Source of the DNA: Candidatus Falkowbacteria bacterium RIFOXYC2_FULL_36_12
GTDB lineage: Bacteria > Patescibacteriota > Patescibacteriia > UBA11705
Assembly (NCBI GenBank): GCA_001778235.1
Contig: MFGJ01000006.1
Coordinates: 98,092 to 162,091 of the forward strand
Direction of reading: 5' to 3'
Length of the DNA: 64,000 nt
Shown here: piece by piece, positions 1 through 64,000 of the stretch
Numbering within the stretch: position 1 is the first letter of the stretch
How the letters are laid out: each line of letters starts with the position of its first letter
Notes under the pieces: generated by a model
The model's input: only the letters and a program-made list of their open reading frames with translations
What the model was told of the DNA's origin: nothing
Database searches by the model: none
Translations under genes and position numbers: made by a program

Positions 1-141
1 CTGTATAAAATATACGGTTTTTTTGTTTTTGAGTGAAAGTGATATAATATAGATACAAATATACAACTATACAAGAATTACAAAATCAATTAAATTGTTG
101 TTGTATTCGTATTATTTGTAATATTCGTAAATTTGTAATAC

Positions 142-1539
142 ATGAAAATAAAATTTTGCGGAGCAGACAAGAATGTTACTGGATCAAGACATTTGATTGA
201 GATTAATAATAAAAAAATTTTACTGGACTGTGGTTTGTTCCAAGGTGGTTTTAGTCGTCTGGAAAAGCATAAGATGAACAATAAGTTTCTTTTTGATCCA
301 AAGAAAATTGATGTTGTAATTTTGTCCCATGCGCACATTGATCATGCGGGGAATTTGCCAACATTGGTTAAACAGGGTTTTAAGGGTAAAATTTATTGCA
401 CGAAACCGACGATTGAGTTACTCGGAGTAATGCTTGAAGATTCAGCCAAGATTCAAGCTCAAGATGTTGATTATTTGAAAAAAAGATTTGAAGCTGTAAT
501 TGAACCACTATATTCAAAAGTTGATGTTGTGCACACTTTGAAAAAAATGGTTGGAGTTGATTATGGTCAATGTTTTGAAGTGGAAGAAGGTTGCAAAGCA
601 ACTTTTTATGATGCTGGTCATGTTCTTGGGTCAGCTCAAACATTATTAGAGATAAAAGAAGGGAATAAAAGCTATAAATTGGTATATACTGGTGATTTGG
701 GTCGGAAAAATATGCCAATTCTCAATGATCCATATCAAATCCTTGAAGCTGATTTTCTCATAACCGAGAGCACCTATGCTGAACACATTCATGATACCTT
801 TGATTATGTTTTTGATGAGATGAAATGGGCGATAAATGATGTTGTGGCAAGAGGTGGCAAAATCATTGTTCCGGGTTTTTCTCTTGAGAGAACGCAGGAG
901 CTAGTTTATGTTTTGCATAAACTGTATCTTGATAAGAAAATTCCAGCTGTACCAATTTTCGTTGATAGTCCGATGTCAACAAAAATTTCCAAGGTTTTTA
1001 TGAACAATGTTGATTATTATGATGATCAATCATTTAGAGATTTCCTTGGACGAGCCAGAAGTCCATTCGCATTTAAAAATTTGAAATATATAACTTCAGT
1101 TGAAGAGTCAAAAAAGTTGAATTATTATAAAGGTTCCTGCATAATAATTTCAGCTTCAGGTATGTGTAATGCTGGTAGAATAATCCATCATTTGAAACAT
1201 AATATTGAAAACCCAAAAAATTTAATTTTGATAATTGGTTATATGGCCGAGGGAACACTTGGCCGAAGAATAGTTGAGCAGAAACGAAAGGTGAAAATAT
1301 TTGGTCAATATTATAATTTAAAGGCTGATGTCCTAGCAATGAATGAGTTTTCAGCCCATGCGGACAAGCTTGATTTGCTGGCCAATGTACAGAATATGAA
1401 AAAATTAAAGAAAGTATTTATTGTTCATGGTGAAAAATTCGCAACTTCGTATTTGCGCGATTGTATAAAAAATGTGTTAAAATTTAAAGGTGAGGTAATT
1501 GTCCCCGAGCTCGGTGAAAAGATAATGATAGGAAGTTGA
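142..1539 (+). CDS. MBL-fold metallo-hydrolase of the beta-CASP RNA-processing nuclease family (CPSF73/RNase J-like)
   Basis: HxHxDH motif (SHAHIDHAGNLP), beta-CASP-like C-terminal region, 465 aa, TGA stop. Confidence 0.7.
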   Translation: MKIKFCGADKNVTGSRHLIEINNKKILLDCGLFQGGFSRLEKHKMNNKFLFDPKKIDVVILSHAHIDHAGNLPTLVKQGFKGKIYCTKPTIELLGVMLEDSAKIQAQDVDYLKKRFEAVIEPLYSKVDVVHTLKKMVGVDYGQCFEVEEGCKATFYDAGHVLGSAQTLLEIKEGNKSYKLVYTGDLGRKNMPILNDPYQILEADFLITESTYAEHIHDTFDYVFDEMKWAINDVVARGGKIIVPGFSLERTQELVYVLHKLYLDKKIPAVPIFVDSPMSTKISKVFMNNVDYYDDQSFRDFLGRARSPFAFKNLKYITSVEESKKLNYYKGSCIIISASGMCNAGRIIHHLKHNIENPKNLILIIGYMAEGTLGRRIVEQKRKVKIFGQYYNLKADVLAMNEFSAHADKLDLLANVQNMKKLKKVFIVHGEKFATSYLRDCIKNVLKFKGEVIVPELGEKIMIGS

Positions 1540-1597
1540 CAGATAGAATAGTGGGATCGGAGTAAGTGAAATAAATGTGAGATAAATTCGTATATAT

Positions 1598-2008
1598 ATG
1601 TATAAATGTATAATATTTGATTTTTTGGGTGTTTTACATCCGGATGTGAATAACAGAGCTAAAAATGTTGTGAAGGAAATAAAAGACCTGGGAATTGAGG
1701 TTGGAGGCATTACTAATTTGGGACAAAGTTCAGCAGATAAAATTGCCAAAGAGTTTAATATTGAAAAATATTATGTTGCGCCAGAAATGAATCTACCGAA
1801 GACTGATAGCACTATTTATGAGAAATTTATCAATGAATATGGGTTTTTGCCTGTGGAATGTTTGGTTATTGATGATTTGCCTGACAATTTGATCGCGCCC
1901 AGTTCATTGGGGATTAAAACAGTTTATTTAGGAAAAAAAGTTGGTGTTGAGGCAGATTATGTAATTAGTCAGATATCTGAATTGCTTGATGTTGTTAGGT
2001 CGGGATAA
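1598..2008 (+). CDS. HAD-superfamily hydrolase-like protein (short, degenerate motif I)
   Basis: N-terminal IIFDFLGVL and LVIDDLPDNL motif resembling HAD motifs I and IV. Confidence 0.35.
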   Translation: MYKCIIFDFLGVLHPDVNNRAKNVVKEIKDLGIEVGGITNLGQSSADKIAKEFNIEKYYVAPEMNLPKTDSTIYEKFINEYGFLPVECLVIDDLPDNLIAPSSLGIKTVYLGKKVGVEADYVISQISELLDVVRSG

Positions 2009-2096
2009 GTTTATTTGCACCTGATTTATTTATCTGCTAAGATTTAGTAACAATATAAATAATTAATAGTAAATTGAACAGGCAATAATCTGTTGA

Positions 2097-2852
2097 TTGT
2101 TGCAAATCAATAATTTTAATATGGAAAAACAAAAAAATGAATCAAAAGTTAATTTTTTCCTGGGATTTTTTGCTGGTTTAGCAGTGATTAGTATGATTGG
2201 GTTTTTTGTACTTCTTGCTATGGTAATTTCTGGTGGTGAGAGTACAACTGGGGTTGTTCAGGCTGGAAATGATGATTCAAACCTAGTGATAGATAATACT
2301 GATACTGCGGATCAACCACAAAATGTTGTGGCTGTTAAGCCTATTTCTGATGATGATTATGTCAAGGGTGACCCAAACGCTGATGTTCAGCTCATAATTT
2401 ATGATGATTTTGAGTGTCCATACTGTTTGAATCATGAAGCGACTGTAAATAAAATAGTTGATGAGTATGGTGATAAGGTAGCTATAGCCTTTCGTCATTT
2501 CCCATTATCTTTCCATCCAAATGCCCAGAAAGCAGCTGAAGCCTATGAGTGCGGAGCTGAACAGGGTAAATTCTGGGAGATGAAGAATAAATTATTTGAT
2601 CTAAATGAATCTGGTACAATGAGCGTGGCTAATTATAAAAAAGCCGCAGTTGAATTAAAACTTAATACCAGCCAATTTAATACTTGTTTGGATTCTGGTC
2701 AATATGCTTCTAAGATTGCCAGTCAACAGCAGGATGCAATTACTTTCGGAGTTGAAGGAACACCAGGTAACTTTTTAAATGGTCAGTTAGTTAGCGGAGC
2801 TTTACCTTTTGAGCAGTTTAAGCCGGTAATAGATCAGATTTTAGCGCAATAA
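2097..2852 (+). CDS. membrane-anchored thioredoxin-fold thiol:disulfide oxidoreductase (DsbA-like)
   Basis: N-terminal TM helix, CPYC active-site motif, DsbA-like length; alternative start ATG 2121. Confidence 0.7.
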   Translation: MLQINNFNMEKQKNESKVNFFLGFFAGLAVISMIGFFVLLAMVISGGESTTGVVQAGNDDSNLVIDNTDTADQPQNVVAVKPISDDDYVKGDPNADVQLIIYDDFECPYCLNHEATVNKIVDEYGDKVAIAFRHFPLSFHPNAQKAAEAYECGAEQGKFWEMKNKLFDLNESGTMSVANYKKAAVELKLNTSQFNTCLDSGQYASKIASQQQDAITFGVEGTPGNFLNGQLVSGALPFEQFKPVIDQILAQ

Positions 2853-2865
2853 AGTAAATAATATA

Positions 2866-2895
2866 GAAGAAACACAGATGAGTCTGTGTTTTTTT
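2866..2895 (+). terminator. rho-independent terminator after DsbA-like gene
   Basis: hairpin ACACAG-ATGAGT-CTGTGT followed by T7 run. Confidence 0.5.
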
Positions 2896-2944
2896 GTATT
2901 GGTTGTATTTTGTAACATTTTCGCTTTGCGAGCTACTTTTGACA

Positions 2945-2981
2945 CCCTGCCTACCTATATGCAGGCAAGCCCCGAGGTTGG
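2945..2981. repeat. variant copy of dispersed repeat family A (CCTGCC...GCAGGCAAGCCCCGAGG)
   Basis: shares GCAGGCAAGCCCCGAGGYTGG with copies at 10.56, 34.09, 37.25, 42.14, 52.59 kb. Confidence 0.5.
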
Positions 2982-3110
2982 TCGTGTTCGTAGGGTTGAA
3001 GGTGAGTGATTGTGATTGTGATTGGGAATATATGGATTATGTTAGAACTGAATTAATAATTAGACATATTGATAAATTTATGAATTTTTACTATAATTTG
3101 ATATAATTAT

Positions 3111-3198
3111 GGTGAGGTGGCCGAGTGGTTGAAGGCGCACGCTTGGAAAGCGTGTTGGGTGAAAGCTCACGCAGGTTCGAATCCTGTCCTCACCGCCA
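3111..3198 (+). tRNA. tRNA-Ser(GGA), long variable arm, encoded CCA
   Basis: acceptor GGTGAGG/CCTCACC, anticodon stem CACGC/GCGTG with loop TTGGAAA, T-loop TTCGAAT, discriminator G, 88 nt. Confidence 0.85.
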
Positions 3199-3310
3199 GT
3201 AGTTTTAGATTCGATACATGACACTATAGATATTTTGTTTAATTGAATTATCGGTTCTCCTCTAGAGGTGGAACCGCATCGGTTCGGCTTGAGCTCACGG
3301 CCGAAGGTTG

Positions 3311-3330
3311 GCGGAGAATCCTGTCCTCGT
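3311..3330 (+). other. degenerate partial copy of tRNA-Ser 3' end (pseudo-tRNA fragment / possible att scar)
   Basis: GAATCCTGTCCTC (3316-3328) identical to the T-arm/acceptor segment of tRNA-Ser 3176-3192; no complete cloverleaf can be drawn. Confidence 0.35.
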
Positions 3331-3353
3331 TGCTGGATTAACAACTTTGAACT

Positions 3354-4271
3354 ATGTATACATACAAGCATCCAAAACCAATAGTAATAAAGCTCACCGA
3401 TGAGCTTGGTTTTGATTTGCGACAAAAAGCGGCAGAGTATATTACTGCAAATCAAAATAGGACTGGCGCAGAACGAGGAAGTTCAGAGGAACAAGGGTTT
3501 GGTGCACTTGCAGAAATGGTTATACGGAACAAGCTGGGTATGTCAGAGATAAATTCAGAGGATCATCCTTTGGGATATGATCTTTTACTCCCATCTGGAA
3601 TTAAAGTTGATGTTAAATGTCGCGGTGGCGCACTACCATTTAAAGAGGAATATGAAAGTAGTGATGGTATTGCAAGAGAAGCAAAACATAATTTCTTTGC
3701 GCGACAGATGCATGACGAAAGACTGGACGCTGATATTTATGTCATGACCCACCTCGAAACTCCTAGCAAAAGAGAGCTTCCGGGCACGACTAGACAAAGA
3801 AAATGGGTACTTTATATCTGTGGTTGGGTCTCAAAGGAGCGAGTATCTAACGAGGGTGTTTACTTGCCACGCGGTTCTCTTACCGAACAAGGCAGAACGT
3901 GGTTCACTTATCGTGGGCAAGAAATAGAGTATTATAACCGCAACCTCAATGGATTAGAGTCAGTTCAGGATTTATTAAGTATTGAACAGATGGATGTCAC
4001 GAAAGACAGTGTCCACAAGGGCGACCTAAATCTTACTTCGGTTGATGCCATTAGAATTGCCTATGACCTTATTGGTCGTGGTGTGCTTTCGGAACAACAC
4101 CTGGCTTTTGTTCAAAATGAAACTGGCATAAATAAAATCGTGAAGCCAGTTTTACACTCAAATCAGTATTTTCATCTTTTACATTGGCTCAAAGAAAAAG
4201 GTGCGTTGACCGATAGCGAGATTGAAAAAGCGCGAAAAATTCTTCAAGAAGAGCCGTATAGTGGAATCTAA
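3354..4271 (+). CDS. putative Type II restriction endonuclease (PD-(D/E)XK-like)
   Basis: motif GYDLLLPSGIKVDVKCRG (D...D-V-K); convergent and 5 bp from a DNA methyltransferase; GC (~45%) above window background. Confidence 0.45.
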   Translation: MYTYKHPKPIVIKLTDELGFDLRQKAAEYITANQNRTGAERGSSEEQGFGALAEMVIRNKLGMSEINSEDHPLGYDLLLPSGIKVDVKCRGGALPFKEEYESSDGIAREAKHNFFARQMHDERLDADIYVMTHLETPSKRELPGTTRQRKWVLYICGWVSKERVSNEGVYLPRGSLTEQGRTWFTYRGQEIEYYNRNLNGLESVQDLLSIEQMDVTKDSVHKGDLNLTSVDAIRIAYDLIGRGVLSEQHLAFVQNETGINKIVKPVLHSNQYFHLLHWLKEKGALTDSEIEKARKILQEEPYSGI

Positions 4272-4276
4272 AATAG

Positions 4277-5365
4277 CTATAGTTTGTTACTAGCTGCTTT
4301 GTATTGAGTTTCAGCTTCTTTGATACGTTTTTTGGAAACTTCAATATAATCAATTTTGTGTTTCTTGAAGAGATAAACATCTTCGTTTTTTTCAATCCCA
4401 ATAAATTTTCTTCCCTCCAAAACCGCAGAGACTAGAAAGCTGCCGCTCCCGCAAGTATTATCTAGCACTACATCGCCTTCCTTCGTAAAAGTACGAATTA
4501 GATAACGACCAAGCTCCACTGGTTTTTGTGTCGGATGATAAACTTCACCTTCGCTCTCGGCGGTTTTGAAATAGACAACATCAGTTGGATATCTTTCGCC
4601 ATTACTTTTTACCTCAACGGTTTTGAAATCGCCATAACTTCCGGTAAATTGATCTTTTCTAAAACCCTTATTATAAGGCTCGCCATAAGTCATCTGAGGA
4701 TTATATGCGGGCTGACTCTTGTAAAAAATGCAAACATCCTCGTGTTTTCTCAACGGTTGTTTTTTGGCATTAAGAAAGTTTGTTGGTTTGGATTTTACCC
4801 AAGTGATTTTGTATTTAAATAATTTTGGATTAGATAACATCAGATTAGCAGTAAAAAGTCCTTGTCCAGTAAGAGCAATGACACCCTTATCTTTTATAAT
4901 ACGCTCGTAGTGGCTCCAAAGTTGGTCCATAGGGATAACGCTGTCCCAGTGATTTTGTGTGGTGCCATATGGCAAATCACACAAAATCATATCAACTGAT
5001 TTTGCAGGGATTTTTTTCATCACTTCCAAGCAATCTCCCTTAATGACATGATTCATGAAGTTGGAGATTGGTTTTTCGCTGTTTTTTATTGTTTTAGCTT
5101 TTACTTCCGCCACCCTGATATTTTTTCGTAAATACCAAAGACAGTAAGTGTTTACCTGCAACCCTTCTTGTTGAGCGCGTTGCTCTAACACTAGATAAGA
5201 GTCAGTTCCGAGTAAGTTGCGTAATTCATTACTTCCAAGATTAGCTATGATTTTATACAAATCTATATTTCTCTTGCCAAAAGCCAAAACAACGCCCTTC
5301 GTTTTCGGGTTTGTTTCTTTATGGTCTGAAAAATAGACTGCTTTGAAGATTTGGTTGCTTGCCAT
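4277..5365 (-). CDS. DNA methyltransferase, beta-class N6-adenine/N4-cytosine (motif IV before motif I)
   Basis: IKGDCLEVMKKIPAKSVDMILCDLPYG (motif IV region), HPTQKPVEL, DNTCGSGS (motif I); ~100 aa N-terminal extension of unknown function. Confidence 0.8.
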   Translation of the reverse strand: MASNQIFKAVYFSDHKETNPKTKGVVLAFGKRNIDLYKIIANLGSNELRNLLGTDSYLVLEQRAQQEGLQVNTYCLWYLRKNIRVAEVKAKTIKNSEKPISNFMNHVIKGDCLEVMKKIPAKSVDMILCDLPYGTTQNHWDSVIPMDQLWSHYERIIKDKGVIALTGQGLFTANLMLSNPKLFKYKITWVKSKPTNFLNAKKQPLRKHEDVCIFYKSQPAYNPQMTYGEPYNKGFRKDQFTGSYGDFKTVEVKSNGERYPTDVVYFKTAESEGEVYHPTQKPVELGRYLIRTFTKEGDVVLDNTCGSGSFLVSAVLEGRKFIGIEKNEDVYLFKKHKIDYIEVSKKRIKEAETQYKAASNKL

Positions 5366-5989
5366 ATGTGTATTATAGTATGATACCTATGCAAAAAGAA
5401 GTCCATTTATCCACATGAGTAATAAAAACAAGAGTAATTTCTTTATTTGATTATTTTATAAAGCTGGAAATAAGTTCCGCAATTTTGTATTTCGTAAGCG
5501 TTTAGGAAGAAAAGAATGGTCAGCAAAATTCATTTTTTCCATAATGAACATCTTTAGTGATTTTGAATCAACGGTCAGAATTACGAAGTCAATCAACGCC
5601 GTGAGGTAACTAGCCGTGAATCGGAGACATCAGTGCCATCAAGAAACTCACAGAGGAGTATTGCCGGGGACATTTTTTGTGAGAATTCTTCTCCAAGGTC
5701 AGTGGAGGTATTAAATAAGTATAAATTGAAAAATTAACTAATGTGAGTTATACTTAACTCAATAAAAAACTTGAAATTGTTAATGCTCGTGGTTTCGAAA
5801 TTCATTTTGCCCGCCCGATTCATCCGAGTCGCGCAAGGCGTAGCGAGGACAGAATTCCGTTCGAGCTATTTCAAGAATACACCGCCCGTAGTTTTGAAAA
5901 ACGAGTAGTAAAGGATTTTATTTTTCAATGGATTTTGAAAGTAAAAATTGGCAAAATAGGTAAATCCGCAAGGGATTTGAACCAAGGTT

Positions 5990-6385
5990 ATGAAAGTAGT
6001 AATAGCAGGAAGTGCGAAGCTTCAAAATGAAATACAAAAATGGATAGAATACTGGAATAGCAAAAACGACTATTTAGTTTTAGATTACCCAAAAGCTATT
6101 CCTGAAGATAATTTTGATGAACTTTATCCCGAGGTTCATAAAAACTTTTTCAAAAATATAACGGAAGCTGATGTACTTTTTATTGCTAACTATAAAAAGA
6201 ACGGAATTGGTGGATATATTGGAGCAGAAACTTTTGCCGAATTAGGATTTGGATTAGCCCAGAAATTGATTTACGGTAAAAAAATAAGATTGATACTTGC
6301 AAATATGCCAGTAAAAGAAGTTGCCTGTTATGATGAAATATTTTTATGGAAAAAACTCGGCTGGATAGATGAAATTATTGGATAA
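5990..6385 (+). CDS. nucleoside 2-deoxyribosyltransferase-like protein (weak)
   Basis: flavodoxin-like pattern VIAGS...GGYIGAETFAELGFGLA; adjacent to NUDIX gene. Confidence 0.3.
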   Translation: MKVVIAGSAKLQNEIQKWIEYWNSKNDYLVLDYPKAIPEDNFDELYPEVHKNFFKNITEADVLFIANYKKNGIGGYIGAETFAELGFGLAQKLIYGKKIRLILANMPVKEVACYDEIFLWKKLGWIDEIIG

Positions 6386-6507
6386 GAGATATATACATCA
6401 TTTTTATCAAAACAGTATGGAATGTTGCATATATCAATAAACTTTAATTGCTTCAAAACAAAATTTGTTAAAATGAGTACCCCGTAAGGGATTTGAACTA
6501 AAATAAT

Positions 6508-7014
6508 ATGGAATTAATGGAACAAAAAAAGAGTATGGTAAATACGACTTTAGTATTATTGATAAAACGGCAAGATAATAATATTTCAGAAATATGTTTA
6601 GCAATGAAAAAAAGAGGGTTTGGTCAAGGGCGATGGAATGGGGTTGGCGGTAAATTGGAAGCGGGAGAAACGATTGAACAAGGTGCGGTCAGAGAAACAA
6701 AAGAAGAAATAAATGTGGTTCCAATTGATTTAAAAAAAATAGCAGAATTGACTTTCAGATTTATTGATAATCCAGAATGGGATCAGATTGTTTATGTTTA
6801 TTTTTGTGAAAAATGGAAAAATAATCCGATCGAAACAGAAGAAATGAAACCTAAATGGTTCCGAATCACTGATTTGCCTTTTGAGCAGATGTGGCCAGAT
6901 GATAAATTTTGGTTAACAGAAGTACTGAAGGATAAATTGGTTAAGGCAGAATTTAACTATGAAAAGAATGATATTATTCTGGATAAAAATGTCTTAATTA
7001 CAGATAAATTATAA
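6508..7014 (+). CDS. NUDIX hydrolase (MutT-like)
   Basis: Nudix box GGKLEAGETIEQGAVRETKEEINV. Confidence 0.8.
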   Translation: MELMEQKKSMVNTTLVLLIKRQDNNISEICLAMKKRGFGQGRWNGVGGKLEAGETIEQGAVRETKEEINVVPIDLKKIAELTFRFIDNPEWDQIVYVYFCEKWKNNPIETEEMKPKWFRITDLPFEQMWPDDKFWLTEVLKDKLVKAEFNYEKNDIILDKNVLITDKL

Positions 7015-7018
7015 ATCT

Positions 7019-7591
7019 ATGAAAAAAGTCATTTTAGTTCATGGCTGGGATGGTAGTCCAGAAAATGCTTGGTTCCCTTGGCTTCGGGAAAATCTGATTA
7101 AGAATGAGTTTGAAGTTATTGTTCCTGCAATGCCAAACCCAAGCCAGCCAAATATTGCTATGTGGATAAAGCAAATTGGTGATTCAGTTAAAGAGATTGA
7201 TGAACAAACATATTTTGTGGGACACGGTATTGGTTGTCAGGCGGTTGCAAGATTCTTGGAAAAAGTATCAGACGGAAAAAAGGTTGGTGGAGTAGTTTTT
7301 GTCGCTGGTTTTTTTCAGAAATTAAACAATGAAGATGATGATGAGATAGATAAAGAAATAGCAAATGATTGGTTAAAGGCACCAATTAATTTTGCTAAAG
7401 TCGCATCGCATATTCATAAAAGTTTGGCGATTTTTTCTGATGATGATCCTGTTGTGCCTTTAGTTAATATTGATGACTTTAGAGATAAGCTTGGGTGCAA
7501 AATTATAATTGAAAAAAATAAAGGTCATTTTGATGATTATGCCAAAGTTTTAGAGTTGCAAAGTGTGTTAGATTTTTTACTAAAGAAATAA
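7019..7591 (+). CDS. alpha/beta-hydrolase fold protein (RBBP9/YdeN-like serine hydrolase family)
   Basis: VILVHGWDGSPENAWFPWL N-terminus, GHGIG nucleophile-elbow-like motif, ~190 aa. Confidence 0.45.
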   Translation: MKKVILVHGWDGSPENAWFPWLRENLIKNEFEVIVPAMPNPSQPNIAMWIKQIGDSVKEIDEQTYFVGHGIGCQAVARFLEKVSDGKKVGGVVFVAGFFQKLNNEDDDEIDKEIANDWLKAPINFAKVASHIHKSLAIFSDDDPVVPLVNIDDFRDKLGCKIIIEKNKGHFDDYAKVLELQSVLDFLLKK

Positions 7592-7598
7592 ATAATTT

Positions 7599-8072
7599 AT
7601 GAAAAAGTTAGTTATATTAATTGTTGCAGTATTGATTGTTGGTTTTGGTTGGTGGTATGTTTCAACAAATTATTCAAGTCCAGATGAAAATGAACCAAAA
7701 GCTGAAATTTTCAATCAGGAGAGATTAGCTGATTATGAGGGTCAGAAATCAATCCAATTGACTGATGTCTCTGGTGGTGGAGCAGTTGGAACTGCTTGGT
7801 TGGTTTTCAAGGATGGTCAAACATACAATAGAGTGATGGCAAGTGATTTGTTAGGTTTGGAAAATAATGATTTTTATGAAGGTTGGTTGGTAAATCCAAA
7901 AACTAAACAGTATTTTTCAACAGGAAAACTAAATAACCTCGGTGATGGGAATTATTATTTGGAATTTAACAATAATTCTATTAAGGAAGAATATAATTTT
8001 GTAGTAATTACCCTCGAGTCTGATGATGGAGATAGTTTTCCGGCAAAACATATTTTAGAAGGTGGGTTCTGA
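7599..8072 (+). CDS. hypothetical membrane-anchored protein
   Basis: ORF with N-terminal TM helix; no recognisable motif. Confidence 0.4.
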   Translation: MKKLVILIVAVLIVGFGWWYVSTNYSSPDENEPKAEIFNQERLADYEGQKSIQLTDVSGGGAVGTAWLVFKDGQTYNRVMASDLLGLENNDFYEGWLVNPKTKQYFSTGKLNNLGDGNYYLEFNNNSIKEEYNFVVITLESDDGDSFPAKHILEGGF

Positions 8073-8191
8073 ACCTAAAAAATCCGTGAAAACGGATTTT
8101 TCGTTTGCTTGAAATTGGAATAAATTATATAATCAAATTGCAATAAAAATTGGTGACAATAGGTGTTATTTATAGATTAATATAAAATTTT

Positions 8192-8800
8192 ATGGGAAAA
8201 AAGGTTTGGGTTGCAATCATGATCGCTGTATTGGTTTCATTGGTTGTGTCGCTCGCAGTAATTTGGTGGTTTTTTCATTACATGACAAGTTCAATGTTAT
8301 TACAACAAAGTGCAAATGATTCAATTCAAAGTGAGATGAGAGATGAAATCAAACAATTGAAAACTGGAACAGCGGTTACAGTCAGTGATAGTACGAAGAT
8401 AGAGGATAGTAATAATGGTGATCAGGCAGATTCTTCAAGCGATAATTCAAGTGAAATTTCGTCTGTTAAAGCTTGTCCAGCTGATAAACATTGTGTTAAT
8501 GGTATTTGTGTGCCGATTGCAACCCCTGATGAATATGGTTGTTCGGTCAATATGGTTTGCGACCAAGGTGAGGTTTGTAGAAATGGTTTATGTGTAAATG
8601 AAGAGACAGCAATAGATATTTTCGGTTGTCATCCTGCCATGACTTGTGATGCTGGTCAGGTGTGTAGACATGGTTTGTGTGTAAATGTGGGAACTGCTCT
8701 TGATGTTTATGGCTGTAGTTCATCGGTAAAGTGTGAAACTGGTCAGGTTTGTCGTAGTGGAAGTTGTGTTGCAGTCGGTAGTGCGTGTTTAGAAAAATAA
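8192..8800 (+). CDS. membrane-anchored Cys-rich repeat protein (4 x C-x4-C-x2-G-x-V-C-R-x-G-x-C-V units)
   Basis: N-terminal TM helix, Ser/Asp-rich linker, four ~35-aa cysteine repeats; followed by terminator at 8812-8842. Confidence 0.6.
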   Translation: MGKKVWVAIMIAVLVSLVVSLAVIWWFFHYMTSSMLLQQSANDSIQSEMRDEIKQLKTGTAVTVSDSTKIEDSNNGDQADSSSDNSSEISSVKACPADKHCVNGICVPIATPDEYGCSVNMVCDQGEVCRNGLCVNEETAIDIFGCHPAMTCDAGQVCRHGLCVNVGTALDVYGCSSSVKCETGQVCRSGSCVAVGSACLEK

Positions 8801-8844
8801 AATATTTTATAATAAAAAACCAGCAATGAAGCTGGTTTTTCGGT

Positions 8845-9264
8845 TTATTTTATTTTCTGGTTGATTTTTTGAATATAGTTTTTTATTGATCTCAATTCTT
8901 TGTTAACTAGCATTATTTCTCTTTCAGCTTTTCGGTTGATATGATAATCATATTCAAATCTTATTCTATCTCGTTCAGATGTACGATTTTGGCTCATCAA
9001 AATTATTGGTGCTTGGACCGCGGCTAAACTGGATAGACCAAAATTTAATAAAATATATGGATATGGGTCCCACGTCTGAAATATTAGCTGAACGGTATTT
9101 ATGGTCATCCAAAGGGCCATTACAATAAAAAGTGCGATAATGAATGTCCAACTACCGATTGAAGATGTTACCCAGTCAGCGGCTTTTTGACCGCGAGAAA
9201 GATTTTTTTTGTTTTCAGCTGGAATCGTGGGGCGTTGATTGGTATTGTTTATTCGACTGGGCAT
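8845..9264 (-). CDS. hypothetical membrane protein
   Basis: ORF with 2-3 predicted TM helices. Confidence 0.4.
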   Translation of the reverse strand: MPSRINNTNQRPTIPAENKKNLSRGQKAADWVTSSIGSWTFIIALFIVMALWMTINTVQLIFQTWDPYPYILLNFGLSSLAAVQAPIILMSQNRTSERDRIRFEYDYHINRKAEREIMLVNKELRSIKNYIQKINQKIK

Positions 9265-9267
9265 AGT

Positions 9268-10233
9268 TTAGAAATTTAGAGGGATATAATAAAATTCAAT
9301 GTCATTATAGTTGTTGGAATTGAATTGTTTGATGTAAAAAACTCGATTTTCTCCTTCTTTGAATAAGTCCATGGTATTTTTTTCTAGGTCAATGTGATAA
9401 ATGGCAGATTTCGCATTGTCAGCTGAAGACTCAACTGCGGCGAAAACTAAATTTTTACCATTTGGAGAAAAAGTTATGTCTCCATATTGATTGTACTTTT
9501 CTGGAACCAAATATTTGTGGACATCTTTGGATGCAAGGTTTAGAACAAAAATATTGTCTTCCCATCTGTAAGTAAGTAATTTTTCATCTACTGATAAATC
9601 TTCAAGAATACCTTTTGTGTCCATACCAAAAATCTGTTCAAATGATTTATCTCGAAGGTTGTATTTGTAGAGATTATGAGCGCCAACTCCGGAATAAAGT
9701 ATTAAACCACCAAAACCTAATGGTTCGGTGTAGAAGTAAACATTGTCTGCTGTTTGCTTGAAAATCCCCATGAACATACCATCATTATTAGTTTCAGCTG
9801 GGAATTCAAGTTGTTTGATAACAGTGTCACCATCTTTGAGGGTGAAGGATGTTGGAAATCCGCCTTTGGTTTCATCATAATTTCCTTGGATTGTTTCAAT
9901 TTTTATGTCTGCAATTGGAGGATTTTCTTGGAGTTTTTTTATCAATTCTGCGTTGGTGGTTGATTGTTCTTCAGTCAGAGCAAGGGCGTCTTTGGCTTGT
10001 TGCAGTTCAGATTGTAGCGTTGATTTTTCTTGTGAAAATTGATTGCCTTGCCAGAAGTAAACTCCGGCTCCAGCCCCACCGGCACCAATGATAAGAGCGA
10101 CTAGTCCGATAATAATAGTCAGCACTGTGCTGGTGCCACTAGAACTTGGTGATGTTTGAGGAATTTCTTCGTTTGGTAAAAGAGGTTTTTCTTCTCGACC
10201 AAGATTGTTTGGCATAGTGTTAATGTTATCCAT
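9268..10233 (-). CDS. membrane-anchored protein with coiled-coil and PD40/TolB-like beta-propeller repeats
   Basis: TM helix (GLVALIIGAGGAGAGVYFW), coiled-coil segment, SPNGKNLVF PD40-like repeat. Confidence 0.4.
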   Translation of the reverse strand: MDNINTMPNNLGREEKPLLPNEEIPQTSPSSSGTSTVLTIIIGLVALIIGAGGAGAGVYFWQGNQFSQEKSTLQSELQQAKDALALTEEQSTTNAELIKKLQENPPIADIKIETIQGNYDETKGGFPTSFTLKDGDTVIKQLEFPAETNNDGMFMGIFKQTADNVYFYTEPLGFGGLILYSGVGAHNLYKYNLRDKSFEQIFGMDTKGILEDLSVDEKLLTYRWEDNIFVLNLASKDVHKYLVPEKYNQYGDITFSPNGKNLVFAAVESSADNAKSAIYHIDLEKNTMDLFKEGENRVFYIKQFNSNNYNDIEFYYIPLNF

Positions 10234-10376
10234 AAAATAAATTTAATTACATGCCAATATTATAACATAATTTGATTTAATCATGAAAATATTGCTGTTG
10301 ATTAAATATAGAGAAATGGTAAGATTGAATTAAGTTTGAAGGTGATTGAGTTTTGAAGTTTACAAATAAAGATTTT

Positions 10377-10600
10377 TTGAATGCTTCGCAGAGTCCCCCC
10401 TGATCAAGTCCGGGGCATGCTTTTTGGCAGTCTGCCTGTTGCCTGCCTGCCGCCTGCCTGCCTGTAGGCAGGGTAGGCAGGCAAAAAGAATGTGGAGATT
10501 CAATGCGAATTGCTTGTTCATACTTAGTGCATTGATTACACGCAGAATCCTCCCAGACCTGCCTTCATCAAGATTACGGCAGGCAAGCCCCGATGTTGGT
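10377..10600. repeat. composite intergenic repeat: family C (GCTTCGCAGAGTCCCCCC..GATCAAGTCCGG) + CCTGCCTG tandem hairpin + family A hairpin
   Basis: 10377-10426 matches 41925-41975; 10436-10492 is (CCTGCCTG)n inverted repeat; 10552-10600 is family A copy. Confidence 0.6.
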
Positions 10601-10700
10601 AATGTTTGTGGTTTTATCACGAGAGAAATGAATATATTCTCAAAAAAAAAGATACGAGTAAAAAGTTAAAAGTTAAAAAAAATTAGTAAATTTATCTTTT

Positions 10701-12473
10701 ATGGATCCGGTAGAAGAAATAAAAAGAAAATTGGATATTGTTCAGATTATTGGAGAATATGTTGAGTTGAAACAAGCTGGTCAGAGTTTCAAGGGCAAAT
10801 GTCCATTCCATAATGAAAAAACCCCATCATTTGTTGTTAATCAAGATCGGCAGTTTTATTATTGTTTTGGCTGTAATGAAGGTGGAGATATGTTTTCTTT
10901 TTTGCAAAAATATGAGAATTTGGATTTTCCAGAAGCTCTGAAAATTTTAGCTGGTAAGGCAGGATTGACATTGGATCGTTTTAATCCCAGGGCAACCAGT
11001 AGAAAAACTAGATTATATGATTTATTAGCAGATGTTACAGAATTTTGGATAAAAAAATTAAATTCTGATCAAGGAAAGGTTGCTCTAGAATATTTGGGTA
11101 AAAGAGGTTTGAGTTCAGAAATTCAGGAAAAATTTAAATTGGGCTATGCCCCTGATAGTTGGGATCAGACGCTCAATTATTTGAAAGAAAAAGGTTATGC
11201 TGAACGAGAAATTTTTGATGCAGGATTGATTATTCGAAAAAATTTAGGTAGTAGCTATTATGATCGTTTTCGAAATAGGATAATTTTTCCAATCCGTGAT
11301 ATTCACGGCAGTATTGTTGGTTTTACTGCTAGAGCACTTGATCCAGAGGAAAAAGCTAAATATATTAATTCTCCTGAAACTGAAATTTATAAAAAAAGTG
11401 ATGTTTTGTATGGTTTTGATATAGCAAAAAAAGCGATTAAAGAAAAAGCATATATTATTTTGGTTGAAGGTAATATGGATGTAATCGCTTCGCATCGTGC
11501 AAAGGTTGAAAATGTGGTCGCGGTTTCAGGTACAGCCTTGACCGACAAGCAACTTGATTTAATAAAGAGGTACACAGAAAATGTTGTTATGTGTTTTGAC
11601 ATGGATGAGGCTGGACAAAAGGCTGCTGGTCGTTCAATTGATTTAGCGATTAAACATGGGATGAATATAAAAGTTGTTGTGCTCACAGGTGCCAAGGATC
11701 CAGATGAGATGGTGAATCAAGATCCGAATTTGTGGGTAAAAGCTTTGTCCAACTCAAAAATAATTATGCAGTATTATTTTGATAAATATTTTGACGGATA
11801 TGAACCGAGCGATGTTCAAAAGAAAAAAGAAATTGCCAGAAGTTTGCTCACAGAGATCAATAAATTAGTTGATAAAATTGAACAAGAACATTGGCTTCGA
11901 GAGTTAAGTTATCGTCTAAATGTTCCAATCCAACTTTTAAGCGATAGTTTACCAACAAGACAGAAAATGCAAGAAAAGACAAATTTGAAATCAGTAAATA
12001 ATTTATCAAGTAAAAAGAATTTTGAAAAAGATTATTTGATTAAGCTGATAATCAGTTTGGCGCTCAATCATTTTGAATTGGTACATCTGCTTATTGAAAG
12101 GCTGGAAATCGAGATGATTGATGGGGCATATGAGGTATTTTACAAAAATATTATTAACTGGTATAATAAAACTAGCTTAAAAAATCAGAGGAATCTCTTT
12201 GAATATTTAATTGAAAATGTTGAAGGATTGGATGAAGCAAATTTGAATTCACTTGTATTATTAAAGGATCAATACATTGAAGACTTGAAAGACGAAGAGC
12301 TGGAATCAGAATGTCTAAAAATCATCAATCTCTTGAAGAAAAAGTATTATTCAGCTAGGATTACGGAGATTGACTATCAGATTAGGCAGTTCGAAAGCAG
12401 TGGGCGCAAGGATTTAATAGCTGATTTGTACAAACAATTACAGGATATAAATTATAAAAAAAATAAACTATAA
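10701..12473 (+). CDS. dnaG: DNA primase
   Basis: CHC2 zinc finger CPFHNEKTPSF, TOPRIM motif EGNMDV, 590 aa, immediately upstream of rpoD. Confidence 0.9.
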   Translation: MDPVEEIKRKLDIVQIIGEYVELKQAGQSFKGKCPFHNEKTPSFVVNQDRQFYYCFGCNEGGDMFSFLQKYENLDFPEALKILAGKAGLTLDRFNPRATSRKTRLYDLLADVTEFWIKKLNSDQGKVALEYLGKRGLSSEIQEKFKLGYAPDSWDQTLNYLKEKGYAEREIFDAGLIIRKNLGSSYYDRFRNRIIFPIRDIHGSIVGFTARALDPEEKAKYINSPETEIYKKSDVLYGFDIAKKAIKEKAYIILVEGNMDVIASHRAKVENVVAVSGTALTDKQLDLIKRYTENVVMCFDMDEAGQKAAGRSIDLAIKHGMNIKVVVLTGAKDPDEMVNQDPNLWVKALSNSKIIMQYYFDKYFDGYEPSDVQKKKEIARSLLTEINKLVDKIEQEHWLRELSYRLNVPIQLLSDSLPTRQKMQEKTNLKSVNNLSSKKNFEKDYLIKLIISLALNHFELVHLLIERLEIEMIDGAYEVFYKNIINWYNKTSLKNQRNLFEYLIENVEGLDEANLNSLVLLKDQYIEDLKDEELESECLKIINLLKKKYYSARITEIDYQIRQFESSGRKDLIADLYKQLQDINYKKNKL

Positions 12474-12533
12474 TTATAATAAGCAAAATTTAGTTTATCA
12501 AAACTGAAAATTTTTCAGTACATTTTTCAATTT

Positions 12534-13805
12534 ATGGCAAGAATAAAAGCTGACAAAAGAAAAAATGCCAAAAAAACTGCCTCAAAAACAGTTGAAAAAA
12601 GTAAAAAAAGCAGAGCAAATACTAAGCCTGCTAAAAAATTACCCCGTAAATTTAATTGGGGATCAAAGCCTGCAAAGGCAATAAAAAGCAACAAAGTGCG
12701 GTATCAAAAAGAAATACCGCCAACAACTGAAGAAATACAAAAACTCATTGGCAAGGGCAAAATGAGAAATTTTTTAACTGAAGAAGAAGTTCTTCGGGTT
12801 TTTCGATCAGTTGAAGATTACATTGATTTATACGAAGAATTTCTAGACGATAGTGATACTGCTGGAATAAAGATTGTTGAATTAAAGGGTGGAGTTTTGA
12901 CCAAGAGAGAAGATAGAGATAAGGTATTGATTTCTGCTGGTTTGTCTGGTGTGGAATCTGGTCGAAACGAGGTTATGGAGTTGTCGGCTGATTCAATTCA
13001 AATGTATTTGAGGGAGATTGGAAAAGTCCCACTGCTTAAACATGAAGAGGAATTGAATTTGGCCAAGAGAAAAGAAAAAGGTGACAAAGAAGCGGAGAAA
13101 AAAATTATCGAGGCTAATTTGAGGTTGGTGGTTTCTATTGCCAAGCGTTTTGTTGGTAAGAGCTTGTCTTTGCTTGATTTAATCCAAGAAGGAAATATCG
13201 GGTTGTTTCGAGCAGTAGAGAAGTTTGAATATAGAAAGGGTTATAAATTCTCAACTTATGCTACTTGGTGGATTCGCCAAGCGATTACCAGAGCTTTGGC
13301 TGATCAATCTCGAACAATTCGTATTCCAGTCCACATGGTTGAAACTATTAATAAGTTTCAGCAGATTGAACGACGATTGATCCAAGATCTTGGTCGTGAG
13401 CCAATGCCTGAAGAAATTTCTGCTGAAATGGGCGAAGATTTGGTCAAGGTAAATTATATTATTAAAATTTCACAGGAAACAATTTCACTTGAGACTTCAG
13501 TCGGTGATGATGATGAAGATTCAACGCTTGAAGATTTCATCGAGGATGTAAAAAATGTTTCTCCTGACCGAAGTGCGGCTCTGCAATTACTGAAGGATTA
13601 TGTTCGTGAAACAATTAAGGAATTGTCTCCGCGTGAACAAAAGATACTTGAAATGCGTTTTGGTTTGATTGATGGTGTCGCTCATACCTTGGAAGAGGTC
13701 GGTGCAGAGTTTGATGTTACTCGTGAGCGTATTCGTCAAATTGAAGCTAAAGCTTTGGAAAAGATTCAACAATTCAAAGGTATTGAGAAGTTGCGGGATT
13801 ATTAG
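12534..13805 (+). CDS. rpoD: RNA polymerase sigma factor sigma-70
   Basis: regions 2-4: [25 protein letters not shown]-terminal HTH; TAG stop. Confidence 0.9.
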
Positions 13806-13990
13806 AGATGCAAATATACAAATACTACAAATATTACAAATGCTAGAGATGCTAGAGATACGAAATTACGAAAGATTACGAACATTACAAAAGTTAGAAC
13901 TATGAGTTACAAAACTATTTCGCAAAAGCCTGTTTGAGGCAGACTGGGCGGATGCGCCTATGGCGCGAAATACTAGAGATACGGATGTTA
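13806..13990. repeat. low-complexity microsatellite-like region (TACAAAT / GCTAGAGAT / ATTACGAA units)
   Basis: visible short tandem units downstream of rpoD. Confidence 0.4.
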
Positions 13991-14088
13991 TATCCAATAA
14001 GACAAGGGCTAGATGAATAAATGGGCAGGGCTCAATTCGGATTGAAGTTATAAAAAGATTTATATAGAGGTTTAGTCTTAATTATTTT

Positions 14089-14712
14089 ATGAATAAAATA
14101 TTAATGTGGATTCTAATTATTTTGGCAGTTCTCGGAGTATCCGTGGTTGCAATTGTTGAATATGAATCCAAGCAGACTTTTAAGAAACCCGCCATTTATC
14201 TTTACCCGACCGAAGACTCATTTATAAATGTAAAATTAGATGTAAATGGAAAAATAATCCAAGACATTCCAAAATATGAAAATGGCTGGAATGTTTTTGT
14301 TACAAAAGATGGTGTAATTGAGGATAAATATGATTATCTGTTTTACGAGGCAAAGCTAAAAAGTAAACAACTTCCAAATGAAGGCTGGATTGTAGAATAT
14401 TCAAATTTGGAAAATTGGTTTGATGTTAACTTAATAAAATTAGGTTTGAATCAGAAAGAAGCAAGCCAATTTAAAGAATATTGGCTAGTAGAACTGCCCA
14501 AATCTGATTATTATGAGATAAAACTATTTGACCAATCTTTCCTAAAGAGAAATATGAATCTCATAATTTCACCGCAACCAGATACATTAATAAGATTAAA
14601 TTTCCACTTCAAACCACTAAAAGAACAAATTGAAATTGCCGAACCTCAAATAGTTATCCCAGAACGAAATGGATTTGTTGTTGTAGAATGGGGTGGAGTA
14701 TTAGATAGTTGA
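14089..14712 (+). CDS. hypothetical protein with N-terminal TM helix
   Basis: ORF only. Confidence 0.4.
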   Translation: MNKILMWILIILAVLGVSVVAIVEYESKQTFKKPAIYLYPTEDSFINVKLDVNGKIIQDIPKYENGWNVFVTKDGVIEDKYDYLFYEAKLKSKQLPNEGWIVEYSNLENWFDVNLIKLGLNQKEASQFKEYWLVELPKSDYYEIKLFDQSFLKRNMNLIISPQPDTLIRLNFHFKPLKEQIEIAEPQIVIPERNGFVVVEWGGVLDS

Positions 14713-14767
14713 GCCCTACCGTAAACCATTTTTTTAAAATGATGTTGTGTGAAATTGTGCACATATA

Positions 14768-15373
14768 TTGAATAGCTTTAATAAAAATATGACAAAATTA
14801 ATTTGGTTAATTTTATTTGTAGTCATTGTTGGTGGTGGATATTGGTATTGGCAGAATAGATACATTGATGATAGTCAGATTGGATTGACGGAAATAAACT
14901 TTGAAACAGTAGAAGCAGGTGATAATAAAATTCAGCCAAATGTTAATAAAAATTCAGTTGACGACACTTCCAGTGAAAAAGAAAATGTTGAAAAGTCAGT
15001 TTTGAATGAAAATAATGAGCAGATTGAAACAGTGGAGGCTTTGCTTCAGTCCGTGATGGAGCAGTTTTATAAAGCAGTTGAAGCCAAGGATTTTAGTCAA
15101 TTTTATATCTGGTTAGATTCTGGTTTTGCCAAAACAACATCTGCGGAAGATTTGGAACAGTCATTTTCAGTTTATTTTGACAAATTATATTTACTTCAAC
15201 CGATAAGTGATGGTGAATTGGATTTTTCTGAAACAACCACTCCTGATGGAGGTAATTATAATGGAACATTTACTAATGATGAGAGAATAGTTAGTTTTGA
15301 AATCGGTTTGTCAAAGGCTGAAGTTCCAGATCGAAAAATCAGGAAAATTATTGTTGATGTTAGTAAAAAATAA
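14768..15373 (+). CDS. hypothetical protein with N-terminal TM helix
   Basis: ORF only. Confidence 0.4.
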   Translation: MNSFNKNMTKLIWLILFVVIVGGGYWYWQNRYIDDSQIGLTEINFETVEAGDNKIQPNVNKNSVDDTSSEKENVEKSVLNENNEQIETVEALLQSVMEQFYKAVEAKDFSQFYIWLDSGFAKTTSAEDLEQSFSVYFDKLYLLQPISDGELDFSETTTPDGGNYNGTFTNDERIVSFEIGLSKAEVPDRKIRKIIVDVSKK

Positions 15374-15593
15374 ATAAAATATCTTTGATTTTGGTGTTTT
15401 TTAAGTTAAATTCATCTATTGATTTAATTTTATTATTTTGTTAGTATAAGAAGGCAATATTTATTGTGTCTGTCTAAGTTCCTTTGGAGTTTTAGTCAGA
15501 CACGCGATAGCTCCCGCCTACGCTCCTATAGGAGCGTAGGCGGATAAACAGTCGGTTTTCGACTTCGCTATCGCGTATTCAAATGTAAATTAT

Positions 15594-15669
15594 TCCGCGA
15601 TAGCTCAGTCGGTAGAGCAACTGGCTGTTAACCAGTGGGTCGTCGGTTCGAGTCCGACTCGCGGAGCCA
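15594..15669 (+). tRNA. tRNA-Asn(GUU)
   Basis: acceptor TCCGCGA/TCGCGGA, D-arm TAGCTCAGTCGGTAGAGC, anticodon loop CTGTTAA, T-loop TTCGAGT, discriminator G + CCA. Confidence 0.85.
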
Positions 15670-15674
15670 AAGAA

Positions 15675-15706
15675 AAAAGACAAGCATCGCTTGTCTTTTT
15701 TCTGTT
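15675..15706 (+). terminator. rho-independent terminator after tRNA-Asn
   Basis: AGACAAGC-ATCG-CTTGTCT hairpin followed by T-run. Confidence 0.5.
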
Positions 15707-15779
15707 TTAAATATGCAATTTTTATTAAGAGTCAAAGCCTATTGCAAACTATTCGCATTTATGATAGTATGAAAATGAT

Positions 15780-16157
15780 ATGGAAAAAATAAAGCAACAA
15801 TTAATAAAATCTGGATATAAATTAACCAAAGCGCGATTAGTTGTTTTGGAGTATTTATATTTGAATCACCTGACAGTTTCAGCCAGAAAATTGCACCAGG
15901 AAGTCAAAGTATGTGATCAGGCTTCGGTTTATAGAACTCTAAATCTATTTGAAAAATTAAATCTGGTTAATGTTGAAATAGTTAATAAAGAAAAAATTTA
16001 TTGTTTATCTGAAAAACCGCATCATCATATTATTTGCAAGAAATGTGGTTATAGTGAACTTGTGGTGTGTAATCATGACTTTACTAGATTTAAAAAATTT
16101 GAAAATGTTTCCCATCAATTAACCTTGATAGGAGTATGTAAAAAATGTAATAAATAA
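15780..16157 (+). CDS. zur: Fur-family transcriptional regulator (probable Zur)
   Basis: HHHIICKKCG and C-terminal CKKC metal-site motifs; directly upstream of znuABC. Confidence 0.75.
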   Translation: MEKIKQQLIKSGYKLTKARLVVLEYLYLNHLTVSARKLHQEVKVCDQASVYRTLNLFEKLNLVNVEIVNKEKIYCLSEKPHHHIICKKCGYSELVVCNHDFTRFKKFENVSHQLTLIGVCKKCNK

Positions 16158-16178
16158 AATAATATTCAATTTCAAAAT

Positions 16179-17105
16179 ATGAAAAAACTGATTTTTGGTG
16201 CAATATTTTTGATGGTTTCATTGTTGATTTTATCCGGGTGTATTAACAAGTCTGTCCAAGATAATGTTAATAAATCTGATAAATTAACAGTAGCTGTTTC
16301 AATCTTTCCGATTTTTGACATAGTGAAACAGGTAGCTGGCGATAAAATTGATACTACTTTGATTTTATCACCCGGTTCCAGTCCCCACACTTATGAAATA
16401 ACACCGACTGAAGTAAAGAAGTTGCAGGGAGCTGAATTATTGATTGTTACTGGCCTTGGGATTGATGATTGGATTTTGAATGTGGCAAATTCAATTCCCG
16501 GAAGTACAGTGTTTGATTTGAGCAAATTTGTGAAGTTGCAAGAATATAATTTACAAGGAGCCAATCATATTCCCGACCCAGATGAACAGGGTAATCAGAT
16601 TTATGATCCACATTATTGGCTTGAACCAAATAATGCTATAATTATTGCGGAAACAATTGAGAAAAAATTCTCTGAATTGGATCCTGAAAATGCTGGTTAT
16701 TATGAGGAATCTGCACAAACATTTATTGATAAAATAAATTTCCAGGACAAGGTTTGGACAAGTAAATTAAACAAAATACAACAAAAAGACATCTTGGTGT
16801 TTCATGACGCTTGGGGATATTTTGCTGATCATTTTGGATTATTTATTGCGGCATCGTTTGAACCATTCCCAGTCCAAGAGCCAACACCGAAATATTTAAA
16901 AGAATTACAAGATATTGTTAATGAAAAGAAGATAAAAACTATTTTTGTCGAGCCACAACTGTCAACGCAATCAATATCTGCTTTGGCGAAAGATCTTGGT
17001 GTTTCAATAAATGTATTGGACCCATTGGGTGGCGTGAACGGTCGTAATTCTTACATTGAGTTGATAGATTTCAATGTTAATAATATTTACGATTTGTTGA
17101 AATAG
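16179..17105 (+). CDS. znuA: metal ABC transporter substrate-binding lipoprotein (ZnuA/TroA family)
   Basis: lipobox-like LSGC, DPHYWL motif, operon context. Confidence 0.75.
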   Translation: MKKLIFGAIFLMVSLLILSGCINKSVQDNVNKSDKLTVAVSIFPIFDIVKQVAGDKIDTTLILSPGSSPHTYEITPTEVKKLQGAELLIVTGLGIDDWILNVANSIPGSTVFDLSKFVKLQEYNLQGANHIPDPDEQGNQIYDPHYWLEPNNAIIIAETIEKKFSELDPENAGYYEESAQTFIDKINFQDKVWTSKLNKIQQKDILVFHDAWGYFADHFGLFIAASFEPFPVQEPTPKYLKELQDIVNEKKIKTIFVEPQLSTQSISALAKDLGVSINVLDPLGGVNGRNSYIELIDFNVNNIYDLLK

Positions 17106-17149
17106 GGCCAGTAAATGAAGTGCTGAATTTATAATACAAACTATTTTAT

Positions 17150-17866
17150 ATGGATAAAAAGGTGATTGAGGTAAAAAATTTAACATACAAATTTGATGAT
17201 TTTGTTGCATTAGACAAAATAAATTTTGATGTTGGAAAAGGTGATATTGTTGCAATAATTGGTCCAAATGGTTCGGGTAAAAGTACTTTGTTAAAATGTA
17301 TCATCGGGATGAATAAACCAACTGATGGAAGTGTTAAAATTTTTGGCAAGAATCCAAGACAGGTTGTGAAAAATATTGGCTATGTGCCACAGAATTTTGA
17401 ATTTGATCGGAATATCCCGATTACTGTTTATGAATTTATGGGGTTAGAAAAGTGTGGTGAATTAAAACACAGTCATTCCAATATAAAAAATGTATTAAAA
17501 GATGTAGGTCTTAGTAATGTGGAGCAGAAAAAATTGGGGGAATTGTCTGGAGGGCAATTCCAAAGAGTGATGATTGCGAGGGCCTTGTTGCATGAAAAGA
17601 AACTATTGATATTTGATGAACCATCATCTGGTATTGACATTGTTGGTGAGCAAACAATTTACGATTTGATTGAAGAAATAAATTTGGATAGAGGCACTAC
17701 TTGTTTGATTGTGTCTCATGAATTGAATATTGTAAATAAATATGCCAATAAAGTAATTTGTTTAAATAAAAAAATGATTTGTTTCGGTTCTCCTGAATCA
17801 GTGATTACACCAGCGAACTTGAAAAAACTTTACGGAATTGGAGCAGGTCTTTATCACTCACATTAA
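17150..17866 (+). CDS. znuC: metal ABC transporter ATP-binding protein
   Basis: Walker A GPNGSGKST, signature LSGGQFQR, Walker B LIFDEP. Confidence 0.8.
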   Translation: MDKKVIEVKNLTYKFDDFVALDKINFDVGKGDIVAIIGPNGSGKSTLLKCIIGMNKPTDGSVKIFGKNPRQVVKNIGYVPQNFEFDRNIPITVYEFMGLEKCGELKHSHSNIKNVLKDVGLSNVEQKKLGELSGGQFQRVMIARALLHEKKLLIFDEPSSGIDIVGEQTIYDLIEEINLDRGTTCLIVSHELNIVNKYANKVICLNKKMICFGSPESVITPANLKKLYGIGAGLYHSH

Positions 17867-18683
17867 TATGTTAGAATTTTTACAATATCCATTTATGATA
17901 CGGGCGATAGTTTCTGGTGCTTTTATTGCTGTGCTTCTTGGTTGGCTTGGTACTTTTGTTGTGACTAGAAAGATGAGTTTAATCGGAGATGGTATTGCTC
18001 ACGCATCATTAGCCGGCATTGCTCTGGCATTACTTCTCGGCTGGATGCCAATACCAACAGCGGTTATTTTTGCTGTTTTTATTGCAGCCTTAATTTATTT
18101 ATTAGAAAAAAAGACAAGAATATCGAGTGATATGGCAATTGCGGTTATTTTTACAACCGGTATGGCTCTTGGTATTGTTTTGTTACATTTTTATCAGGGA
18201 TACCAACCAGAGTTGCTTAGTTATTTGTTTGGTAATATTTTGGCGATTAATTCTTATGATTTATTTAATATAATTGTTATTGGGGTGATAATTTTAATCT
18301 GTTTGTTTATTTTTTATCGTAAAATATTATTTAGTACATTTGATCCAGTAGGTGCCTATTTGTCAGGAATAAAACCGTGGGTTTATGATCTCGTGCTCTA
18401 TATCGCGACAGCAGTTTCTATTGTTTTAAGTATAAAACTTATTGGTATAATCTTGGTCAGTGCTTTGCTGGTTACTCCAAGCGCGATTGCCAGATTATTT
18501 GTAAAATCTTTTAAGGGATTTACTTTGTTAACAATTTTATTGTCAGTATTTATAGTTATTGCTGGATTGATATTATCTTATTATCTGGATTTACCATCTG
18601 GAGCTGTGATTGTGTTAACAGGTACAATCTCATTTATTGTAGGGTATTTAATTTCTCTAATATTAAAAAAAATTAAAAGTTGA
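17838..18683 (+). CDS. znuB: metal ABC transporter permease
   Basis: polytopic membrane protein overlapping znuC stop; ZnuB-like length. Confidence 0.75.
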   Translation: MEQVFITHINMLEFLQYPFMIRAIVSGAFIAVLLGWLGTFVVTRKMSLIGDGIAHASLAGIALALLLGWMPIPTAVIFAVFIAALIYLLEKKTRISSDMAIAVIFTTGMALGIVLLHFYQGYQPELLSYLFGNILAINSYDLFNIIVIGVIILICLFIFYRKILFSTFDPVGAYLSGIKPWVYDLVLYIATAVSIVLSIKLIGIILVSALLVTPSAIARLFVKSFKGFTLLTILLSVFIVIAGLILSYYLDLPSGAVIVLTGTISFIVGYLISLILKKIKS

Positions 18684-19049
18684 ATTATCAAAGTAAAAAT
18701 AGAGGTGTACTTTGTTTTTATCAGAAATTGGTAGAATCCGGACTAATTCTGAACTAAATTCAGGATAGGCTCCGAAGTGACAAGTTAGAAGGCGGGGTTT
18801 TTGTATGACTTGGTAAAACCACCAGTGTAAGCTGGTGGAGTTTCATTTAAATGGACGATATTAGTAGTATTCTGATTTAGAATTATGATTGATTGACAAA
18901 TATTAAAAAATATGTAATTATATTGGTTAGGAATTAAATAAATTAACGATATTACGATTTGTACTCTTAGACAGCTATTATTATCATAAAAATTGATCAA
19001 ATAGCTCTAAAATATAACAGTTTTAGGACTAGGGCAAATAAAACAATTT

Positions 19050-20510
19050 ATGGTAACATTTAAACAACTGGGCCTGAATTCTGAAATTATCAAAAGTCTT
19101 GACGATTTAGGATTTACACAGCCAACTCCGATACAAGAGAAGGCGATTTTATTTTTATTAAAATCAAAAAAGGATCTTATTGCTTTAGCACAAACTGGTA
19201 CAGGAAAAACTGCAGCTTTTAGTTTACCAATATTGAACCAAATAAAACCTCGAGCCAATGTGTTAGAAGCGATTATAATTTGTCCGACCAGAGAACTTTG
19301 TTTGCAAATTTCAAAGGATATTAGAAATCTAGGAAAATATGTTGATGGATTAAAAGTAACTTCTGTTTATGGCGGTGAGAGAATGGATGTGCAGATAAAA
19401 GCATTAAAAAGTGGAACAAATATTGTGGTTGGTACTCCTGGCCGTGTTCATGACATGATTAGAAGAAATGTTTTGAAATTGGTGAATATCAAATGGGTGG
19501 TACTTGATGAAGCTGATGAAATGCTTGATATGGGGTTTAAGCAAGATTTGGAAGCAATTCTTGGCGAAACATCAAAGTCCAGACAAACCATGCTTTTTTC
19601 AGCGACTATGCAAAAGAATATTTATTCAATTGCTAAAAAGTACATGAATGAGTCAGAAGAAATCAGTATTGGTGAAAAGAACAAAGGTGCGGATAATGTT
19701 TCTCATGAATATTATGTTGTGCAGTCAAGAGATCGTTTTGAAGCTTTGAAAAGAATTTTAGAATCTTTACCCGGAGTTTATGGAATTTTATTTTGTCGTA
19801 CTCGAAGAGAAACTCAAGAATTGGCTGAAAAATTAAAACATGAAGGATATAGTACTGAAGCTTTGAATGGCGATATTAACCAGAGATTACGAACAAGAAT
19901 AATGGATCGGTTTAAAAACAAACAAGTCAGTTTACTTGTGGCTACAGATGTGGCTGCCAGAGGAATTGATGTTAGTAATTTATCACATGTGATTAATTAT
20001 AATTTGCCTGATCAAAATGATGCCTATACTCATAGAAGCGGTAGAACCGGCAGAGCTCAAAATAGCGGAGTTTCTATCACGATTGTAACTTCACGAGATA
20101 TCAGAAAAATAAAAATGTTAGAAGCAATGGTCGGTAAAAAGTTTGAATTCAAGAAAGTGCCAAATAAAGCTGATATCTATGTTAAACAAATTGATCAGTT
20201 TATTGAAGAGATCAAGCAAGCTGATATTTCAAGCATTAAAACAGAAAAATCTTTATCCGAGATAAAAGATAAAATGAAAAAGTTAACAAAAGATGAATTG
20301 GTTGATTATTTTATTGCTACAAAATTTAATAAGCTGTTAAATGGCGCGGAAGATAGTAGGGATTTGAATACAGACGCCTTTGTTGCTCCAGTTGGCAGAA
20401 GTTCTGGACAGAGAAGACGGTTTATTGGGACTAATAGAAAAAGAGGAAATTATAGTAATCAACGATCAGGATATAGAGCACGAAGACCAGAATATAAAAA
20501 ATCAAGATAA
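19050..20510 (+). CDS. DEAD-box ATP-dependent RNA helicase with basic C-terminal tail
   Basis: AQTGTGKT, DEAD (VLDEADEML), SAT, HRSGRTGRAG motifs. Confidence 0.85.
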   Translation: MVTFKQLGLNSEIIKSLDDLGFTQPTPIQEKAILFLLKSKKDLIALAQTGTGKTAAFSLPILNQIKPRANVLEAIIICPTRELCLQISKDIRNLGKYVDGLKVTSVYGGERMDVQIKALKSGTNIVVGTPGRVHDMIRRNVLKLVNIKWVVLDEADEMLDMGFKQDLEAILGETSKSRQTMLFSATMQKNIYSIAKKYMNESEEISIGEKNKGADNVSHEYYVVQSRDRFEALKRILESLPGVYGILFCRTRRETQELAEKLKHEGYSTEALNGDINQRLRTRIMDRFKNKQVSLLVATDVAARGIDVSNLSHVINYNLPDQNDAYTHRSGRTGRAQNSGVSITIVTSRDIRKIKMLEAMVGKKFEFKKVPNKADIYVKQIDQFIEEIKQADISSIKTEKSLSEIKDKMKKLTKDELVDYFIATKFNKLLNGAEDSRDLNTDAFVAPVGRSSGQRRRFIGTNRKRGNYSNQRSGYRARRPEYKKSR

Positions 20511-20512
20511 AT

Positions 20513-20542
20513 AAAAAAAAACAGCTGTGCGCTGTTTTTTTG
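20513..20542 (+). terminator. rho-independent terminator
   Basis: ACAGCTGTGCGCTGT hairpin + T-run. Confidence 0.5.
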
Positions 20543-20805
20543 TTTAATTATTTACAAGGTTTTATATTTATTTTCTAGTTCTTCAACCAAATGTCTTAAA
20601 TCCGTTATGGTGTAATTGAGCCAACCATCATTTTTGAAGTCTTTAGATGTTAGTGTTATGGACCTACCGGTAAGATCGTGAAATTTACTATTTTCTAACA
20701 AGTGGTCTTTCTGCGCGCTTCGCAGTAGAAATTATGCTTGGTTTTGAAGTTGTAAAATCCTACCAATATGGTAGGATATAGAGGTGAAATTAAATTCAAA
20801 TTATT

Positions 20806-23646
20806 ATGAAAAAATTTATATATATAATATTAATCGTATTGATAGTTGTACCAGTGATTGGCAGTGGAATTTCATTTGCAGCTGATTGTCCGCTTCAGCT
20901 CGAATCTGCCTACAAGATAAGTGGCAATAAATCAGTTTATTTCATTACTGATAAATGTCAGAAGCGTCCGTTTAATAATGAGGCAAAATTTTTTTCTTAT
21001 TTCACCAGCTGGGGACAGGTTAAAACAATTGATCAAAGCATTTTACAATCAATTGAAAATGATCAGCTTGGTTTTATGCCTTGGGGGCCTCTGTATAATC
21101 CTAAATACGGTGCAGTAGTCAAGAGCGTGAATGATCCGAAAGTTTATCTTTTGCTAAATGAAAAAAAATATTGGTTTGCGTCAGAAAATGTTTTCACCAG
21201 TCTTGGTTACAAGTGGAATTGGATTGAAGATGGGTCAGACAGTTTTATCGCTAAATATGATGAAGGCGGAACAATAAATTATACTGATCACCATCCGAAT
21301 TATACTATTGTTAAATACCCTGATTCAATCAGGGTCTATCAAATTGTGCCTGATCCGTTAAATGATGGGGTACAATTGAAAAAGCATATTGTAAATGAAC
21401 AGGCTTTTAATGAGGCTGGTTATCGCTGGGATAGAATTGTAATAATACCAAATTCGGAAATTTATTCTGATTATAATATTCCCAGCGGAGAAATTTCAGC
21501 TGTCAGTGCTTCAATTCTGGAAGTTGAAATTAGTGGCAATGTTAATGTTCTTGATTTAATGAATAAAGATAAGTGGCAAATAGCTTCAGTGGACGATAAT
21601 AATTATTTTGGCGCGAAAAAACCAATAAAAATTGAAAGATTTACTGTGACGCTGGACGCGGAGGACAGAAATAAAAACGGTCAGAATATAAATGACAGAG
21701 TTTTGAGACATTATGTTTATCTGTATTTGCCACAAAATATGAAGTTGGATTATAACTATACTATTACGGGCAATTTTAACTTGACTCCGTATTTTTATAA
21801 TGGGGCGGAAGGTTATTTTCAGTCGCAGTCAAGTCAGGTTGGGCCTTTTACTCTGAATTTTGGCAATGAAGATGGCTTTAGCAAAGCAATTAAAGTGAAC
21901 CAGTTCGCTTATAGCAATAAATCAAACAAGCGATATGCTTACGCTGGTTTTTGGCTCGGCAGTGGCGGAACTTTGAATATTAATTCCAAGGAATATACTA
22001 TTTACAATTGGCAAAATAAACAGATTGTGAAGTCTGCTGTAATGATTGAACGAGGTTATGATGATCTAAGCGGAGAAAATGTGTATGAGATAAATTTAAC
22101 AGGTTTAACACAAGGAAAATATTATATTGAAAATAGCGAACTTGGTAGATCGGCAATTTTTTCGGTGCAAGATAATGTTTTTGACGGATTTTACACTGTA
22201 GCTAGAGGATTGTACCAACAGCGTGCTGGAACCAGTTTGCCAGCGGAAAATACTGATTGGAATCATGATTTGTGTCATTCAATTGTATATAAAGTTGATA
22301 TTCTTGAAAATTGGGGACTGGATTTCCCTGCGGGAACCAGCAAACAAAATCCGATTATACTTGAAGGCGGTTGGTATGATGCAGGAGATTTTGATCGGAG
22401 GCCTGTGCATCTAAATACAGTTGAACAATTGTTAGCGACACAAGAGGCTTTTAATAACAGATTGTCGGATAATATTTTGAATATTCCAGAGAGTGGTAAT
22501 GGCTTGCCTGATCTGTTTGACGAGGCTTTGTTCGGTTTGAAGCTGTTTGAAAAATTGCAGGAGTCTGATGGTGGAGTGCGGGGCGGTGTGCAAACTACAG
22601 GACATCCAAGTGTTGGTAGTTGTCTAGACGACCAATTAATTTATTACACCTATAGCAAGAATGTTTATACTTCATACAAATTTGCGGCTTCAGCTGCGCA
22701 TGCAGGTAGGTTGCTTCGTGACCTTTATGGTCAACCAGCTCGAGGTACAGAATTGATTGAGAAAGCTAAAAAAGCTTTTACTTGGGCTGAAGGACAGTCT
22801 AATCTGGGGACTACAAGTCCGGTAGAGAGAAATGAAGCACAGAAACAATCGGAAATAAATCGGGCTAAAATGTCAGCGACTGGGTCGTTGTTTAGCGCTA
22901 CCAATGATCTAATCTACCAAAATATTTTTTCTGGATTATGGGATGAATTAAGGGGACCGACACATTATGACACGATTTACAGCGCCTGGAATTTTGCTCA
23001 AGCTGGAGGTAACAATTTTGATGTTGAACTGCGTCAGGATGTTAGAAACAGGATTGTTGAATCAGCAAATCAATTTGTTGCGAATATTGATAATAATAAA
23101 TACAGAAATTCCAGAGGACAAGGTTATAATATCGCCTGGGGGACAGGGACAACGGTTACGCAGTATGCTTTTCCAATTGTTCTCGCTTATTCATTTAATC
23201 CTGCACAGGAATATATTGATGCGGTTAATTTGAATATAGATTACCAGCTTGGAGCCAATCCGAACGACATGTCTTGGATTACTGGCATTGGTTATGATTC
23301 GCCAGAATATCCTTTGCACTTAAATTCAATGTATGATGGCATAGAGCAGTCAGTCCCTGGCTTGCCAATCAATGGTCCACACTCAAGAAATTTTGACAGT
23401 GGAGTTTGCGAGCCACAGGATTATTGGCAGTGCATGGTTTACAATGGATTTTCCCCAAGCACAAATTCTGTCCCAAAATTAAAACAATATTCTCCATGGG
23501 CCAGGATGGCGCCGATGAATGAATTTACAGTCTGGACTGATATGGGCTATACAATTGCTTCGTTCGCTTTTCAGTTTGCGGTCAGCGGGCAGAGCGCACC
23601 GGTAAATTTGCAGTTACATGTTGATGATTATCCGCTACATCCTTGA
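20806..23646 (+). CDS. large secreted protein with glycoside hydrolase family 9-like catalytic region
   Basis: signal peptide; GGWYDAGDF (GH9 signature-like), PMNEFTVW region resembling GH9 catalytic Glu motif; 946 aa. Confidence 0.45.
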   Translation: MKKFIYIILIVLIVVPVIGSGISFAADCPLQLESAYKISGNKSVYFITDKCQKRPFNNEAKFFSYFTSWGQVKTIDQSILQSIENDQLGFMPWGPLYNPKYGAVVKSVNDPKVYLLLNEKKYWFASENVFTSLGYKWNWIEDGSDSFIAKYDEGGTINYTDHHPNYTIVKYPDSIRVYQIVPDPLNDGVQLKKHIVNEQAFNEAGYRWDRIVIIPNSEIYSDYNIPSGEISAVSASILEVEISGNVNVLDLMNKDKWQIASVDDNNYFGAKKPIKIERFTVTLDAEDRNKNGQNINDRVLRHYVYLYLPQNMKLDYNYTITGNFNLTPYFYNGAEGYFQSQSSQVGPFTLNFGNEDGFSKAIKVNQFAYSNKSNKRYAYAGFWLGSGGTLNINSKEYTIYNWQNKQIVKSAVMIERGYDDLSGENVYEINLTGLTQGKYYIENSELGRSAIFSVQDNVFDGFYTVARGLYQQRAGTSLPAENTDWNHDLCHSIVYKVDILENWGLDFPAGTSKQNPIILEGGWYDAGDFDRRPVHLNTVEQLLATQEAFNNRLSDNILNIPESGNGLPDLFDEALFGLKLFEKLQESDGGVRGGVQTTGHPSVGSCLDDQLIYYTYSKNVYTSYKFAASAAHAGRLLRDLYGQPARGTELIEKAKKAFTWAEGQSNLGTTSPVERNEAQKQSEINRAKMSATGSLFSATNDLIYQNIFSGLWDELRGPTHYDTIYSAWNFAQAGGNNFDVELRQDVRNRIVESANQFVANIDNNKYRNSRGQGYNIAWGTGTTVTQYAFPIVLAYSFNPAQEYIDAVNLNIDYQLGANPNDMSWITGIGYDSPEYPLHLNSMYDGIEQSVPGLPINGPHSRNFDSGVCEPQDYWQCMVYNGFSPSTNSVPKLKQYSPWARMAPMNEFTVWTDMGYTIASFAFQFAVSGQSAPVNLQLHVDDYPLHP

Positions 23647-23665
23647 AATAAATTTAATAAATTAT

Positions 23666-24574
23666 ATGAATGCAATTGAAATAAAAGATTTAATAAAAAC
23701 TTACCCACCAGGCATCAAGGCTTTGGAAGGGATTAGTTTTATTGTTGAGAAAGGTGACTTTTTTGCTTTGCTAGGACCAAATGGAGCAGGTAAATCAACT
23801 ACGATTAATATTATTTGCAGTTTAGTTAATAAAAGTGCTGGTCAGGTCAAGGTAATGGATTTTGATCTGGACAAAGATGATTTGAAGATAAAGTCTTTAA
23901 TTGGTTTGGTACCGCAAGAATTCAATTTTAATATTTTTGAAAAAGTAATTGATATTGTAGTAACGCAGGCAGGTTATTATGGTATTGGTCGTAGGCAGGC
24001 AGAAGAAAAAGCTGAAAAACTGTTAAGAAAATTAGGTCTTTGGGAGAAAAAAGATTCTGTGGCGCAAAAGCTTTCAGGTGGAATGAAACGAAAATTGATG
24101 ATTGCCAGAGGGTTGGTTCATGAGCCGGAAATCTTGATTTTGGATGAGCCAACGGCCGGTGTCGATGTTGAAACCAGACGAGAAATGTGGGATTTTATAA
24201 AAGAGTTGAATGAACAAGGTAAGACGATTATTCTGACAACACATTATTTGGAAGAAGCAGAGCAACTTTGCCGTCGGATTGCAATTATAAATAACGGTAG
24301 ATTAATTGAAAATACTAGCATTAAAGATTTTTTGAATAAGTCGGATGAAGAAACTTTTGTTTTGGATATTGCTGATCAGGTTGGGAGTTTACCTAAAGTT
24401 GATTTTCCATTAAAAAGAATAAATAGCACCACTTTGGAAATAAAAATAGCGAAAAAAGATTCAGTTAATTATCCGATAAAAATTCTTGACCAGGCGGGGA
24501 TAAAAATATTGAGTTTAAGAAACAAAACCAATAGATTGGAAGAATTGTTTATTAAATTAACCAAGAAAGAATAA
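23666..24574 (+). CDS. ABC transporter ATP-binding protein (ABC-2 exporter type)
   Basis: Walker [18 protein letters not shown] signature, ILILDEPT Walker B; ORF-track start 23618 is probably too far upstream. Confidence 0.8.
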
Positions 24575-24580
24575 TTATAT

Positions 24581-25342
24581 ATGTTATTAAATATGTTTTT
24601 GACAATTGTGCGCAAAGAAATAACCAGATTTATGAGAATCTGGACACAGACTTTGTTGCCCTCCGTCATCACTACGATTTTATATTTTATTGTTTTTGGG
24701 GCTTTTATTGGTTCCCAGGTAAGTGATGTTGACGGTTATAGTTATATGGCTTTCATCGTACCAGGATTGATCATGATGAGTGTGATAAACAATTCATATT
24801 CAAATGTGGTTTCAAGTTTTTTTTCACAAAAATTTATGAGAGCGGTTGATGAATTATTGATTTCGCCCACCCCCAACTTTATTATTTTAACCGGTTATGT
24901 GCTGGGAGGTGTTTTGCGTGGTTTGATAGTCGGCGGATTGATAACGGCCACATCATTATTTTTTGTTGATTTTCATATTTACAATTTGACTTGGGTAATA
25001 TTGTTATTTGTTCTGACATCATTATTTTTCAGTTTAGCTGGATTTACCAATGCTGTATTTGCCAGGAAGTTTGATGATGTCTCCATTGTTCCTGTTTTTA
25101 TATTGACGCCGTTGACTTTTTTGGGTGGAGTATTTTATTCAATCAATGCTCTGCCTCCTTTTTGGCAAGTTGTTTCCAGATTTAATCCGATTTTATACAT
25201 GATCAATGGATTTCGTTATGGTTTTCTTGGTATCAGTGATGTTAATGTATTTTTCAGTTTGGGGATATTGGTAGTATTTACAGTTGTAATGTATGTTTTC
25301 AATCTAGTTTTGTTGAAAAAAGGTGTTGGCTTGAAGAATTAA
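24581..25342 (+). CDS. ABC-2 type transporter permease
   Basis: 6 TM polytopic protein immediately after ABC ATPase. Confidence 0.65.
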   Translation: MLLNMFLTIVRKEITRFMRIWTQTLLPSVITTILYFIVFGAFIGSQVSDVDGYSYMAFIVPGLIMMSVINNSYSNVVSSFFSQKFMRAVDELLISPTPNFIILTGYVLGGVLRGLIVGGLITATSLFFVDFHIYNLTWVILLFVLTSLFFSLAGFTNAVFARKFDDVSIVPVFILTPLTFLGGVFYSINALPPFWQVVSRFNPILYMINGFRYGFLGISDVNVFFSLGILVVFTVVMYVFNLVLLKKGVGLKN

Positions 25343-25360
25343 TATTTGTTAATTGAATCT

Positions 25361-25395
25361 AAAAACCATGAATGTGCATGGTTTTTTATTTTTGA
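25361..25395. terminator. bidirectional rho-independent terminator between convergent genes
   Basis: AAAAACCATG-AATGTG-CATGGTTTTT with flanking T-runs. Confidence 0.45.
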
Positions 25396-25398
25396 AAA

Positions 25399-25902
25399 TT
25401 ATTTGATTGAAATTATTTTGAAGTTTGTGGTTTTGTCCCTTAGGATGATTTCAACTTGATCGCATATTTTTTTTCCTAATAAAGCCGAACCTAGGGGTGA
25501 ATTTCTTGAAATAATACCAGTATCTGGATTTGTTTCGGCTGAACCAAGTATTTGATAGGTAGATTGTTTGCCTGCTGATTCAACTGTGACAAAATTGCCA
25601 AGCTCAACTACTTGATTGTTGTTGTTGGTTTTTATAATCTCACAATGTTTGAGTTGTTCTTCAAATTCTAAAATGCGATTATTGAGTCCTCGTAATTTAC
25701 CTTTGGCGATTTGGTATTCAGCGTTTTCCGAAAAATCACCGAGTTCAGCCAATCTTTTGACTTCTGATGCTAGCTTTGGTCTGATGGTGTTTTTCATTTT
25801 ATCAACTTCGGCTTTAATCTGATCATATTTTGTTTGGGTTATAAACGGATCAAAAGTTTTTCTCTTGATATTTTGTTCGGATTTTCTTTTTGGAATTTGC
25901 AT
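25399..25902 (-). CDS. greA: transcription elongation factor GreA
   Basis: LGDFSENAEYQIAKGK coiled-coil motif and C-terminal FKBP-like domain. Confidence 0.8.
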   Translation of the reverse strand: MQIPKRKSEQNIKRKTFDPFITQTKYDQIKAEVDKMKNTIRPKLASEVKRLAELGDFSENAEYQIAKGKLRGLNNRILEFEEQLKHCEIIKTNNNNQVVELGNFVTVESAGKQSTYQILGSAETNPDTGIISRNSPLGSALLGKKICDQVEIILRDKTTNFKIISIK

Positions 25903-26112
25903 AAATTAATCGTCAATCATTAGTCCAGAGTTATGGGTTATATATATGTATAATAAAGTAAATTGAATGAAATATCAAATAAAAAATTGCAATAAAATTA
26001 CTGTAATTATTTTTAATTATTTTTTTAAAACATAACGAATTAATATTTTTGTCAAATTTTAAATCTGGTAAGAATAATTGCCAGAATTATGATTTAATGT
26101 TATTTTTGATGT

Positions 26113-27363
26113 ATGCGTAATATTCTCAAATCAAAAATTTTGGTGATTGGCGGTGGTCCGGCTGGTATGATGTCAGCGCTACAGGCATCTGAAAAAAGTT
26201 CAGGCGTTGTTTTGGTTGAGAAAAATGATAGATTAGGGTTGAAATTGTTGATTACAGGCAAGGGTAGATGCAATATTACCAATGCCGAAACTGAAGTCAG
26301 AAGTTTGGTTCAGAAGTTTGGTAAAAATGGAAAATTTTTATATTCTAGCTTGAACAAATTTAGTGTTGATGATGTGGTGAGTTTTTTCCAACAAAATGGT
26401 TTGAAAACAAAGACAGAAAGAGGTGGAAGAATATTTCCTGTGAGTAATAATTCAGCTGATGTTTTGGCTGTATTAGTAAATAAGATGAAGAAAAATAATG
26501 TGAAGATAGTGAATAATGACCCGGTTGTTAATGTTATAAAAAATGGCAAGATGATTGAAAAAGTTGTACTAAAAAGTGGTAGAGAAGTGGTAGCTGAAAA
26601 ATTTATAATTTGCACTGGAGGAAAATCATATCCAGCTACGGGTTCAACCGGTGATGGTTATCGTTGGTTGAAAAATTTAGGTCATAATTTAGTTAAACCA
26701 GAGCCAGTATTAGTCCCAATTATGGTAAAAGAGAATTTTGTCAAAGAATTGGAAGGTTTGAGTCTGAAAAATGTTGCAATAAAGGTTTTTCAAAAAAATA
26801 AAAAACAAGATGAAAGATTTGGTGAAGCGATTTTTACAAACAATGGCATGAGTGGTCCAATTATTTTGGATTTGAGTAAAAGCATTGGGTCTTTACTCCA
26901 GGCTGGAAAGGTAGAACTCCGAATTGATTTCAAGCCAGGCTTGTCAGTAGCTGAATTGGATGCTAGGATTCAAAGGGATTTCAAGGGGCTAATAAATAAA
27001 GATTTTAAGAATAGTTTGGATGATTTATTACCACAAAAATTAATTCCAGTTGTGGTGAAGTTATCAAACATTGATAAAAACACAAAAGTAAATTCAATTA
27101 CTAGAGAAGAAAGAAAAGTTTTAGTAAAACTGTTGAAAGAGTTTGTGCTTGAAGTTGACAGACTTGATGGTTTTGAAAAAGCGATTGTAACAAAAGGTGG
27201 GGTTGATTTGCGAGAAATTGATCCACAAACCATGAAATCAAAAATTATTGAAAATTTATATTTTGCTGGAGAAATACTTGACCTTGATGGGCCGACCGGT
27301 GGATATAATCTGCAGGTTTGTTGGAGTACTGGTTTTGTGGCGGGGAATAGTGTTTTGGATTGA
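26113..27363 (+). CDS. FAD-dependent flavoprotein of the HI0933/BaiN family
   Basis: VIGGGPAGMMSA dinucleotide-binding motif, HI0933-like length and conserved C-terminal GGxDxxExDxxT-like region. Confidence 0.75.
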   Translation: MRNILKSKILVIGGGPAGMMSALQASEKSSGVVLVEKNDRLGLKLLITGKGRCNITNAETEVRSLVQKFGKNGKFLYSSLNKFSVDDVVSFFQQNGLKTKTERGGRIFPVSNNSADVLAVLVNKMKKNNVKIVNNDPVVNVIKNGKMIEKVVLKSGREVVAEKFIICTGGKSYPATGSTGDGYRWLKNLGHNLVKPEPVLVPIMVKENFVKELEGLSLKNVAIKVFQKNKKQDERFGEAIFTNNGMSGPIILDLSKSIGSLLQAGKVELRIDFKPGLSVAELDARIQRDFKGLINKDFKNSLDDLLPQKLIPVVVKLSNIDKNTKVNSITREERKVLVKLLKEFVLEVDRLDGFEKAIVTKGGVDLREIDPQTMKSKIIENLYFAGEILDLDGPTGGYNLQVCWSTGFVAGNSVLD

Positions 27364-27393
27364 ATATAAAGGATTAGCAGAAGCTTTCGGTCT

Positions 27394-27770
27394 TTATACC
27401 CTGAAATCCATCTTCGTTAAAACTTCGATGGACAAGCAAATTCAGAGCCTGCCCTGAATTTAGTTCAGGGGTGACAAGTGAGATGTGGTGACAAATTGGG
27501 AGATGCTGAAAACAGTACCCGGAGATCCTGAAACAAGTTCAGGATGACGAGTGTAGGGTTCAGGGTGACGAGTGTAGGGTTCAGGATGATGAGTGGTGTG
27601 TGGTCCCGTCACTCTGAACTTGTTTCAGAGTCTCCTGAATTGACATTAAAGTAAGGAATGAAAAATTGATTTGATTACAGAATTTAATTTGAATTTTGAA
27701 GAATTATACCCTGAAACCATGCACTATAAACAAGTTTAAGTGCGTGGCAAGCAAACTCACCGCAGGCAAA
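27394..27770. repeat. intergenic cluster of family B repeats (TATACCCTGAAA...TTCAGGGGTGACAAGTGAG; CCTGAA-N5-TTCAGG hairpins; 22-bp tandem GTTCAGGGTGACGAGTGTAGG x ~2.5)
   Basis: 27595-27720 ~85-90% identical to 52392-52510; 27702-27750 is reverse complement of 37352-37380. Confidence 0.6.
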
Positions 27771-27780
27771 GGAGGTAGAA

Positions 27781-28134
27781 ATGTTCTTTATTCCAATGAT
27801 GCTAACAATGATGTTGACGGCTATATTTGGTTTTATTTTTAATCATGTGGTAAAGAGGTTCAAAATATTTCAACTTTTATTGGGGAATCTAGTTGGAATG
27901 ATTTTGGGGATAATGCTTTGTCAGACTTTAGAGTTGATTGACTTCTGGGACATTTCGTTTAATTCAAAGTTATTTGGATTAAAGACTTTGTTGCAAGTGT
28001 TTGTAGATATTCTATGCGGAGGAGGAATTGGATTTTTTGTTGGTGGGTTAATTTATTTCTGGATTATCCAGCCAATACTTGAATACATGTCTGATGCATG
28101 GTTTATGAGAAACATAAAGAAAACTTCAAAATAA
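27781..28134 (+). CDS. hypothetical small membrane protein
   Basis: ORF, 3 predicted TM helices, terminator at 28141-28170. Confidence 0.35.
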   Translation: MFFIPMMLTMMLTAIFGFIFNHVVKRFKIFQLLLGNLVGMILGIMLCQTLELIDFWDISFNSKLFGLKTLLQVFVDILCGGGIGFFVGGLIYFWIIQPILEYMSDAWFMRNIKKTSK

Positions 28135-28383
28135 ATAGATCAGCCAAATCGCTGATTTTTTTAATTCTGTTTTTGTCTTGCATCGGTTTTTGGGGTCAGA
28201 ATCCAAACTGTAGAAAATAAAGTTGGAAAAATGTTGAAATATTGTGATATTGTAATATTGAAATAGTGAAATATTGAAATAATGGTAAGCCAGACATGTT
28301 TACCTTTGTAATATTAATTGTATAGATAAAATGAAAAGTTGGCAAAATCATGTTATAATTATATTATAAAATTAAGAAAATAT

Positions 28384-28851
28384 ATGATGTGGAAAAAATT
28401 TATCATTTCAATTTCAGTTCCTCTGCTGGCTGGTTTTATAGGGTCATTTTTTACTTTTGGCTCGATTGACTCATGGTATTCTGGCTTGAACAAACCGGTT
28501 TTTTCTCCTCCGAATTGGTTGTTCGGACCGGTATGGACAATACTGTATGTTCTTATGGGTATAAGTGTTTATTTAATTTGGAGAAAATTGGAAAAAAATG
28601 AAAAAGTTAGATCAGCATTTATATTCTTTTGGGTGCATTTGTTTTTCAATGCTATTTGGTCAATTATATTCTTTGGTTTACAAAGTCCAGTTTTGGCTTT
28701 GGTAGATATTGTGATTATTTGGCTGATGATTTTGATGATGATTATTTGGTATTGGAAAATTGAAAAGTGGTCAAGTATATTGCTCTGGCCGTATATTATC
28801 TGGGTGAGTTTTGCTAGTGTGTTGAATTTGAGTATTGTAATGTTGAATTAA
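28384..28851 (+). CDS. tspO: TspO/MBR family tryptophan-rich sensory protein
   Basis: WYSGLNKPVFSPPNWLFGPVWTILYVLMGISVYLIW signature; ORF-track start 28339, likely start MMWKKF at 28384. Confidence 0.75.
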   Translation: MMWKKFIISISVPLLAGFIGSFFTFGSIDSWYSGLNKPVFSPPNWLFGPVWTILYVLMGISVYLIWRKLEKNEKVRSAFIFFWVHLFFNAIWSIIFFGLQSPVLALVDIVIIWLMILMMIIWYWKIEKWSSILLWPYIIWVSFASVLNLSIVMLN

Positions 28852-28958
28852 TGAAATAGTGAAATAGTGGAAATAAAGTTGGATATAGATTGAAAAAATT
28901 TATTGTAAATAAAAAAAGTCCTTCGTTGAAGGTCTTTTGTTTTATCAATATTTAAGGA

Positions 28959-29477
28959 TCAAATATCTTTCATAATAATATCTTTTCTGGGAACTAGCAA
29001 TCCAGCTGATTCAATTGCGATAATGTCTGTTCTTTTTACATCTTCTTCAAATATCATTCTGGTTACATCTTTCCAGTCAGATTGAGACAGGAACATAAAA
29101 ACATGATTGTCCGAATGAATCTCAATATTCTCGGGATCGTCATGGTCAGGATTGGTTTGGGATCGTTCATCGCCTGGAATATTCGTTGAAGTAGTGCCAA
29201 AGATGATGATTAGGAAAATTGTTTGAGGTGGGAGTCTCGTGATTTGATCTAGAGATTTAATTTCATGTTTCTGTAGAAGATTTTGTAGTTCATTGCTCTT
29301 GATTCTCATCTTCCCCTCCTGTCTAGAGGTGCTCAATGTATTTAGTAAGCTGATCACGCAAAATTTGCTGAATTTGAGTTGGGTCCTTGAATCGCCGACG
29401 AATTTGTGTGCCATTGGTGAATGACAAGACTCCGCTCCAACAGGAGATTTCAAGTGTAAAAAAGATGTTTTGAGCAT
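28959..29477 (-). CDS. hypothetical protein (overlaps next ORF in another frame)
   Basis: ORF only. Confidence 0.25.
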   Translation of the reverse strand: MLKTSFLHLKSPVGAESCHSPMAHKFVGDSRTQLKFSKFCVISLLNTLSTSRQEGKMRIKSNELQNLLQKHEIKSLDQITRLPPQTIFLIIIFGTTSTNIPGDERSQTNPDHDDPENIEIHSDNHVFMFLSQSDWKDVTRMIFEEDVKRTDIIAIESAGLLVPRKDIIMKDI

Positions 29478-30006
29478 CTACCAGTGAAATAACAAAGTAT
29501 GGTGTAGTTTCATTGGGATAGAATTGATGATGAATGTCAATACCCCAATCAAGGAATTCTGCCAAAAATTCATTAGTCAGCCATGAATTTATAAAGGCAT
29601 GGCATTCAGCTTTTTGTTTATCTGCATTACGGGTGACAATTTTTTGCAAAGCATGAGATTCGAGGAGGTCCATTGCCTCAAGTGCATCTGAAATATCATT
29701 TACAAAAAAATGAATATATTCTGTGTTAGTAATTCTGACTCTGATTGTTCGGTTGCAATCTTTTTCCCAATTATTAGTTTCTTTTACTGCATAACAGGCG
29801 ATAAGATCAGCGCTGTGGATTTCAATATAGCCAATGAGTTCAAGGTTTAGAAGTTTTTGCACTGAAGCAATGGCAGAATCACGAAATCTTAGTTTTAGCC
29901 AAGTGTTAATCGTGATTGATGCAAGTCGGTGTTCTATTGTGTTTTTGTTCATTTTTTGTCCTGTTTTTTGTTGTGAAGGTGCGTTTTTGATTTTAAATAT
30001 TATCAT
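29323..30006 (-). CDS. hypothetical protein
   Basis: ORF only; probable start MNKNTIEHRL near 29950. Confidence 0.3.
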   Translation of the reverse strand: MIIFKIKNAPSQQKTGQKMNKNTIEHRLASITINTWLKLRFRDSAIASVQKLLNLELIGYIEIHSADLIACYAVKETNNWEKDCNRTIRVRITNTEYIHFFVNDISDALEAMDLLESHALQKIVTRNADKQKAECHAFINSWLTNEFLAEFLDWGIDIHHQFYPNETTPYFVISLVDAQNIFFTLEISCWSGVLSFTNGTQIRRRFKDPTQIQQILRDQLTKYIEHL

Positions 30007-30162
30007 TATGTATAAAATTTGTCAAGTTTATGGAAAATTTAGATTGTTGTTATAATTTTTTTCTCTTTTTATATGGAGAAAACTTTGAGATACAATTCGG
30101 GAAAATGATAGTAATAATAACTATTTTTTATTCCTAGAATTACATTAAAATACCTCAATTCA

Positions 30163-30191
30163 TTGACATTTTGTGTAAAATATGATATAAT
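30163..30191 (+). promoter_or_regulatory. sigma70 consensus promoter TTGACA-17-TATAAT upstream of high-GC gene
   Basis: TTGACA 30163-30168, 17-bp spacer, TATAAT 30186-30191; followed by GGAGGG SD at 30241-30247. Confidence 0.55.
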
Positions 30192-30250
30192 TAATATTGT
30201 AACTGTTCTTTAACTTGGCGCGTTTCGCGCCATTGCCCAGGAGGGAAATC

Positions 30251-30829
30251 GTGAAGAGCTTCCGAATGGTGTCGCTGATCGTGTTGGTTCTGGTCGTGAC
30301 CGCGGGTGGGGGGCAGAAATGCTCCCCGCCGGTGCCGATGGAGGATACCTGCAACGAGATCGCGTCCGAGTGCAACTCGGACGACGACTGCTGTTCCGGC
30401 TTCTGCTGGACCAGCAGTGAGTTCTTCGGCTCGCAGAAGTCCTGCCAGCCGAACGACAATCTCCACTGCAGTCAGGACACTGACTGCAGGATTGGAGACT
30501 TCTGCGCCGAAGACGGCTTCTGCGTCCAGAACGCAGGACCGTGCGTTAGCGAATGGACGCAGTCGTGCAACATCGGCGGACCCGTCGATTTCACCGAGTG
30601 CGTTCGCGCTCGGAGCGGAGAACTTCACCAGCGGGTCTTCACCTGCAACAGTGGGTTGACCTGCGTGTTCATCTCGCAGGAGCAGGTACAGTGCCAGCCA
30701 GTCGTAGATCACGAGTACACGCAGTGTAGCGATGGCGCTGACTGCGCGGACGGTTCGTTCTTGTGCGAAAATGGTCGGTGCGAACTGGAATGTCGGGACG
30801 ACAGTGACTGTCGGACCGAGGAAGGCTAG
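30251..30829 (+). CDS. secreted Cys-rich repeat protein, N-terminal part up to in-frame TAG (high-GC island)
   Basis: GTG 30251 / ATG 30266 after SD; signal-peptide-like MVSLIVLVLVVTAGG; C-x4-C-x2-G-x-C-x2-G-x-C repeats; ~65% GC. Confidence 0.5.
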   Translation: MKSFRMVSLIVLVLVVTAGGGQKCSPPVPMEDTCNEIASECNSDDDCCSGFCWTSSEFFGSQKSCQPNDNLHCSQDTDCRIGDFCAEDGFCVQNAGPCVSEWTQSCNIGGPVDFTECVRARSGELHQRVFTCNSGLTCVFISQEQVQCQPVVDHEYTQCSDGADCADGSFLCENGRCELECRDDSDCRTEEG

Positions 30830-30952
30830 TTCTGCTACCGCTTCAGCGGGACCTGTCGGTACTCGGAGAACGGCCACTACTGCAACAGCTCGGACCAGTG
30901 TCCGGGCTACATCACCGAGGCCAACCAGTTCCCGATCAACAACCAGCTCTGT

Positions 30953-31675
30953 GTGCAGGGGGACTGTAGCACGAGCTACGGTCCCTGCGGTAACTCCAGC
31001 TACCAGATGTGCGATGACGAGAATAATGTCAACATCTGGAGCTGCGTCCAGACCAGCGAAGACGACTGGGTCTGGACGCATAGCATGTGTCCGGATGACA
31101 TGCGCTGTGTGGAATACGCACTCGGTCTTGGCATCTGTCAGTTCCAGGCCCTGCCGGAAAGCAAGATCATGGTTCAGCGCTTGAGTAGCAGTACGATGTT
31201 GATCTACGGCGCGGAGAACACCATGATCAGCTTCAACCTGATCAACTACCCGGTGGACCAGGAGAACAACGGCGAGACCGCTCTCGTGACATCGGTCACT
31301 ATTTCGGTGCTGATGTCGAGCGAAGAGTACAATCGCCTGTTGAATTGCAGCTTGAGGTCCTTGTCGTCGTGGCAGATGCTCGACTTCACGGATATCATCG
31401 AGTTGCGGAACAGAGATGACGGAAGTTCGTTCGCCGTCATCAACTTCTCGCTGACCAACGGCTACATGGTCCCGGCTGGAGTGAGTTCTCCTTTGACTGT
31501 TCAGTGCTTCATCGCGCCGAGCAGCCAGATCTACGAGCCCGAGGCAGTGCAATCCGGGTTCATTCCCAGCCTGGGGACCAGTCCTGGGACCGCGATCGTG
31601 GTCTACGGACGAGAGAGTGGTGAGCGCCTCCTGGTCGAGCCTGACCAGGATGTGTTCAACACCCTGACCAACTGA
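30953..31675 (+). CDS. C-terminal continuation of the same high-GC gene (same frame as 30251..30829; Cys repeats then ~200 aa Cys-poor domain)
   Basis: same reading frame as upstream ORF, only one TAG (30827-30829) between them; repeat register continues across the TAG. Confidence 0.5.
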   Translation: MQGDCSTSYGPCGNSSYQMCDDENNVNIWSCVQTSEDDWVWTHSMCPDDMRCVEYALGLGICQFQALPESKIMVQRLSSSTMLIYGAENTMISFNLINYPVDQENNGETALVTSVTISVLMSSEEYNRLLNCSLRSLSSWQMLDFTDIIELRNRDDGSSFAVINFSLTNGYMVPAGVSSPLTVQCFIAPSSQIYEPEAVQSGFIPSLGTSPGTAIVVYGRESGERLLVEPDQDVFNTLTN

Positions 31676-31870
31676 TCCTTCCTAAGAAGTTCTTTCATCC
31701 CAATTCAGGGACAACAAACCTTAAAACAGGAAAGCTTCCACTCAATGAGTCGGGAGTTTTTCTTTTTGAAATAGTAATATTGAAATATTGTGATAATGAA
31801 ATATTGGGTGATTGTATTGGAATGTTGACAAAACATCTGAACACGACAATAATATAATGAAAGAAAATAT

Positions 31871-32479
31871 TTGGAATTGCGTAATATATTTATAACTATG
31901 TCTACTAAAATAGTAGAAAAAACTGATGCTGAATTAGTTGAGTTAGCGCTTGAAAACCAAGCGTATTTTTCGGATATTGTTTATAGGTATCAAACAAAAC
32001 TGACTTATTATATCAGGCGATTATCAAATTTTCCTGATGAAGAAATAGAGGATATTTTACAGGATGTTTTTATCAAAGTTTATAAAAATCTGAACGATTT
32101 TGATCAAAGTTTAAAATTTTCTTCATGGATTTATCGTATTACCCATAATGAGGTTATCAGCAAATATAGAAAAATAAAACAACAAAATATTATTTCGATT
32201 GAAATTCTTACTGATGATATTTTGAATAAATTGGAACATGAAGTAAGTATTGTAGAAACATTAGAAAATAATGAAAAAAAGGAAATTATAAAGCAGGTTT
32301 TAGCTCTGATGGATTTAAAATATCGCGAAGTTTTGGTACTAAAATATTTTGAAGAATTGGACTATAAAGAAATTTCCGATGTTTTGAAGAAACCAACTGG
32401 TACGATTGCCACTTTACTTAACAGAGCTAAGAAACAATTTAATAAAACATGCATTGATCTAAACCTAAAATATGAATGA
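31871..32479 (+). CDS. ECF-type RNA polymerase sigma-70 family sigma factor
   Basis: region 2 (DVFIKVYKNLNDFD...FSSWIYRITHNEVI) and region 4 HTH (YKEISDVLKKPTGTIATLLNRAKKQF); probable start MSTKIV at 31898. Confidence 0.75.
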   Translation: MELRNIFITMSTKIVEKTDAELVELALENQAYFSDIVYRYQTKLTYYIRRLSNFPDEEIEDILQDVFIKVYKNLNDFDQSLKFSSWIYRITHNEVISKYRKIKQQNIISIEILTDDILNKLEHEVSIVETLENNEKKEIIKQVLALMDLKYREVLVLKYFEELDYKEISDVLKKPTGTIATLLNRAKKQFNKTCIDLNLKYE

Positions 32480-33200
32480 GAACAATTTAGTAGATAAAAT
32501 TTCAGAACAAATCAAGAAAGAAAACATAGAGCCTAAATCAAAGTGGGGTTTTGTTTTCAAGTCTTATTTTTTCTGGGTAATGTTTGCTACGGCCCTATTT
32601 TTCGGAAGCTTGGCTTGTGGAATAATTTTTTTCTTGAGTCAAAATAGTATTGTTCTTGGCGAAGAAAAGATAAAGGTATTGTCACTGGTGATCGGATTTT
32701 GGTTTGTTGCTTTGACTGTTTTGATATATTTATCTTATCTTAATTTTCAGCATACCAAGCATGGATACAAATATAATCAATTGTTAGTTGTTGTTATTTG
32801 TGTTTTTGCAAGTGTAGCGATTGGCTTTGGTCTTTATAGTTATGCTGACATGAGGATTGTTGAGAATTCAATGTATAATAAATTTCCAATGTATCGTCAG
32901 GTTTTTAAACAAGGCTTCAAAAATTCCTTTAAGCCTGATGAAGGAAATTTATTGGGTGTTGTGATGGAAATAGGTGACCAGCAGTTTTTGCTTGATGACA
33001 TTCGTGGACAGGATTGGCAGATATTATTTAAAAATGTCCAGCAATTGAAAAGAGGGGAAAGAGTTCATGTAATTGGACGAGTTTTGGTTAAACCAGCGGA
33101 TAGAATGGGATTTATTATGTTTGAAGCTGATGATGTTTTGCCAATGCTACGAGGACCGATGTTTTGTGTGTCTGAAATGCCATGTTTTGAAAGAAAATAA
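32472..33200 (+). CDS. membrane protein, candidate anti-sigma factor (by position only)
   Basis: start overlaps sigma-factor stop (ATGA), 3-4 TM helices. Confidence 0.35.
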   Translation: MNENNLVDKISEQIKKENIEPKSKWGFVFKSYFFWVMFATALFFGSLACGIIFFLSQNSIVLGEEKIKVLSLVIGFWFVALTVLIYLSYLNFQHTKHGYKYNQLLVVVICVFASVAIGFGLYSYADMRIVENSMYNKFPMYRQVFKQGFKNSFKPDEGNLLGVVMEIGDQQFLLDDIRGQDWQILFKNVQQLKRGERVHVIGRVLVKPADRMGFIMFEADDVLPMLRGPMFCVSEMPCFERK

Positions 33201-33325
33201 ATCTAGTGGCGTATTACTTGATGAGAATTAAATGGCCATTAAATTTGTTAATAAATAAATAGAGTCTATTTGAGAATCAAGTCAAGTCATTGATTTTTCT
33301 TGTTTGCAAGTAGAGTCAAACTAAT

Positions 33326-33997
33326 ATGAAGGAAAATGAAGAAAACAAAAATAAAGAAAAATTAAAAAAAGAGGAAAAGGAATTTAAGACTTATAATTAC
33401 TACTTGGCGGTTGTGATTATTGCTATACTAGTAACTACAATTGGTGTAACTTCATACGCATCAGCTGACGATGGGGAAAGCAATGAAAATAATTATGAAG
33501 GTCCGCGATATAGAATGGAACAAGGGCAGGAAATGAAGTCTGCTCTTGAAAATAATGATTATGACGCTTGGAAGCAAGCGCTTGGTGACAGATTTCCTGC
33601 AGATAAAATCAATGAACAAACATTTAGTAAATTGGTTGAATCATTCAAACTTCGTCAAGCAGGTGATTTTGAGCAGTCAAGAGTAATAATGGAGGAGTTG
33701 GGTATTTCTGGTCCAAAGGGAATGCATGGAGAAAAAAAGTTTAATCTAGAGAACCATCAGGCGATGATGGAGGCACTTGATAAGGCTGATTATGATACTT
33801 GGAAACAATTGATTGTTGACAGTCCAATGGCAGAAAAGATTACAGAGGAAAACTTTGCTAAGTTTGCAGATGCTCATAATCTAATGAAACAAGGAAAATT
33901 TGAAGAAGCTAGACAAATTAGAGAAGATTTGGGTTTACAAAGATCAGGGAATAAGATGATGGAGCGAGTTGGCGGGAAACACCAATTTGTAAAATAA
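33326..33997 (+). CDS. hypothetical secreted protein with an internal ~70-aa duplication
   Basis: repeat EMKSALENNDYDAWKQALGDRFPADKINEQTFSKLVESFKLRQAGDFEQSR vs HQAMMEALDKADYDTWKQLIVDSPMAEKITEENFAKFADAHNLMKQGKFEEAR. Confidence 0.4.
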   Translation: MKENEENKNKEKLKKEEKEFKTYNYYLAVVIIAILVTTIGVTSYASADDGESNENNYEGPRYRMEQGQEMKSALENNDYDAWKQALGDRFPADKINEQTFSKLVESFKLRQAGDFEQSRVIMEELGISGPKGMHGEKKFNLENHQAMMEALDKADYDTWKQLIVDSPMAEKITEENFAKFADAHNLMKQGKFEEARQIREDLGLQRSGNKMMERVGGKHQFVK

Positions 33998-34064
33998 TTC
34001 TTAAGTCAGACATTATAAAACTATTAGCTTTTGGCTAGTAGTTTTTTGATTACAGCAAAGCAAA

Positions 34065-34115
34065 CCCCAGACCTGCCTTCATCAAGATTACGGCAGGCAA
34101 GCCCCGAGGCTTGGC
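34065..34115. repeat. family A dispersed hairpin repeat copy
   Basis: CCCCAGACCTGCCTTCATCAAGATTACGGCAGGCAAGCCCCGAGGCTTGGC. Confidence 0.6.
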
Positions 34116-34237
34116 ATGTTTTGTGATTTGAAGTTTAAAATAGCAGAAATTATGAATACGACTGTTTGCTTGTTTTGTCAAGTTTGAGGGTTTAAATTAA
34201 TGAAGTATAATTAATAGATGAAAAATAATCTAAATTT

Positions 34238-34810
34238 ATGAAAAAAATTGTATTTGACATAGAAACAAAAAATTCATTTGCTGAAGTTGGTAATAATATA
34301 TCAGGTTTTGAAATTTCGGTTGTTGGTTTATATGATTCTGAAAGAGATGTTTATGAGAGTTATTTTGAACAGGATTTTGTTAATCTTTGGCCAATCTTGG
34401 AGCAAGCTGACATGCTAATTGGATTTAATTCCAATAGTTTTGATATTCCGATTTTGAATAAGTACTATTCTGGTGATCTGACCAAAATAAAAAGCTTGGA
34501 TATTTTGCAGGAAATTTATCAAGTAATGGACAAAAGAACCTCACTAGATTCAATTGCCGAGGCAACTTTGGGTGTAAATAAGTCTGGACATGGTCTTCAG
34601 GCGATTGAGTGGTGGAAAAGTCAGGAGTTGGAAAAATTAAAAAATTATTGTCTTGATGATGTAAAAATTACCAAGCAAATTTATGATTTTACGCGAGAGA
34701 ATAACTTTTTGCTTTATACAAAACAAGGAGAAATTAGGAAAGTCCAAATTGATGCAACAAATTGGGAAAAAAAATTAGAGACAAAAATAAACCTCACATT
34801 ACCAATTTAA
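34238..34810 (+). CDS. DEDDy-type 3'-5' exonuclease (RNase H-like superfamily)
   Basis: Exo I FDIET, Exo II GFNSNSFDIPIL, Exo III YCLDDVKIT. Confidence 0.55.
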   Translation: MKKIVFDIETKNSFAEVGNNISGFEISVVGLYDSERDVYESYFEQDFVNLWPILEQADMLIGFNSNSFDIPILNKYYSGDLTKIKSLDILQEIYQVMDKRTSLDSIAEATLGVNKSGHGLQAIEWWKSQELEKLKNYCLDDVKITKQIYDFTRENNFLLYTKQGEIRKVQIDATNWEKKLETKINLTLPI

Positions 34811-34885
34811 ATCTGGTTTATAGATTATAGTTGTTGAATATGATAAAATTAAAATACAAAAAAATGTTTCCAGAATTAGGAAACA

Positions 34886-35440
34886 TTAGATAATACCAAG
34901 TTGAGTCAAGATAAATTCCCAGCCGAAGTAGTTTGGAAGTAAAAATAAGACAAGTAAAAAAATCACTGATAGTTCTGTACCTGGTGGTGCATTATCTGCG
35001 GTCAGAAGTGCAGTAATAAGAAAAACATCAACCATAGTAAGAACCATTCCAAGATAAATTGCTGACGAATTGAGCAAGGCATCAATCAGAGTTGAAGTGA
35101 ATGAGATTTGAAAATTAAAAATGAATGTAAAACAAATGGTAAAGATCAAAATTATTAGTAAGCTGATGAGTAGTTTTGTTGAGAAATAAACATTCAAATA
35201 TTTTGGCTGAAGTTGCCAGGGATCTGTTCTGAAAATTTCATCTGTATGGATGTCTTTAATTTCAGTTGAGTAGGATCCTTGTCCTTTGAGATTTTCAGCT
35301 GTAATTATGAAATATTTTTCTACAAGATTTAGATTGGTGCTGGTAGAAATATAAACCTTTTTGAAGCCAATAATTTTCAATAGAGAGTCTAGAATTTTAA
35401 TAGCAAAATTGAGCACCTTTGACCAACGGGTTGGTTCCAT
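34886..35440 (-). CDS. hypothetical membrane protein
   Basis: ORF with TM helices. Confidence 0.35.
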   Translation of the reverse strand: MEPTRWSKVLNFAIKILDSLLKIIGFKKVYISTSTNLNLVEKYFIITAENLKGQGSYSTEIKDIHTDEIFRTDPWQLQPKYLNVYFSTKLLISLLIILIFTICFTFIFNFQISFTSTLIDALLNSSAIYLGMVLTMVDVFLITALLTADNAPPGTELSVIFLLVLFLLPNYFGWEFILTQLGII

Positions 35441-35506
35441 GTGTTCTCCTCTCGGTTACGCGGTGAAAAGAACTTTAATTAATAAAAATAACATATAATA
35501 AAGTTT

Positions 35507-36400
35507 ATGTCAATTAAGAATTATCAACCATTACTAATTTTACCATTTGATCATCGATCAACATTTGCCAAGAACATACTAGGGTTAGAGGGTAAAATAT
35601 CAGCTTCTGATAAGAAAAAGATTAAAATTTTCAAAGCTATTATATATGAAGCATTTGAATCAGTGGTTGAAAATTATGAAAATGAATTGGATCAATTTGG
35701 TATCTTGGTTGATGAGGAATATGGTCAGCCATTGATTCGCCCAGCAAAAAGACTTGGGGTTAAGCTAATAATTCCAGTAGAAAAAAGTGGGCAAGAAGAA
35801 TTTCAGTTCGAGTTCGGGACAGCTTTTGGTACTCATCTAAAAGTTTATCGACCTGATTTTGTAAAAGTCTTAGTCCGTTATAATCCAGCTAATAAACGAA
35901 TAAATCAAAATCAATTAAAAAGATTGAAAAAACTTAGTGATTTTTGTGTTAAAAATGATTTCAAGTTGTTGTTTGAAATGTTGGTAATACCGACTGAAAA
36001 CGATTTGGAAAAAGCTGGTTCAGTTAAGCTATTTGAAACAAAGCTTCGAGCTGATTTGACGGTACAAGCAATCAAAGAAATCAGAAAGCAAGTAACAGTA
36101 GATATTTGGAAGCTTGAAGGATTTACAAAATCTGGCTGGACAAAAGTATTAAAGGCGATTGATAAAAATTCACGAGTAATAGTGCTGGGACGCGGTGAAA
36201 ATGATCAAAATGTCAAAGATTGGCTTCGGTCAGCAAGTTCTTTTCCGCAAATTGTTGGTTTTGCTGTTGGTAGAACAATTTTTTTAAAGGCATTGCAGGA
36301 TTTCAATAAACTAAAAATAAATCGAGAACAAACAATTGATCGGATTGCCAGAAAATTTAGATTTTATGTGAAGTTTTGGAGACGATATAAGGAATTGTAG
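35507..36400 (+). CDS. hypothetical protein (possibly TIM-barrel aldolase-like; weak)
   Basis: ORF; LLILPFDHRSTF N-terminal motif. Confidence 0.3.
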   Translation: MSIKNYQPLLILPFDHRSTFAKNILGLEGKISASDKKKIKIFKAIIYEAFESVVENYENELDQFGILVDEEYGQPLIRPAKRLGVKLIIPVEKSGQEEFQFEFGTAFGTHLKVYRPDFVKVLVRYNPANKRINQNQLKRLKKLSDFCVKNDFKLLFEMLVIPTENDLEKAGSVKLFETKLRADLTVQAIKEIRKQVTVDIWKLEGFTKSGWTKVLKAIDKNSRVIVLGRGENDQNVKDWLRSASSFPQIVGFAVGRTIFLKALQDFNKLKINREQTIDRIARKFRFYVKFWRRYKEL

Positions 36401-36472
36401 AGAGAAATTCAGTGTATTGACAAAACTGTGAAAATTTGTTAAAGTATGTTTTGTTGTATTGTTTTTTGATTC

Positions 36473-36706
36473 ATGCGCAACCAAGACGGAGGCAAGAAAG
36501 TGAAGCCAACAGAAAAATGGGATAATGATTGGAGTCTTGGAAATAATGATGAAGAAATGCCGGATTGGGGTGAGAAATGGCCACCTGAAACTGATACTGG
36601 TTGGTTTCTAAAGGTTCTGTTTGGCTTGAGTCTTTTGATAGTTTTGTTCCTTATTTATGGAATAATTGAGTATCAGTGGTTGAAACACATTTTTTCTACA
36701 CCGTAG
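36473..36706 (+). CDS. hypothetical small protein with C-terminal TM helix
   Basis: ORF only. Confidence 0.25.
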   Translation: MRNQDGGKKVKPTEKWDNDWSLGNNDEEMPDWGEKWPPETDTGWFLKVLFGLSLLIVLFLIYGIIEYQWLKHIFSTP

Positions 36707-36715
36707 TAGGCAGAG

Positions 36716-36988
36716 ATGGCTGTCAGGAAAATTAGACTTTATGTCAAGATTGAAAGTATGAATTTCAGATTTAAGCTGTTTTTATTTCCATATTTGTTTA
36801 TGCGTTACATTGTCATAGAGGGACAATTCAAAAATTGTATTATTGAAATGCCATTAGTTGGGAATACAATTGAAAGTTGTGAAAGATTCAAAGAACATGT
36901 GATAGAAGTTTGGTATTCGGATAAATCAAAATATTTTTATCTGACTGAAGGTGAAGCCATGACTTTTGAAAGAGATATGTGTCAATAA
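36716..36988 (+). CDS. hypothetical small protein
   Basis: ORF only. Confidence 0.25.
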   Translation: MAVRKIRLYVKIESMNFRFKLFLFPYLFMRYIVIEGQFKNCIIEMPLVGNTIESCERFKEHVIEVWYSDKSKYFYLTEGEAMTFERDMCQ

Positions 36989-37223
36989 AAAAAATGATTC
37001 ATAATGTGGACCATTTTTTTAATTTAAAAAATAATCAGCGATAGCTGGGATATATGTTTTTAGATGAGTAAATGAAAGTAGTGGTCAACAGTTTAATCTA
37101 AATGTAAGTGATTGATAAAGCTTCGCTTGCTACTTTTTGATGGCAAAAAGTAGCCAAAAACCATTGGGGGCTTTAATTGCTACTTATGAAAACCATTTTA
37201 TATTTTGAACACGGCAAGAAAGC

Positions 37224-37400
37224 CCCCAAACCTGCCTTCATCAAGATTACGGCAGGCAAGCCCGAGGCTAAACATGTTAGGGGGGGGAATGTATGCGTTA
37301 GATGTTATTGTTGTTTATATGTTTAAATTTGTCACTCTGAACTTGCTCGTCATGCACTTAAACTTGTTTATAGTGCATGGTTTCAGAGTATAAAGGGATA
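37224..37400. repeat. intergenic composite repeat: family A hairpin + family B element in reverse orientation
   Basis: 37224-37280 family A; 37327-37395 shares termini AAATTTGTCACTCTGAACTTGCT...TTTCAGAGTATAAAGGGAT with 52272-52345. Confidence 0.6.
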
Positions 37401-37406
37401 GTTTGA

Positions 37407-39416
37407 TTATTTTTTATAGAGAAAAATATGATTTTTTCCATTATCGATTGACCAATTTTTATCTGCTTGTGATTTTGCTTGTTCAACTAAAGTCGGAAAA
37501 TTTGTCCAGTAATTATTTAGGACCAGATAAAGCTGATCTGTACCAGCATAATTCATGGCTTCAATGGCAGTTTGTTTGCTCGGAAAATCAAAGACCATTT
37601 GGTTAAAAAATTTATCTAGCTGGTTATCTCGGCCATTTGGCAAAGAATAATAAAATTCATTGTTGTAATAATGACTAAAACCAAATTGTTTGATTGCAGC
37701 AGCACCGACCATTTGATTGGCGAGAACAATATAATTGTCGGAAGAATTATTATTAATGAAATTTACGGTTGAAATATCAGTTTGGGAGAGATTAAAAGCT
37801 TTGTCATTACGATAATTGTCATCAAGCGGATAGCTGAAGTATAGTGAAAGTAAACAGATTAGTGGTATAAGTAAAATGACAAAAGATTGTTCAAATGTGG
37901 ATTTGAAGTTTGAAACTAGATGGTTAAAAAAATAAAATACAAAGGGAAACAGGAAATATAAAGACAGCTCAAGAATTCTTAACTGGAAATCTTTGATGTT
38001 GCTGGTGGTACCGAAATTTAAATCAAAAAATGTGGCTATAATGATAAAGCTTAGTAGAAAGCTGATTGACCAGAAAAGATATTTTTTGTATTGTGAAAAT
38101 TGTTTTGTTTTGATAATAAGTATAAATCCGAGTATTGCCAGTAATAAGAAAATTGTTTTATTAAATGAACCAAAGTAATGAGCAAAATCAAGAGGAAAAT
38201 TGTATTGTTGGATAAATGAATGAAAATCAAACTTTGGCAGATGGAATGTCAGTTTAGCTGGAAGATTGTTGAAAAAAGAATTTAATAAAAATAAAATAGG
38301 ATAGGTTAATATACCGAAAAAAATCATTAAAATTTTTAGGCTTTTTTGTGGTAAAAGTAAGTATAAAGACCAGAGGATGGCTGGCAAACCATAGAAAGGG
38401 TGAATTAATATCATTAGAATTGATAATCCGAGCAAGAAATATTTATTGATTGAAGTATTTAATGATAAAAAGATTATTGTCAGAAACAAAATGTTTGTCA
38501 GTCCTTGAGGTGTGCTAGTAATAAAGAAAGTTATGGGTAATAATAATGTGAGTAGAGTAATTTGACTAATTTTTTTTATGTCTAGTTTTTTACTAAGGCC
38601 AATGAAAATGCAAGCTGGGGTTAAGATCGCAAAAAGAATAGGATTTAGAAACTTGAAAATTTGGTCAATTGAAAGATGAGTAAATTGATTGAGGAAAATT
38701 ACAAAATTGTATTGACCAATATAATAAAAAGGTTTTGGTAAAAGTGTACTGGTTTGAAGAATGTTTTTTATCCCAGCAATATGTAGAAACGGATCAAAAC
38801 CATAGCCAAGTTGATAAACAATAGCAGCTATTGAACTGGTGAGAAACAAATGTAATGAAATGATTAAAAGAGATATTATGGAATTATTGTTTTGTCTAAT
38901 GAATATTGTTAAAATAAAAGTACAAATGAAATATAGTATAAAAAAGAAGGTTGGCAGAACATGCCAAGGGCTGGCGATAGCTTCATTAGTTGAAGCCTGA
39001 AATAAATAGATAAAACTAATAAAAGTCAGAATTAAATATAAGCAAAGGTAATAATTAAATCTTAATTTTGGTAATTTGAAATTTAGGTTTAGGTTGAATT
39101 TTAGTTTTATTTCAAGAACAATTGTCACTAGAAGAAAAATAACTAAATATAAGATGGTTGGTGTTTGCCATAAATAAAATATTGTAGTCAGAATAATAAC
39201 ATTTAATCCTATAATTACTAGACTACCCAAAATTAGTTGAATATATTTAGAGCTATTAGAAAATAGGTATGAGCCAAGCGGTATTGAATAAATCAGGAAA
39301 TATAAAGTAAATAGGGCAATTGCGAGTACGGGATTTTTGATCCACAAAAAATCTGCTACAATGGTTAACAGTAGTAATAGTCGTAAATAAAAATAGGTTT
39401 TGGATTTTAGGCTCAT
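37407..39416 (-). CDS. large polytopic membrane protein, possibly GT-C-fold glycosyltransferase-like
   Basis: 669 aa, >12 TM helices N-terminal, soluble C-terminal domain; no diagnostic motif seen. Confidence 0.4.
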   Translation of the reverse strand: MSLKSKTYFYLRLLLLLTIVADFLWIKNPVLAIALFTLYFLIYSIPLGSYLFSNSSKYIQLILGSLVIIGLNVIILTTIFYLWQTPTILYLVIFLLVTIVLEIKLKFNLNLNFKLPKLRFNYYLCLYLILTFISFIYLFQASTNEAIASPWHVLPTFFFILYFICTFILTIFIRQNNNSIISLLIISLHLFLTSSIAAIVYQLGYGFDPFLHIAGIKNILQTSTLLPKPFYYIGQYNFVIFLNQFTHLSIDQIFKFLNPILFAILTPACIFIGLSKKLDIKKISQITLLTLLLPITFFITSTPQGLTNILFLTIIFLSLNTSINKYFLLGLSILMILIHPFYGLPAILWSLYLLLPQKSLKILMIFFGILTYPILFLLNSFFNNLPAKLTFHLPKFDFHSFIQQYNFPLDFAHYFGSFNKTIFLLLAILGFILIIKTKQFSQYKKYLFWSISFLLSFIIIATFFDLNFGTTSNIKDFQLRILELSLYFLFPFVFYFFNHLVSNFKSTFEQSFVILLIPLICLLSLYFSYPLDDNYRNDKAFNLSQTDISTVNFINNNSSDNYIVLANQMVGAAAIKQFGFSHYYNNEFYYSLPNGRDNQLDKFFNQMVFDFPSKQTAIEAMNYAGTDQLYLVLNNYWTNFPTLVEQAKSQADKNWSIDNGKNHIFLYKK

Positions 39417-39438
39417 AGTAATATTTTAGCATTTTCTC

Positions 39439-39993
39439 ATGAAATTGACATTATCATCTGAAAAAATTATTCTGATAATCAAAATTATAACAATGGCAAC
39501 AATGGTGTTGATTTTGTTATTTTTAGTAATTCAGAAAATATCTTTTGCTCATAGTTTGGTCTATGATTTAGATTTTAGGGCCAAAAATAAATTTATTCAA
39601 GGACCATATCCTGTTGGTAGGGTTGAGCTACGGAGCGAATCAGAAAATATTTTCGTTGATCTGTTGCATGAGCCGATTTATCTCGAAGTTTATTCTCCAA
39701 GAAAGTTTGACAAGGTAAGGGTAGATATCAGGTTCAAACAATCGAATGATTTACAGGCTCAAATTGGCTTGAAGCTAGATTATCATGATTGGGCATTTTT
39801 CATGGAAGAACTGAAACCAATTGAAGATATTGAATGGCAAAATCAGCAGATAGAGTTTGAATTGAAGGATGCAGAATATGTAAATAACAAAATAAAATTG
39901 ATTATTTCTGCGCCTGGGGTTGGCGATGATGATAAATATCTAATGATTGATAAAATCAGTTTTACACTTTTCGACAATGAAAGAAATGATTAA
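39439..39993 (+). CDS. hypothetical protein with N-terminal TM helix
   Basis: ORF only. Confidence 0.35.
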   Translation: MKLTLSSEKIILIIKIITMATMVLILLFLVIQKISFAHSLVYDLDFRAKNKFIQGPYPVGRVELRSESENIFVDLLHEPIYLEVYSPRKFDKVRVDIRFKQSNDLQAQIGLKLDYHDWAFFMEELKPIEDIEWQNQQIEFELKDAEYVNNKIKLIISAPGVGDDDKYLMIDKISFTLFDNERND

Positions 39994-40151
39994 AAATTTG
40001 ATTACTTTTTTATTTATTGCGTTTTTTGTATTCGCTTTAGTTTTGGTTGTGTGTGAATTGTTCAGCCCTGGCTTTGTGATTTATTATTTAAATCTGAATT
40101 TAGTGATTTTATTGATGTTTTTACTCGCAGTTTTGAAAATTTTTGTAAATT

Positions 40152-40703
40152 ATGAAAAAGATATTTAAGGCAATGGCTGGATTTAAATCCGCTTTTGAGG
40201 ATAAAAAAAGCTATGTTAATTTCGTGGTTATTTTTGTGTTTTTCTTGTTTTTTATTCTGACTTTGCAACTGAAGTCATATATTGTATTTGTCTTTTCTTC
40301 AGGTTTGTTTTCTTTTGGTTATTCAATGTTTTTGGTTGCCAAAGCTTATTTGTTTTTTTATAAAGGATTTACAGCAATTACATTGTTTAATCTAATTTTA
40401 GTCGCAGTATTAGTTGCGATTGATTTAGCGTTATTATTGTTTTATTTACGAAAAAGAATAAAATCTGAAAAAGTTTTTGGTAGAAGTGTTTTTTCAGTTT
40501 TAATTGGCGTGATTGGTGTTGGTTGTTCATCTTGTGGCTCAATAATCTTATCTTCTTTTATTGGTATAAGTGTTACTTCAACAATTTTTGGCTTTCTGCC
40601 ATGGCATGGGGTGGAAATAAATATTTTGAGTGTTGTTATTTTGTTGGTATCAATTTATTTGATTGCTTTGAAAATAAATAATCCGAATGTCTGTAAAAGA
40701 TAG
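40152..40703 (+). CDS. hypothetical polytopic membrane protein
   Basis: ORF with TM helices. Confidence 0.35.
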   Translation: MKKIFKAMAGFKSAFEDKKSYVNFVVIFVFFLFFILTLQLKSYIVFVFSSGLFSFGYSMFLVAKAYLFFYKGFTAITLFNLILVAVLVAIDLALLLFYLRKRIKSEKVFGRSVFSVLIGVIGVGCSSCGSIILSSFIGISVTSTIFGFLPWHGVEINILSVVILLVSIYLIALKINNPNVCKR

Positions 40704-40880
40704 AAATTGAAGAATATTTGAAAGTTTTGCAAGGAAAACCTGTAGAATTTGCAAAATTAATAAAAAAGTGGTATAATGAAGTATAATTGATTAAATGACC
40801 AGAATAAGCATAAATTACTAAGAAAATGTAATGTTTTGAGTCTTTAGTCGTCATATAAGAGTTAATAACTAAATAAATTT

Positions 40881-41843
40881 ATGTCTGAAAAAATTATCTA
40901 TTTAATCGGTGGGATTATTATCGGATTGATTTTGATTGTCGGTGCATTCTTTCTATTCACCAATCAAGATTTTTTTACAGCTGATAATGACCAACAGATT
41001 GAAGATGAGCAAGATTCAACACAAGATTCAACATCGGATCAAGATGTTGAGACAACTGATCAACCAAGTGATGTTGATACAGATACACCTGTAAACAGCG
41101 ATCAACCAAACAATACCAATGATCAAATTGTTGTATTGACTCCGATTGTAGGCGCTACTGTAAGCAACCCAATAAATTTTTCCGGAAGAGCTAGAGGAAC
41201 ATTTTTCTTTGAAGGTAGTTTTCCTGTTAGTTTAAGAAAACCAAATGGAGAAGTTGTGGCATCAAGTTTTGCAACTGCGCAGGGCGAATGGATGACAACC
41301 GAGTTTGTAAATTTTACTGGTCAGCTTGAATTTAATTATGCTGACATTGATGATGGTAGAATGAATTTAGTTTTTACCAAGGATGATCCATCAGGCAGAG
41401 CATTAACCAGTGAAGATAGTAAAGCTGTTGGAATCTATATTCAAGATGCACCTGATACTTCAAAATTTAGTATTTATTTCCAAAATGATAGTATTGATGA
41501 AGCTTTAAATTCATGTATTGATGTTTATCCAGTTGTTCGAACTCGGCCATTTACCCAAGCGATTGCCAAATTAGCGATTGAGACTCTTTTGGAAGGTCCT
41601 GATGGTTTGGAATCTGAATCAGGTTATACCTCTCTACTTCCAACTGCAACACTGAATACTATAACTTTAACCAATGGCACACTTTATATTGATTTAAGGG
41701 GAAATATTAATGATTTTAATGGCGGAAGTTGCCGAACACAAGCAATGAAATCGCAAATTATTAATACTGCTAAGCAATTCCCATCTGTTAATACTGTTAT
41801 TATTTCTGTAAATGGAGATACTGAAAATATTTTTCAACCATAA
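40881..41843 (+). CDS. secreted/membrane-anchored protein with acidic linker and C-terminal GerMN/Gmad2-like region (weak)
   Basis: TM helix, Asp/Gln-rich low-complexity linker, C-terminal pattern resembling spore-germination-type domains. Confidence 0.3.
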   Translation: MSEKIIYLIGGIIIGLILIVGAFFLFTNQDFFTADNDQQIEDEQDSTQDSTSDQDVETTDQPSDVDTDTPVNSDQPNNTNDQIVVLTPIVGATVSNPINFSGRARGTFFFEGSFPVSLRKPNGEVVASSFATAQGEWMTTEFVNFTGQLEFNYADIDDGRMNLVFTKDDPSGRALTSEDSKAVGIYIQDAPDTSKFSIYFQNDSIDEALNSCIDVYPVVRTRPFTQAIAKLAIETLLEGPDGLESESGYTSLLPTATLNTITLTNGTLYIDLRGNINDFNGGSCRTQAMKSQIINTAKQFPSVNTVIISVNGDTENIFQP

Positions 41844-41924
41844 GAAAATTATAGGATTAGATAAAAAGCAGCTTTTTTGAAGCTGTTTTTTTGTTTTTTT
41901 CAATATATTGTTGAGTGTTTGAAT

Positions 41925-42520
41925 TTGCTTCGCAGAGTACCCCCAGATCAAATCCGGTGCATACTTTTTGATGCCCGCCTACGGCTCGACTGAGCTCGCC
42001 GAATGTCCGGCAGGCAGGCAAAGAAGAATTATACCCTGAAATCCATCTTCGTTAAAACTTCGATGGACAAGTAAGTTCAGGGTGACAAGTGAGTATGTTG
42101 GTGGCGCGCATTACCGCCCCAGACCTGCCTTCATCAAGATTACGGCAGGCAAGCCCCCGTGATGTTCATAGTCGATGCTCTAAATATGCATGGCGAGTAA
42201 GCTCACTGCAGGCGAAGTTCAGAGTGCTGGAAGCACACACCACTCGTCATGCTGAACTTGTTTCAGCATCTCTGGGAACTATTTCAGCATCTCTGGGTAC
42301 TATTTTATAGGACTCAATCAACTTCAGAGTGAAATGAATTGTTCGTGTTTCGGAGACCCTGAAATCCATCTTCGTTAAAACTTCGATGGACAAGCAAGTT
42401 CAGGGTGACGGTTTGGTTGGCATTATTTCAGCATTTCTGGGAACTACTCCAGTATTTCTGGGTTTAATTTCAGTATCTTTCTCCTTATAGCCGACCCGCT
42501 GCCTGGCAGTGGGTCGGCTA
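41925..42520. repeat. large intergenic repeat cluster (families C, A, B; 19-bp tandem TCTCTGGGAACTATTTCAGCA-like units)
   Basis: 41925-41975 matches 10377-10426; 42031-42175 ~95% identical to 52489-52625; 42355-42415 second family B copy; tandem units at 42270-42310 and 42416-42480. Confidence 0.65.
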
Positions 42521-42619
42521 TTCTGCCAAGGCCAAACCATTAACAACCTCCTAGTCTTTCAGTACTTATTTTTAGTTGACAAATTTTAATATATGTGATA
42601 ATCTTAGCTATTGTGAACC

Positions 42620-43780
42620 TTGACAAAAAGGCAGGCAACCCACATGGAGGGCGCAAAAATGAATGCAAAGAAAAGATTCAAATCATATTATCTTCCCAGA
42701 ATTTTTTTGATTTTGCTTGCTGTAATCGTTGCGGGTGGCTTTTGGCTGGCAGCTAATACATCAGCAAATGATGCTTATGAAAAATGTGTAGAAGAATGGG
42801 AAAATGCTTTGTTTCTTGATAAATATTCATGTCTGGATAGAAATGAATATCCATGTCTCAATGATTGTGAAACCTATAATAATAGACTGAAGTATGAAGC
42901 TCCGGTTTTGATTGCCCGAGGTCAAAATATGGTTGACTATAGTTATATGGTTCACTATAGTTGCGTGGCAGTTCTTGATTTCAGTCAGTTTTATGGTTCT
43001 GCTGCCCTGTTAGCAATTGACAATAGATATTTTAATGATGAATTTATTTCACTATTGATGAGTAAAGATCAAAAAGAATTGGCAGAAACTCTGCTTCAAC
43101 ATAAATTTAAGCAATTGATAGAGAATGAAAATTGGATTCCTGCTTGGCAAATGTTGGAGCAAGCTCCGTGGTTGAAGTCTGTGCTAACAATGACTACCAA
43201 TGATTTGTTTAGTGGATTGCTGTCAATGAATTTTGGTCATAGTTGGGGATTTAACTGGACCTGCACTGAAGCGATTAATCTGGTTGAGAAATATGACTTG
43301 CAGAGTCATCCTGCTTTCATCCAAAGTACTTTGCCGAGATGTTTTGACTCCCAGAAAGGAAGAAATTTACCTTGCATGGTTCTGGATTTGCAATTCCGAT
43401 ATCATTTTCATGGGATCACTCTGGTTAATGAATTTAGTCAGTGTTTTACTCAAATGTTTGAAGATAACATTGTTACGGTAGATGAAGCGCGAATTTATTA
43501 TGAAAATGCACAGAGATTTGATTTTCAACCTGAACAAAAAAAATATTTTGCTTGGGTTTATCTTCTCTCCCTGATGAAATCCGCTAGTTCTGAAACTGAA
43601 ATGATGACTGCCATTAATTTAATGGATGATTACGGAATTAGTCAACAAGAATTAAAGGATATGTTGGAAATCCCTGAAAGAATGAATTTGTTGCGTTTGC
43701 AATATCGTATGTCAATATTGCCAAGAAATGTAGTGGAAGATTGTTTGCCTGAAAAGGTAGAGGAGTATGGAAATGAATAA
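42620..43780 (+). CDS. hypothetical protein with N-terminal TM helix
   Basis: ORF only. Confidence 0.35.
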   Translation: MTKRQATHMEGAKMNAKKRFKSYYLPRIFLILLAVIVAGGFWLAANTSANDAYEKCVEEWENALFLDKYSCLDRNEYPCLNDCETYNNRLKYEAPVLIARGQNMVDYSYMVHYSCVAVLDFSQFYGSAALLAIDNRYFNDEFISLLMSKDQKELAETLLQHKFKQLIENENWIPAWQMLEQAPWLKSVLTMTTNDLFSGLLSMNFGHSWGFNWTCTEAINLVEKYDLQSHPAFIQSTLPRCFDSQKGRNLPCMVLDLQFRYHFHGITLVNEFSQCFTQMFEDNIVTVDEARIYYENAQRFDFQPEQKKYFAWVYLLSLMKSASSETEMMTAINLMDDYGISQQELKDMLEIPERMNLLRLQYRMSILPRNVVEDCLPEKVEEYGNE

Positions 43781-44177
43781 TAGTCTAAAAAGAGTTAAGT
43801 ACTGGTGGACAAAGAATGATTTTAATTTTGATCTGATTATTATTCTCGCGATATTTTTCGCAATAATTGTAAGTTCAGCTTGTAAGAGAAAACCACAGAC
43901 CAATGGTGTAGAGGTAGAGGACACTTATGAGGTAATGACTGGAATTGTGGTAGAGGTTAAATTCCCTGATAATAATACGATGGTAAGATTTGATGATGGA
44001 AGAGTTAAATTGTTTTCAAATATTGAATATGATGTTATCTGGGAATTGGGCAAGAAACATAAAATCAGAATTACAGAAGGTCATTTTATTTCAGCGGTGA
44101 TGGTGGATGATGGAGTGGTTGACGGCTCGTCACTAGGAAATCAATCGCCTGAAGCTGATAAGAAACCGAGCCTGTAA
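43767..44177 (+). CDS. hypothetical protein
   Basis: ORF overlapping previous stop. Confidence 0.3.
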   Translation: MEMNNSLKRVKYWWTKNDFNFDLIIILAIFFAIIVSSACKRKPQTNGVEVEDTYEVMTGIVVEVKFPDNNTMVRFDDGRVKLFSNIEYDVIWELGKKHKIRITEGHFISAVMVDDGVVDGSSLGNQSPEADKKPSL

Positions 44178-44184
44178 AAATTAT

Positions 44185-44225
44185 AAAAAATAAAAGCAAC
44201 TGATAATATTCAGTGCTTTTTTGGT
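44185..44225. terminator. bidirectional terminator between convergent genes
   Basis: AAAAGCAACTGATAATATTCAGTGCTTTTTT hairpin with A/T runs on both sides. Confidence 0.45.
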
Positions 44226-44240
44226 TTAAAATTTTGATAA

Positions 44241-45701
44241 TTATTTTAGATAGGTCCAGGTGGTCTTGTCCCCTTCATCTTTTATTTCTACCCCTAGCTC
44301 AAGAAGTTCAGACCGGACTTTATCAGCTTCCTGATAATTTTTTTCTTGGCGAAAAATATTTCTCTTGAGTATTAATTGTTCAATTTGTTCAGCTATATTT
44401 ACTTCTAGTTGTTTATCAAAGAAAATAAAACCCCAAACACTGTCAAGATAAGTTAAAAATTTCAAAAGCTGTTTCTTGGAATATTTACCTACTCTTTTTT
44501 CATCAATAAATCTATTTATCATGGTGATAAATTCAAAAAGTCCAGCGATGGCTTTGGGTGTATTCAGATCATCATCCATAGATTCAGAGAAAGTTTGGTA
44601 TGCTTTGTCAGTTTGTTCTTGGATTAAATTCAGATTTTCATCATTATCAATTTGATCTTCAGATAAATTTTTCAGTCGATTGATAAAGTTATGAATTTTG
44701 TTCAGAGAGGAATTGGCAGATTCAAGAGACTCAATAGTAAAATTTAATGGTTGTTTGTAATGATTGGTTATTATTAAAAATCTAAAAGCTAATGGATTTG
44801 GAACTTTTTGTAGAATATCTTGGAGTGTATAGAAATTGCCAATGCTTTTGGACATTTTTTTGCCATCAACTTTTAGGAAAGCTCGATGTAACCAAAATTG
44901 GACGAATTGTTTGCCTGTGACTGCTTCGGTTTGAGCAATTTCATTTTGATGATGTGGAAAAATAAGATCTTCTCCACCAGTATGAATATCAATCTGTTCG
45001 CCGAGTAATTTCATAATCATGGCAGAACATTCAATATGCCAGCCTGGGCGACCTGGGCCCCAAGGTGAGTCCCACTTTATGTTGCCATCTGCTTTATCCC
45101 AAGCTTTCCATAGAGCAAAGTCTTGGGCATTTTCTTTGTCATATTCATCTGAATTTGTTCTGCCATCAGCATCTGTTTTCAATTGTTGTTTCTCCAGATT
45201 TGCCAGTTGGCCATAATTTTCAAATTTGGAAATGCGAAAATAAACTGATTTGTCAGATGTTTGATAAGCGTAACCAAGTTTTTCCAGTTTTTTGATTAAA
45301 CTAATCATTTCTTGAATATAGTTGGTAGCTCGAACAACTTTTTTGGGTTTTTCAATGTTTAGAGCATTAAAATCTTCATAAAGCGCCAGTTCGAATTTTT
45401 TGGTGAAATCACGAAGTTCTTCTCCGGCTATTTGTGTTGCTTTTATAGTTTTGTCATCAACATCAGTTAGATTCATTACATCTTTGACTTTATAACCACA
45501 GAATCGTAGATAGCGTTTCAAAACATCTGCAAATAAATAAGAACTCATATTCCCAATGTGGGCAAAATCATAGATGGTTGGTCCACAAGTGTACATTTTG
45601 ACTTTATTGTTTTTCAGAGGAATGAATTTTTGTTTTTCCTTGGTGAGGGTATTAAATAATTTAAGCATATTTATAAGTAATTTATAATTATAATTTAGCA
45701 A
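44241..45701 (-). CDS. cysS: cysteine--tRNA ligase
   Basis: HIGN (HIGH) motif, KMSKS motif, 486 aa. Confidence 0.9.
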   Translation of the reverse strand: MLNYNYKLLINMLKLFNTLTKEKQKFIPLKNNKVKMYTCGPTIYDFAHIGNMSSYLFADVLKRYLRFCGYKVKDVMNLTDVDDKTIKATQIAGEELRDFTKKFELALYEDFNALNIEKPKKVVRATNYIQEMISLIKKLEKLGYAYQTSDKSVYFRISKFENYGQLANLEKQQLKTDADGRTNSDEYDKENAQDFALWKAWDKADGNIKWDSPWGPGRPGWHIECSAMIMKLLGEQIDIHTGGEDLIFPHHQNEIAQTEAVTGKQFVQFWLHRAFLKVDGKKMSKSIGNFYTLQDILQKVPNPLAFRFLIITNHYKQPLNFTIESLESANSSLNKIHNFINRLKNLSEDQIDNDENLNLIQEQTDKAYQTFSESMDDDLNTPKAIAGLFEFITMINRFIDEKRVGKYSKKQLLKFLTYLDSVWGFIFFDKQLEVNIAEQIEQLILKRNIFRQEKNYQEADKVRSELLELGVEIKDEGDKTTWTYLK

Positions 45702-45788
45702 AAATTTACTTATATGTAAAGAATCTGACTATTGTTAAATTGTATTACACGGCTTATAATTGGAAAAGTAATTAATAATAGAAAAAAT

Positions 45789-46940
45789 ATGGACATCTAT
45801 GAGCAATCTTTACTTTTTCATGAAAAAGTAAAAGGTAAGTTATCAGTAAAATCAAAAGTAAAATTGGAGACTAGAGAGGATTTGTCACTGGCATATACTC
45901 CAGGTGTGGCTGAACCTTGTCGTCGAATTCAGCAAGATAATGATTTGGCTTATAAATATACCATTAAAGGCAATTCGGTGGCGGTGATAACAGATGGCAG
46001 TGCGGTTCTTGGACTGGGAAATATCGGCTCCCTAGCTGGTTTGCCGGTGATGGAAGGAAAAGCAATATTGTTCAAGGAATTTGCTGGAATTGATGCTTAT
46101 CCAATATGTTTGGCCGAGCAAAGTGTAGAAAAAACCATTGAAACCGTGAAAAATATTGCACCAAGCTTTGGTGGAATAAATTTGGAGGATATAAAAGCAC
46201 CTGAATGTTTTGAAATTGAAAATGCATTGCAGGATTTGGGGATTCCGGTTTTTCATGATGATCAGCATGGTACAGCTATTGTGGTTTTGGCTGGGCTCAT
46301 CAATGCTTTGAGAGTTGTAGGTAAAAGTAAAGAAAAGGTAAAGGTGGTAGTCAATGGTGCCGGTGCTGCTGGAATAGCCATTACAAAGTTGTTAATTGAA
46401 TATGGTTTTGATTCAGCTAATTTTTTGATGCTAGATAGTAAAGGGATTATTTTCAAAGGTAGAGATGATTTGGTGGAAAATAAATATAAAATGAAAATGG
46501 CTGAAATCACCAATAAAAATATTTTAAAAGGTGATTTGGCTCAAGCAATGGATAAAGCTGATATTTTTATTGGTGTTTCAGTAAAAAATATTGTAAATCA
46601 GGACATGATCAGATCAATGAATGGAAAATCAATTATTTTTGCCATGGCTAATCCTGAACCAGAAATTATGCCTGATTTGGCTTTGGAAGCAGGTGCAATG
46701 GTGGTGGCAACTGGTAGAAGTGACTTTCCAAATCAAGTAAATAATGTTTTGGTTTTTCCTGGTATTTTTCGTGGAGCTTTGGATATGCGTGCGAAAACAA
46801 TTAGTTTAAAAATGAAGCTAGTTGCGGCTGAAGCTTTGGCAGGTGTAGTCACTAACCCAACGGTTGAGCATATTTTACCTTCACCTCTTGAAAAAGATGT
46901 ATCAAAAGTTATTGCTGAAGCTGTAATGAAAGTCGGATAA
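45789..46940 (+). CDS. NAD(P)-dependent malic enzyme (malate dehydrogenase, decarboxylating; no PTA domain)
   Basis: [33 protein letters not shown](P)-binding motif; ORF-track start 45732. Confidence 0.8.
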
Positions 46941-46994
46941 TAAATTGTTTTGTCTTTATAAAAATGGTATAATTTGTTTGAATTAATATAAACT

Positions 46995-48569
46995 ATGCCA
47001 AGCAAGTCATTAGAACGGTTATTTTCAGTTTTTGGTCAAACAGAACCTCAATTTTCTGAAGAAGAAGTTTTGAGAGTGAATCAGGTAATCAGTAAATTTT
47101 CTTTGGTTTATGAAAAAGTCCGTAATGCCATGGATTACAAGGAAGATCATTTACTTCGAAAAAATGCTTTGTTCCGATTGTTAAAGCGCAAGCTTTTTAT
47201 TGAAAAAATATTGATAAATCAAACTGAAGAAAAGTTAGCCGAGCAGATCGTATATGAAATGATCAGGGCAGGATATTTGAAAAATAATCAAGTGCCAAAA
47301 ACAAAAATTGATGATTTGTTAAAGGTAATTCAAAAATATAATAAATTAATTCAACTATCAGATCTCAATCAATCGCAATTCATGCAGATGTTGGAACTCC
47401 AAGCTTGCGAAATTGAGGAGGTTTTGGTGCCATCTACCAAGACAAAGGCTTTGATTAGATTTGCCTTTGAAGTAATGAATCCGAGGATTTTGAGTAATCG
47501 TGGTGAAATAGATGACAAAGAAAAAGAATTGCAGACATATTTGGCGGTTTATCGCGTTTTGCGAAAGCCTGATGAAGCTCTAATGTCATTTGTCCTATGG
47601 AATTTATATTATCCAAATTGGCATAATGCTGATGACAATTTGATTCATGCAATTGCCAAAGATTTTGATTTGGTGAATGATGAAATTAGGCAACAGCTAA
47701 ACCATCCATGGAAAAAAAGTCTTGATAAATTATTCAAGAAGTTTGCGATTGTTTTCTGGATTTTGGAAGATTTGATTGAAAAGGATCCGGAAGCGGCGTA
47801 TGAAATTTTTGATGATGAAGAACTGTTAGAAAGAGAAGTTCGTAAAGCTTGCGATGAGAGATATAAAGTTGTGAGAAAAAAATTGACTCGTGGTGTTGTG
47901 CGAAGTATAGTTTATGTTTTTTTTACAAAGATGTTGTTGGCATTATTCCTAGAGCTTCCGCTTGATATGCTCCTGAAAGGTTTTATAAATTATACTGCTC
48001 TGACAATAAATATTTTATTTCCACCGGTTTTGATGTTTTTTGTGGCGATTACCATTCGCACACCAGGCAAGAAAAATACAGAAATGATAATAAAGGAATT
48101 AAAGGTTATTGTTTTTGGTGAGGATGCAAAAAAATTCAAACTAAAAGCGCCAAAGAATCGAAGCATAGTAACATCTGTTGTTCTAAATATTTTATATTTA
48201 ATGGTTTTTGCTGCGTCGGTTTATTTGATTGTTATTGGACTAGATAGAATTGATTTTATCTGGACTAGTGCTTTAATATTTGTGTTTTTTCTTAGTGTTG
48301 TCAGTTTTTTTGGGATTAGAATCAGGAAGCCAATTAAGGAAATAAGCATTGAAGAAAAGAGAGATAATATTTTTATTATGTTAATAGATTTTATTTCTTT
48401 GCCATTTGCCACTGTTGGACAGTGGACAAGCAATAAGTTTAGTAAGATTAATTTTATAGCTTTTATTTTTGATTTTATAATTGAAGCGCCATTTAAAATA
48501 TTTGTTGAAGTACTTGAAGATTTGTTTGGATTCTGGAGAGAAAAGAAGGAAGAGGCGTATGATATTTGA
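46995..48569 (+). CDS. hypothetical membrane protein
   Basis: ORF, soluble N-terminal half then TM helices. Confidence 0.4.
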   Translation: MPSKSLERLFSVFGQTEPQFSEEEVLRVNQVISKFSLVYEKVRNAMDYKEDHLLRKNALFRLLKRKLFIEKILINQTEEKLAEQIVYEMIRAGYLKNNQVPKTKIDDLLKVIQKYNKLIQLSDLNQSQFMQMLELQACEIEEVLVPSTKTKALIRFAFEVMNPRILSNRGEIDDKEKELQTYLAVYRVLRKPDEALMSFVLWNLYYPNWHNADDNLIHAIAKDFDLVNDEIRQQLNHPWKKSLDKLFKKFAIVFWILEDLIEKDPEAAYEIFDDEELLEREVRKACDERYKVVRKKLTRGVVRSIVYVFFTKMLLALFLELPLDMLLKGFINYTALTINILFPPVLMFFVAITIRTPGKKNTEMIIKELKVIVFGEDAKKFKLKAPKNRSIVTSVVLNILYLMVFAASVYLIVIGLDRIDFIWTSALIFVFFLSVVSFFGIRIRKPIKEISIEEKRDNIFIMLIDFISLPFATVGQWTSNKFSKINFIAFIFDFIIEAPFKIFVEVLEDLFGFWREKKEEAYDI

Positions 48570-48703
48570 GATATTAGCTACAGGTAATTAGGAACTGGAT
48601 ACCAGGGAATAGAGACTAGAGATTAAAGACTAGGGAATGGTCTAAAATTTTAGGAGTTGATAATTAATTTGATTGTTTGTTTGAAATAATGTAAATTTGA
48701 ATT

Positions 48704-49105
48704 ATGAACAATGAACCAACAACAAAAGATATTTTAGAGGCAATAAACACTTTCTCAACTCATGTTGATAAACGATTTGATGGTGTGGATGAACGGCTTG
48801 ATAAGGTAGAAGGCAGGCTTGATAAAGTAGAAGGCAGGCTTGATAAAGTAGACGGCAGGCTTGATAAAGTAGACGGCAGGCTTGATAAAGTAGACGGTAG
48901 ACTCGATAAAGTAGAATCAACCATGGTAACTAAAGAATACCTTGATGAAAAATTGAGCGATCTTCGTGGTGATTTGGTTGTTCTAACTAGAAAAGAAGAT
49001 AATAAATTAAAAAAATTAGTTGAAATTTTGAATGATAAAAATATTTTAACGGCTGAAGATAAGACAAAAATATTTCAGATGGAGCCGTTTGCAGAGCAAC
49101 GATAG
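48704..49105 (+). CDS. coiled-coil protein with ~7 tandem heptad repeats RLDKV[ED]G
   Basis: translation of 21-bp DNA tandem repeat. Confidence 0.5.
   Translation: MNNEPTTKDILEAINTFSTHVDKRFDGVDERLDKVEGRLDKVEGRLDKVDGRLDKVDGRLDKVDGRLDKVESTMVTKEYLDEKLSDLRGDLVVLTRKEDNKLKKLVEILNDKNILTAEDKTKIFQMEPFAEQR
48793..48920 (+). repeat. 21-bp tandem repeat GGCAGGCTTGATAAAGTAGAA x ~6 inside CDS
   Basis: directly visible; variant units use GAA/GAC at the last codon. Confidence 0.7.
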
Positions 49106-49361
49106 AATAGGGGGTGGGGATGGCACTCAAAGTTCCTATGGATGTTATTCGCGCGATGGTGAATAATTCAGTTGATGAATGTAAAGCGAAGAGGTGTTTG
49201 TCAGCCGATGAATCGTGGAGGCTAAGAATAACTTCTGCTGAACAAGCGAGATTTGAAGGGCCAAAATTAAATTTAAAATTATTGATGTTGTGCGATTTTA
49301 GCAAATGATATTATCATTTGTTTTTTTGTATATTTTTACAAAACATAATATAATCCGATGT

Positions 49362-50054
49362 ATGGATGAAGCAATGAAACAATCAGGCTTTTTACTCATA
49401 GACAAGCCAAAGGGTTGGACATCTTTTGATATAGTGGCAAAATTGCGAAGTATTTGTAAAATAAAAAAGATTGGTCATGCTGGAACTCTTGATCCCATGG
49501 CAACTGGATTATTGATTGTAGCAATTGGACGAGAAGCAACAAAGCGGATTGATGAATTCAAGGCACAAGAAAAAGTTTATGAAGCAGAGATTGAATTTGG
49601 CATGGTGAGTGATACCTATGATACTGAAGGAAAAGTTGAGAGATTAGAGTTGTCAGTTGATAGATTAGAGAGAGGAGTGATTGAGAAAGGTTTGAAAAGT
49701 TTTATTGGGGAAATTGAGCAGATGCCCCCGGCTTTTTCCGCGAAAAAGATAAAAGGAGTTCCGGCATACAAACTGGCGAGACAAGGAAAAGAAGTTGATT
49801 TGAAACCGAGTATTGTTGAAATTAAAACTATTGAAATATTGAATTTTGATTGGCCTAAATTAGAATTGGAAATAACTTGTGGTCCAGGTACATATATCCG
49901 TAGTTTAGCACATGATTTAGGTCAGGATTTACAGGTAGGTGCAATATTAACAGTATTGAAAAGAACACGAATCGGAAATTTTGATTTATCACAGGCTGTG
50001 AAGCTGGAGCAGTTGACAATTGACAATTGGCAGAGTTTTGTGTTAAAAATATAA
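49362..50054 (+). CDS. truB: tRNA pseudouridine(55) synthase
   Basis: GHAGTLDPMATGLL catalytic Asp motif, C-terminal PUA-like; ORF-track start 49305. Confidence 0.85.
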   Translation: MDEAMKQSGFLLIDKPKGWTSFDIVAKLRSICKIKKIGHAGTLDPMATGLLIVAIGREATKRIDEFKAQEKVYEAEIEFGMVSDTYDTEGKVERLELSVDRLERGVIEKGLKSFIGEIEQMPPAFSAKKIKGVPAYKLARQGKEVDLKPSIVEIKTIEILNFDWPKLELEITCGPGTYIRSLAHDLGQDLQVGAILTVLKRTRIGNFDLSQAVKLEQLTIDNWQSFVLKI

Positions 50055-50091
50055 GCTAGGTGTTACACCAGCCAAAGGAGAGGAGACGACA

Positions 50092-50376
50092 ATGCCAATA
50101 CAAAAGCTTTCAGACATTGAATTTGAATGTCGTGTGTGTGGATGTAAGAATTTTTCGCCCAGAAGTTTATCTGTTGTAGTTGGAGATAATGGAAAAAGAA
50201 TTTTTTGTTTAAGCGATGGGTCACGGGTAAATGTGGAAAGATTCTCATGTACAAAATGTTCTGTTGTTTTCCTGGATCCGATTGCATTTTCAGTCCAGTC
50301 AAATGTCAATTTGAAGGATGAAGCTTTACTTCAGGTAGTTAAAACAAAATATCTGGCTGAATTACGAAACATATAA
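50092..50376 (+). CDS. hypothetical small Cys protein (zinc-ribbon-like CxxC...CxxC)
   Basis: CRVCGC ... CTKCS pairs. Confidence 0.3.
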   Translation: MPIQKLSDIEFECRVCGCKNFSPRSLSVVVGDNGKRIFCLSDGSRVNVERFSCTKCSVVFLDPIAFSVQSNVNLKDEALLQVVKTKYLAELRNI

Positions 50377-50517
50377 TTCTGACTTAACATGGTCAGTTTT
50401 TTATTTTGACAAAATTGGTAATTAATGTTTATTTTTGGGTAAATATTTGACATGTTAATTTCTGAAGTTGTATATTTATATAATAAGTTTGTTCTTTGAC
50501 CACCACCACGGAAAGGA

Positions 50518-52158
50518 GTGGTTATGACTTTGAAAAATGTAGTAGTTGATGGTCGACATTTGAGCATAAAGGATGTGATTGCTGTTGCTCGAGGTATTGA
50601 TGGTGAATATGCAAAAGTTGAAATTCTCCCAGCAACTAGAAAAATGATAAAGAAAATGCGTGATGGGATTGAAGCTCTATTGGACTCGAAAGTAATATAT
50701 GGAGTAAATACAGGTTGTGGTGCTCGTAAGCAAGAAATATTGAAAACAGAAGAGATTGAAGCCTATAATGAAAAATATGTCAAAGCGCATGCATGTGGTT
50801 ATGGCGATACCATGGACACCGAACTTGTTCGAGCTATGATGCTTATTCGTCTTAATTCATTTGCTGTTGGCAATTCTGGTATTCGTCTTGAATTGTGTGA
50901 TCAGATTCTTGCGTTATTGAATCATGAGATTACACCGGTAATTCCGCTTCATGGATCTGTTGGCGCGAGTGGTGACTTGATTCCTCTAGCATATCTAGGC
51001 AATGTTTTGCGCGCTACCAGAGGAGCTATGGTTTTGTATCAGGGAGAGATTGTAGATGCTTACAGTCTGTTTGTTAAACTGGGATTGAAACCTTTGGTAC
51101 TCCAAGCAAAAGAAGCAATGGGCCTGACTAATGGTGCAAATCTTGTATTGGCTTATGGTGTTTTTGCAGTGTACGACTCTGAAAATCTATTGACCGTTGC
51201 CAATGCAGCAGCAGCTCTTGGTCTTGAAGCCATTCGTGGTGAAACTGATGCTTTTAATAATCGTATACATCAAGCTCGGGGATTGAATGGTCATCCAGGA
51301 CAGATTAGTGTCGCTGAACAGATTATGAATATGTTACGAGGTAGTAAGAGATGTCAGCATGCAGCACAAGAATTTAAAATGCATCGTCAGTATGAATATG
51401 GTGATGAAAAGGGAAAGAAAAATGGTCCGCGAGTTCAAGACGCATATTCATATCGTTGTGTGCCACAAGTCCATGGTAGTGTAGATATTGTTTTGGGTAG
51501 AGTGCGTGAAACGATTGAAAGAGAACTTAATGCAGCAACTGACAACCCGCTAATTTTCGAAACTAGAGATGGTGATTTTGATGTTTTATCTGGTGGTAAT
51601 TTCCATGGGGAACCGCTTGCCTATGACCTCGATTACCTTGCAATTGCTATGTGTGGTTTGGCCAATATGTCAGATCGACGGTTTTATCAGTTGCTTGATA
51701 GTCATTCGAGTTATGGTTTGCCAAACGATCTTTGTGGAAATGCTGATCATGGCAATACCGGATTTATGATTTTGCAATATATGGTTGCTTCGGCTGTTAA
51801 TCGGTGTAAGATTTTGGCTAACCCTGCTAGCACTGACAGTATTCCGACTTCTCGTGGTCAAGAGGATTATGTAAGTATGGGAACAAATGCAGGTTGGAAG
51901 CTTCGTGAACAACTTTCTCATGTGCAAGCAGTGCTTGCAGCCGAGGTTATTGCTTCATGTCAGGCAATTGATCTTGGAAATGATGAATTGCCAGAACAAT
52001 TTCAGGAACTTGGTGCTGGTACACAAGTTGTTTATGATCTTGTACGGAAAAAAATTGATCGGATGAAGGGTGATAGATGGTTGCACCCAGATTTGGCAGA
52101 AATCATTGAATTGGTTGCTGGTAGAGATATTCGTCATGAGCTCAAAAGAGTAGTTTAA
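50518..52158 (+). CDS. hutH: histidine ammonia-lyase (MIO-dependent aromatic amino-acid ammonia-lyase family)
   Basis: MIO-forming GSVGASGDLIPLAYLG motif, 546 aa. Confidence 0.75.
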   Translation: MVMTLKNVVVDGRHLSIKDVIAVARGIDGEYAKVEILPATRKMIKKMRDGIEALLDSKVIYGVNTGCGARKQEILKTEEIEAYNEKYVKAHACGYGDTMDTELVRAMMLIRLNSFAVGNSGIRLELCDQILALLNHEITPVIPLHGSVGASGDLIPLAYLGNVLRATRGAMVLYQGEIVDAYSLFVKLGLKPLVLQAKEAMGLTNGANLVLAYGVFAVYDSENLLTVANAAAALGLEAIRGETDAFNNRIHQARGLNGHPGQISVAEQIMNMLRGSKRCQHAAQEFKMHRQYEYGDEKGKKNGPRVQDAYSYRCVPQVHGSVDIVLGRVRETIERELNAATDNPLIFETRDGDFDVLSGGNFHGEPLAYDLDYLAIAMCGLANMSDRRFYQLLDSHSSYGLPNDLCGNADHGNTGFMILQYMVASAVNRCKILANPASTDSIPTSRGQEDYVSMGTNAGWKLREQLSHVQAVLAAEVIASCQAIDLGNDELPEQFQELGAGTQVVYDLVRKKIDRMKGDRWLHPDLAEIIELVAGRDIRHELKRVV

Positions 52159-52261
52159 GTATCATTAAAATATGATACTTTTTTTGACAGCATGTCTGAA
52201 AGCATAGTCTGTCTCGACTGTACGATGAATTCGGTTAAGGTGAGTTAGCTGTTATTATTAG

Positions 52262-52640
52262 TTTCTATATGTAAATTTGTCACTCTGAACTTGCTTGTCC
52301 AGCGAAGTTTTAACGAAGATGGATTTCAGAGTATAAAGGGATGGCTTGATTATACCCTGAAATAAATTCAGGGTGACAAGTGGAGTGTGGTCCCGTCACT
52401 CTGAACTTGTTTCAGAGTCTCCTGAATTGACACTAGAGGATGGAATAGAAAATTAATTTGATTAAATAATTTAATCCGAATTTTGAAGAATTATACCCTG
52501 AAACAACCTGCCTTTCGGCAGACAGGATTCAGGGTGACAAGTGAGTATGTTGGTGGCGCGTATTACCACCCCAGAACTACCTTCATCAAGATTACGGCAG
52601 GCAAGCCCCCGTGATGTTTATGTTCGATGCTTTAAATATT
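52262..52640. repeat. large intergenic repeat cluster (family B in both orientations + family A)
   Basis: 52272-52345 reverse-orientation family B; 52358-52395 CCTGAA-N5-TTCAGG unit; 52392-52510 ~ 27595-27720; 52489-52625 ~ 42031-42175. Confidence 0.65.
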
Positions 52641-52768
52641 TAGTTTTGGTGGTGTACCTCCAAATCCGAGGCTATTAAACTTGATACGGTGGAAATAGAA
52701 ACCACCAGTTTGAGCTTATGGTTGTTTATTGACAGCGATTGATAATATTGTTAAATTGAAATAATAAT

Positions 52769-54208
52769 TTGCCCCTTGACAAACAAGCTGAAAGTATCAC
52801 CACCCGTCAAAGAGGAAAGGGAATGCAGATGAGTGAAAAAGTAAGTCCAATATTGGTTTCTGGTTTTAGAGATACAGATCCAGCTGACATGATTGCTAAG
52901 CAGAGACTTATTGATGAAATTATGGCTGTTTATAGATCTTTTGGTTTTGAACCCTTGGATACTGCTGTTGTTCAGTTGCAAACTGTATTATTTGAGGAGT
53001 TTGAATATACTGATATGGATTTTTTCCAAGTTGAAAATTCTAGAAAATTTTCCCATTCAGAAGCTCCACGAATGGCTCTTAGATTTGATTTGACTGTGCC
53101 TTTGGCTAGATATGTGGCAGCGAATATTGCGACCTTGCCCAGACCTTTTAAGCGAGCACAAATTGGCAAAGTTTATCGTGGAGAAAAAGCTCAAGCTGGT
53201 AGATATTGTGAGTTCTTGCAAGCTGATATTGATAGTTTGTTTACTGGTAGTGTTTATTCTGATGCTGAAATCGTGGCTGTGATGTTTACTTTGTTTAAAA
53301 AGTTGGGGATTGATAAATTCAAAATTGTTATTAATAATAGAATGATTTGCAATTTATTCCCTCAATATGCTGGATTTAACCCTGATGATTTGACTGCTGT
53401 GTTGAGAGTTCTTGACAAAATCAGAAAAGTGTCGAGAGAAGAAACAGTCAAGGGATTGTCACATAAGCAGGATGAAGAAAGTAAAAATCCAGTTAGATTT
53501 TTATCAAATAGTTCGATTAGGAAATTGATGTATTTGATTGAAAAACAAGGTAGTAATGAAGATTTGTTGATTTACCTGAAGGTAAAATATCAGCGAGCAG
53601 GTTTAGATACGACTGGAATTGTAGAGCTTGAAAAGATGTATGAATATTGCCGTATGATGGGAGTTGATGATAAAAATCTACAAGTTGATTTTGCCATGGT
53701 TCGAGGCTTGGCGTATTATACTGGGCCGATTTTCGAGACTTATCTAACGGAGTTGCCTGAATTTGGTAGTGTATTTTCAGGTGGAAGATATGATAATTTG
53801 GTTAGTAAATTTACAGAAGCTAATGTCCCAGCTACTGGAGCTTCAGTCGGAGTTGATCGTTTGTTTGAAGCTTTGAAACAATTGAGTTATCTTAAACCAT
53901 TAGGGAGCGTGGTTGATGTAATGATCATGGTTTTGGATAGATCTTACATGCCAGAATATTTGTTGATGGCTAAAGAAATAAGGGATAATGGATATAATGT
54001 AATGATTTATGATGGAGTTGATATGAGTTTTAAAACTCAACTAATGAGAGCAGTGACCAATGATATTCACTTCGTTGTAATTGTTGGTAAAGATGAAATG
54101 GATAAACAGGTAGTGACTGTGAAGGATTTGAAAACCAGAAAGCAATCAGTATTGTCTAGAAATGAATTTACTACCTACCATTTTCTCAATATAATTACTG
54201 GTACTTGA
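52769..54208 (+). CDS. histidyl-tRNA synthetase paralogue (full-length class II HisRS-like)
   Basis: motif 2 FKRAQIGKVYRGEKAQAGRYCEFLQADID, GLAYYTGPIFE, SGGRYDNLV; probable start MQMSEKV ~52823. Confidence 0.65.
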   Translation: MPLDKQAESITTRQRGKGMQMSEKVSPILVSGFRDTDPADMIAKQRLIDEIMAVYRSFGFEPLDTAVVQLQTVLFEEFEYTDMDFFQVENSRKFSHSEAPRMALRFDLTVPLARYVAANIATLPRPFKRAQIGKVYRGEKAQAGRYCEFLQADIDSLFTGSVYSDAEIVAVMFTLFKKLGIDKFKIVINNRMICNLFPQYAGFNPDDLTAVLRVLDKIRKVSREETVKGLSHKQDEESKNPVRFLSNSSIRKLMYLIEKQGSNEDLLIYLKVKYQRAGLDTTGIVELEKMYEYCRMMGVDDKNLQVDFAMVRGLAYYTGPIFETYLTELPEFGSVFSGGRYDNLVSKFTEANVPATGASVGVDRLFEALKQLSYLKPLGSVVDVMIMVLDRSYMPEYLLMAKEIRDNGYNVMIYDGVDMSFKTQLMRAVTNDIHFVVIVGKDEMDKQVVTVKDLKTRKQSVLSRNEFTTYHFLNIITGT

Positions 54209-54255
54209 CAGAATTAAAAAAGCTGTTAAGATGAATTTGCTAGGCAGTTTCTGTC

Positions 54256-54329
54256 GGGCCGTTAGCTCCAATTGGTAGAGCGGCGGATTGTGGTTCCGTT
54301 TGTTACGGGTTCGAATCCCGTACGGCCCA
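54256..54329 (+). tRNA. tRNA-His(GUG), non-canonical: no encoded G-1, A73, no encoded CCA
   Basis: acceptor GGGCCGT/ACGGCCC, anticodon stem GCGGA/TCCGT with loop TTGTGGT, T-loop TTCGAAT; nucleotide -1 is C, discriminator is A. Confidence 0.7.
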
Positions 54330-54333
54330 CTCC

Positions 54334-54368
54334 AGGCGAAATGAAAGATTTCATTTCGCCTGTTTTTT
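54334..54368 (+). terminator. rho-independent terminator after tRNA-His
   Basis: AGGCGAAATGAAA-GATTT-CATTTCGCCT followed by T7. Confidence 0.5.
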
Positions 54369-54479
54369 TACACTGAAATATGTTAATATTTTGCTATTGA
54401 CATTTTATCGAGTGTTTGATATTATAAATATGTTGAAAATATATTAAATGCAATTGAACAAGGAAGATGTCTAAAAACC

Positions 54480-54668
54480 TTCAATTTTAGCGAATCAGGG
54501 CCAGTGAAAGCCTGATATTGAATTTTTGGACTACACACCCTTGGAGCAGCTTGAGCAAAACTCAAGACGAGATTGTACTCGTAAAAATACACCCTGATGA
54601 TTGTCAGGCGCTTAATTAAAAGACTCTCTTTTCTTTAATTGCAAAACAATCAGGGAAAAGAGAGTTTT
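54480..54668 (+). ncRNA. candidate structured small RNA ending in a strong terminator
   Basis: consecutive hairpins (TCAGGGCC..GCCTGA; CTTGAG-CAAAA-CTCAAG; ACGAG-ATTGT-ACTCGT; CCTGA-TGATTG-TCAGG) then ACTCTCTTTTC...GAAAAGAGAGT + T6; no ORF. Confidence 0.25.
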
Positions 54669-54715
54669 TTGTATTAAAAAATATAAGCTTTTTAATAATA
54701 TTTATCAATAATTAT

Positions 54716-54792
54716 GGCGGCTGTAGCTCAGTTGGTAGAGCGCTGGTTTGTGGTACCAGTGGTCGCGGGTTCAAATCCCGTCGGTCGCCCCA
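54716..54792 (+). tRNA. tRNA-His(GUG), canonical bacterial type with encoded G-1, C73 and CCA
   Basis: G-1 (54716) opposite C73 (54789); acceptor GCGGCTG/CGGTCGC (two G-U), anticodon stem CTGGT/ACCAG with loop TTGTGGT, T-loop TTCAAAT. Confidence 0.8.
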
Positions 54793-54813
54793 GACTACGC
54801 ACTGTAAAGTGCT

Positions 54814-56136
54814 TTGTCTGGCAAGCCATTAAATTTTATGTCAGAATCATTATTACAACGAGCCAAGGGAGTCCGCGACTTTGGTCCTGAAGAAAAAATT
54901 GAGCGTGATCGTATTGTCGAGTCTTTGAAACAAGTATTCGAATCTTTTGGGTTTTCTCCAATTGAAACGCCGATTATTGAGCGCTATGAATTATTTGCCT
55001 CAAAGTTTGGACAAGGTGATCAATCTGACAGCATGAAAGAGAGTTTCAAATTGAAGGATCAAGGGTTGCGAGATTTAGTTTTAAGAAATGAATTCACAAT
55101 TCCATTTGCAAGGTATGTTGGAATGAATCCAAACCTTAGAATGCCTTTTAAACGATACCAAATAGGGCAGGTATTTCGAGATGGACCAATTAAACTGGGT
55201 AGATATAGAGAATTTTGGCAATGTGATGTGGATGTTGTTGGTAACCCTGATGTTTCAGCTGATACAGAAATATTGATGATTGCCCAAAAAGTTTTTGCTA
55301 AACTTGGTTTTGAGGTGGAGATTTATTTGAACAATAGAAAATTGTTGAATGCTGTACTTGATAAATATGAAATTAATAAAGAAATTGCGACTGATGTAAT
55401 TATTTCAATTGATAAACTTGATAAAATAGGTGTGGATGGGGTTGTTGAAGAGTTAAAAAATAAAAATATTGAAGAAGCAAAAGCACGAGAATTTCTACAA
55501 ATTTTGAATGTTACGGGAACAAATGAAGAAAAAATTGGAAAATTGCAGACTAGTTTGGGAAAGATTGATGCTTTACAGGAGATTGAGCAGACAATAAATC
55601 TGATGCCTAATCAAGAAAATATTGTGTTTTTACCGTCATTGGCGCGAGGTTTGGCATATTATACTGGCAATGTGTTTGAGATATTTTTAAAAGATAAAAA
55701 TGTTATGAGTTCTGCGGTTGGTGGTGGTGGTAGATATGACAAAATGATTGGTGGATTTTTGGGAAAAGATGGAGATATTCCGGCAGTTGGAATAAGTTTT
55801 GGACTTGAGACTATTTTGGATGTGATTAATAAAACAGGAATTTCTGAAATGAAAAAAACTGTAACTCAAGTTTATGTTTTGGCAATGGGGGAAGAAAATA
55901 TGAAATCAGCCATTGAGACCGCTGACCAAATTCGGAATTTAGGGATTAATGTTGATATTGATTTGCAAAACAGAAAGTTGAAGAAAAATTTGGAATATGC
56001 CAATGCTCTTGAAATCCCATATGTAGTAATAATTGGTTCAGATGAAATTGAAAAAAAGCAAATTACACTTAGAAATATGAAAGATGGGTCACAAAAATCA
56101 ATAAAACCTGAAGAAATAAAAAATTATTTAAATTAA
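54814..56136 (+). CDS. hisS: histidine--tRNA ligase
   Basis: motif 2 FKRYQIGQVFRDGPIKLGRYREFWQCDVD, GLAYYTGNVFE, GGGGRYD; anticodon-binding C-terminal domain; likely start MSESLL ~54838. Confidence 0.85.
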   Translation: MSGKPLNFMSESLLQRAKGVRDFGPEEKIERDRIVESLKQVFESFGFSPIETPIIERYELFASKFGQGDQSDSMKESFKLKDQGLRDLVLRNEFTIPFARYVGMNPNLRMPFKRYQIGQVFRDGPIKLGRYREFWQCDVDVVGNPDVSADTEILMIAQKVFAKLGFEVEIYLNNRKLLNAVLDKYEINKEIATDVIISIDKLDKIGVDGVVEELKNKNIEEAKAREFLQILNVTGTNEEKIGKLQTSLGKIDALQEIEQTINLMPNQENIVFLPSLARGLAYYTGNVFEIFLKDKNVMSSAVGGGGRYDKMIGGFLGKDGDIPAVGISFGLETILDVINKTGISEMKKTVTQVYVLAMGEENMKSAIETADQIRNLGINVDIDLQNRKLKKNLEYANALEIPYVVIIGSDEIEKKQITLRNMKDGSQKSIKPEEIKNYLN

Positions 56137-56250
56137 TATGAATTCAGCAAATTTACAGAACCATCATGGTCATCATGCTCGCGTTTTTATGAGGCTAGTT
56201 TATATTTTTGTGTAAGATATAATAGAGATAGCCTCGCAGAAGGCTATTTT

Positions 56251-56868
56251 TTGTACATTAAAATCAAACCGCTAAACCCACAGGCCAGCAATGACTGGCG
56301 GGAGGTGAAAATGGAGTTTTTGAGAGATTATCGGTTGCCAAAAGGATTAAGATTGGAAGAACTGGATTTAAGTAAATCAGATGATTTAGAGGCTTTAGCT
56401 CGCTTTTATTGTGAAGTTTGGAAAGAACCACCGTGGCTTGAATTTCACTGGACTTACGACGCTGTGATTAAATACATTCTTGAAACAAGTCAAAAAATTG
56501 CTTCAATTTGGTTGTTGATAAAAAATCAAGCAAATGAAATTGTGGCTTTTGCCCTAGGTTATGGAATAGATTTCAAAGATTTGGAACAAATCGCCAATAG
56601 AAAAGACGCTGCATTTTATTTCGGAGAAAAACCCATGTTTTATGATGCTGAAGTAGCTGTAATGCCAACCTATCGTAAACAAGGGCTTGCAACAGTTCTG
56701 ATTAGGGCAAGAATTGATTTTGCCAGATTTCATGATTTAAAAGTTGTGATTGCGCGAACTAAAGCTCCAAATGCAATTAGAGCTATGACTAAAATTGGTT
56801 TCTTCCCAACTACATTTACTGATGGATCTGATCCTGAAAGGGTTTATTGGCGGTTTGATATTTCGTAG
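56251..56868 (+). CDS. GNAT-family N-acetyltransferase-like protein
   Basis: acetyl-CoA-binding-like motif VMPTYRKQGLATVLI; possible start at 56312. Confidence 0.5.
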   Translation: MYIKIKPLNPQASNDWREVKMEFLRDYRLPKGLRLEELDLSKSDDLEALARFYCEVWKEPPWLEFHWTYDAVIKYILETSQKIASIWLLIKNQANEIVAFALGYGIDFKDLEQIANRKDAAFYFGEKPMFYDAEVAVMPTYRKQGLATVLIRARIDFARFHDLKVVIARTKAPNAIRAMTKIGFFPTTFTDGSDPERVYWRFDIS

Positions 56869-56915
56869 GAAAAATATTTATTTTTCCTTTCTTTAAAAAA
56901 TTAAAATTTATCTAT

Positions 56916-58031
56916 ATGAAAAGTGAAGAATTAATAAGAAAATTAGTTTCATTTGATACTCAATGTATCAAAAGCAACAAGGAAATTGTAAAATATATTT
57001 CAAGTCTTTTTCCACCTGAAATTGTTGAAATTATTCCGATTAAAAAGAATAAGATTATTGTTTATAATTTGATATTAAGTTTTAAGGGTAAATCAAATAA
57101 TTCGCCAATAATTTTCAGTGGTCATACCGATACTATCCCATTATCAGGTGAATGGACCAAAGATCCTTTTAAAGGTGAAGTAATTAATGGCAATATTTTC
57201 GGCTTGGGAGCTGTTGATATGAAAGGTGGTTTGGTCGCAATGATTTTGACTGCTTTGAAATTGGTTGGAACAACTCCAGAAAATGATGTTTATTTTTTGT
57301 TTGATGCAGATGAAGAATGTAATTGTGTTGGCGGGAAATATTTTGCAGATAATTTTAATCCTGAAAATAATAAGTGTAGGATAGTCATTGGTGAACCAAC
57401 TGATGGTAAACTTGAAATTGGACAAAAAGGTGTTATTGAATTTAGAGTAACTTATAGAGGTAAATCAATTCATGCAAGTAAAGCAACTCGAGAAAAAAAC
57501 AAAAATTTTAATGCTATCAGCAAGGTTTATTCAGCTTTGCAGTTAATTGATATAGAAGAGCAACGACTGGCTAAAATGATTGATAAAAATTTTGGGTCGC
57601 CAACAATAGCAATTTGTCAAATAAATGGCGGGAGTGCTGCGAATGTTATTCCTGATTCTTGTAGTTTTGTTTTCAGTAGAAGATTGTTACCGAGTGAAGA
57701 TATTGAAAAAGTAAAGGAAAAATTGAGAAATATGTTTGTCTCGGTAGATAGTCGTGTACAAATTGAAGAGTTGTTGATTGGGGATTCAAATCTGTTGTCA
57801 GAAAATGATAATTTATATATGCAAGCATCAGAAATTTGTAACAATTTATTAGGTAAATGTGAAAAAGATATTTCAGCCGGTTGGACACAGGCTGGCTATT
57901 ACAAAAAATGGGGTGAATGTTTGATTTGGGGTCCTGGAAACAAAGGACAAGCTCATAGTGTTGATGAATTTATTGAATTAGCACAAATTGATAAAATGGC
58001 TGGATGTTATTTTGCTCTGACAAAAATTTAG
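56916..58031 (+). CDS. M20-family metallopeptidase/deacylase (ArgE/DapE-like)
   Basis: FSGHTDTIP, GAVDMKGG, DADEE metal-binding motifs. Confidence 0.75.
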   Translation: MKSEELIRKLVSFDTQCIKSNKEIVKYISSLFPPEIVEIIPIKKNKIIVYNLILSFKGKSNNSPIIFSGHTDTIPLSGEWTKDPFKGEVINGNIFGLGAVDMKGGLVAMILTALKLVGTTPENDVYFLFDADEECNCVGGKYFADNFNPENNKCRIVIGEPTDGKLEIGQKGVIEFRVTYRGKSIHASKATREKNKNFNAISKVYSALQLIDIEEQRLAKMIDKNFGSPTIAICQINGGSAANVIPDSCSFVFSRRLLPSEDIEKVKEKLRNMFVSVDSRVQIEELLIGDSNLLSENDNLYMQASEICNNLLGKCEKDISAGWTQAGYYKKWGECLIWGPGNKGQAHSVDEFIELAQIDKMAGCYFALTKI

Positions 58032-58164
58032 AAATTTTGCCTTAAATAAGCTGTGTACAAATTTGTTTTTCAGCCTTGCATAAATGAAAAGTCTGTGATA
58101 TACTAATCACAGTTTCGTTAAGAATTAGATAAATTACATTAGATTAGAATGAAGAAGGTTTTTT

Positions 58165-58240
58165 GCCAGCATAGCTCAGTTGGTAGAGCAACGGTTTTGT
58201 AAACCGTGGGTCGCGGGTTCGAATCCCCCTGCTGGCTCCA
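58165..58240 (+). tRNA. tRNA-Thr(UGU)
   Basis: acceptor GCCAGCA/TGCTGGC, anticodon stem ACGGT/ACCGT with loop TTTGTAA, T-loop TTCGAAT (one C:C mismatch in T-stem), CCA encoded. Confidence 0.75.
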
Positions 58241-58306
58241 GTTTTTGCTCCAGTTAGAGCAAAGACAACTAGGCCAATTATTTATATTTAAAATTTAATC
58301 ATATAT

Positions 58307-58462
58307 ATGTCACAGGATAATTTGGTAAAATTTCAGTGTAAAGAATGCCGTAGCATAAATTACTTTTCTAAAAAGAATAAAAAAGTTATTAAAGTAAAAT
58401 TGGAAATGAAAAAACATTGCCGAAAATGCGGAAAGCATACAATGCACAAGGAAGTTAAATAA
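58307..58462 (+). CDS. rpmG: 50S ribosomal protein L33 (51 aa; below ORF-track length cutoff)
   Basis: translation MSQDNLVKFQCKECRSINYFSKKNKKVIKVKLEMKKHCRKCGKHTMHKEVK with L33 Cys pairs; classic tRNA-Thr–rpmG arrangement; terminator follows (~58467-58526). Confidence 0.8.
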   Translation: MSQDNLVKFQCKECRSINYFSKKNKKVIKVKLEMKKHCRKCGKHTMHKEVK

Positions 58463-58575
58463 ACAAAAAGTCCCCATACTAATATAAGTAAACAAATTAT
58501 TTTAAGTAGCGTGGGGATTTTTTTTGAAACTGTAAATAGTTTTGAGTAAAAGGCAATATAAAAATATTATGTTCG

Positions 58576-59247
58576 TTGACACAGGGAGGAACAATGGAAT
58601 TCAGCTTGATGTTCCCAGTTTGGAGAAAATATGTAGCCTGTTATTTAGTGATCCTGTATGGTGGTGCTGGTTATTTGTTAACAAACAACATCTCAATTTC
58701 TGAACCAACACTTTTTCCACTTTGGGATATTGACAACTTGATGCCTTTTTTACCTTGGACCCTGATTGTTTATTCTTCAATTTTTGGATTAATTTTCATT
58801 ATGCCATTCCTGATCAATAGTGAGTTGATGTTGAAGCGAACTTTACTAACTGGCGTAAGCTTAATTACAGTGAACCTAGCATTTTTTATTATTATGCCAA
58901 TTGAATATCCAGCTAGACCAGCAATTGATAGTGTTTTGGAAATAGGGTCGTTTTGGCATAATGTTTATTCTATATTGTATAATACTGATAATGCTAAAAA
59001 TTGTTTTCCCAGCATGCATGTGAGTATGGTAACATTTTTTGTGTTGATATTTTATAAAACTCGACCAACAATGTTTAAAATCTTCTCAATTTACGGTGTG
59101 TTTGTTGCTTTGTCCACAATGACAACCAAACAGCATTATTTTATTGATGTGGTAGCTGGGCTTTTACTGGCAGGACTGGTCTATGTGATTGTTGGTGAAG
59201 AAATGGTGCCCCAAACAAGGGAAGAGAGGAATAGTGGACACGATTGA
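58576..59247 (+). CDS. PAP2-superfamily membrane phosphatase-like protein
   Basis: PSMHVS (PSGH-like) and QHYFIDVVAG (SRx5Hx3D-like) motifs in a polytopic membrane protein. Confidence 0.5.
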   Translation: MTQGGTMEFSLMFPVWRKYVACYLVILYGGAGYLLTNNISISEPTLFPLWDIDNLMPFLPWTLIVYSSIFGLIFIMPFLINSELMLKRTLLTGVSLITVNLAFFIIMPIEYPARPAIDSVLEIGSFWHNVYSILYNTDNAKNCFPSMHVSMVTFFVLIFYKTRPTMFKIFSIYGVFVALSTMTTKQHYFIDVVAGLLLAGLVYVIVGEEMVPQTREERNSGHD

Positions 59248-59830
59248 TAATGGTCAAGAGTTAAATGTTGTTGTAAAAGATTTTGTAGTGTTTACATTTT
59301 TAGATTCAAATACTTATAATTTGAATTTACGACTGTTTGATTCAATAATGTCAGCTGAAAGAGTTATGCCTGAAACAAAGCAATTAGTTTTGTCAGAATG
59401 TATGCATAGACTGGATGATTGGAAGTGTGTTGTGCTGGTTCTACGATATGAGAAAAAAACTGAAATCGTTCGATATGTGATAGATAAAGTTTTTCTTCAC
59501 TGTGCTTCAGTAAATAGTAACAATGGTTATGGACCTTATCGATTATTTGAAGCATCATTACTTTATGAAATTTTGTTAAACGGGTGTGGAGAAAATTTGT
59601 TTTTAGCACTTGAAGCTTGGAATTTTATAAAGGAATTGAAACTGTTACACAAATTTAGCTTAGATGAATTCAGGCGAATGCATAATGCTATTGAAAAAAT
59701 TTCTACCCTCAAAGATTGGTGTCGTACAAAAACTGTGGTTGATGAATTGGCGACAAGAATAGATTGTTTGGAACAAGAAAAAATATTGGAACAGTATTTT
59801 CACCTTGAAAGTACGACTGAAGAAATCTGA
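59189..59830 (+). CDS. hypothetical protein (overlaps previous ORF 3' end in another frame)
   Basis: ORF only. Confidence 0.3.
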   Translation: MLVKKWCPKQGKRGIVDTIDNGQELNVVVKDFVVFTFLDSNTYNLNLRLFDSIMSAERVMPETKQLVLSECMHRLDDWKCVVLVLRYEKKTEIVRYVIDKVFLHCASVNSNNGYGPYRLFEASLLYEILLNGCGENLFLALEAWNFIKELKLLHKFSLDEFRRMHNAIEKISTLKDWCRTKTVVDELATRIDCLEQEKILEQYFHLESTTEEI

Positions 59831-59899
59831 ATCTACTTGAAACTAAGTAGGTTTTTTTGTTGAAAAATGTATTTAATTGAGTTAAACTATAGTTAAATT

Positions 59900-61597
59900 A
59901 TGATTGATACTAACAACAATAACTATAAACTGATTTTAGTTGTTTTGGCTGTTATTTTCTTTTTTATTTATTCATTTTTTGCTATCACTATTTGGATTCC
60001 AGGCTTTCAGCAGACTGAACAGGTGATTTTCAGTTGGCCTGATGCTATGGCTAACCAAGCTTTTGTCAAGCAGTTTATTGAGCACTCAAATTTCAAGATA
60101 AGTTTCCCTGATAATACTTTGGTAAGTCAGATTGTTCATCCCAGAAGTACCAATGTATTTAATGATAATATTGTGCCAATGAGTTTCCTTGGTTTGGTAT
60201 TAATTTATGGAATATTGGGAAAAGTTGTTACTATATATGGAACACTTTTGCTTACGCCGTTATTTTCTGTTTTTGGTGTATTATTTTTTTATGGATTGAT
60301 AAAAAAAGTAATTAATGAAAGGGCTGGATTTATTTCAGCGCTACTTTTATTTAGTCTGTCAGCATATTGGTATTATTCTTCTTTGGTAATGCTACATACT
60401 GTTTTATTTATCAGTTTATTGCTGGCTGGGATGTATTTCTTGTTAAAAAGTGAAGATTTTATAGTTGACGATGAATATAAAACCCAAAATTATATTTTTG
60501 TGGCTGTCGGGGCTATTTTTATTGGTTTGAGTTTGATTGTCAGGACGGTTGAAGCTCCATGGATACTGCTTATTATTTTGCTAGTTTCATTGTTTGCTAG
60601 AAAGCGTTGGTGGCTGAAGGCAATTATATTTTTGGTAATTTTAGGTATAACTTTTCTGCCGGTTTTGTATCAGAATAAACAATTGTACGGTGATTATTTT
60701 AGTGTTGGGTATTTAAATTTGGAAAAGTCAGGTACTTTACTTGATAAATTGCCAAATGAATTTGAAGTTGAAAAAACCAATGATTATTTTCAATGGGTAA
60801 AAGCTGTGGCCTTGCCATTTGGTTGGAATTGGAAAAATTTATTAAAAACCGGTTTTGAATATTTTGTCATGTTTTATGGTCCATATTTATTTTTGTCCAT
60901 AATAGGCTTAATTTGGTTTTTGGTTGAAAAGGAAAAAAGAAAACAGATTTGGGTTTATCTTCTAGCTGTGATGCTGGCAATGATCTGGCTGGTGTTTTAT
61001 TATGGTAATTGGCAATTCGCTGACAGTGAAATATTGAAATACAATACTATTGGTAGTTCGTATATGAGATATTGGTTGCCAGTATTTATAATGCTGATAC
61101 CTGGAATTGGTTTTCTTTTTGATAGATTGTTGGCAGTAAAAAAATGGCAATTTTTTCTAAAATCTATTGTTGTAGTGACAGTGATTTTATTGACTGGATA
61201 TTCTTTTTTCTGGGCTTATCTGACGCCTAAAGATGGGTTATTAGCACAAAAACAAGTTTTAGAACAAAATTATAAACGACATAAACAGGTGGCAGGTTAT
61301 ATTGAAGATAATAGCATATTGATAGTTGACAAAACAGATAAATTATTTTGGCCAAAATATAATGTTGTAGTTTTCTTGTATGATTATTCAATTTTTCCTG
61401 AAATTAACCAAATTATTGATAAATATCCTGTATATTACATGAGTGTAATGCCAGATAAAGACATTGATTTTATTAATCGGACAAAGATAAATCAATTTAA
61501 TTTAGAATTAAAGGCTCCACTGATAGTTGACAATGAATATCGTTTGTTTAAAATTGAGCCAAAAGGGATTTCACAAAATCAAAATGATGAGTTATAA
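59900..61597 (+). CDS. polytopic membrane protein, possible GT-C-fold glycosyltransferase (ArnT/PMT-like architecture)
   Basis: ~11 TM helices plus C-terminal soluble domain; sits upstream of sugar-nucleotide and GT2 genes. Confidence 0.4.
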   Translation: MIDTNNNNYKLILVVLAVIFFFIYSFFAITIWIPGFQQTEQVIFSWPDAMANQAFVKQFIEHSNFKISFPDNTLVSQIVHPRSTNVFNDNIVPMSFLGLVLIYGILGKVVTIYGTLLLTPLFSVFGVLFFYGLIKKVINERAGFISALLLFSLSAYWYYSSLVMLHTVLFISLLLAGMYFLLKSEDFIVDDEYKTQNYIFVAVGAIFIGLSLIVRTVEAPWILLIILLVSLFARKRWWLKAIIFLVILGITFLPVLYQNKQLYGDYFSVGYLNLEKSGTLLDKLPNEFEVEKTNDYFQWVKAVALPFGWNWKNLLKTGFEYFVMFYGPYLFLSIIGLIWFLVEKEKRKQIWVYLLAVMLAMIWLVFYYGNWQFADSEILKYNTIGSSYMRYWLPVFIMLIPGIGFLFDRLLAVKKWQFFLKSIVVVTVILLTGYSFFWAYLTPKDGLLAQKQVLEQNYKRHKQVAGYIEDNSILIVDKTDKLFWPKYNVVVFLYDYSIFPEINQIIDKYPVYYMSVMPDKDIDFINRTKINQFNLELKAPLIVDNEYRLFKIEPKGISQNQNDEL

Positions 61598-61623
61598 TAA
61601 AAATACTTAAATTAAGTAAAATT

Positions 61624-62658
61624 ATGCTAAATACAAATACAAATGAAAAGAAAAAAGTAAAAAATGCTGTGGTTTTTGGAGGGGCTGGTTTTATTGGCTC
61701 TCATCTATGTGAAAGACTCTTGGAAAAAAGTTATAATGTTATCTGTATTGATAATTTTATTTCAAGTGGTCAAAATAATATTACACATTTACTGCGATTA
61801 CCAAAGTTTGAGTTTATCAGGCATGACATTTCCGAACCAATTGACCTTGAAGCGAAAAAGGATTTAACAAAATTTCAGATCAATGTGTTTGGTGTGCAAG
61901 AGGTATATAATTTATCTTGTCCAACTTCTATTAAAAATTTTGAAAAAGTAAAAATTGAAACTTGCTTAGCCAATGCTTATGGCACAAAAAATTCTCTTGA
62001 TGTAGCCATGAAATACAGAGCCAAATTTATGCATTTTTCTTCTCAAGTTGTTTATGGCAATTTTGAAAAAGGGGAATTTGTAAAAGAGGATTTTTTTCAA
62101 GGAGTAACCAATCAGCTTGACCCTCGTGCTTGCTATGATGAAGGCAAGAGATATGCGGAAACTTTGGTTGATGTTTATCGTGAAGTTCATAAATTGGACA
62201 CAAAAATATTGAGAATTTTCAGAACATACGGTCCAAGAATGTTGCTTGATGATGGTCAGATGATCCCTGATTTTATTGTTAATGCACTTGAGGGAAAAGA
62301 TTTGACGATGAATGGCGGAGATGATTTTCAGACAAGTTTGATTTATGTTTCAGATATTGTTGAGGGAGCAATGAAGCTGATGAGGACTAAAAATAATGGG
62401 CCATTTAATTTGGGAAGTCCGGAGATTTACAAAATAACTGATGTCGCAAATAAAATTATTGAATTAACAGAATCAAAATCAAAATTGAAATTCGGTGAAA
62501 AATTATTGTTCCTGCGTGAAGGCGCTTTCCCTGATATAACCAAAGTAAAAGATGAAATTGGCTGGTTTCCACTTGTTACCCTTGAAGATGGACTGCGAAA
62601 GACGATTGAATATACAGAAGCTCATAAAAACTTGCTGGTATTTCGTACAGATGTTTAG
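61624..62658 (+). CDS. NAD-dependent epimerase/dehydratase (UDP-glucuronate decarboxylase/UXS-like SDR)
   Basis: GGAGFIGSHL Rossmann motif, YDEGKRYAE catalytic YxxxK. Confidence 0.8.
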   Translation: MLNTNTNEKKKVKNAVVFGGAGFIGSHLCERLLEKSYNVICIDNFISSGQNNITHLLRLPKFEFIRHDISEPIDLEAKKDLTKFQINVFGVQEVYNLSCPTSIKNFEKVKIETCLANAYGTKNSLDVAMKYRAKFMHFSSQVVYGNFEKGEFVKEDFFQGVTNQLDPRACYDEGKRYAETLVDVYREVHKLDTKILRIFRTYGPRMLLDDGQMIPDFIVNALEGKDLTMNGGDDFQTSLIYVSDIVEGAMKLMRTKNNGPFNLGSPEIYKITDVANKIIELTESKSKLKFGEKLLFLREGAFPDITKVKDEIGWFPLVTLEDGLRKTIEYTEAHKNLLVFRTDV

Positions 62659-62661
62659 ATT

Positions 62662-63327
62662 ATGGAAAAAGTTTTTATAATTACACCAGTTTTTAACGGA
62701 TCTAAGACAATTGAAAAAGTCTTGGATTCTTTGTTATTGCATAATTATAGAAATATTGTTGTGGTTAATGATGGTAGTATTGATGATACGATTGAAAGAT
62801 TGAAAAATTATGATGTATACACTATTAGTCACATTGTAAATTTGGGGCAGGGCGCGGCCTTGAGGACTGGGACGGAATTTGCGTTGAAGCTTGGGGCGGA
62901 AACGATAGTGCATTTTGATGCTGATGACCAGCATCCAGCTGATGAAATTGTAAAGTTATTAGGTAAGTTGGCAGAAGGCTATGATATTGCTCTCGGGTCA
63001 CGGTTTATTGACAACAGGACCCAAATGCCTTGGACCAAGAAATATTTAATTTTGAAACCGGCGATTATGGTTAATTACTTGTTTTCAGGATTAAAGTTAA
63101 CTGATGCTCACAATGGTTTTCGAGCAATGAGTAGATTTGCGGCTGAAAAAATACAAATAAACCAGAACCGAATGGCGCATGCTTCTGAAATTACTTCGGA
63201 AATAAAAAGACATGGTTTGAAGTATGCTGAAGTGTCAGTAAAGATTCGTTATCATCAATATGGTCAAAACTGGAAAGGTGGATTAAAAGTGATTGCTGAT
63301 TTAATTAAACAAAGAATTATTAACTGA
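62662..63327 (+). CDS. glycosyltransferase family 2 (polyprenyl-phosphate sugar synthase-like)
   Basis: VVNDGSIDDT and FDADDQH motifs (DxD). Confidence 0.8.
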   Translation: MEKVFIITPVFNGSKTIEKVLDSLLLHNYRNIVVVNDGSIDDTIERLKNYDVYTISHIVNLGQGAALRTGTEFALKLGAETIVHFDADDQHPADEIVKLLGKLAEGYDIALGSRFIDNRTQMPWTKKYLILKPAIMVNYLFSGLKLTDAHNGFRAMSRFAAEKIQINQNRMAHASEITSEIKRHGLKYAEVSVKIRYHQYGQNWKGGLKVIADLIKQRIIN

Positions 63328-63328
63328 T

Positions 63329-63673
63329 ATGAACATTTTTCAAATTTTAATCGCAATATTTATTGTTTATGTTGTGGTTAAGCTCATAATTAAATTAAAA
63401 AAGAAAGAAATCAACTCACAATTGTTTATTTTGTGGATTTGTATCTGGTTATTTGTCAGTGTTTTTGTTTTTGTTCCAAAGTTGACAAGCTTGATTGCCT
63501 CTAATGTCGGCATCGGCAGAGGAGTTGATCTGGCGATATATTCTGCAATTGTGTTAATTTTTTACGCTTTGTTTAAAATTTTAGTTAGAATGGAAAAAAT
63601 TGAGAAAAATCAAACTGAACTTATCCGGAAAATTTCTTTAACCAATGTTAAAAAACATGATGGAGAAAGATAA
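63329..63673 (+). CDS. small membrane protein, DUF2304/GtrA-like partner of GT2
   Basis: two TM helices, conserved position after GT2. Confidence 0.5.
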   Translation: MNIFQILIAIFIVYVVVKLIIKLKKKEINSQLFILWICIWLFVSVFVFVPKLTSLIASNVGIGRGVDLAIYSAIVLIFYALFKILVRMEKIEKNQTELIRKISLTNVKKHDGER

Positions 63674-64000
63674 AAATTTGAATGTAGCTGTGATTATGAT
63701 AAATTATCATGATTATGCTGATCGATTTTTAGCTGATTGTATTGCTTCACTTCGGCAAGTTAATTTTAGTTATGGAAAATTTGATATTGTGGTGGTTGAT
63801 AATGATTCAAGCTATCAAACTAGAAAATTGATTCAAGAAATAGCTCCTGAAGTTAGGATAGTTGTCAACAAGGAAAATATAGGTTTTGGTGCTGGGAATA
63901 ATAGTGCGGTTGAGGCAATCAAAGAACTTGGATATGATTACTATCTTTTTCTAAATATGGATGTTGAAGTTGAATCTGATTTTATTAATTATTTAGTAGA
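63660..64000 (+). CDS. glycosyltransferase family 2 (partial, continues beyond window)
   Basis: VAVIMINYHDYADRFLADCIASL ... DIVVVDNDSSYQT GT2 N-terminal signature; start ATG 63657/63660 overlapping previous stop. Confidence 0.65.
   Translation, partial: MEKDKNLNVAVIMINYHDYADRFLADCIASLRQVNFSYGKFDIVVVDNDSSYQTRKLIQEIAPEVRIVVNKENIGFGAGNNSAVEAIKELGYDYYLFLNMDVEVESDFINYLV

What the first reader, a model, noticed from the sequence alone, without database searches (positions are those of the whole stretch)
3111..5365. Candidate Type II restriction-modification cassette next to tRNA-Ser with a degenerate tRNA 3'-end copy
- The beta-class N6A/N4C methyltransferase (4277..5365, minus strand) carries HPTQKPVEL, DNTCGSGS and a ...SVDMILCDLPYG motif.
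- It is convergent with, and 5 bp from, a 305-aa ORF (3354..4271) that carries a PD-(D/E)XK-like motif GYDLLLPSGIKVDVKCRG. That ORF is a plausible cognate endonuclease.
- Both genes are more GC-rich (~45%) than the window.
- Immediately upstream is tRNA-Ser(GGA) (3111-3198).
- 118 bp after that tRNA lies a 13-nt exact copy of its T-arm/acceptor segment (GAATCCTGTCCTC, 3316-3328). It sits in a tRNA-like but non-foldable context.
- This pattern resembles the scar of tRNA-targeted integration, or a tRNA pseudogene.
- The methyltransferase also has an unexplained ~100-aa N-terminal extension.
Basis: partly seen in the sequence, partly recalled or inferred. Interest (0 to 1): 0.6.

Follow-up and report, generated by a model that had tools for sequence, protein, structure and literature searches.

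The report
Mobile restriction-modification cassette beside tRNA-Ser
A two-gene "cut foreign DNA / mark own DNA" defence cassette sits just after a serine tRNA gene in a tiny groundwater bacterium; it is an ordinary kind of system, but its cutting enzyme belongs to an undescribed family and its relatives often sit beside tRNA genes.

Summary
The sequence features are real, except the GC claim: the genes are 41% and 37% GC, not about 45%, against 34% for the window.

The locus, in Candidatus Falkowbacteria RIFOXYD2_FULL_35_9, holds an intact Type II restriction-modification pair.
- **Methyltransferase:** a beta-class amino-methyltransferase with a DLPY motif, probably m6A.
- **305-aa partner:** no match in any sequence library. 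It has near-invariant D76, D86-x-K88. A confident AlphaFold model (pLDDT 93) matches phage proteins annotated as restriction endonucleases.
- **Linkage:** the two genes are convergent neighbours in every locus read, about a dozen genomic contexts across Patescibacteria. Conservation runs from the R start codon to a conserved M promoter block, about 2.06 kb.
- **Insertion:** syntenic Falkowbacteria relatives lack the cassette.

A better bracket is a 15/16 repeat of the tRNA 3' end plus flank (3191-3206 / 5880-5895).

Five of 11 cassette contexts lie just downstream of a co-oriented tRNA. One is flanked by 136-nt repeats that each hold a whole tRNA-Gln, with no integrase. The insertion mechanism is unresolved.

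The methyltransferase N-terminal extension is a conserved, separable module, probably regulatory. Some relatives carry LexA in that position.

The parts
3069..3097 (+). Sigma-70-like promoter of tRNA-Ser (TTGATA-17-TATAAT, 11/12). It is the only + strand promoter-like site upstream of the R gene.
3111..3198 (+). tRNA-Ser(GGA), intact, folds as a cloverleaf.
3191..3206 (+). Left copy of the 16-nt direct repeat CACCGCCAGTAGTTTT: the last 8 nt of the tRNA plus 8 nt of downstream flank.
3245..3335 (+). psi1, a decayed tRNA-Ser-like copy. It does not fold as a tRNA.
   Evidence: Gapped alignment score 42, reached by 0 of 500 dinucleotide shuffles. Fold z +0.40. No Rfam tRNA hit at E<=10.
3336..3353 (+). 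18-nt leader GATTAACAACTTTGAACT with no Shine-Dalgarno. L015 and L038 share it, and in both it directly follows a tRNA or tRNA-like 3' end.
3354..4271 (+). R gene, 305 aa. An N-terminal PD-(D/E)XK-type nuclease domain (about aa 1-200; D76, D86, K88) is followed by a C-terminal helical domain (about aa 204-294). The family is uncharacterised.
4277..5086 (-). Methyltransferase core, from M94 (MNHVIKGDC...). Beta-class N6A/N4C enzyme with DLPY motif IV, HPTQKP and DNTCGSGS motif I.
5087..5365 (-). N-terminal extension of the methyltransferase. Aa 1-82 (nt 5120-5365) form a conserved module and the rest is a variable linker. Predicted DNA-binding regulator.
   Evidence: LexA occupies the same position in L048 and L051.
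5366..5387 (-). Conserved M promoter block: GGTATCATAC (5378-5387, contains the palindrome GTATcATAC), TATAAT (5372-5377), then 6 nt to the ATG. This implies a leaderless mRNA.
   Evidence: Invariant in 7 of 7 cassettes.
5406..5415 (-). Invariant TGTGGATAAA, 28 nt upstream of TATAAT. Its complement contains TTATCCACA, the DnaA-box consensus. It marks the outer limit of cassette conservation.
5416..5821 (.). Non-coding spacer specific to this species. No ORF of 50 aa or more, and no homology to other islands.
5822..5895 (+). psi2, a second tRNA-Ser-derived segment. It ends in the right copy of the direct repeat CACCGCCCGTAGTTTT (5880-5895, 15/16). Positions 5851-5884 are shared 31/34 with the end of the related island in L038.
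5845..5857 (-). Inverted 12/13 copy of the 13-mer (GAATTCTGTCCTC).

Best explanation
The region carries an intact, horizontally acquired Type II restriction-modification cassette of a family widespread in Patescibacteria (CPR).

**How it most likely works.**
- The 305-aa protein is the restriction endonuclease. It has a PD-(D/E)XK catalytic domain with D76/D86/K88 and a C-terminal helical domain, probably for DNA recognition.
- The convergent gene is its cognate beta-class amino-methyltransferase, probably m6A because motif IV is DLPY.
- M is made from its own strictly conserved promoter. TATAAT lies 6 nt from the ATG, so the mRNA is probably leaderless.
- That promoter is flanked by two invariant elements that are candidate operators.
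- The conserved 82-aa N-terminal module of M is inferred to be a DNA-binding autoregulator. Relatives carry LexA in that position.
- This copy has lost the XRE-type C gene that precedes R in some relatives. R has no promoter or ribosome-binding site of its own.
- R is therefore inferred to be expressed weakly, by read-through from the tRNA-Ser promoter.

**How it got here.** The conserved 2.06-kb unit (3354-5415) lies in a roughly 2.7-kb island immediately after tRNA-Ser(GGA). The island is littered with decayed tRNA-Ser-derived pieces. A 15/16 repeat of the tRNA 3' end plus flank brackets it. The cassette entered at the tRNA gene with duplication of tRNA sequence. This happened either by insertion with long target duplication, by recombination through tRNA homology, or through an integrase supplied in trans. 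No recombinase is encoded in the island.

**Shown and inferred.**
- Shown: gene content, linkage, conservation limits, motifs, predicted fold, repeats, absence from relatives.
- Inferred: enzymatic activities, specificity, regulation, insertion mechanism.
For: **R-M identity**
- M matches PF01555 at 6.8e-26, PADLOC MTase_II at 7e-65, and CcrM and M.RsrI at about 1e-14.
- R and M are convergent neighbours in every context examined.
- An XRE/HTH_3 C-like ORF ends 2-22 nt before R in L047, L048 and, truncated, L039.
- D76, D86 and K88 are near-invariant down to 23-30% identity.
- The AF2 model has pLDDT 93.4 and pTM 0.89.
- Foldseek against BFVD gives 35 hits at E<=1e-3, best 2e-10, TM(target) 0.7-0.83. 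Two of them are annotated 'Restriction endonuclease'.
- The top PDB hits are DpnI and EcoRV, but they are not significant.
- dN/dS is 0.03-0.10 for R and for the M N-terminal module.

**Mobility**
- Conservation starts at the R ATG and ends at TGTGGATAAA upstream of M.
- Flanking genes differ in every lineage. In Kuenenbacteria the cassette lies between mreB and mreC.
- Syntenic Falkowbacteria L034/L035 keep bCASP-HAD-DsbA ... Ser_hydrolase-RskA-DUF1003-DnaG but have no cassette.
- GC3 is raised.
- Two of the window's three ACGT sites lie in the cassette.

**tRNA link**
- Repeats in the window.
- A co-oriented tRNA lies within 200 nt upstream of R in 5 of 11 contexts: Ser, Trp, a class II tRNA, Ala and Gln.
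- L051/L052 have 136-nt, 99% identical direct repeats. Each holds a whole tRNA-Gln, and only R and M lie between them.

**Regulation**
- The promoter block is invariant in 7 of 7 cassettes.
- LexA-MTase fusions occur in relatives.
- No + strand promoter or terminator is predicted between the tRNA and R.
Against: - R has no sequence match in Pfam, NCBIfam, PADLOC, PHROGs or PDB, even with a profile.
- The nuclease call therefore rests on motif, context and similarity to predicted phage structures carrying automatic annotation.
- Nuclease and methyltransferase activities, the recognition site and methylation are untested.
- No true empty site was found. All contigs of the same species carry the cassette, and the nearest other genus has a rearranged locus.
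- Only 13-16-nt stretches of the tRNA-derived copies are well preserved.
- The right-end motif is shared with L038, whose adjacent tRNA is different. The repeats may therefore have travelled with the island rather than arising in place.
- The regulator role of the N-terminal module rests on analogy and a non-significant ribbon-helix-helix-like hit (E 0.81).
- Read-through expression of R is pure inference.
Confidence: 0.75

Rival explanations
1. This is a classical integrase-mediated genomic islet. An integrative element carrying the R-M genes recombined site-specifically into the 3' end of tRNA-Ser. The 16-nt repeats are attL and attR. The integrase was later lost or acts in trans.
For: - A 15/16 direct repeat of the tRNA 3' end brackets the island.
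- A tRNA lies next to the cassette in five contexts.
- The sequence just inside the right repeat is conserved between the window and L038 islands, as an attP arm would be.
- Furuta et al. 2010 describe RM-plus-integrase units integrated in tRNA genes (PMC2853133).
Against: - No integrase or any other recombinase ORF is present in the window island, in L051, where only R and M lie between the repeats, or in L038, L050 or L015.
- The tRNAs involved differ between contexts (Ser, Trp, Ala, Gln). That is unlike the fixed specificity of one tyrosine integrase.
- The L051 repeat spans 46 nt of host sequence upstream of the tRNA plus the whole gene, which is atypical for an attP core.
- A scan of viral contigs found no element carrying this tRNA 3' end.
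Confidence: 0.2
2. The tRNA-like fragments are debris of a decaying local tRNA-Ser gene cluster, unrelated to how the cassette arrived. The cassette simply landed in a dispensable, variable intergenic region.
For: - The syntenic locus in the related Falkowbacteria L034/L035 holds two tRNA-Ser genes (GGA and CGA) 1.1 kb apart, inside a variable segment.
- psi1 does not fold and scores below any tRNA model.
- A further inverted T-arm-like fragment lies at about 5966-5984.
Against: - The fragments match the window's own GGA gene, including its 5' and 3' flanks. They do not match the CGA gene of the relative.
- Cassette relatives sit beside tRNAs in four other unrelated contexts. One has a clean 136-nt tRNA-containing duplication.
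- The psi2 end motif recurs in L038.
Confidence: 0.2
3. The 305-aa protein is not a restriction enzyme. The methyltransferase would be a solitary or regulatory enzyme, and the partner would be another DNA-binding or repair protein, or a methyl-directed nuclease in the manner of DpnI.
For: - No sequence-family assignment was possible.
- The best, though non-significant, PDB match is the methyl-dependent enzyme DpnI.
- dN/dS of about 0.05 is unusually strict for a restriction enzyme.
Against: - The convergent pairing with the methyltransferase is obligate across all contexts.
- A C-protein gene precedes it in several relatives.
- The D...DxK triad is near-invariant.
- The fold matches phage proteins annotated as restriction endonucleases.
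- A methyl-directed nuclease paired with a methyltransferase of the same specificity would kill the cell.
Confidence: 0.07

Closest known systems
C-protein-controlled Type IIP R-M cassettes (for example PvuII, BamHI, Esp1396I: a C-R operon plus M)
   Same: Separate small R and M genes that are tightly linked. Several relatives (L047, L048) have an XRE/HTH_3 ORF ending just before R, which is the classical C-R arrangement.
   Different: - The window copy has no C gene.
- R belongs to a family with no match in Pfam, NCBIfam, PADLOC or PDB sequences.
- M carries an extra N-terminal module.
- Specificity is unknown.
Beta-class amino-methyltransferases M.RsrI, CcrM and M.MboIIA (PF01555)
   Same: The motif order is IV (DxPY), then the target-recognition region, then motif I (FxGxG), with HPTQKP. 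Alignable at about 1e-14.
   Different: Motif IV is DLPY rather than DPPY. There is an 82-aa N-terminal module plus linker. The target sequence is unknown.
Methyltransferases with an N-terminal DNA-binding autoregulatory domain (SsoII/EcoRII-type; from my own knowledge of the literature)
   Same: An extra N-terminal module on the methyltransferase, next to a conserved promoter or operator. In sister cassettes the position holds a complete LexA repressor.
   Different: - Those examples are C5-methyltransferases with a helix-turn-helix.
- Here the module has no detectable family. There is only a weak ribbon-helix-helix-like hit (E 0.81).
- DNA binding is untested.
R-M 'insertion with long target duplication' (Nobusato 2000; Furuta et al. 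2010, PMC2853133)
   Same: The insert holds only R and M genes and no mobility gene, and is flanked by direct repeats of target DNA. The L051/L052 relative fits exactly, with 136-nt, 99% identical repeats.
   Different: - In the window only 13-16-nt stretches of the repeats survive, inside decayed copies of about 75-90 nt.
- The duplicated target is a tRNA gene in several cases. Furuta et al. treat repeats with tRNA similarity as a possible sign of site-specific recombination when an integrase homolog is also present in the insert.
- No empty site is available.
tRNA-targeted genomic islands and prophages
   Same: Location immediately 3' of a tRNA gene, with a direct repeat of the tRNA 3' end at the far boundary.
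   Different: No integrase. The island is only about 2.7 kb. Different tRNAs are used in different genomes.
PD-(D/E)XK restriction endonucleases DpnI and EcoRV (fold level)
   Same: Catalytic D...(D/E)xK on the beta-sheet core. As in DpnI, an N-terminal nuclease domain is followed by a C-terminal helical domain.
   Different: Foldseek E-values are 0.05-0.2, so not significant. Sequence identity is about 10%. Membership of either family is not claimed.

Membership tests
Type II restriction-modification system | A DNA methyltransferase with a SAM-binding motif I and a catalytic motif IV | tested here: met
   PF01555 at 6.8e-26. DLPY and DNTCGSGS align to CcrM and M.RsrI.
Type II restriction-modification system | A separate, adjacent gene encoding a nuclease, consistently linked to the methyltransferase | tested here: met
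   Convergent neighbours in every context examined. Nuclease motif and fold.
Type II restriction-modification system | R cleaves, and M protects, the same specific DNA sequence | not testable with these tools
   Needs biochemistry or a methylome. Palindrome statistics gave only a weak GATC lead.
PD-(D/E)XK nuclease superfamily | A conserved acidic/acidic/lysine triad (D ... (D/E)xK) | tested here: met
   D76, D86 and K88 are near-invariant in relatives down to 23% identity.
PD-(D/E)XK nuclease superfamily | An alpha-beta-beta-beta-alpha-beta core fold matching known members | tested here: inconclusive
   - The model is confident (pLDDT 93.4).
- There are significant matches to predicted phage proteins annotated as restriction endonuclease (E 2e-10).
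- Solved structures reach only E 0.05 (DpnI, EcoRV).
Beta-class N6A/N4C methyltransferase | Circular permutation with motif IV N-terminal to motif I | tested here: met
   DLPY lies at about aa 129-132 and DNTCGSGS at about aa 301-308.
C-protein-controlled R-M | A small HTH controller gene upstream of R | tested here: not met
   The window has tRNA-like DNA up to 18 nt before the ATG. The C-like ORF is present only in relatives L047, L048 and, truncated, L039.
Integrase-mediated tRNA-targeted island | A tyrosine or serine recombinase gene within the island | tested here: not met
   No such ORF in 3199-5895, nor between the repeats of L051.
Integrase-mediated tRNA-targeted island | Direct repeats of the tRNA 3' end at both island boundaries | tested here: met
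   3191-3206 / 5880-5895, 15 of 16 nt.
Integrase-mediated tRNA-targeted island | An empty attB in related genomes | tested here: inconclusive
   Same-species contigs all carry the island. The next genus lacks the cassette but its locus is rearranged. The metagenome scan found no matching locus.
R-M insertion with long target duplication (Furuta 2010 criteria) | The insert contains R and M, is under 20 kb, and has no other mobility gene | tested here: met
R-M insertion with long target duplication (Furuta 2010 criteria) | Flanking direct repeats longer than 30 bp that are single-copy in an empty site | tested here: inconclusive
   - In the window only 13-16-nt exact stretches survive, within decayed copies.
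- The criterion is met in relative L051, with 136-nt repeats at 99% identity.
- No empty site is available.
Methyltransferase with N-terminal autoregulatory DNA-binding domain | An N-terminal domain with a DNA-binding fold that binds its own promoter | tested here: inconclusive
   - The module is conserved and separable.
- The LexA swap in relatives is suggestive.
- There is only a non-significant ribbon-helix-helix-like hit.
- DNA binding cannot be tested with these tools.

The most novel reading that the evidence does not exclude
The 2-kb R-M pair is a self-sufficient selfish element with no recombinase. It preferentially lands just 3' of tRNA genes, through R-induced breaks or tRNA microhomology, and duplicates the tRNA. 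It then exploits host machinery found in any bacterium. R, which has no promoter, uses tRNA read-through transcription. M uses a leaderless promoter with a DnaA box. This would let it establish in very different CPR phyla.
Probability: 0.12. Interest if true: 0.7.

Novelty: new member of a known kind. Interest (0 to 1): 0.4.

Why it matters
- **An unrecognised restriction-enzyme family.** It adds a putative family of only about 54 clusters at 50% identity among 1.84 billion representatives, yet it is present across many Patescibacteria lineages.
- **Invisible to current surveys.** Homology-based surveys cannot see this family. Part of the reported excess of methyltransferases over restriction enzymes in CPR genomes (bioRxiv 10.64898/2026.07.13.738296) may therefore be an annotation gap.
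- **A tractable example of R-M mobility without a recombinase.** The family has clean cassette limits, recurrent tRNA adjacency, and in one case a whole-tRNA duplication.
- **Testable regulatory variants.** These are RHH-like or LexA modules fused to the methyltransferase, and a conserved leaderless promoter with a DnaA-box-like element.

None of this changes the category. It remains a Type II R-M system.

Tried and rejected
- **Sequence-family searches for R.** Pfam, NCBIfam, PADLOC, PHROGs and PDB gave nothing, with a single sequence or a profile. tblastn against plasmids and phages also gave nothing.
- **First AF2 run.** With only close homologues the model was poor (pLDDT 60.5). It was replaced by a run with distant relatives.
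- **Empty-site search.**
  - The genome-contig scan with the beta-CASP neighbour returned only distant non-CPR loci.
  - The metagenome scan with the tRNA 3' end returned unrelated tRNA-Ser genes.
  - Viral scans for the tRNA end and for the right-end motif found nothing.
- **Apparent deletion of the catalytic region in L013.** It is only a run of N.
- **'One tRNA copy split by the insertion'.** The idea came from the 13-mer and the 16-mer abutting in tRNA coordinates. It was rejected as an event in this lineage, because the right junction is conserved in L038.
- **psi1 as a functional tRNA-like processing signal.** Rejected, because it does not fold.
- **High amino-acid identity as proof of recent transfer.** Rejected. 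Synonymous sites are saturated for most pairs, so the identity reflects strong purifying selection.
- **Integrase or gene remnants in the 574-nt right spacer.** None were found, including remnants of the 575-aa ORF of L038.
- **N-terminal module compared with LexA.** No similarity.
- **Recognition site from palindrome avoidance.** Only a weak, non-specific GATC signal appeared.
Full report
**1. The observation**

The window is a low-GC genome (34.4%). It is identical to contigs of Candidatus Falkowbacteria RIFOXYD2_FULL_35_9 / GCA_001780315.1.

- ARAGORN and Rfam place tRNA-Ser(GGA) at 3111-3198.
- A 305-aa ORF (3354-4271, +) and a 362-aa ORF (4277-5365, -) are convergent with 5 nt between their stop codons.
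- The exact 13-mer GAATCCTGTCCTC occurs at 3179-3191, inside the tRNA, and again at 3316-3328. With up to two mismatches the window has 5 hits against 0.70 expected, and 0 of 100 shuffles reach 5.

The '~45% GC' claim is wrong.
- The genes are 41.3% and 37.3% GC, and the cassette is 38.8%.
- 9.4% of equal-sized windows reach the cassette's value.
- GC3 is modestly raised, at 0.34/0.35 against 0.23-0.28 in neighbouring genes.

**2. The methyltransferase**

It matches PF01555 at 6.8e-26, a PADLOC Type II methyltransferase model at 7e-65 and phrog_67. It aligns to CcrM and M.RsrI, with DLPY (motif IV) ahead of DNTCGSGS (motif I). That order defines the beta class. The aspartate in motif IV suggests N6-adenine methylation. 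This last point rests on general knowledge of the family, not on a test here.

**3. The 305-aa protein**

No sequence library recognises it. This covers Pfam, NCBIfam, PADLOC, PHROGs, PDB sequences, plasmids and phages, and a profile search did no better.

It has 520 homologues.
- The best 120 are 77-93% identical, and almost all are exactly 305 aa.
- They come from many CPR lineages, including Kuenen-, Gracili-, Azam-, Nealson-, Pace- and Lloydbacteria.
- An exhaustive search of 1.84 billion cluster representatives finds only 54 clusters.

An AF2 model built with only close homologues was poor (pLDDT 60.5). Adding the distant relatives gave pLDDT 93.4 and pTM 0.89. The model has an alpha/beta N-terminal domain, with D86/K88 on a strand, and a helical C-terminal domain.

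Fold comparison gave mixed results.
- Foldseek found nothing significant among solved structures. The top hits were DpnI (E 0.05) and EcoRV.
- It found 35 significant matches among predicted viral structures, best 2e-10 with TM(target) 0.7-0.83. Two of them are annotated 'Restriction endonuclease'.

dN/dS against eight relatives is 0.03-0.10 with synonymous sites often saturated. The gene is therefore under strong constraint and is not decaying.

**4. Linkage and cassette limits**

In every context read, the protein is convergent with the same methyltransferase while the surrounding genes differ. In Kuenenbacteria the pair, together with an AbiEii toxin-antitoxin module, is wedged between mreB and mreC.

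DNA conservation between cassettes has sharp limits.
- It begins at the R start codon.
- It ends about 50 nt upstream of the M start codon.
- That makes a 2.06-kb unit, window 3354-5415.

Some relatives have an XRE/HTH_3 ORF ending 2-22 nt before R: L047, L048 and a truncated remnant in L039. This is the classical controller-protein arrangement. The window copy lacks it.

**5. Horizontal origin**
- The host's DsbA neighbour has no non-self relative above about 62% identity.
- Related Falkowbacteria (L034/L035) keep the flanking synteny: bCASP-HAD-DsbA on one side, Ser_hydrolase-RskA-DUF1003-DnaG on the other. Between them they have a different segment, with tRNA-Ser(GGA), tRNA-Ser(CGA) and a DEAD helicase, and no cassette.
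- The window almost lacks ACGT, with 3 sites against about 47 expected. Two of the three sites lie in the cassette.
- All contigs of the same species carry the cassette, so no true empty site was found.

**6. The tRNA debris**

- psi1 aligns along the whole tRNA-Ser, including the 6-nt upstream flank. The score is 42, reached by 0 of 500 shuffles.
- It does not fold as a tRNA, with z +0.40.
- It lies between the tRNA and the cassette, so it cannot be the far att site of an island containing the R-M genes.

On the far side, 5880-5895 repeats the last 8 nt of the tRNA plus 8 nt of its downstream flank, matching 15 of 16. It sits within a second degenerate copy, psi2, which scores 33 with 0 of 500 shuffles reaching that. 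An inverted 12/13 copy of the 13-mer lies at 5845-5857.

Related contigs add three observations.
- **L015.** It is identical to the window from 3362 to 5913. To the left of 3336 it has GC-richer DNA ending in a bona fide tRNA-Trp, whose CCA abuts the shared 18-nt leader. The three SNPs at 3341, 3353 and 3361 suggest a mosaic, either in the cell or in the assembly, with another organism's cassette.
- **L038.** This is the closest cassette, at 84% nucleotide identity. It has a class II tRNA end, about 60 nt, a tRNA-3'-like piece ending CCGCCA, and then the same leader. After an extra 575-aa ORF, its contig ends with a 34-nt match (31/34) to window 5851-5884. The right-end module is therefore associated with the island and is not simply local.
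- **L050 and L051/L052.** L050 has tRNA-Ala 198 nt upstream of R. In L051/L052 the cassette is bracketed by 136-nt, 99% identical direct repeats. Each contains 46 nt of upstream sequence, a whole tRNA-Gln(TTG) and 18 nt of downstream sequence. Only R and M lie between them.

In total, 5 of 11 contexts have a co-oriented tRNA within 200 nt upstream of R.

No island contains a recombinase gene.
- The L051 relative meets the insert-content and repeat-length criteria of Furuta et al. 2010 for 'R-M insertion with long target duplication' (PMC2853133).
- The same paper notes that tRNA-containing repeats can also arise from site-specific integration.
- I cannot decide between long target duplication, Campbell-type recombination through tRNA homology, and an integrase acting in trans.

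**7. The N-terminal extension and regulation**

Aa 1-82 of M are conserved at the protein level across cassettes, with dN/dS 0.06-0.09, and are followed by a variable linker. Some assemblies call the module as a separate ORF of about 98 aa. It has no Pfam match, and there is only a non-significant ribbon-helix-helix-like hit (HP0222, E 0.81).

In sister cassettes (L048, L051-53) the same position holds a complete LexA, with LexA_DNA_bind plus Peptidase_S24 domains. This points to a swappable DNA-binding regulator.

Upstream, all seven cassettes of the window type share the same layout:
- TGTGGATAAA, whose complement is the DnaA-box consensus TTATCCACA;
- then 28 nt in six of the seven;
- then GGTATCATAC and TATAAT;
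- then about 6 nt to the ATG.

This implies a leaderless M transcript with two candidate operator sites. The 9-mer alone is not rare in the window, with 2 hits against 1.1 expected. Its invariance across cassettes whose synonymous sites are saturated is the evidence that it matters.

R has no Shine-Dalgarno and no predicted promoter. No terminator lies between it and the strong tRNA-Ser promoter at 3069-3097. I therefore infer weak read-through expression. In the other cassettes that lack a C gene, R also follows a co-oriented tRNA or protein gene.

**8. Verdict**

This is an intact, horizontally acquired Type II R-M cassette with a previously unclassified PD-(D/E)XK-type endonuclease family. 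It sits in a tRNA-Ser-associated islet.

The att-scar reading of the 13-mer is only partly right, and the GC argument was overstated.

The system is a new member of a known kind. Three features deserve modest specialist interest:
- integrase-free association with tRNA genes;
- modular regulators fused to the methyltransferase;
- a strongly conserved leaderless promoter.

Noticed in passing
window, whole 64 kb; ACGT sites at 3897, 4325, 9072: ACGT is almost absent, with 3 sites against about 47 expected (z about -9). Two of the three sites lie inside the R-M cassette. The host seems to avoid ACGT, which suggests another ACGT-specific restriction pressure. The cassette has not adapted to it.
   Followed up: partly
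L048 6905-8356; L051 1350-2807 (also L052, L053): Sister cassettes encode a fusion of a complete LexA repressor (LexA_DNA_bind plus Peptidase_S24) to the same methyltransferase core. An 11-mer GACTTTCGATT / AATCGAAAGTC is shared upstream of both. This may be an SOS-responsive R-M system.
   Followed up: partly
L051 218-353 and 3034-3169 (also L052): A 136-nt, 99% identical direct repeat brackets an insert that holds only R and M. Each copy contains a whole tRNA-Gln(TTG) with 46 nt of upstream and 18 nt of downstream flank. There is also an extra tRNA 5'-like fragment at 182-213.
   Followed up: partly
L039-L046 (Kuenenbacteria), about 3362-7003: An AbiEii toxin-antitoxin pair plus the R-M cassette is inserted between mreB and mreC, forming a small defence islet inside a core cell-shape gene cluster. 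The C gene there is truncated to 43 aa.
   Followed up: no
L015 1-8103 against window 3336-10628: This is a mosaic contig.
- Its left 792 nt (46% GC) end in tRNA-Trp.
- It has three SNPs at window 3341, 3353 and 3361.
- It is then identical to the window up to 5913.
- A substituted patch covers 5914-6016, including the start of ORF 5990.
- It is identical again after that.
This is either real recombination or an assembly chimera through the shared cassette.
   Followed up: partly
window 54256-54792: Two different tRNA-His(GTG) genes lie 386 nt apart. Between them are a TTGACA-17-TATAAT-like promoter (about 54398-54428) and a hairpin plus T-run (about 54626-54668). There is no ORF of 60 aa or more and no Rfam match. 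This is a candidate small RNA.
   Followed up: partly
window 5966-5984 (-): An inverted T-arm-like sequence (GGTTCAAATCCC, the universal tRNA T-loop motif) lies just upstream of the 131-aa ORF. It is one more tRNA-derived fragment in this intergenic region.
   Followed up: no
window 3390-3407 (+): A terminator-like hairpin followed by GGTTTT lies 36 nt inside the R coding region. It overlaps the conserved KLTDELGF codons and could be an attenuator, or could be chance.
   Followed up: no
L038 2271-3998: A 575-aa ORF with no Pfam match lies between the methyltransferase and the shared right-end motif of the related island. It may be additional cargo or a defence gene. No remnant of it exists in the window spacer.
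   Followed up: partly
window, L001, L003 and L039 flanks against L034/L036: GATC is moderately under-represented in the four cassette-bearing hosts sampled (z -2.7 to -6.3). It is not among the five most depleted palindromes in two cassette-free relatives. This is a weak lead for the recognition site, and the sample is small.
   Followed up: partly

What the first reader, a model, noticed from the sequence alone, without database searches (positions are those of the whole stretch)
30160..31700. High-GC (~60-67%) foreign island encoding a secreted Cys-rich repeat protein with a consensus promoter and an in-frame amber codon
Seen directly in the sequence:
- The window averages ~30-35% GC, but ~30225-31680 is strikingly GC-rich (30301-30360 has 40/60 G+C) with abrupt AT-rich flanks.
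- A GGAGGG Shine-Dalgarno at 30241-30247 precedes GTG 30251 / ATG 30266. The N-terminus, MVSLIVLVLVVTAGG, looks like a signal peptide.
- The protein then carries >60 cysteines in repeated C-x4-C-x2-G-x(1-2)-C-x2-G-x-C units, followed by a ~200 aa Cys-poor C-terminal domain.
- The two track ORFs 30215..30829 and 30953..31675 are in the same frame, separated only by TAG 30827-30829.
- The repeat register runs straight through the TAG (CRDDSDCRTEEG*FCYRFSGTC). This is therefore one ~475-aa gene with a single internal amber codon, either a very recent nonsense mutation or stop-codon readthrough.
- A perfect TTGACA-17-TATAAT promoter (30163-30191) sits in the AT-rich flank.
- The minus-strand 453-aa ORF over the same span is a GC artefact.

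Inference:
- This looks like horizontal acquisition from a high-GC donor. For an epibiotic reduced-genome bacterium, a high-GC host such as an actinobacterium is an obvious candidate.
- The alternative is a chimeric assembly.
- The native AT-rich gene 8192..8800 uses the same Cys-repeat architecture, so the family appears functionally relevant to this lineage, e.g. as a surface or host-interaction protein.
Basis: partly seen in the sequence, partly recalled or inferred. Interest (0 to 1): 0.85.

Follow-up and report, generated by a model that had tools for sequence, protein, structure and literature searches.

The report
GC-rich secreted-protein gene, not foreign
A strikingly GC-rich gene for a secreted, cysteine-rich surface-type protein in an AT-rich Falkowbacteria genome is not a recent foreign insert: related bacteria keep the same gene in the same place with the same odd GC-rich, strongly folding coding sequence, and this copy has been cut short by a single C-to-T stop mutation.

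Summary
Window 30215-31740 is 57% GC against 34% elsewhere, and third codon positions are 80% GC against about 27%. It holds one 474-codon reading frame with the only perfect TTGACA-17-TATAAT promoter in the window, a Shine-Dalgarno site, a signal peptide and one in-frame TAG. The cysteine count is 37, not more than 60.

The "foreign island or chimera" reading fails.
- The same sequence occurs in six assemblies.
- Two other Falkowbacteria-type lineages carry an intact orthologue (27-38% identity, all cysteines conserved). It sits in the same slot, upstream of the same ECF-sigma gene block, behind a homologous AT-rich promoter.
- Those orthologues have GC3 of 0.77-0.81 inside flanks of 0.2-0.47, although synonymous sites are saturated.
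- A sister subfamily sharing the C-terminal beta-sandwich domain shows the same contrast at a second conserved locus. All eight loci with retrievable DNA show it.
- No homologue was found in a GC-rich genome.

The TAG replaces an invariant CAG (Gln). It is a lineage-specific nonsense mutation, not recoding.

These GC-rich genes also fold more stably than synonymous shuffles (16 genes against 19 controls, p = 4e-5). This points to pressure at the nucleic-acid level. The mechanism is unknown. Public annotation calls the antisense shadow ORF instead.

The parts
30163..30191 (+). Sigma-70 promoter TTGACA-17-TATAAT with extended-10 TG, in an 18% GC flank
   Evidence: 12/12 match. Only occurrence in the window, with 0.05 expected. 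Homologous promoter blocks (TTGAC, ATATGATATAAT) stand upstream of the L007 and L008 orthologues. TTGAC-N15-TGnTAnnnT precedes every GC-rich family gene examined.
30216..30232 (+). 5'-UTR stem-loop (U)GGCGCG-UUU-CGCGCC(A), where GC-rich sequence begins
   Evidence: Seven-pair hairpin in the MFE fold of 30198-30260, z = -2.25 against shuffles. A role in mRNA protection is inference.
30239..30245 (+). Shine-Dalgarno site AGGAGGG, 5 nt before GTG 30251
   Evidence: Read. GTG 30251 aligns with the ATG starts of both orthologues.
30251..31675 (+). Single 474-codon reading frame (GTG start, TGA stop) interrupted by one TAG. GC 58%, GC3 80%.
   Evidence: Orthologues are intact: 473 aa at L007:9470-10891 and about 493 aa at L008:6797-8278.
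30251..30304 (+). Predicted Sec signal peptide MKSFRMVSLIVLVLVVTA, then GGG
   Evidence: Positive N-terminal region, ten-residue hydrophobic core, small residues before GGG. The sister subfamily has AxA-GGGPP at the same place. No signal-peptide predictor was available, so this is inferred from sequence.
30320..31138 (+). Cys-rich region with 35 Cys: four-Cys knots (C-x5-C-x5-7-C-x4-6-C) alternating with two six-Cys modules
   Evidence: Cys positions. Every one of these Cys is invariant in the three-orthologue alignment. The AF2 model has low confidence here.
30827..30829 (+). In-frame amber codon, derived from CAG (Gln) by one C-to-T transition
   Evidence: Codon alignment reads GGC TAG TTC TGC TAC here, GGG CAG CTC TGC TAC in L007 and GAG CAG TTC TGC TAC in L008. 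Gln is invariant. The TAG is present in all six assemblies.
31148..31672 (+). C-terminal domain of about 175 aa, an all-beta sandwich. It defines the family, with the motif GF-x-P-x-LGT-x-P-x-x-AI-x-V-x-G.
31721..31769 (+). Intrinsic-terminator-like long hairpin flanked by an A-run and a U-run
   Evidence: MFE fold of 31676-31775 gives -27.2 kcal/mol, z = -3.06. Comparable hairpin-plus-T-run terminators follow the family genes in L007, L008, L016 and L017.
30191..31552 (-). Antisense shadow ORF of 453 aa. Not a gene, but it is what public annotation calls here.
   Evidence: Codon-position GC is 0.79/0.45/0.49, mirroring the sense frame. It is broken into 179 and 341 aa in L007. It is called as the gene in L001-L004 and deposited as OGF32326.1, OGF34543.1 and UniRef100_A0A1F5T0R1.
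30363..31650 (+). Five perfect local hairpins inside the CDS: 30363-30383, 30466-30489, 31043-31080, 31415-31441, 31629-31650
   Evidence: Five stems of 8 bp or more, against 0.96 expected from dinucleotide-preserving synonymous shuffles. None of 200 shuffles reached five. This excess is specific to the window's copy.

Best explanation
This is a native, vertically inherited gene of a Candidatus Falkowbacteria lineage (Patescibacteria/CPR). It is not a recently imported island.

Anatomy. It is a self-contained, strongly promoted, single-gene unit:
- a consensus extended-10 sigma-70 promoter;
- a 5' hairpin and a strong Shine-Dalgarno site;
- a coding sequence for a Sec-secreted protein with a disulphide-rich N-terminal half and a C-terminal adhesin/cohesin-like beta-sandwich;
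- a terminator.

Composition. The transcribed part, above all the coding sequence, is held at a composition opposite to the rest of the genome. GC3 is about 0.8 and local base pairing is unusually stable. Some force acting on the nucleic acid itself holds it there. I think the most likely force is selection for a GC-rich, highly structured mRNA of a heavily or specially expressed surface protein.

The TAG. In this population a single CAG-to-TAG transition has cut the frame after residue 192. The gene is therefore most likely a very young pseudogene, or at best makes a truncated product.

Shown: conservation, synteny, saturated synonymous sites with retained GC3, origin of the nonsense codon, the fold of the C-terminal domain, and excess RNA structure.

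Inferred: secretion, surface or host-interaction role, high expression, and that selection on mRNA is the cause.

The confidence of 0.7 applies to the core claims: a native conserved gene, actively maintained GC-richness, and a nonsense mutation. For selection on mRNA structure or stability as the cause, my confidence is about 0.35-0.4.
For: The junctions are real. The 2.1 kb spanning both junctions is 100% identical in four assemblies and partly covered in two more. The organism is Ca. Falkowbacteria bacterium RIFOXYA2_FULL_35_8 / RIFOXYC2_FULL_36_12.

Orthologues sit in the same slot.
- L007/L011 (Ca. Falkowbacteria UBA11705) and L008-L010 carry the gene directly upstream of the same ECF sigma, roughly 240-aa, roughly 213-aa and RNase-H-like genes.
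- Both are 60-67% GC inside 30-45% GC flanks.
- GC3 is 0.80, 0.77 and 0.81, against 0.21-0.47 in flank genes.
- All cysteines are invariant.
- The AT-rich promoter and 5' leader are homologous.

Synonymous sites are saturated. Four-fold sites at conserved residues match no more often than chance: 13, 19 and 17 identical, against 18.0 +/- 3.1, 15.5 +/- 2.2 and 16.7 +/- 2.6 expected. The GC3 is therefore an equilibrium, not a relic.

Codon choice is inverted relative to the flanks. C/(C+T) is 0.80 against 0.17, and G/(A+G) is 0.79 against 0.31.

The sister subfamily repeats the pattern. Genes sharing the C-terminal domain have GC3 0.68-0.87 in AT-rich contigs, at a second conserved locus (DciA ... 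UvrD/AddA) with GC-rich companion genes. Each has its own TTGAC-TGn-TAnnnT promoter.

The TAG derives from CAG. TAG is a normal terminator in this genome.

Excess RNA structure.
- Sixteen GC-rich CPR genes all fold more stably than dinucleotide-preserving synonymous shuffles. Median z is -2.2, and the window gene reaches -6.65.
- Nineteen controls have median z of -0.44: ten native AT-rich genes and nine genes from a 61% GC replicon.
- Mann-Whitney one-sided p = 3.8e-5.

The GC rise tracks the transcript. GC runs 18% (promoter), 51% (5'UTR), 58% (CDS), 42% (3'UTR) and 24% (beyond).

Fold. The C-terminal domain model has pLDDT 94.5, and its fold neighbours are surface adhesin and cohesin modules.
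Against: - There are no expression, proteome or population-variation data, so high expression and selection are inferred.
- Only three lineages carry the full architecture, and all window-lineage assemblies come from one aquifer site.
- The upstream flank of the window copy differs from that of the other two lineages.
- Pairwise identities of the gene are roughly equidistant (27-38%), while the flanks group L007 with L008. Some exchange between lineages cannot be excluded.
- Structure z-scores of several family genes (-0.6 to -2.4) overlap the most extreme controls (rpoD at -2.97).
- GC1 and GC2 are also raised. This fits a mutational or repair bias confined to the transcription unit as well as it fits selection.
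- The excess of perfect hairpins is seen only in the window copy and is unexplained.
- The taxonomy of the subfamily-2 contigs was not established.
Confidence: 0.7

Rival explanations
1. Recent horizontal acquisition of a gene from a high-GC donor, for example an actinobacterial host, not yet ameliorated.
For: Abrupt compositional step, and codon usage typical of high-GC bacteria with CTG, CGG, GAG and TCG. The upstream neighbourhood differs from that of the orthologues.
Against: - Syntenic orthologues with a homologous AT-rich promoter exist in two other lineages.
- Synonymous sites are saturated, yet GC3 is about 0.8 in all three.
- There is no integrase and no tRNA gene within about 14 kb. 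Only weak direct repeats (79-85% identity, 13-19 nt) and short or imperfect inverted-repeat arms bracket the island; their chance expectation was not tested.
- No homologue was found in any GC-rich context among 1.84 billion representatives. All eight homologous loci with DNA are AT-rich.
Confidence: 0.04
2. Chimeric assembly. A fragment of a GC-rich organism was mis-joined into the contig.
For: Two public contigs (L005, L006) end inside the island.
Against: - Four assemblies made with different assemblers span both junctions with 100% identity.
- The GC-rich block is exactly one gene fitted between a promoter and a terminator.
- The same arrangement exists in other lineages.
Confidence: 0.01
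3. The GC-richness is maintained by a neutral, locally confined process rather than by selection. Candidates are transcription-coupled repair or transcription-associated mutation bias in an extremely strongly transcribed unit, or GC-biased gene conversion at a frequently recombining surface-protein locus.
For: - The GC rise begins just after the predicted transcription start and falls after the stop and terminator.
- GC1 and GC2 are raised as well as GC3.
- Every such gene has its own near-consensus promoter.
- Roughly equidistant gene identities, against a structured flank tree, hint at recombination.
Against: - A pure composition bias does not predict folding more stable than dinucleotide-preserving synonymous shuffles.
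- The 100-360 bp spacers between tandem GC-rich genes stay at 36-45% GC, which is hard to reconcile with conversion tracts.
- Gene GC3 is about 0.8 whatever the host GC3, from 0.27 to 0.45.
Confidence: 0.25
4. Repeated replacement of the gene by cassettes from a GC-rich mobile pool, such as a GC-rich CPR lineage, phage or plasmid, landing in the same slots.
For: Each gene is an insulated promoter-CDS-terminator cassette. Gene identities are discordant with the flanks. Some CPR lineages are GC-rich (own knowledge).
Against: - This would need at least eight independent events at two loci, each keeping an AT-rich promoter.
- No hits were found in phage or plasmid collections.
- There are no mobility genes or repeats.
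- No family member was found in a GC-rich contig.
Confidence: 0.08
5. The TAG is decoded, through a suppressor tRNA, programmed readthrough or reassignment, and the full-length protein is still made.
For: No second lesion exists in the frame. All family-invariant residues downstream are intact. The promoter is still perfect.
Against: - The orthologues have CAG, not a stop.
- TAG ends 10 of 55 long native ORFs, and conserved genes are full length under code 11.
- None of the five tRNAs in the window is a suppressor.
- No readthrough signal is known to me in this context.
Confidence: 0.1

Closest known systems
Horizontally acquired genomic islands detected by atypical GC or codon usage
   Same: Sharp compositional step, codon usage unlike the host genome, single-gene cargo encoding a secreted protein.
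   Different: - It is conserved at the syntenic site in diverged relatives.
- It has no mobility signatures and no donor-lineage homologues.
- Composition has not decayed despite saturated synonymous divergence.
- It is a concrete counter-example of the kind behind the known caveat that composition is a poor indicator of transfer (Koski, Morton and Golding 2001, own knowledge).
Borrelia vls antigenic-variation cassettes: about 49% G+C in a roughly 28.6% genome, held by selection (PMC11499132)
   Same: Surface-protein coding DNA kept far more GC-rich than an AT-rich genome across diverged strains. [quoted passage not shown]
   Different: - There is no strong GC skew here: 0.03-0.11 across 30150-31649, at or below the 0.2-0.3 of the flanks.
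- There are no G-runs or silent cassette arrays, and no repeat of the gene elsewhere in the window.
- Each gene is a single expressed unit with its own promoter.
Small disulphide-rich modules: Pfam DUF7107, Stig1, EB module, Dickkopf_N
   Same: Four-Cys spacing of C-x5-C-x5-7-C-x4-6-C with Gly before the last Cys. Orthologues give sub-threshold hits (DUF7107 E = 0.009, Dickkopf_N E = 0.007-0.03).
   Different: The window protein reaches no Pfam threshold. There is no significant similarity to the window's own DUF7107 protein at 8192-8800. The arrangement with two six-Cys modules is not described.
Cohesin and Ig-like beta-sandwich modules of surface adhesins, pilins and integrin thigh/calf domains
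   Different: Identity is 12% or less. There is no Pfam or PDB sequence match, no LPXTG or dockerin partner, and the family-specific motif GF-x-P-x-LGT-x-P-x-x-AI is its own. The similarity says 'binding module on a surface', not membership.
Selection for local mRNA secondary structure in bacterial coding regions (Katz and Burge 2003, own knowledge)
   Same: Native coding sequence folds more stably than synonymous, dinucleotide-preserving shuffles.
   Different: The effect here is gene-class specific and large. Median z is -2.2, reaching -6.65, against about -0.5 in controls. It is coupled to a wholesale inversion of base composition.

Membership tests
Horizontally acquired genomic island | Composition and codon usage atypical for the host genome | tested here: met
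   GC 0.575 against 0.338, and GC3 0.80 against about 0.27.
Horizontally acquired genomic island | Absent from the syntenic site of related genomes (patchy distribution) | tested here: not met
   Orthologues lie directly upstream of the same ECF-sigma block in L007/L011 and L008-L010.
Horizontally acquired genomic island | Mobility signatures at the borders (integrase, tRNA target, flanking direct or inverted repeats) | tested here: not met
   The nearest tRNA is more than 14 kb away. Only weak direct repeats (79-85% identity, 13-19 nt) and imperfect inverted repeats bracket the island; chance not tested. No Pfam mobility domains occur in the neighbours.
Horizontally acquired genomic island | Homologues in a donor lineage of matching composition | tested here: not met
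   Eleven homologues in 1.84 billion representatives. All eight loci with DNA are GC-rich genes in AT-rich contigs. Nothing was found in plasmids or phages.
Horizontally acquired genomic island | Composition decays toward the host's with time (amelioration) | tested here: not met
   Four-fold sites are saturated between orthologues, yet GC3 is 0.77-0.81 in all.
Programmed stop-codon readthrough or TAG reassignment | The in-frame stop is conserved in orthologues | tested here: not met
   CAG (Gln) stands at that codon in L007 and L008.
Programmed stop-codon readthrough or TAG reassignment | TAG is not used as a terminator, or occurs in frame in conserved genes | tested here: not met
   TAG ends 10 of 55 long ORFs. 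DnaG, RpoD, HutH and CshA are full length under code 11.
Programmed stop-codon readthrough or TAG reassignment | Suppressor tRNA (CUA anticodon) or Pyl machinery in the genome | not testable with these tools
   None of the five tRNAs in the window qualifies. The rest of the genome was not available.
Pfam DUF7107 / Stig1 / EB / Dickkopf_N Cys-rich modules | HMM score above the gathering threshold | tested here: not met
   No hit at E of 0.1 or better for the window protein. Orthologues score 15-17 bits against cut-offs of 24.6-25.
Pfam DUF7107 / Stig1 / EB / Dickkopf_N Cys-rich modules | Four-Cys unit with conserved spacing | tested here: met
   CSQDTDCRIGDFCAEDGFC, CSDGADCADGSFLCENGRC and CRDDSDCRTEEG*FCYRFSGTC. 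The Cys are invariant in orthologues.
Cohesin / Ig-like adhesin beta-sandwich | Fold similarity of a confident model | tested here: met
Cohesin / Ig-like adhesin beta-sandwich | Sequence-family membership, or a partner or anchor motif (dockerin, LPXTG) | tested here: not met
   No Pfam hit. Identity is 12% or less. The C-terminus ...VFNTLTN has no sorting motif.
vls-type antigenic-variation locus | Array of silent cassettes, or repeats of the expressed gene | tested here: not met
   blastn and tblastn of the island against the rest of the window found nothing. No tandem copies occur in L007 or L008.
vls-type antigenic-variation locus | Strong coding-strand GC skew with G-runs | tested here: not met
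   GC skew is 0.03-0.11 across the island. For vls it is about 0.52 (PMC11499132).
Large structured non-coding RNA appearing as a GC-rich patch in an AT-rich genome | Match to an RNA family and absence of codon periodicity | tested here: not met
   Only a chance-level Rfam hit (E = 0.79) at the terminator. Three-base periodicity is strong, and the Cys framework is conserved at protein level.
Diversity-generating retroelement target | Template repeat matching a variable region; nearby reverse transcriptase | tested here: not met
   No repeat of any part of the island occurs in the 64-kb window.

The most novel reading that the evidence does not exclude
A set of strongly promoted secreted-protein genes in Patescibacteria is kept, by selection, at a GC-rich, host-like codon usage with heavily base-paired mRNA, as an expression device.

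Two forms of the idea are open:
- the mRNAs are built to survive the cell's own RNA-degrading metabolism;
- they are translated efficiently only when GC-codon-reading tRNAs or host RNA are available, which would couple production of surface proteins to host contact.

The context is a recent preprint reporting that these AT-rich parasites take up RNA from GC-rich hosts and have 'complementary' codon usage (bioRxiv 10.64898/2026.06.21.733656). Nothing here tests the host link.
Probability: 0.12. Interest if true: 0.9.

Novelty: new variant of a known kind. Interest (0 to 1): 0.66.

Why it matters
- It is a clean case of a compositional 'island' that is not horizontal transfer. Orthologues with fully turned-over synonymous sites keep GC3 near 0.8 in genomes at 0.2-0.45. 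This warns against composition-based calls of transfer or contamination in CPR genomes.
- It points to an unrecognised force on nucleotide content and mRNA folding in reduced genomes.
- It exposes a family of secreted, probably surface proteins of Patescibacteria that is almost invisible in protein databases. Gene finders trained on the AT-rich genome pick the antisense shadow ORF or a fragment. Only 11 relatives surfaced among 1.84 billion representatives.
- These genes carry the strongest promoters seen in their neighbourhoods. That makes them good candidates for abundant envelope or host-contact proteins in organisms whose host interface is poorly understood.
- The amber codon itself is ordinary: a fresh loss-of-function mutation.

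Tried and rejected
- Word-indexed protein searches with the full protein and with two alignments found nothing new. Only the exhaustive HMMER scan found relatives.
- blastn against plasmids and phages found no match.
- Pfam found no family for the island protein, the sister subfamily or the GC-rich companion genes.
- An exact look-up of the N-terminal product found it is not on record, because callers take the antisense ORF.
- Genome and metagenome pattern scans with the three-orthologue alignment returned only the already known lineages.
- Rfam gave no real hit.
- A search for template repeats or paralogues of the island in the window found none. DGR or cassette models were therefore dropped.
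- No companion GC-rich genes of the sister locus are present in the window.
- Homology of the island protein to 8192-8800 was rejected at E = 1.2.
- The AF2 model of the Cys-rich half has pLDDT below 50 and is unusable. The afdb50 fold library was unavailable.
- Literature searches for GC-rich genes in CPR or AT-rich genomes, and for the accession, found nothing describing this.
- I looked for reinitiation after the TAG. An SD-like GAGGAAGG precedes it, but no ATG, GTG or TTG follows within range, and a restart product would lack the signal peptide.


Full report
**1. What is in the sequence**

The composition step is real.
- 300-nt windows run at 0.53-0.62 GC between 30150 and 31649. Both flanks are at 0.27-0.32.
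- The block 30215-31740 is 57.5% GC, against 33.8% for the rest of the window.
- The signal is codon-periodic. In the frame of GTG 30251 / ATG 30266, GC at the three codon positions is 0.50/0.45/0.80. Native genes are near 0.4/0.25/0.27.
- GC3 stays at 0.83-0.93 across the TAG at 30827-30829, so 30251-31675 was one 474-codon frame.
- It is the only frame in the window with GC3 above 0.6.
- The 453-aa minus-strand ORF has the mirror pattern, 0.79/0.45/0.49. It is a shadow ORF.

The expression signals are also real.
- The promoter TTGACA-17-TATAAT with an upstream TG at 30163-30191 occurs once in 64 kb, where 0.05 is expected.
- AGGAGGG at 30239-30245 lies five bases before GTG 30251. That GTG aligns with the ATG starts of the orthologues.
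- A seven-pair hairpin at 30216-30232 opens the GC-rich part of the leader. A long hairpin with a U-run at 31721-31769 closes the unit.

- There are 37 cysteines, not more than 60.
- About five four-Cys knots alternate with two six-Cys modules.
- The mean GC is 57-58% rather than 60-67%.

**2. Not a chimera; the organism**

- A neighbouring protein (window 32472-33197) is encoded on 22 public contigs.
- In six retrieved loci the region 29900-32000 is 100% identical. Four of them span both junctions.
- The source names are Candidatus Falkowbacteria bacterium RIFOXYA2_FULL_35_8 and RIFOXYC2_FULL_36_12.
- In all of these assemblies the gene callers annotated the antisense 453-aa ORF. It is deposited as OGF32326.1, OGF34543.1 and UniRef100_A0A1F5T0R1. 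This explains why the word-indexed protein search found nothing.

**3. The decisive result: conserved orthologues with the same anomaly**

The exhaustive HMMER scan gave 11 relatives. The two best cover the TAG position.

Their contigs show the gene in the same slot as in the window. It lies directly upstream of an ECF sigma factor, a roughly 240-aa membrane protein, a roughly 213-aa protein and an RNase-H-like protein.
- One lineage is Ca. Falkowbacteria UBA11705. Its true ORF is an intact 473 codons at L007:9470-10891. The caller had taken an internal ATG because of the shadow ORF.
- The other lineage (L008-L010) has an intact gene of about 493 codons.

Both orthologues share the anomaly.
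- They are 60-67% GC inside 30-45% GC flanks.
- GC3 is 0.77 and 0.81, against 0.24-0.47 for their neighbours.
- All cysteines of the window protein are invariant across the three.
- The AT-rich promoter and leader are alignable: TTGAC, ATATGATATAAT, TGTAAGT..TCTTT.

Divergence is deep.
- Flank proteins are 29-62% identical between the window and the others. The gene itself is 27-38% identical.
- At four-fold sites of conserved residues, the third bases agree no more often than chance: 13, 19 and 17 identical against 18.0 +/- 3.1, 15.5 +/- 2.2 and 16.7 +/- 2.6 expected.
- Synonymous sites have therefore turned over completely, while GC3 stayed near 0.8 in each lineage.

An un-ameliorated import cannot do that.

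**4. A wider class**

The other nine relatives (about 330 aa) share the signal peptide ending AxA-GGGPP and the C-terminal domain, but have a different N-terminal half.

Wherever DNA could be retrieved, they too are GC-rich genes in AT-rich contigs:

| Locus | Family-gene GC3 |
|---|---|
| L015 | 0.80 |
| L016 | 0.86 |
| L017 | 0.87 |
| L019 | 0.79 |
| L021 | 0.68 |
| L022 | 0.86 |

Their neighbours have GC3 of 0.25-0.40.

- In four of these loci (L015, L016, L019, L022) they occupy a second conserved slot downstream of DciA; UvrD/AddA follows in L016, L019 and L022. The L015 contig ends first, L021 has the DciA side only, and L017 has no neighbouring genes.
- They are accompanied by one or two further GC-rich secreted-protein genes.
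- Every one of these genes has its own TTGAC-N15-TGnTAnnnT promoter. Hairpin-plus-T-run terminators follow those whose 3' ends were read (L015, L016, L017).
- The spacers between tandem genes are only 36-45% GC.
- Codon choice is inverted as a whole. In the window gene against its flanks, C/(C+T) is 0.80 against 0.17 and G/(A+G) is 0.79 against 0.31. TTA and AGA nearly vanish.
- No member was found in a GC-rich genome, plasmid or phage.

**5. The amber codon**

- The codon alignment reads GGC TAG TTC TGC TAC in the window, GGG CAG CTC TGC TAC in L007 and GAG CAG TTC TGC TAC in L008. The TAG is one C-to-T transition from an invariant Gln codon.
- TAG terminates 10 of 55 long native ORFs.
- Conserved genes are full length under the standard code.
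- No suppressor tRNA is in the window.
- The truncated product would be 192 residues. It would end in the middle of a four-Cys knot and lack the family-defining domain. A restart product would lack the signal peptide.
- There is no second lesion, and all family-invariant residues downstream are intact. The mutation is therefore young.
- It is fixed in the sampled population.
- I read it as a fresh pseudogene. I leave about 10% for tolerated readthrough.

**6. The protein**

- The N-terminus is a typical Sec signal (inferred from sequence).
- Residues 24-296 carry 35 cysteines. The model there is unreliable.
- Residues from about 300 to 474 fold as an all-beta sandwich with pLDDT 94.5.
- That supports a surface binding module, not membership of any of those families.
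- Pfam gives nothing above threshold.
- The native Cys-rich protein at 8192-8800 is a genuine DUF7107/Stig1/EB protein but is not detectably related.

**7. Why GC-rich? A test that could have failed**

I compared the mean folding energy of 150-nt windows with shuffles that keep the protein, the codon usage and every dinucleotide.

| Gene set | z-scores |
|---|---|
| Window gene | -6.65 |
| Two orthologues | -2.39, -3.39 |
| Eleven further family or companion genes | -0.64 to -4.34 |
| P0008 gene | -3.62 |
| Unrelated GC-rich gene in L007 | -2.13 |
| Ten native AT-rich window genes | mean -0.5, minimum -2.97 |
| Nine genes from a 61% GC rhizobial replicon | mean -0.61, minimum -2.04 |

- Overall, 16 test genes have median z of -2.2 and 19 controls have median -0.44. 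The one-sided Mann-Whitney p is 3.8e-5.
- Synonymous positions are therefore arranged to increase base pairing, beyond what GC content gives.
- The GC rise follows the transcript: 18% in the promoter, 51% in the leader, 58% in the CDS, 42% in the 3'UTR and 24% beyond.
- Together these results favour pressure on the mRNA, for stability or controlled translation, in a strongly transcribed unit. They do not prove it.
- A transcription-linked mutation or repair bias, or biased gene conversion, remains a serious rival for the composition. Neither predicts the folding excess.
- One oddity is unexplained. Only the window's TAG-bearing copy has an excess of perfect hairpins: five stems of 8 bp or more against 0.96 expected, and none of 200 shuffles reached five. 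Quasi-palindrome templated mutation in a relaxed gene is one possibility (inference).

**8. Comparison with what is known**

- It looks like a horizontally acquired island but fails four of five defining features (see the membership table).
- The nearest precedent for a surface-protein locus held GC-rich in an AT-rich genome is the Borrelia vls system: 49% against 28.6% G+C, attributed to selection (PMC11499132). The present genes lack GC skew, G-runs and silent cassettes.
- Selection for mRNA structure in coding regions is known in general (Katz and Burge 2003, own knowledge). It is not known as a gene-class-specific inversion of composition.
- A 2026 preprint reports that AT-rich Patescibacteria take up RNA from GC-rich hosts and have 'complementary' codon usage (10.64898/2026.06.21.733656). 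This makes a host-like codon usage in a few strongly promoted secreted-protein genes intriguing. I have no evidence linking the two.
- I found no paper describing this class.

**9. Verdict**

- 'Foreign island' is wrong.
- 'Single gene with a recent nonsense codon' and 'antisense artefact' are right.
- What remains is more interesting than the original claim. It is a conserved, mis-annotated family of secreted-protein genes in CPR bacteria whose coding sequences are kept GC-rich and strongly folding against the genomic trend, by an unknown mechanism.

Limits of this analysis:
- few lineages;
- one sampling site for the window lineage;
- no expression or polymorphism data;
- modest numbers of control genes;
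- the taxonomy of the second-locus contigs is not established.

Noticed in passing
window 30191-31552 (-): Public annotation (NCBI OGF32326.1 and OGF34543.1, UniRef100_A0A1F5T0R1, and the JGI and ENA gene calls) records the antisense shadow ORF as a 453-aa hypothetical protein and misses the real plus-strand gene. The same kind of miscall hits family members in L007, L016, L021 and L022.
   Followed up: yes
window 30363-31650: There are five perfect hairpins (stems of 8-12 bp) inside the CDS, including CTGCAGTCAG-GACA-CTGACTGCAG, which encodes a C-x5-C loop. They exceed synonymous shuffles (0 of 200 reached five) only in this TAG-bearing copy, not in the orthologues. The cause is unknown.
   Followed up: partly
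L016 6469-9080; L019 5026-8099; L022 939-2686; L015 1510-3260: A second conserved cluster of two or three tandem GC-rich (GC3 0.65-0.89) secreted-protein genes lies downstream of DciA (before UvrD/AddA in L016, L019 and L022; the L015 contig ends first) in other AT-rich contigs. Each gene has its own extended-10 promoter; terminators were read in L015 and L016. The companion proteins of about 205 and 217-235 aa have no Pfam family.
   Followed up: partly
L007 3196-4467; L016 5268-6021 and 12998-13525; L022 180-503: These contigs hold further unrelated genes with raised GC3 (0.81 in L007, 0.80 in L022, about 0.6 in L016). GC-rich coding may therefore be a wider gene class in these genomes.
   Followed up: no
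window 31825-33200: An ECF-type sigma factor (Sigma70_r2/r4_2) and an overlapping 242-aa membrane protein (a likely anti-sigma) lie immediately downstream. They have their own TTGACA-17-AATAAT promoter. The adjacency to the GC-rich gene is conserved in three lineages, so a functional link is possible.
   Followed up: partly
window 8192-8800: This native AT-rich gene encodes a membrane-anchored protein with three or four Cys-rich repeats that pass Pfam DUF7107, Stig1 and EB. It is not detectably homologous to the island protein.
   Followed up: yes
L005 and L006 (window 30468 and 31306): Two public contigs of the same population end inside the GC-rich gene. This may reflect a coverage drop from GC bias or strain heterogeneity at this locus.
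   Followed up: no
window 54256-54330 and 54717-54792: Two tRNA-His(GTG) genes lie about 390 bp apart.
   Followed up: no
window 142-1539: A metallo-beta-lactamase/beta-CASP protein scores E = 1e-122 against the NCBIfam 'type VII CRISPR Cas14' model, but far below its cut-off (410 against 800 bits). It also matches aCPSF1. It is probably an RNase-J/CPSF-like nuclease.
   Followed up: no
window 20806-23646: A 946-aa protein has CelD_N and glycoside hydrolase family 9 domains (a cellulase-like enzyme). This is unusual cargo for a reduced CPR genome.
   Followed up: no
window 30815-30832 and 30914-30931: An internal direct repeat reads ACCGAGGAAGGCTAGTTC and ACCGAGGCCAACCAGTTC (T-E-E-G-stop-F and T-E-A-N-Q-F). 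The second copy has CAG where the first has TAG, which is consistent with CAG being the original codon.
   Followed up: partly

What the first reader, a model, noticed from the sequence alone, without database searches (positions are those of the whole stretch)
42031..42175. Abundant dispersed intergenic repeat families (A: 26-nt palindromic hairpin; B: TIR-bounded MITE-like units; C: GCTTCGCAGAGT...TCCGG) including >100-bp near-identical segments
Family A:
- The core is CCTGCCTTCATCAAGATTACGGCAGG with conserved flanks CCCCAGA...CAAGCCCCG.
- Copies occur at 10552-10600, 34065-34115, 37224-37280, 42115-42170 and 52568-52620.
- A divergent copy lies at 2945-2981.
- Its translation creates the spurious ORFs reading ...PDLPSSRLRQASP.

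Family B:
- Units are bounded by short inverted termini TAYACCCTGAA ... TTCAGGGTGACAAG.
- They have variable interiors and many CCTGAA-N5-TTCAGG mini-hairpins.
- Copies occur in both orientations at 18730-18800, 27394-27480, 27595-27760, 37327-37395, 42040-42090, 42355-42415, 52272-52345 and 52358-52400.

Family C:
- GCTTCGCAGAGTNCCCCNGATCAARTCCGG occurs at 10377-10412 and 41925-41960.
- A related GCGCTTCGCAG lies at 20705-20720.

Longer segments:
- 42031-42175 matches 52489-52625 at ~95% identity.
- 27595-27720 matches 52392-52510 at ~85-90% identity.

Why it matters:
- This much repeated DNA, confined to intergenic regions, is unusual for a compact genome.
- Candidate explanations are mobile MITE-like elements, REP-like structural or regulatory hairpins, or a family of small RNAs.
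- The palindromic CCTGAA-N5-TTCAGG units could also be operator sites for a dimeric regulator.
Basis: seen in the sequence. Interest (0 to 1): 0.7.

Follow-up and report, generated by a model that had tools for sequence, protein, structure and literature searches.

The report
REP-type hairpin repeats and nuclease-gene fossils
The repeats are real: most are small tagged DNA hairpins of the known "CGTC REP" kind, mixed with decayed remnants of the small GIY-YIG (Ssn-type) nuclease gene that travels with such hairpins, here in an apparently Patescibacteria-type (small-genome) groundwater bacterium, and one further hairpin family remains unexplained.

Summary
Families A, B and C and both long segments exist at the stated places, far above chance, in at least 8 independent assemblies, and only between genes.

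- **Family B.** Its "inverted termini" and the CCTGAA-N5-TTCAGG mini-hairpins are one thing: CGTC/TGTC-tagged palindromes (4-nt tag, 8-bp stem, 5-nt loop, 3-nt tail). They belong to the CGTC REP superfamily of Di Nocera 2013, the superfamily that includes Neisseria dRS3/NTS. Half of the copies carry 25-40-nt hairpins nested in the loop.
- **Link to a nuclease gene.** In other metagenomes the same hairpins flank small GIY-YIG genes resembling Ssn, the nuclease of Chenal 2025 that cuts such hairpins in single-stranded DNA (ssDNA).
- **The 138-nt long repeat.** It contains an 81%-identical fossil of the 3' end of such a gene between two outward-tagged hairpins. This makes it a MITE-like deletion derivative, now in at least 3 copies.
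- **Family C.** It looks like a decayed hairpin of the same superfamily.
- **Family A.** This is a separate hairpin with a 40-nt invariant core. All copies point the same way, and it has rare relatives in other metagenome-assembled genomes (MAGs). Its partner and role are unknown.

Small-RNA and operator readings are poorly supported. Verdict: a new member of a known kind, of moderate interest.

The parts
42030..42087 (-). TGTC-tagged REP hairpin (TGTC-ACCCTGAA...TTCAGGGT-ATA) with a 35-nt hairpin nested in its loop; 'Family B' unit inside the reported interval
   Evidence: Perfect 8-bp arms and tag. ssDNA fold -10 kcal/mol, z -3.4. 96-98% identical to 27394-27445 and 42356-42409.
42117..42157 (+). 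Family A hairpin: CCCCAGA-CCTGCC-TTCATCAAGATTAC-GGCAGG-CAAGCCCC
   Evidence: Six-bp outer stem.
10552..10593 (+). Family A copy, about 100 nt upstream of dnaG
34065..34107 (+). Family A copy. By eye it lies between a terminator-like hairpin and a -35/-10-like pair, neither of them scanned.
37224..37269 (+). Family A copy, between convergent genes
52569..52609 (+). Family A copy with 2 mismatches in the 5' arm (CTACC)
2945..2981 (+). Divergent Family A relative (short loop) with the conserved GCAGGCAAGCCCCGAGG 3' part, upstream of tRNA-Ser
   Evidence: (family D7).
27522..27549 (-). Canonical REP: CGTC-ATCCTGAA-CTTGT-TTCAGGAT-CTC. Left member of a head-to-head dimer.
27541..27606 (+). Tandem array of REP half-sites, TTCAGGRTGAYGAGTG(T)AGGG x3, forming the spacer of the head-to-head dimer
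   Evidence: Similar arrays lie next to intact GIY-YIG genes and in 71% GC contigs.
27607..27634 (+). Canonical REP: CGTC-ACTCTGAA-CTTGT-TTCAGAGT-CTC. Left end of the 138-nt long repeat.
   Evidence: family D6.
27652..27708 (+). Fossil of the 3' end of an Ssn-type GIY-YIG gene (KIDLITEFNLNFEELY)
   Evidence: Ungapped alignment to gene 3' ends: score 26 against shuffles 11.0 +/- 1.5, and score 24 against 11.0 +/- 1.6.
27706..27760 (-). Degenerate REP with a nested hairpin; its 3' arm is decayed. It abuts the ribosome-binding site of ORF 27781.
   Evidence: 92% identical to 37393-37343. Sequence.
27398..27480 (-). Two adjacent degenerate REPs: ACCCTGAA-35 nt-TTCAGAGC, and GCCCTGAATTTAGTTCAGGGGTGACAAG
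37330..37392 (+). TGTC-tagged REP whose 40-nt loop insert is itself a CGTC-tagged palindrome (37348-37378)
   Evidence: ssDNA fold -12.5 kcal/mol, z -5.0.
42245..42272 (+). Canonical REP: CGTC-ATGCTGAA-CTTGT-TTCAGCAT-CTC. It differs only in the last tail base from the commonest hairpin beside intact GIY-YIG genes (…CTT there).
42353..42410 (-). CGTC-tagged REP with the same 35-nt loop insert as 42030-42087
52278..52335 (+). TGTC-tagged REP with the 35-nt loop insert
52351..52378 (-). Canonical REP: TGTC-ACCCTGAA-TTTAT-TTCAGGGT-ATA. Head-to-head partner of 52394.
52394..52421 (+). Canonical REP: CGTC-ACTCTGAA-CTTGT-TTCAGAGT-CTC. Left end of the MITE-like unit.
52442..52495 (+). Fossil of the 3' end of an Ssn-type GIY-YIG gene (GWNR/KINLIK*FNPNFEELY)
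   Evidence: 42/52 nt identical, ungapped, to nt 223-275 of the P0072 gene: score 33 against shuffles 10.8 +/- 1.7, 0 of 300 as high. 41/53 nt to the P0074 gene. Peptide match to P0072.
52492..52539 (-). TGTC-tagged REP with a 25-nt CCTGCC-type hairpin in the loop. Right end of the MITE-like unit.
   Evidence: ssDNA fold -11.1 kcal/mol, z -4.6.
10382..10426 (.). Family C: GCTTCGCAGAGT plus a decayed palindrome CCCCCCTGATCAAGTCCGGGG
   Evidence: (family D15). Resembles the CGTC-1 type ACCCCGGATCAAGTCCGGGGTGAC, which I back-translated from the peptide WTPDQVRGD.
41926..41970 (.). Family C copy, more decayed
10425..10490 (.). GC-rich CCTGCC/GGCAGG palindrome block ending in GGCAGGCAAAAAG. A counterpart lies at 41975-42020.
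   Evidence: 95% identical to L116 9531-9587. Similar palindromes occur in other phyla.
18746..18790 (.). Degenerate REP (ATTCTGAACTAAATTCAGGAT) plus a GAAGTGACAAG half-site

Best explanation
These intergenic regions are BIME/NIME-like mosaics of small tagged DNA hairpins and their decay products.

**The core unit (shown)**
- It is a CGTC- or TGTC-tagged palindrome: a 4-nt unpaired tag, an 8-bp stem A(Y)(N)CTGAA, a 5-nt loop (CTTGT or TTTAT) and a 3-nt tail.
- It is a member of the CGTC REP superfamily.
- It occurs singly, as head-to-head dimers, and with other tagged hairpins nested in its loop.

**Link to a nuclease gene (shown elsewhere, inferred here)**
- In other organisms the same hairpins bracket a 96-97-aa GIY-YIG gene with the tags facing outwards: CGTC-REP(+), gene, REP(-)-GACR.
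- This is the arrangement of the Ssn nucleases, which bind such hairpins in single-stranded DNA and cut beside the tag.

**The 138-nt long repeat (fossil and copies shown; origin by deletion and later copying inferred)**
- It is an internal-deletion derivative of that cassette. Both terminal hairpins and the last ~55 nt of the gene survive.
- It has since been copied to at least three sites, as a MITE would be.

**Inferred**
- The hairpins spread and are kept palindromic through a single-strand, hairpin-dependent process.
- An Ssn-type enzyme encoded elsewhere in the genome, or formerly encoded there, is the likely agent.
- Hairpin loops act as favoured entry points.
- The elements persist where they do least harm, mostly between a gene's end and the next gene's start signals.

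**The other families**
- Family C is a decayed hairpin of the same superfamily.
- Family A is a separate hairpin with a conserved 8-nt flank (CAAGCCCC) and strict orientation. Its partner enzyme or role is unknown.
For: **Anatomy**
- Ten perfect copies with the tag, 8-bp stem and tail.
- Two head-to-head dimers: 27522-27549/27607-27634 and 52351-52378/52394-52421.
- The layout largely matches the published CGTC definition: CGTC or TGTC tag, 8-9-bp stems, 4-5-nt loops, 3-nt tails, head-to-head dimers predominant. Exceptions are listed under evidence against.
- The paper's supplement lists the Sulfurovum CGTC-2 peptide RHSELVSGS. Its back-translation fits CGTCATTCTGAACTTGTTTCAGGATC.

**Palindromy is maintained**
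- Four stem variants occur in the window, each perfectly compensated.
- In 86 distinct 28-mers, three stem pairs switch: UA 42/CG 39; CG 44/GC 28/UA 13; UA 74/CG 9.

**Spread**
- The exact 24-mer ACCCTGAA-N5-TTCAGGGTGAC occurs in 70 IMG/VR stretches of 33-71% GC.

**Link to the nuclease**
- There are 92 tagged hairpins within 700 nt of P0001/P0072/P0074 genes (28 kb), against 6 in the other 71.5 kb.
- Copy number differs between strains.
- Catalytic residues Y8/Y19/E66 have the same spacing as SsnA Y6/Y17/E64.

**Fossil**
- 52442-52495 is 81% identical, ungapped, to a gene's 3' end, about 13 sd above shuffles.
- 27652-27708 is about 10 sd above shuffles in the same comparison, and about 8 sd against a second gene.
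- A third copy lies just beyond the window.
- Fossil and flanking hairpins keep the order and orientation of intact cassettes.

**Nesting**
- Five loop inserts were found, read by eye as tagged in the same orientation as the host hairpin.
- A further insertion lies inside one insert in L235.
- A 55-nt loop insert lies next to an intact gene in L227.

**Location**
- The repeats are only intergenic.
- The 42-kb cluster starts after a predicted terminator of the upstream gene. Terminator-like hairpins at two other clusters were seen by eye only.
Against: - No intact GIY-YIG gene was found in the 64-kb window, in the next 9.7 kb, or in about 30 kb of related loci.
- The published degenerate SRM search sequence does not match these hairpins, nor those beside the GIY-YIG gene in L205.
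- The profile-HMM hit to the fossil alone is not significant (E 0.85). The case rests on nucleotide alignments.
- The gene-hairpin association comes from only three independent genomic contexts.
- The Ssn clade concerned has not been tested biochemically. I could not check its cd10448 membership; NCBIfam and PDB gave nothing.
- Tails are CTC or ATA rather than the published CCA. Stem position 2 is C in most copies rather than T.
- No target-site duplication was found, and no presence/absence polymorphism: all assemblies are one strain, and the nearest relative of a flanking gene is 50% identical.
- Family A is not explained by this model.
Confidence: 0.72

Rival explanations
1. The hairpins are classical REP/REPIN elements mobilised by a RAYT (an IS200/IS605-type Y1 transposase). 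The GIY-YIG link is incidental.
For: - REPs, head-to-head dimers and mosaic clusters are what RAYT systems produce.
- The strict orientation of Family A is the kind of bias expected from transposition on the lagging-strand template.
Against: - The tag is CGTC/TGTC, not GTAG.
- CGTC repeats were found not to flank tyrosine transposase genes.
- No transposase was found in the window by Pfam.
- The fossil inside the repeat unit is of a GIY-YIG gene.
Confidence: 0.08
2. The units, above all Family A, are a family of small RNAs or cis-regulatory RNA structures acting on the downstream genes.
For: - All Family A copies are co-oriented with the genes. Most lie roughly 40-160 nt before a gene start; one is about 460 nt away and one lies between convergent genes.
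- The 40-nt core is 95-100% conserved.
- Relatives in other genomes change three inner pairs on both sides.
- One Family B unit abuts a ribosome-binding site.
Against: - No Rfam family matched at the gathering threshold, nor at E<=10 in the 42-kb cluster.
- There are no compensatory changes within this genome, and two copies break the stem.
- The 14-nt 'loop' is as conserved as the stem.
- The whole 396-nt cluster folds only about 2 sd better than shuffles.
- Family B occurs equally on both strands.
- The 42-kb cluster follows a predicted terminator.
- Downstream genes are functionally unrelated: dnaG, an exonuclease, HisRS and a tRNA.
Confidence: 0.1
3. The CCTGAA-N5-TTCAGG palindromes are operators of a dimeric transcription factor.
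For: They are perfect 8-bp inverted repeats at a fixed 5-nt spacing in five copies, in promoter-bearing regions.
Against: - Stem bases 2-3 differ between copies with exact compensation, which preserves pairing rather than a binding sequence.
- In five copies the arms are 25-40 nt apart.
- There is an asymmetric tag and tail.
- The same sequence occurs in unrelated contigs of 33-71% GC, including phage head-gene regions.
Confidence: 0.03
4. The repeats are an assembly artefact, i.e. a collapsed or chimeric locus.
For: One contig ends inside the cluster (L009, at 42049) and one diverges at 41912 (L010).
Against: - Eight independent assemblies span the 42-kb cluster at 99.96-100% identity.
- Copies differ from each other by 2-20% and sit in unique flanks.
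Confidence: 0.01

Closest known systems
CGTC-tagged REPs, especially family CGTC-2 (Di Nocera, De Gregorio & Rocco 2013, BMC Genomics 14:522)
   Same: - Unpaired CGTC/TGTC tag, 8-bp stem starting with A, 5-nt loop and 3-nt tail.
- Head-to-head dimers.
- Extragenic and multi-copy.
- The same CTGAAC-TTG-TTTCAG core is implied by the Sulfurovum CGTC-2 peptide.
   Different: - The host appears to be a Patescibacteria-type (CPR-like) groundwater bacterium, not one of the five phyla listed there.
- Tails are CTC or ATA rather than CCA.
- Half of the copies carry nested hairpins in the loop.
- Copy number in the whole genome is unknown.
Neisseria dRS3/NTS repeats, NIME mosaics and the SsnA nuclease; 'Ssn-related motifs' (Chenal et al. 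2025, Nat Commun 16:2388)
   Same: - Tagged hairpins of the same superfamily (dRS3 = CGTC-1).
- Clustering in mosaic intergenic blocks.
- Hairpin-gene-hairpin layout around a ~95-aa single-domain GIY-YIG gene.
- Tolerance of loop changes fits the loop inserts seen here.
   Different: - The stem sequence is CTGAA-type, not CCCGC-type.
- The published SRM search pattern does not match.
- No intact gene was seen here, only fossils.
- A role in transformation is untested.
REPINs/BIMEs with RAYT transposases (Pseudomonas, E. coli)
   Same: - Short palindromes in inverted pairs.
- Non-autonomous copies far outnumber the gene.
- Intergenic mosaics.
   Different: - They carry a GTAG tag and depend on a Y1 (HuH) transposase.
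- Here the tag is CGTC/TGTC and the associated gene is GIY-YIG.
MITEs (internal-deletion derivatives of insertion sequences)
   Same: The 138-nt unit keeps both inverted ends and a sliver of the parent gene, and is present in several copies.
   Different: - The ends are whole hairpins rather than simple terminal inverted repeats.
- No target-site duplication was seen.
- The parent cassette has not been shown to transpose.
Rickettsia palindromic elements RPE-4/RPE-6
   Same: CGTC-tagged palindromes in a small genome. They are classed as CGTC-4 and CGTC-1 by Di Nocera 2013.
   Different: RPEs are often inserted in frame within genes. Here none lies inside a gene.

Membership tests
CGTC-tagged REP superfamily (Di Nocera 2013) | Unpaired 4-nt tag CGTC (variants TGTC, CCTC) at one end of the palindrome | tested here: met
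   All 10 perfect copies carry a tag: five CGTC and five TGTC. Definition.
CGTC-tagged REP superfamily (Di Nocera 2013) | Stem of 8-9 bp and loop of 4-5 nt | tested here: met
   The 8-bp stem is perfect in 10 of 10 copies. The loop is 5 nt in five copies. In the other five it holds a 25-40-nt nested hairpin.
CGTC-tagged REP superfamily (Di Nocera 2013) | Complementary A-T residues at stem positions 1 and 2, and a 3-nt tail near CCA | tested here: inconclusive
   Position 1 is A in all copies. Position 2 is T in 2 and C in 8. Tails are CTC or ATA here, and CCA in high-GC relatives.
CGTC-tagged REP superfamily (Di Nocera 2013) | Multi-copy, extragenic, head-to-head dimers predominant | tested here: met
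   Fourteen copies, all intergenic. Two head-to-head dimers.
Ssn-related motif (SRM/NTS) of Chenal 2025 | Matches the degenerate search sequence HGTCWYN(0-2)YYVSBRHN(0-5)WNVSBRGN(0-2)RNCYNB | tested here: not met
   No match in the window, in L116, L122 or L128, or in L205. A positive-control NTS does match.
Ssn-related motif (SRM/NTS) of Chenal 2025 | Hairpins flank a single-domain ~95-aa GIY-YIG (cd10448) gene on both sides | tested here: inconclusive
   No intact gene in the sequence available. Two fossils of the gene's 3' end lie between outward-tagged hairpins. Identical hairpins flank intact genes elsewhere at about 40-fold enrichment, in three contexts. cd10448 membership itself could not be checked.
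Ssn-related motif (SRM/NTS) of Chenal 2025 | Bound and cut as single-stranded DNA by the cognate Ssn | not testable with these tools
   Needs the purified protein and oligonucleotides.
REP/REPIN with RAYT | GTAG tag and a flanked Y1 transposase gene | tested here: not met
   The tag is CGTC/TGTC. No transposase domain in the window.
MITE | Inverted ends, derived from an autonomous element by internal deletion, several copies | tested here: met
   The layout is REP(+), 3'-end fossil, REP(-). Copies at 27607-27760, 52394-52539 and L235 ~16120-16270, plus a more decayed one in L116.
MITE | Target-site duplication | tested here: inconclusive
   No consistent duplication was seen at unit borders by inspection. 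There are no empty sites to compare with.
Any Rfam RNA family | Covariance-model match | tested here: not met
   Only five tRNAs at gathering score. Nothing credible at E<=10 in 41840-42625.

The most novel reading that the evidence does not exclude
Family A is a new kind of tagged hairpin.
- It has a conserved 8-nt flank (CAAGCCCC) and strictly one orientation on the G-rich strand, which is the strand exposed as lagging-strand template.
- It would be read in single-stranded DNA by an enzyme not yet identified.
- Together with the Ssn-type hairpins it would mark 'self' DNA in a Patescibacteria-type bacterium that I assume, from general knowledge of the group and not from this window, depends on DNA uptake.
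- The repeats would then be a working system for processing incoming or replicating single strands, not junk.
Probability: 0.12. Interest if true: 0.65.

Novelty: new member of a known kind. Interest (0 to 1): 0.42.

Why it matters
- **Annotation.** These repeats generate spurious ORFs and break assemblies in groundwater Patescibacteria-type genomes. Identifying them removes that nuisance.
- **Host range.** The CGTC-REP / Ssn-type hairpin world extends to a streamlined lineage where dispersed repeats are unexpected.
- **Mobility.** This is sequence-level support for a proposal so far only hypothesised, that hairpin-ssn-hairpin cassettes behave like insertion sequences. A gene-deleted derivative with both ends intact has multiplied within one genome, and hairpins sit nested up to three deep inside each other's loops.
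- **Search pattern.** The published SRM search pattern misses a very widespread CTGAA-type hairpin class, found in contigs of 33-71% GC, phage-like contigs included.

Tried and rejected
- **Rfam** at gathering and permissive thresholds gave only tRNAs.
- **Promoter scans** of three clusters were at background. Terminator-like sites exceeded background only in the 42-kb cluster, where the strongest marks the upstream gene's end.
- **A scan of 185,579 species genomes** for the Family A pattern returned mostly chance hits in GC-rich genomes and none of the window's own copies. The metagenome scan also missed the window's own contigs. Genome-wide copy number therefore could not be obtained.
- **A regex and a profile HMM** for the GIY-YIG gene found no intact copy. 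They scored the fossil at only E 0.85. Nucleotide alignment was needed.
- **The SRM pattern** of Chenal 2025 gave no match.
- **PDB and NCBIfam** gave nothing useful for the GIY-YIG proteins.
- **Empty-site comparison** was impossible. All contigs are one strain and the nearest homologue of a flanking gene is 50% identical.
- **A Family A link to a second GIY-YIG type** is a single case (L125) and is treated as coincidence.
- **The GCGCTTCGCAG at 20705** is an 11-mer and was dropped.
- **Literature searches** with the hairpin sequences and peptides found nothing.
Full report
**1.

A self-comparison of the window recovers every family.
- Family A has five + strand copies, 95-100% identical over about 40 nt. 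The 26-nt core matches 5 times at <=3 mismatches, and none of 100 shuffles gave any match.
- Family B units lie on both strands at 27394-27760, 37330-37393, 42029-42088, 42356-42410 and 52277-52540.
- Family C is 10382-10426 against 41926-41970, at 89% identity.
- The long segments are 42076-42187 against 52528-52639 (93%) and 27580-27717 against 52367-52504 (89%).
The interiors are unrelated.
- The 11-mer at 20705 is not a family member.
- No repeat overlaps a gene. Nine of the 17 intergenic regions of >=200 nt carry repeats.
- Eight of ten independently assembled contigs span the 42-kb cluster at 99.96-100% identity, so this is not a collapse artefact. One contig stops inside the cluster (at 42049) and one diverges just before it (at 41912), which is what repeats do to assemblers.

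**2. The organism**

- The window is the end of a 320-kb contig from Rifle groundwater. It is also present in three NCBI MAGs.
- GC is 0.29-0.39 in all but one 2-kb window, with strong positive GC skew. Nearly all genes are on the + strand.
- The best non-self homologue of its HisRS is 50% identical. Named hits are mostly Patescibacteria/CPR.
- From the accession range and the existence of a 'Falkowbacteria RIFOXY*_FULL_34_*' series, I infer a Falkowbacteria-like CPR bacterium. This was not verified.
- No transposase domain was found in the window.

**3. What Family B really is**

Written tag-first, all good copies read [C/T]GTC - A(Y)(N)CTGAA - loop - TTCAG(N)(R)T - 3-nt tail.
- There are ten perfect copies, five on each strand. 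The pattern is absent from shuffles.
- Five copies have the 5-nt loop CTTGT or TTTAT.
- The other five have 25-40 nt in the loop. That insert folds into its own hairpin and, read by eye, carries its own CGTC/TGTC-like tag in the same orientation.
TTCAGGGTGACAAG termini' are therefore the two arms, plus tail and tag, of one hairpin.
- Two pairs form head-to-head dimers. One spacer is a tandem array of half-sites.
- Stem positions 2-3 differ between copies (TC, CT, TG, CC) and are always compensated.
- Across 86 distinct 28-mers collected from all loci, three stem pairs switch between pair types: UA 42/CG 39; CG 44/GC 28/UA 13; UA 74/CG 9.
- That set was chosen with <=1 stem mismatch. The percentage paired is therefore by construction, but the variety of compensated stems is not.

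**4. Match to known families**

Di Nocera et al. 2013 define CGTC-tagged REPs as follows:
- a CGTC tag, often TGTC;
- 8-9-bp stems starting A-T;
- 4-5-nt loops and 3-nt tails;
- head-to-head dimers predominant, and no dedicated transposase.

They also equate Neisseria dRS3 with CGTC-1.

Their supplement supports two specific links. Both back-translations are my inference.
- The Sulfurovum CGTC-2 peptide RHSELVSGS back-translates to CGTCATTCTGAACTTGTTTCAGGATC.
- The CGTC-1 peptide WTPDQVRGD fits ACCCCGGATCAAGTCCGGGGTGAC, which resembles the Family C core.

Most defining features are met. The tail is CTC or ATA rather than CCA, and stem position 2 is mostly C. Tails are CCA in the high-GC relatives.

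**5. The hairpin is not private to this genome**

- A scan of IMG/VR for ACCCTGAA-N5-35-TTCAGGGTGAC gave 70 stretches. Most are the exact 24-mer, in contigs of 33-71% GC. Many sit next to phage capsid-like genes (by eye; no domain search).
- Three JGI contigs of 34% GC (L116, L122, L128) share only the repeats with the window: Families A and B, Family C-like sequence (in L122), the GC-rich CCTGCC palindrome and the 8-nt arrays. No coding sequence is shared. They are other regions of the same or a sister genome.

**6. The nuclease link**

I recalled that such hairpins accompany small GIY-YIG genes. The literature confirms it. Chenal et al. 2025 report the following:
- SsnA is a 94-aa single-domain GIY-YIG protein that binds and cuts the dRS3-containing NTS hairpin only as single-stranded DNA.
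- The nucleotides upstream of the palindrome govern cutting.
- The loop can be changed or extended.
- The NTS-ssnA-NTS gene architecture is described as identical to that of insertion sequences.

Here:
- A GIY-YIG gene in L205 is followed by an array of CGTC/TGTC hairpins, CTGAA-type included.
- Its homologues number 7117 at E<=1e-5, many on sub-kb contigs.
- Around P0001, P0074 and P0072 there are 92 tagged hairpins within 700 nt of the gene, against 6 in the remaining 71.5 kb.
- The hairpins flanking P0074 include CGTCATGCTGAACTTGTTTCAGCATCTT, which matches window 42245-42272 except for the last tail base.
- The layout beside P0074 is CGTC-REP(+), gene, REP(-)-GACR; P0072 has a REP(-) just after its stop codon.
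- Hairpin counts differ between strains in the same genomic context.
- Y8/Y19/E66 reproduce the SsnA spacing.

Caveats:
- There are only three independent contexts.
- cd10448 membership was not checked.
- The published SRM search pattern does not match these hairpins.

**7. The long repeat is a gene-deleted cassette**

- Window 52442-52495 aligns without gaps to nt 223-275 of the P0072 gene. Identity is 42/52. The score is 33 against 10.8 +/- 1.7 for shuffles, with 0 of 300 as high.
- It also aligns to the P0074 gene at 41/53.
- The translation GWNR/KINLIK*FNPNFEELY compares with P0072 ...WHRQWKINLIKEQNPNFEDLY.
- The paralogue at 27652-27708 scores about 10 sd above shuffles against the P0072 gene and about 8 sd against the P0074 gene.
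- In the 52-kb copy the fossil lies between a REP(+) and a REP(-) with tags outward, as in intact cassettes (the right-hand REP of the 27-kb copy is decayed).
- A third copy, lacking the left-hand REP, lies 6 kb beyond the window (L235 ~16120-16270). There the 35-nt loop insert has itself received a further 35-nt insertion.
- The window copies and the more decayed L116 copy share similar truncation boundaries by eye. I infer that one deletion derivative was later copied, as for a MITE.

**8. Family A**

- The unit is CCCCAGA-CCTGCC-TTCATCAAGATTAC-GGCAGG-CAAGCCCC.
- It is 95-100% identical in 11 copies (window plus L116, L122 and L128), always in the same orientation as the neighbouring genes.
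- Where a terminator-like hairpin could be seen (by eye), Family A lies after it. Most copies lie roughly 40-160 nt before a gene start; one is about 460 nt away and one lies between convergent genes.
- Within the genome nothing covaries. Two copies break the stem.
- Rare relatives, CCTGCC-TWCGCYRARGCTWC-GGCAGGCAAGCCCC, occur in two 'Myxococcales' MAGs, a Patescibacteria MAG and a few metagenome contigs.
- They change three inner pairs on both sides. The 3' half was fixed by my search pattern, and the changes may be a single event.
- No gene is consistently nearby. It is absent from the Ssn loci.
- I class it as a second, untagged-by-CGTC hairpin family of unknown partner.
- Family C and the GC-rich CCTGCC palindromes look like decayed or related small palindromes of the same mosaic.

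**9. Mechanism and confidence**

Shown:
- the anatomy;
- compensated stems;
- nesting;
- the gene fossil;
- the association with GIY-YIG genes elsewhere;
- the strictly intergenic location, and a cluster start after a predicted terminator at 41863-41891.

Inferred:
- an Ssn-type enzyme acts on these hairpins in single-stranded DNA in this organism;
- that activity, or replication-linked hairpin processes, spreads them;
- loops are entry points;
- the clusters are tolerated passengers rather than regulators.

Rivals: RAYT-driven REPs, an RNA family, operators and an assembly artefact are weighed in the structured fields.

Overall this is a new member of a known kind, with one unexplained family. 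Interest is moderate.

Noticed in passing
window 52769-56136: Two histidyl-tRNA synthetase genes, each next to a tRNA-His(GUG): HisRS 52769-54208 with tRNA 54256-54330, and tRNA 54717-54792 with HisRS 54814-56136. The first HisRS has no homologue above 50% identity outside this strain.
   Followed up: partly
window 28226-28293, 28819-28878, 31764-31815; also L116 840-908 and L128 9588-9683: Tandem arrays of an 8-nt unit (GAAATATT/GAAATAGT/GTAATATT) in intergenic regions. They are conserved between the window and the sister contigs. In L128 the array lies directly upstream of a CCTGCC palindrome and Family A. The 8-bp period is unexplained.
   Followed up: no
window 30001-32000: A GC-rich island (GC 0.50 against about 0.33) coincides with a 453-aa minus-strand ORF (30191-31552) that has no Pfam match. 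It may be foreign DNA.
   Followed up: no
window 48756-48923: Six or more tandem 21-nt (7-aa) repeats, TTGATAAAGTAGAAGGCAGGC, inside ORF 48704-49105 (DUF2730/DUF7310-like).
   Followed up: no
window 5944-5985 and 6460-6501: A 42-nt sequence (AAAATTGGCAAAATAGGTAAATCCGCAAGGGATTTGAACCAA, 71% identical) recurs immediately upstream of two consecutive genes (starts at 5990 and 6508). It may be a shared leader or promoter element.
   Followed up: no
L010 3583-4054 (window 41912): A low-coverage contig from another sample matches the window up to 41912, just after the terminator and 13 nt before Family C. It then continues into an unrelated GFO_IDH_MocA gene. This is either a rearrangement at the edge of the repeat cluster or a chimera.
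   Followed up: partly
L136-L205 (IMG/VR contigs): The exact hairpin ATGG-ACCCTGAAACAAGTTCAGGGTGAC-G recurs in 60-71% GC phage-like contigs next to phage capsid-like genes (by eye; no domain search). The same 24-mer is thus kept across a 33-71% GC range.
   Followed up: partly
L045, L051, L052, L059, L103 (Dactylosporangium genomes): A conserved element GTCGCTTCGCGC-CCTGCC-(19-20 nt)-GGCAGG-CAAGCCCC with conserved flanks occurs once in each of five Dactylosporangium genomes. It resembles Family C followed by Family A.
   Followed up: no
L125 520-960: An 89-aa GIY-YIG gene of another clade sits directly after a tRNA gene. It is followed by a 17-nt duplicate of the tRNA 3' end, which looks like an integration scar. 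A Family-A-like hairpin lies about 130 nt further on.
   Followed up: partly
L235 16200-16275 (about 6 kb beyond the window end): The 35-nt loop insert of a TGTC-REP carries a further 35-nt insertion, giving hairpins nested three deep.
   Followed up: partly
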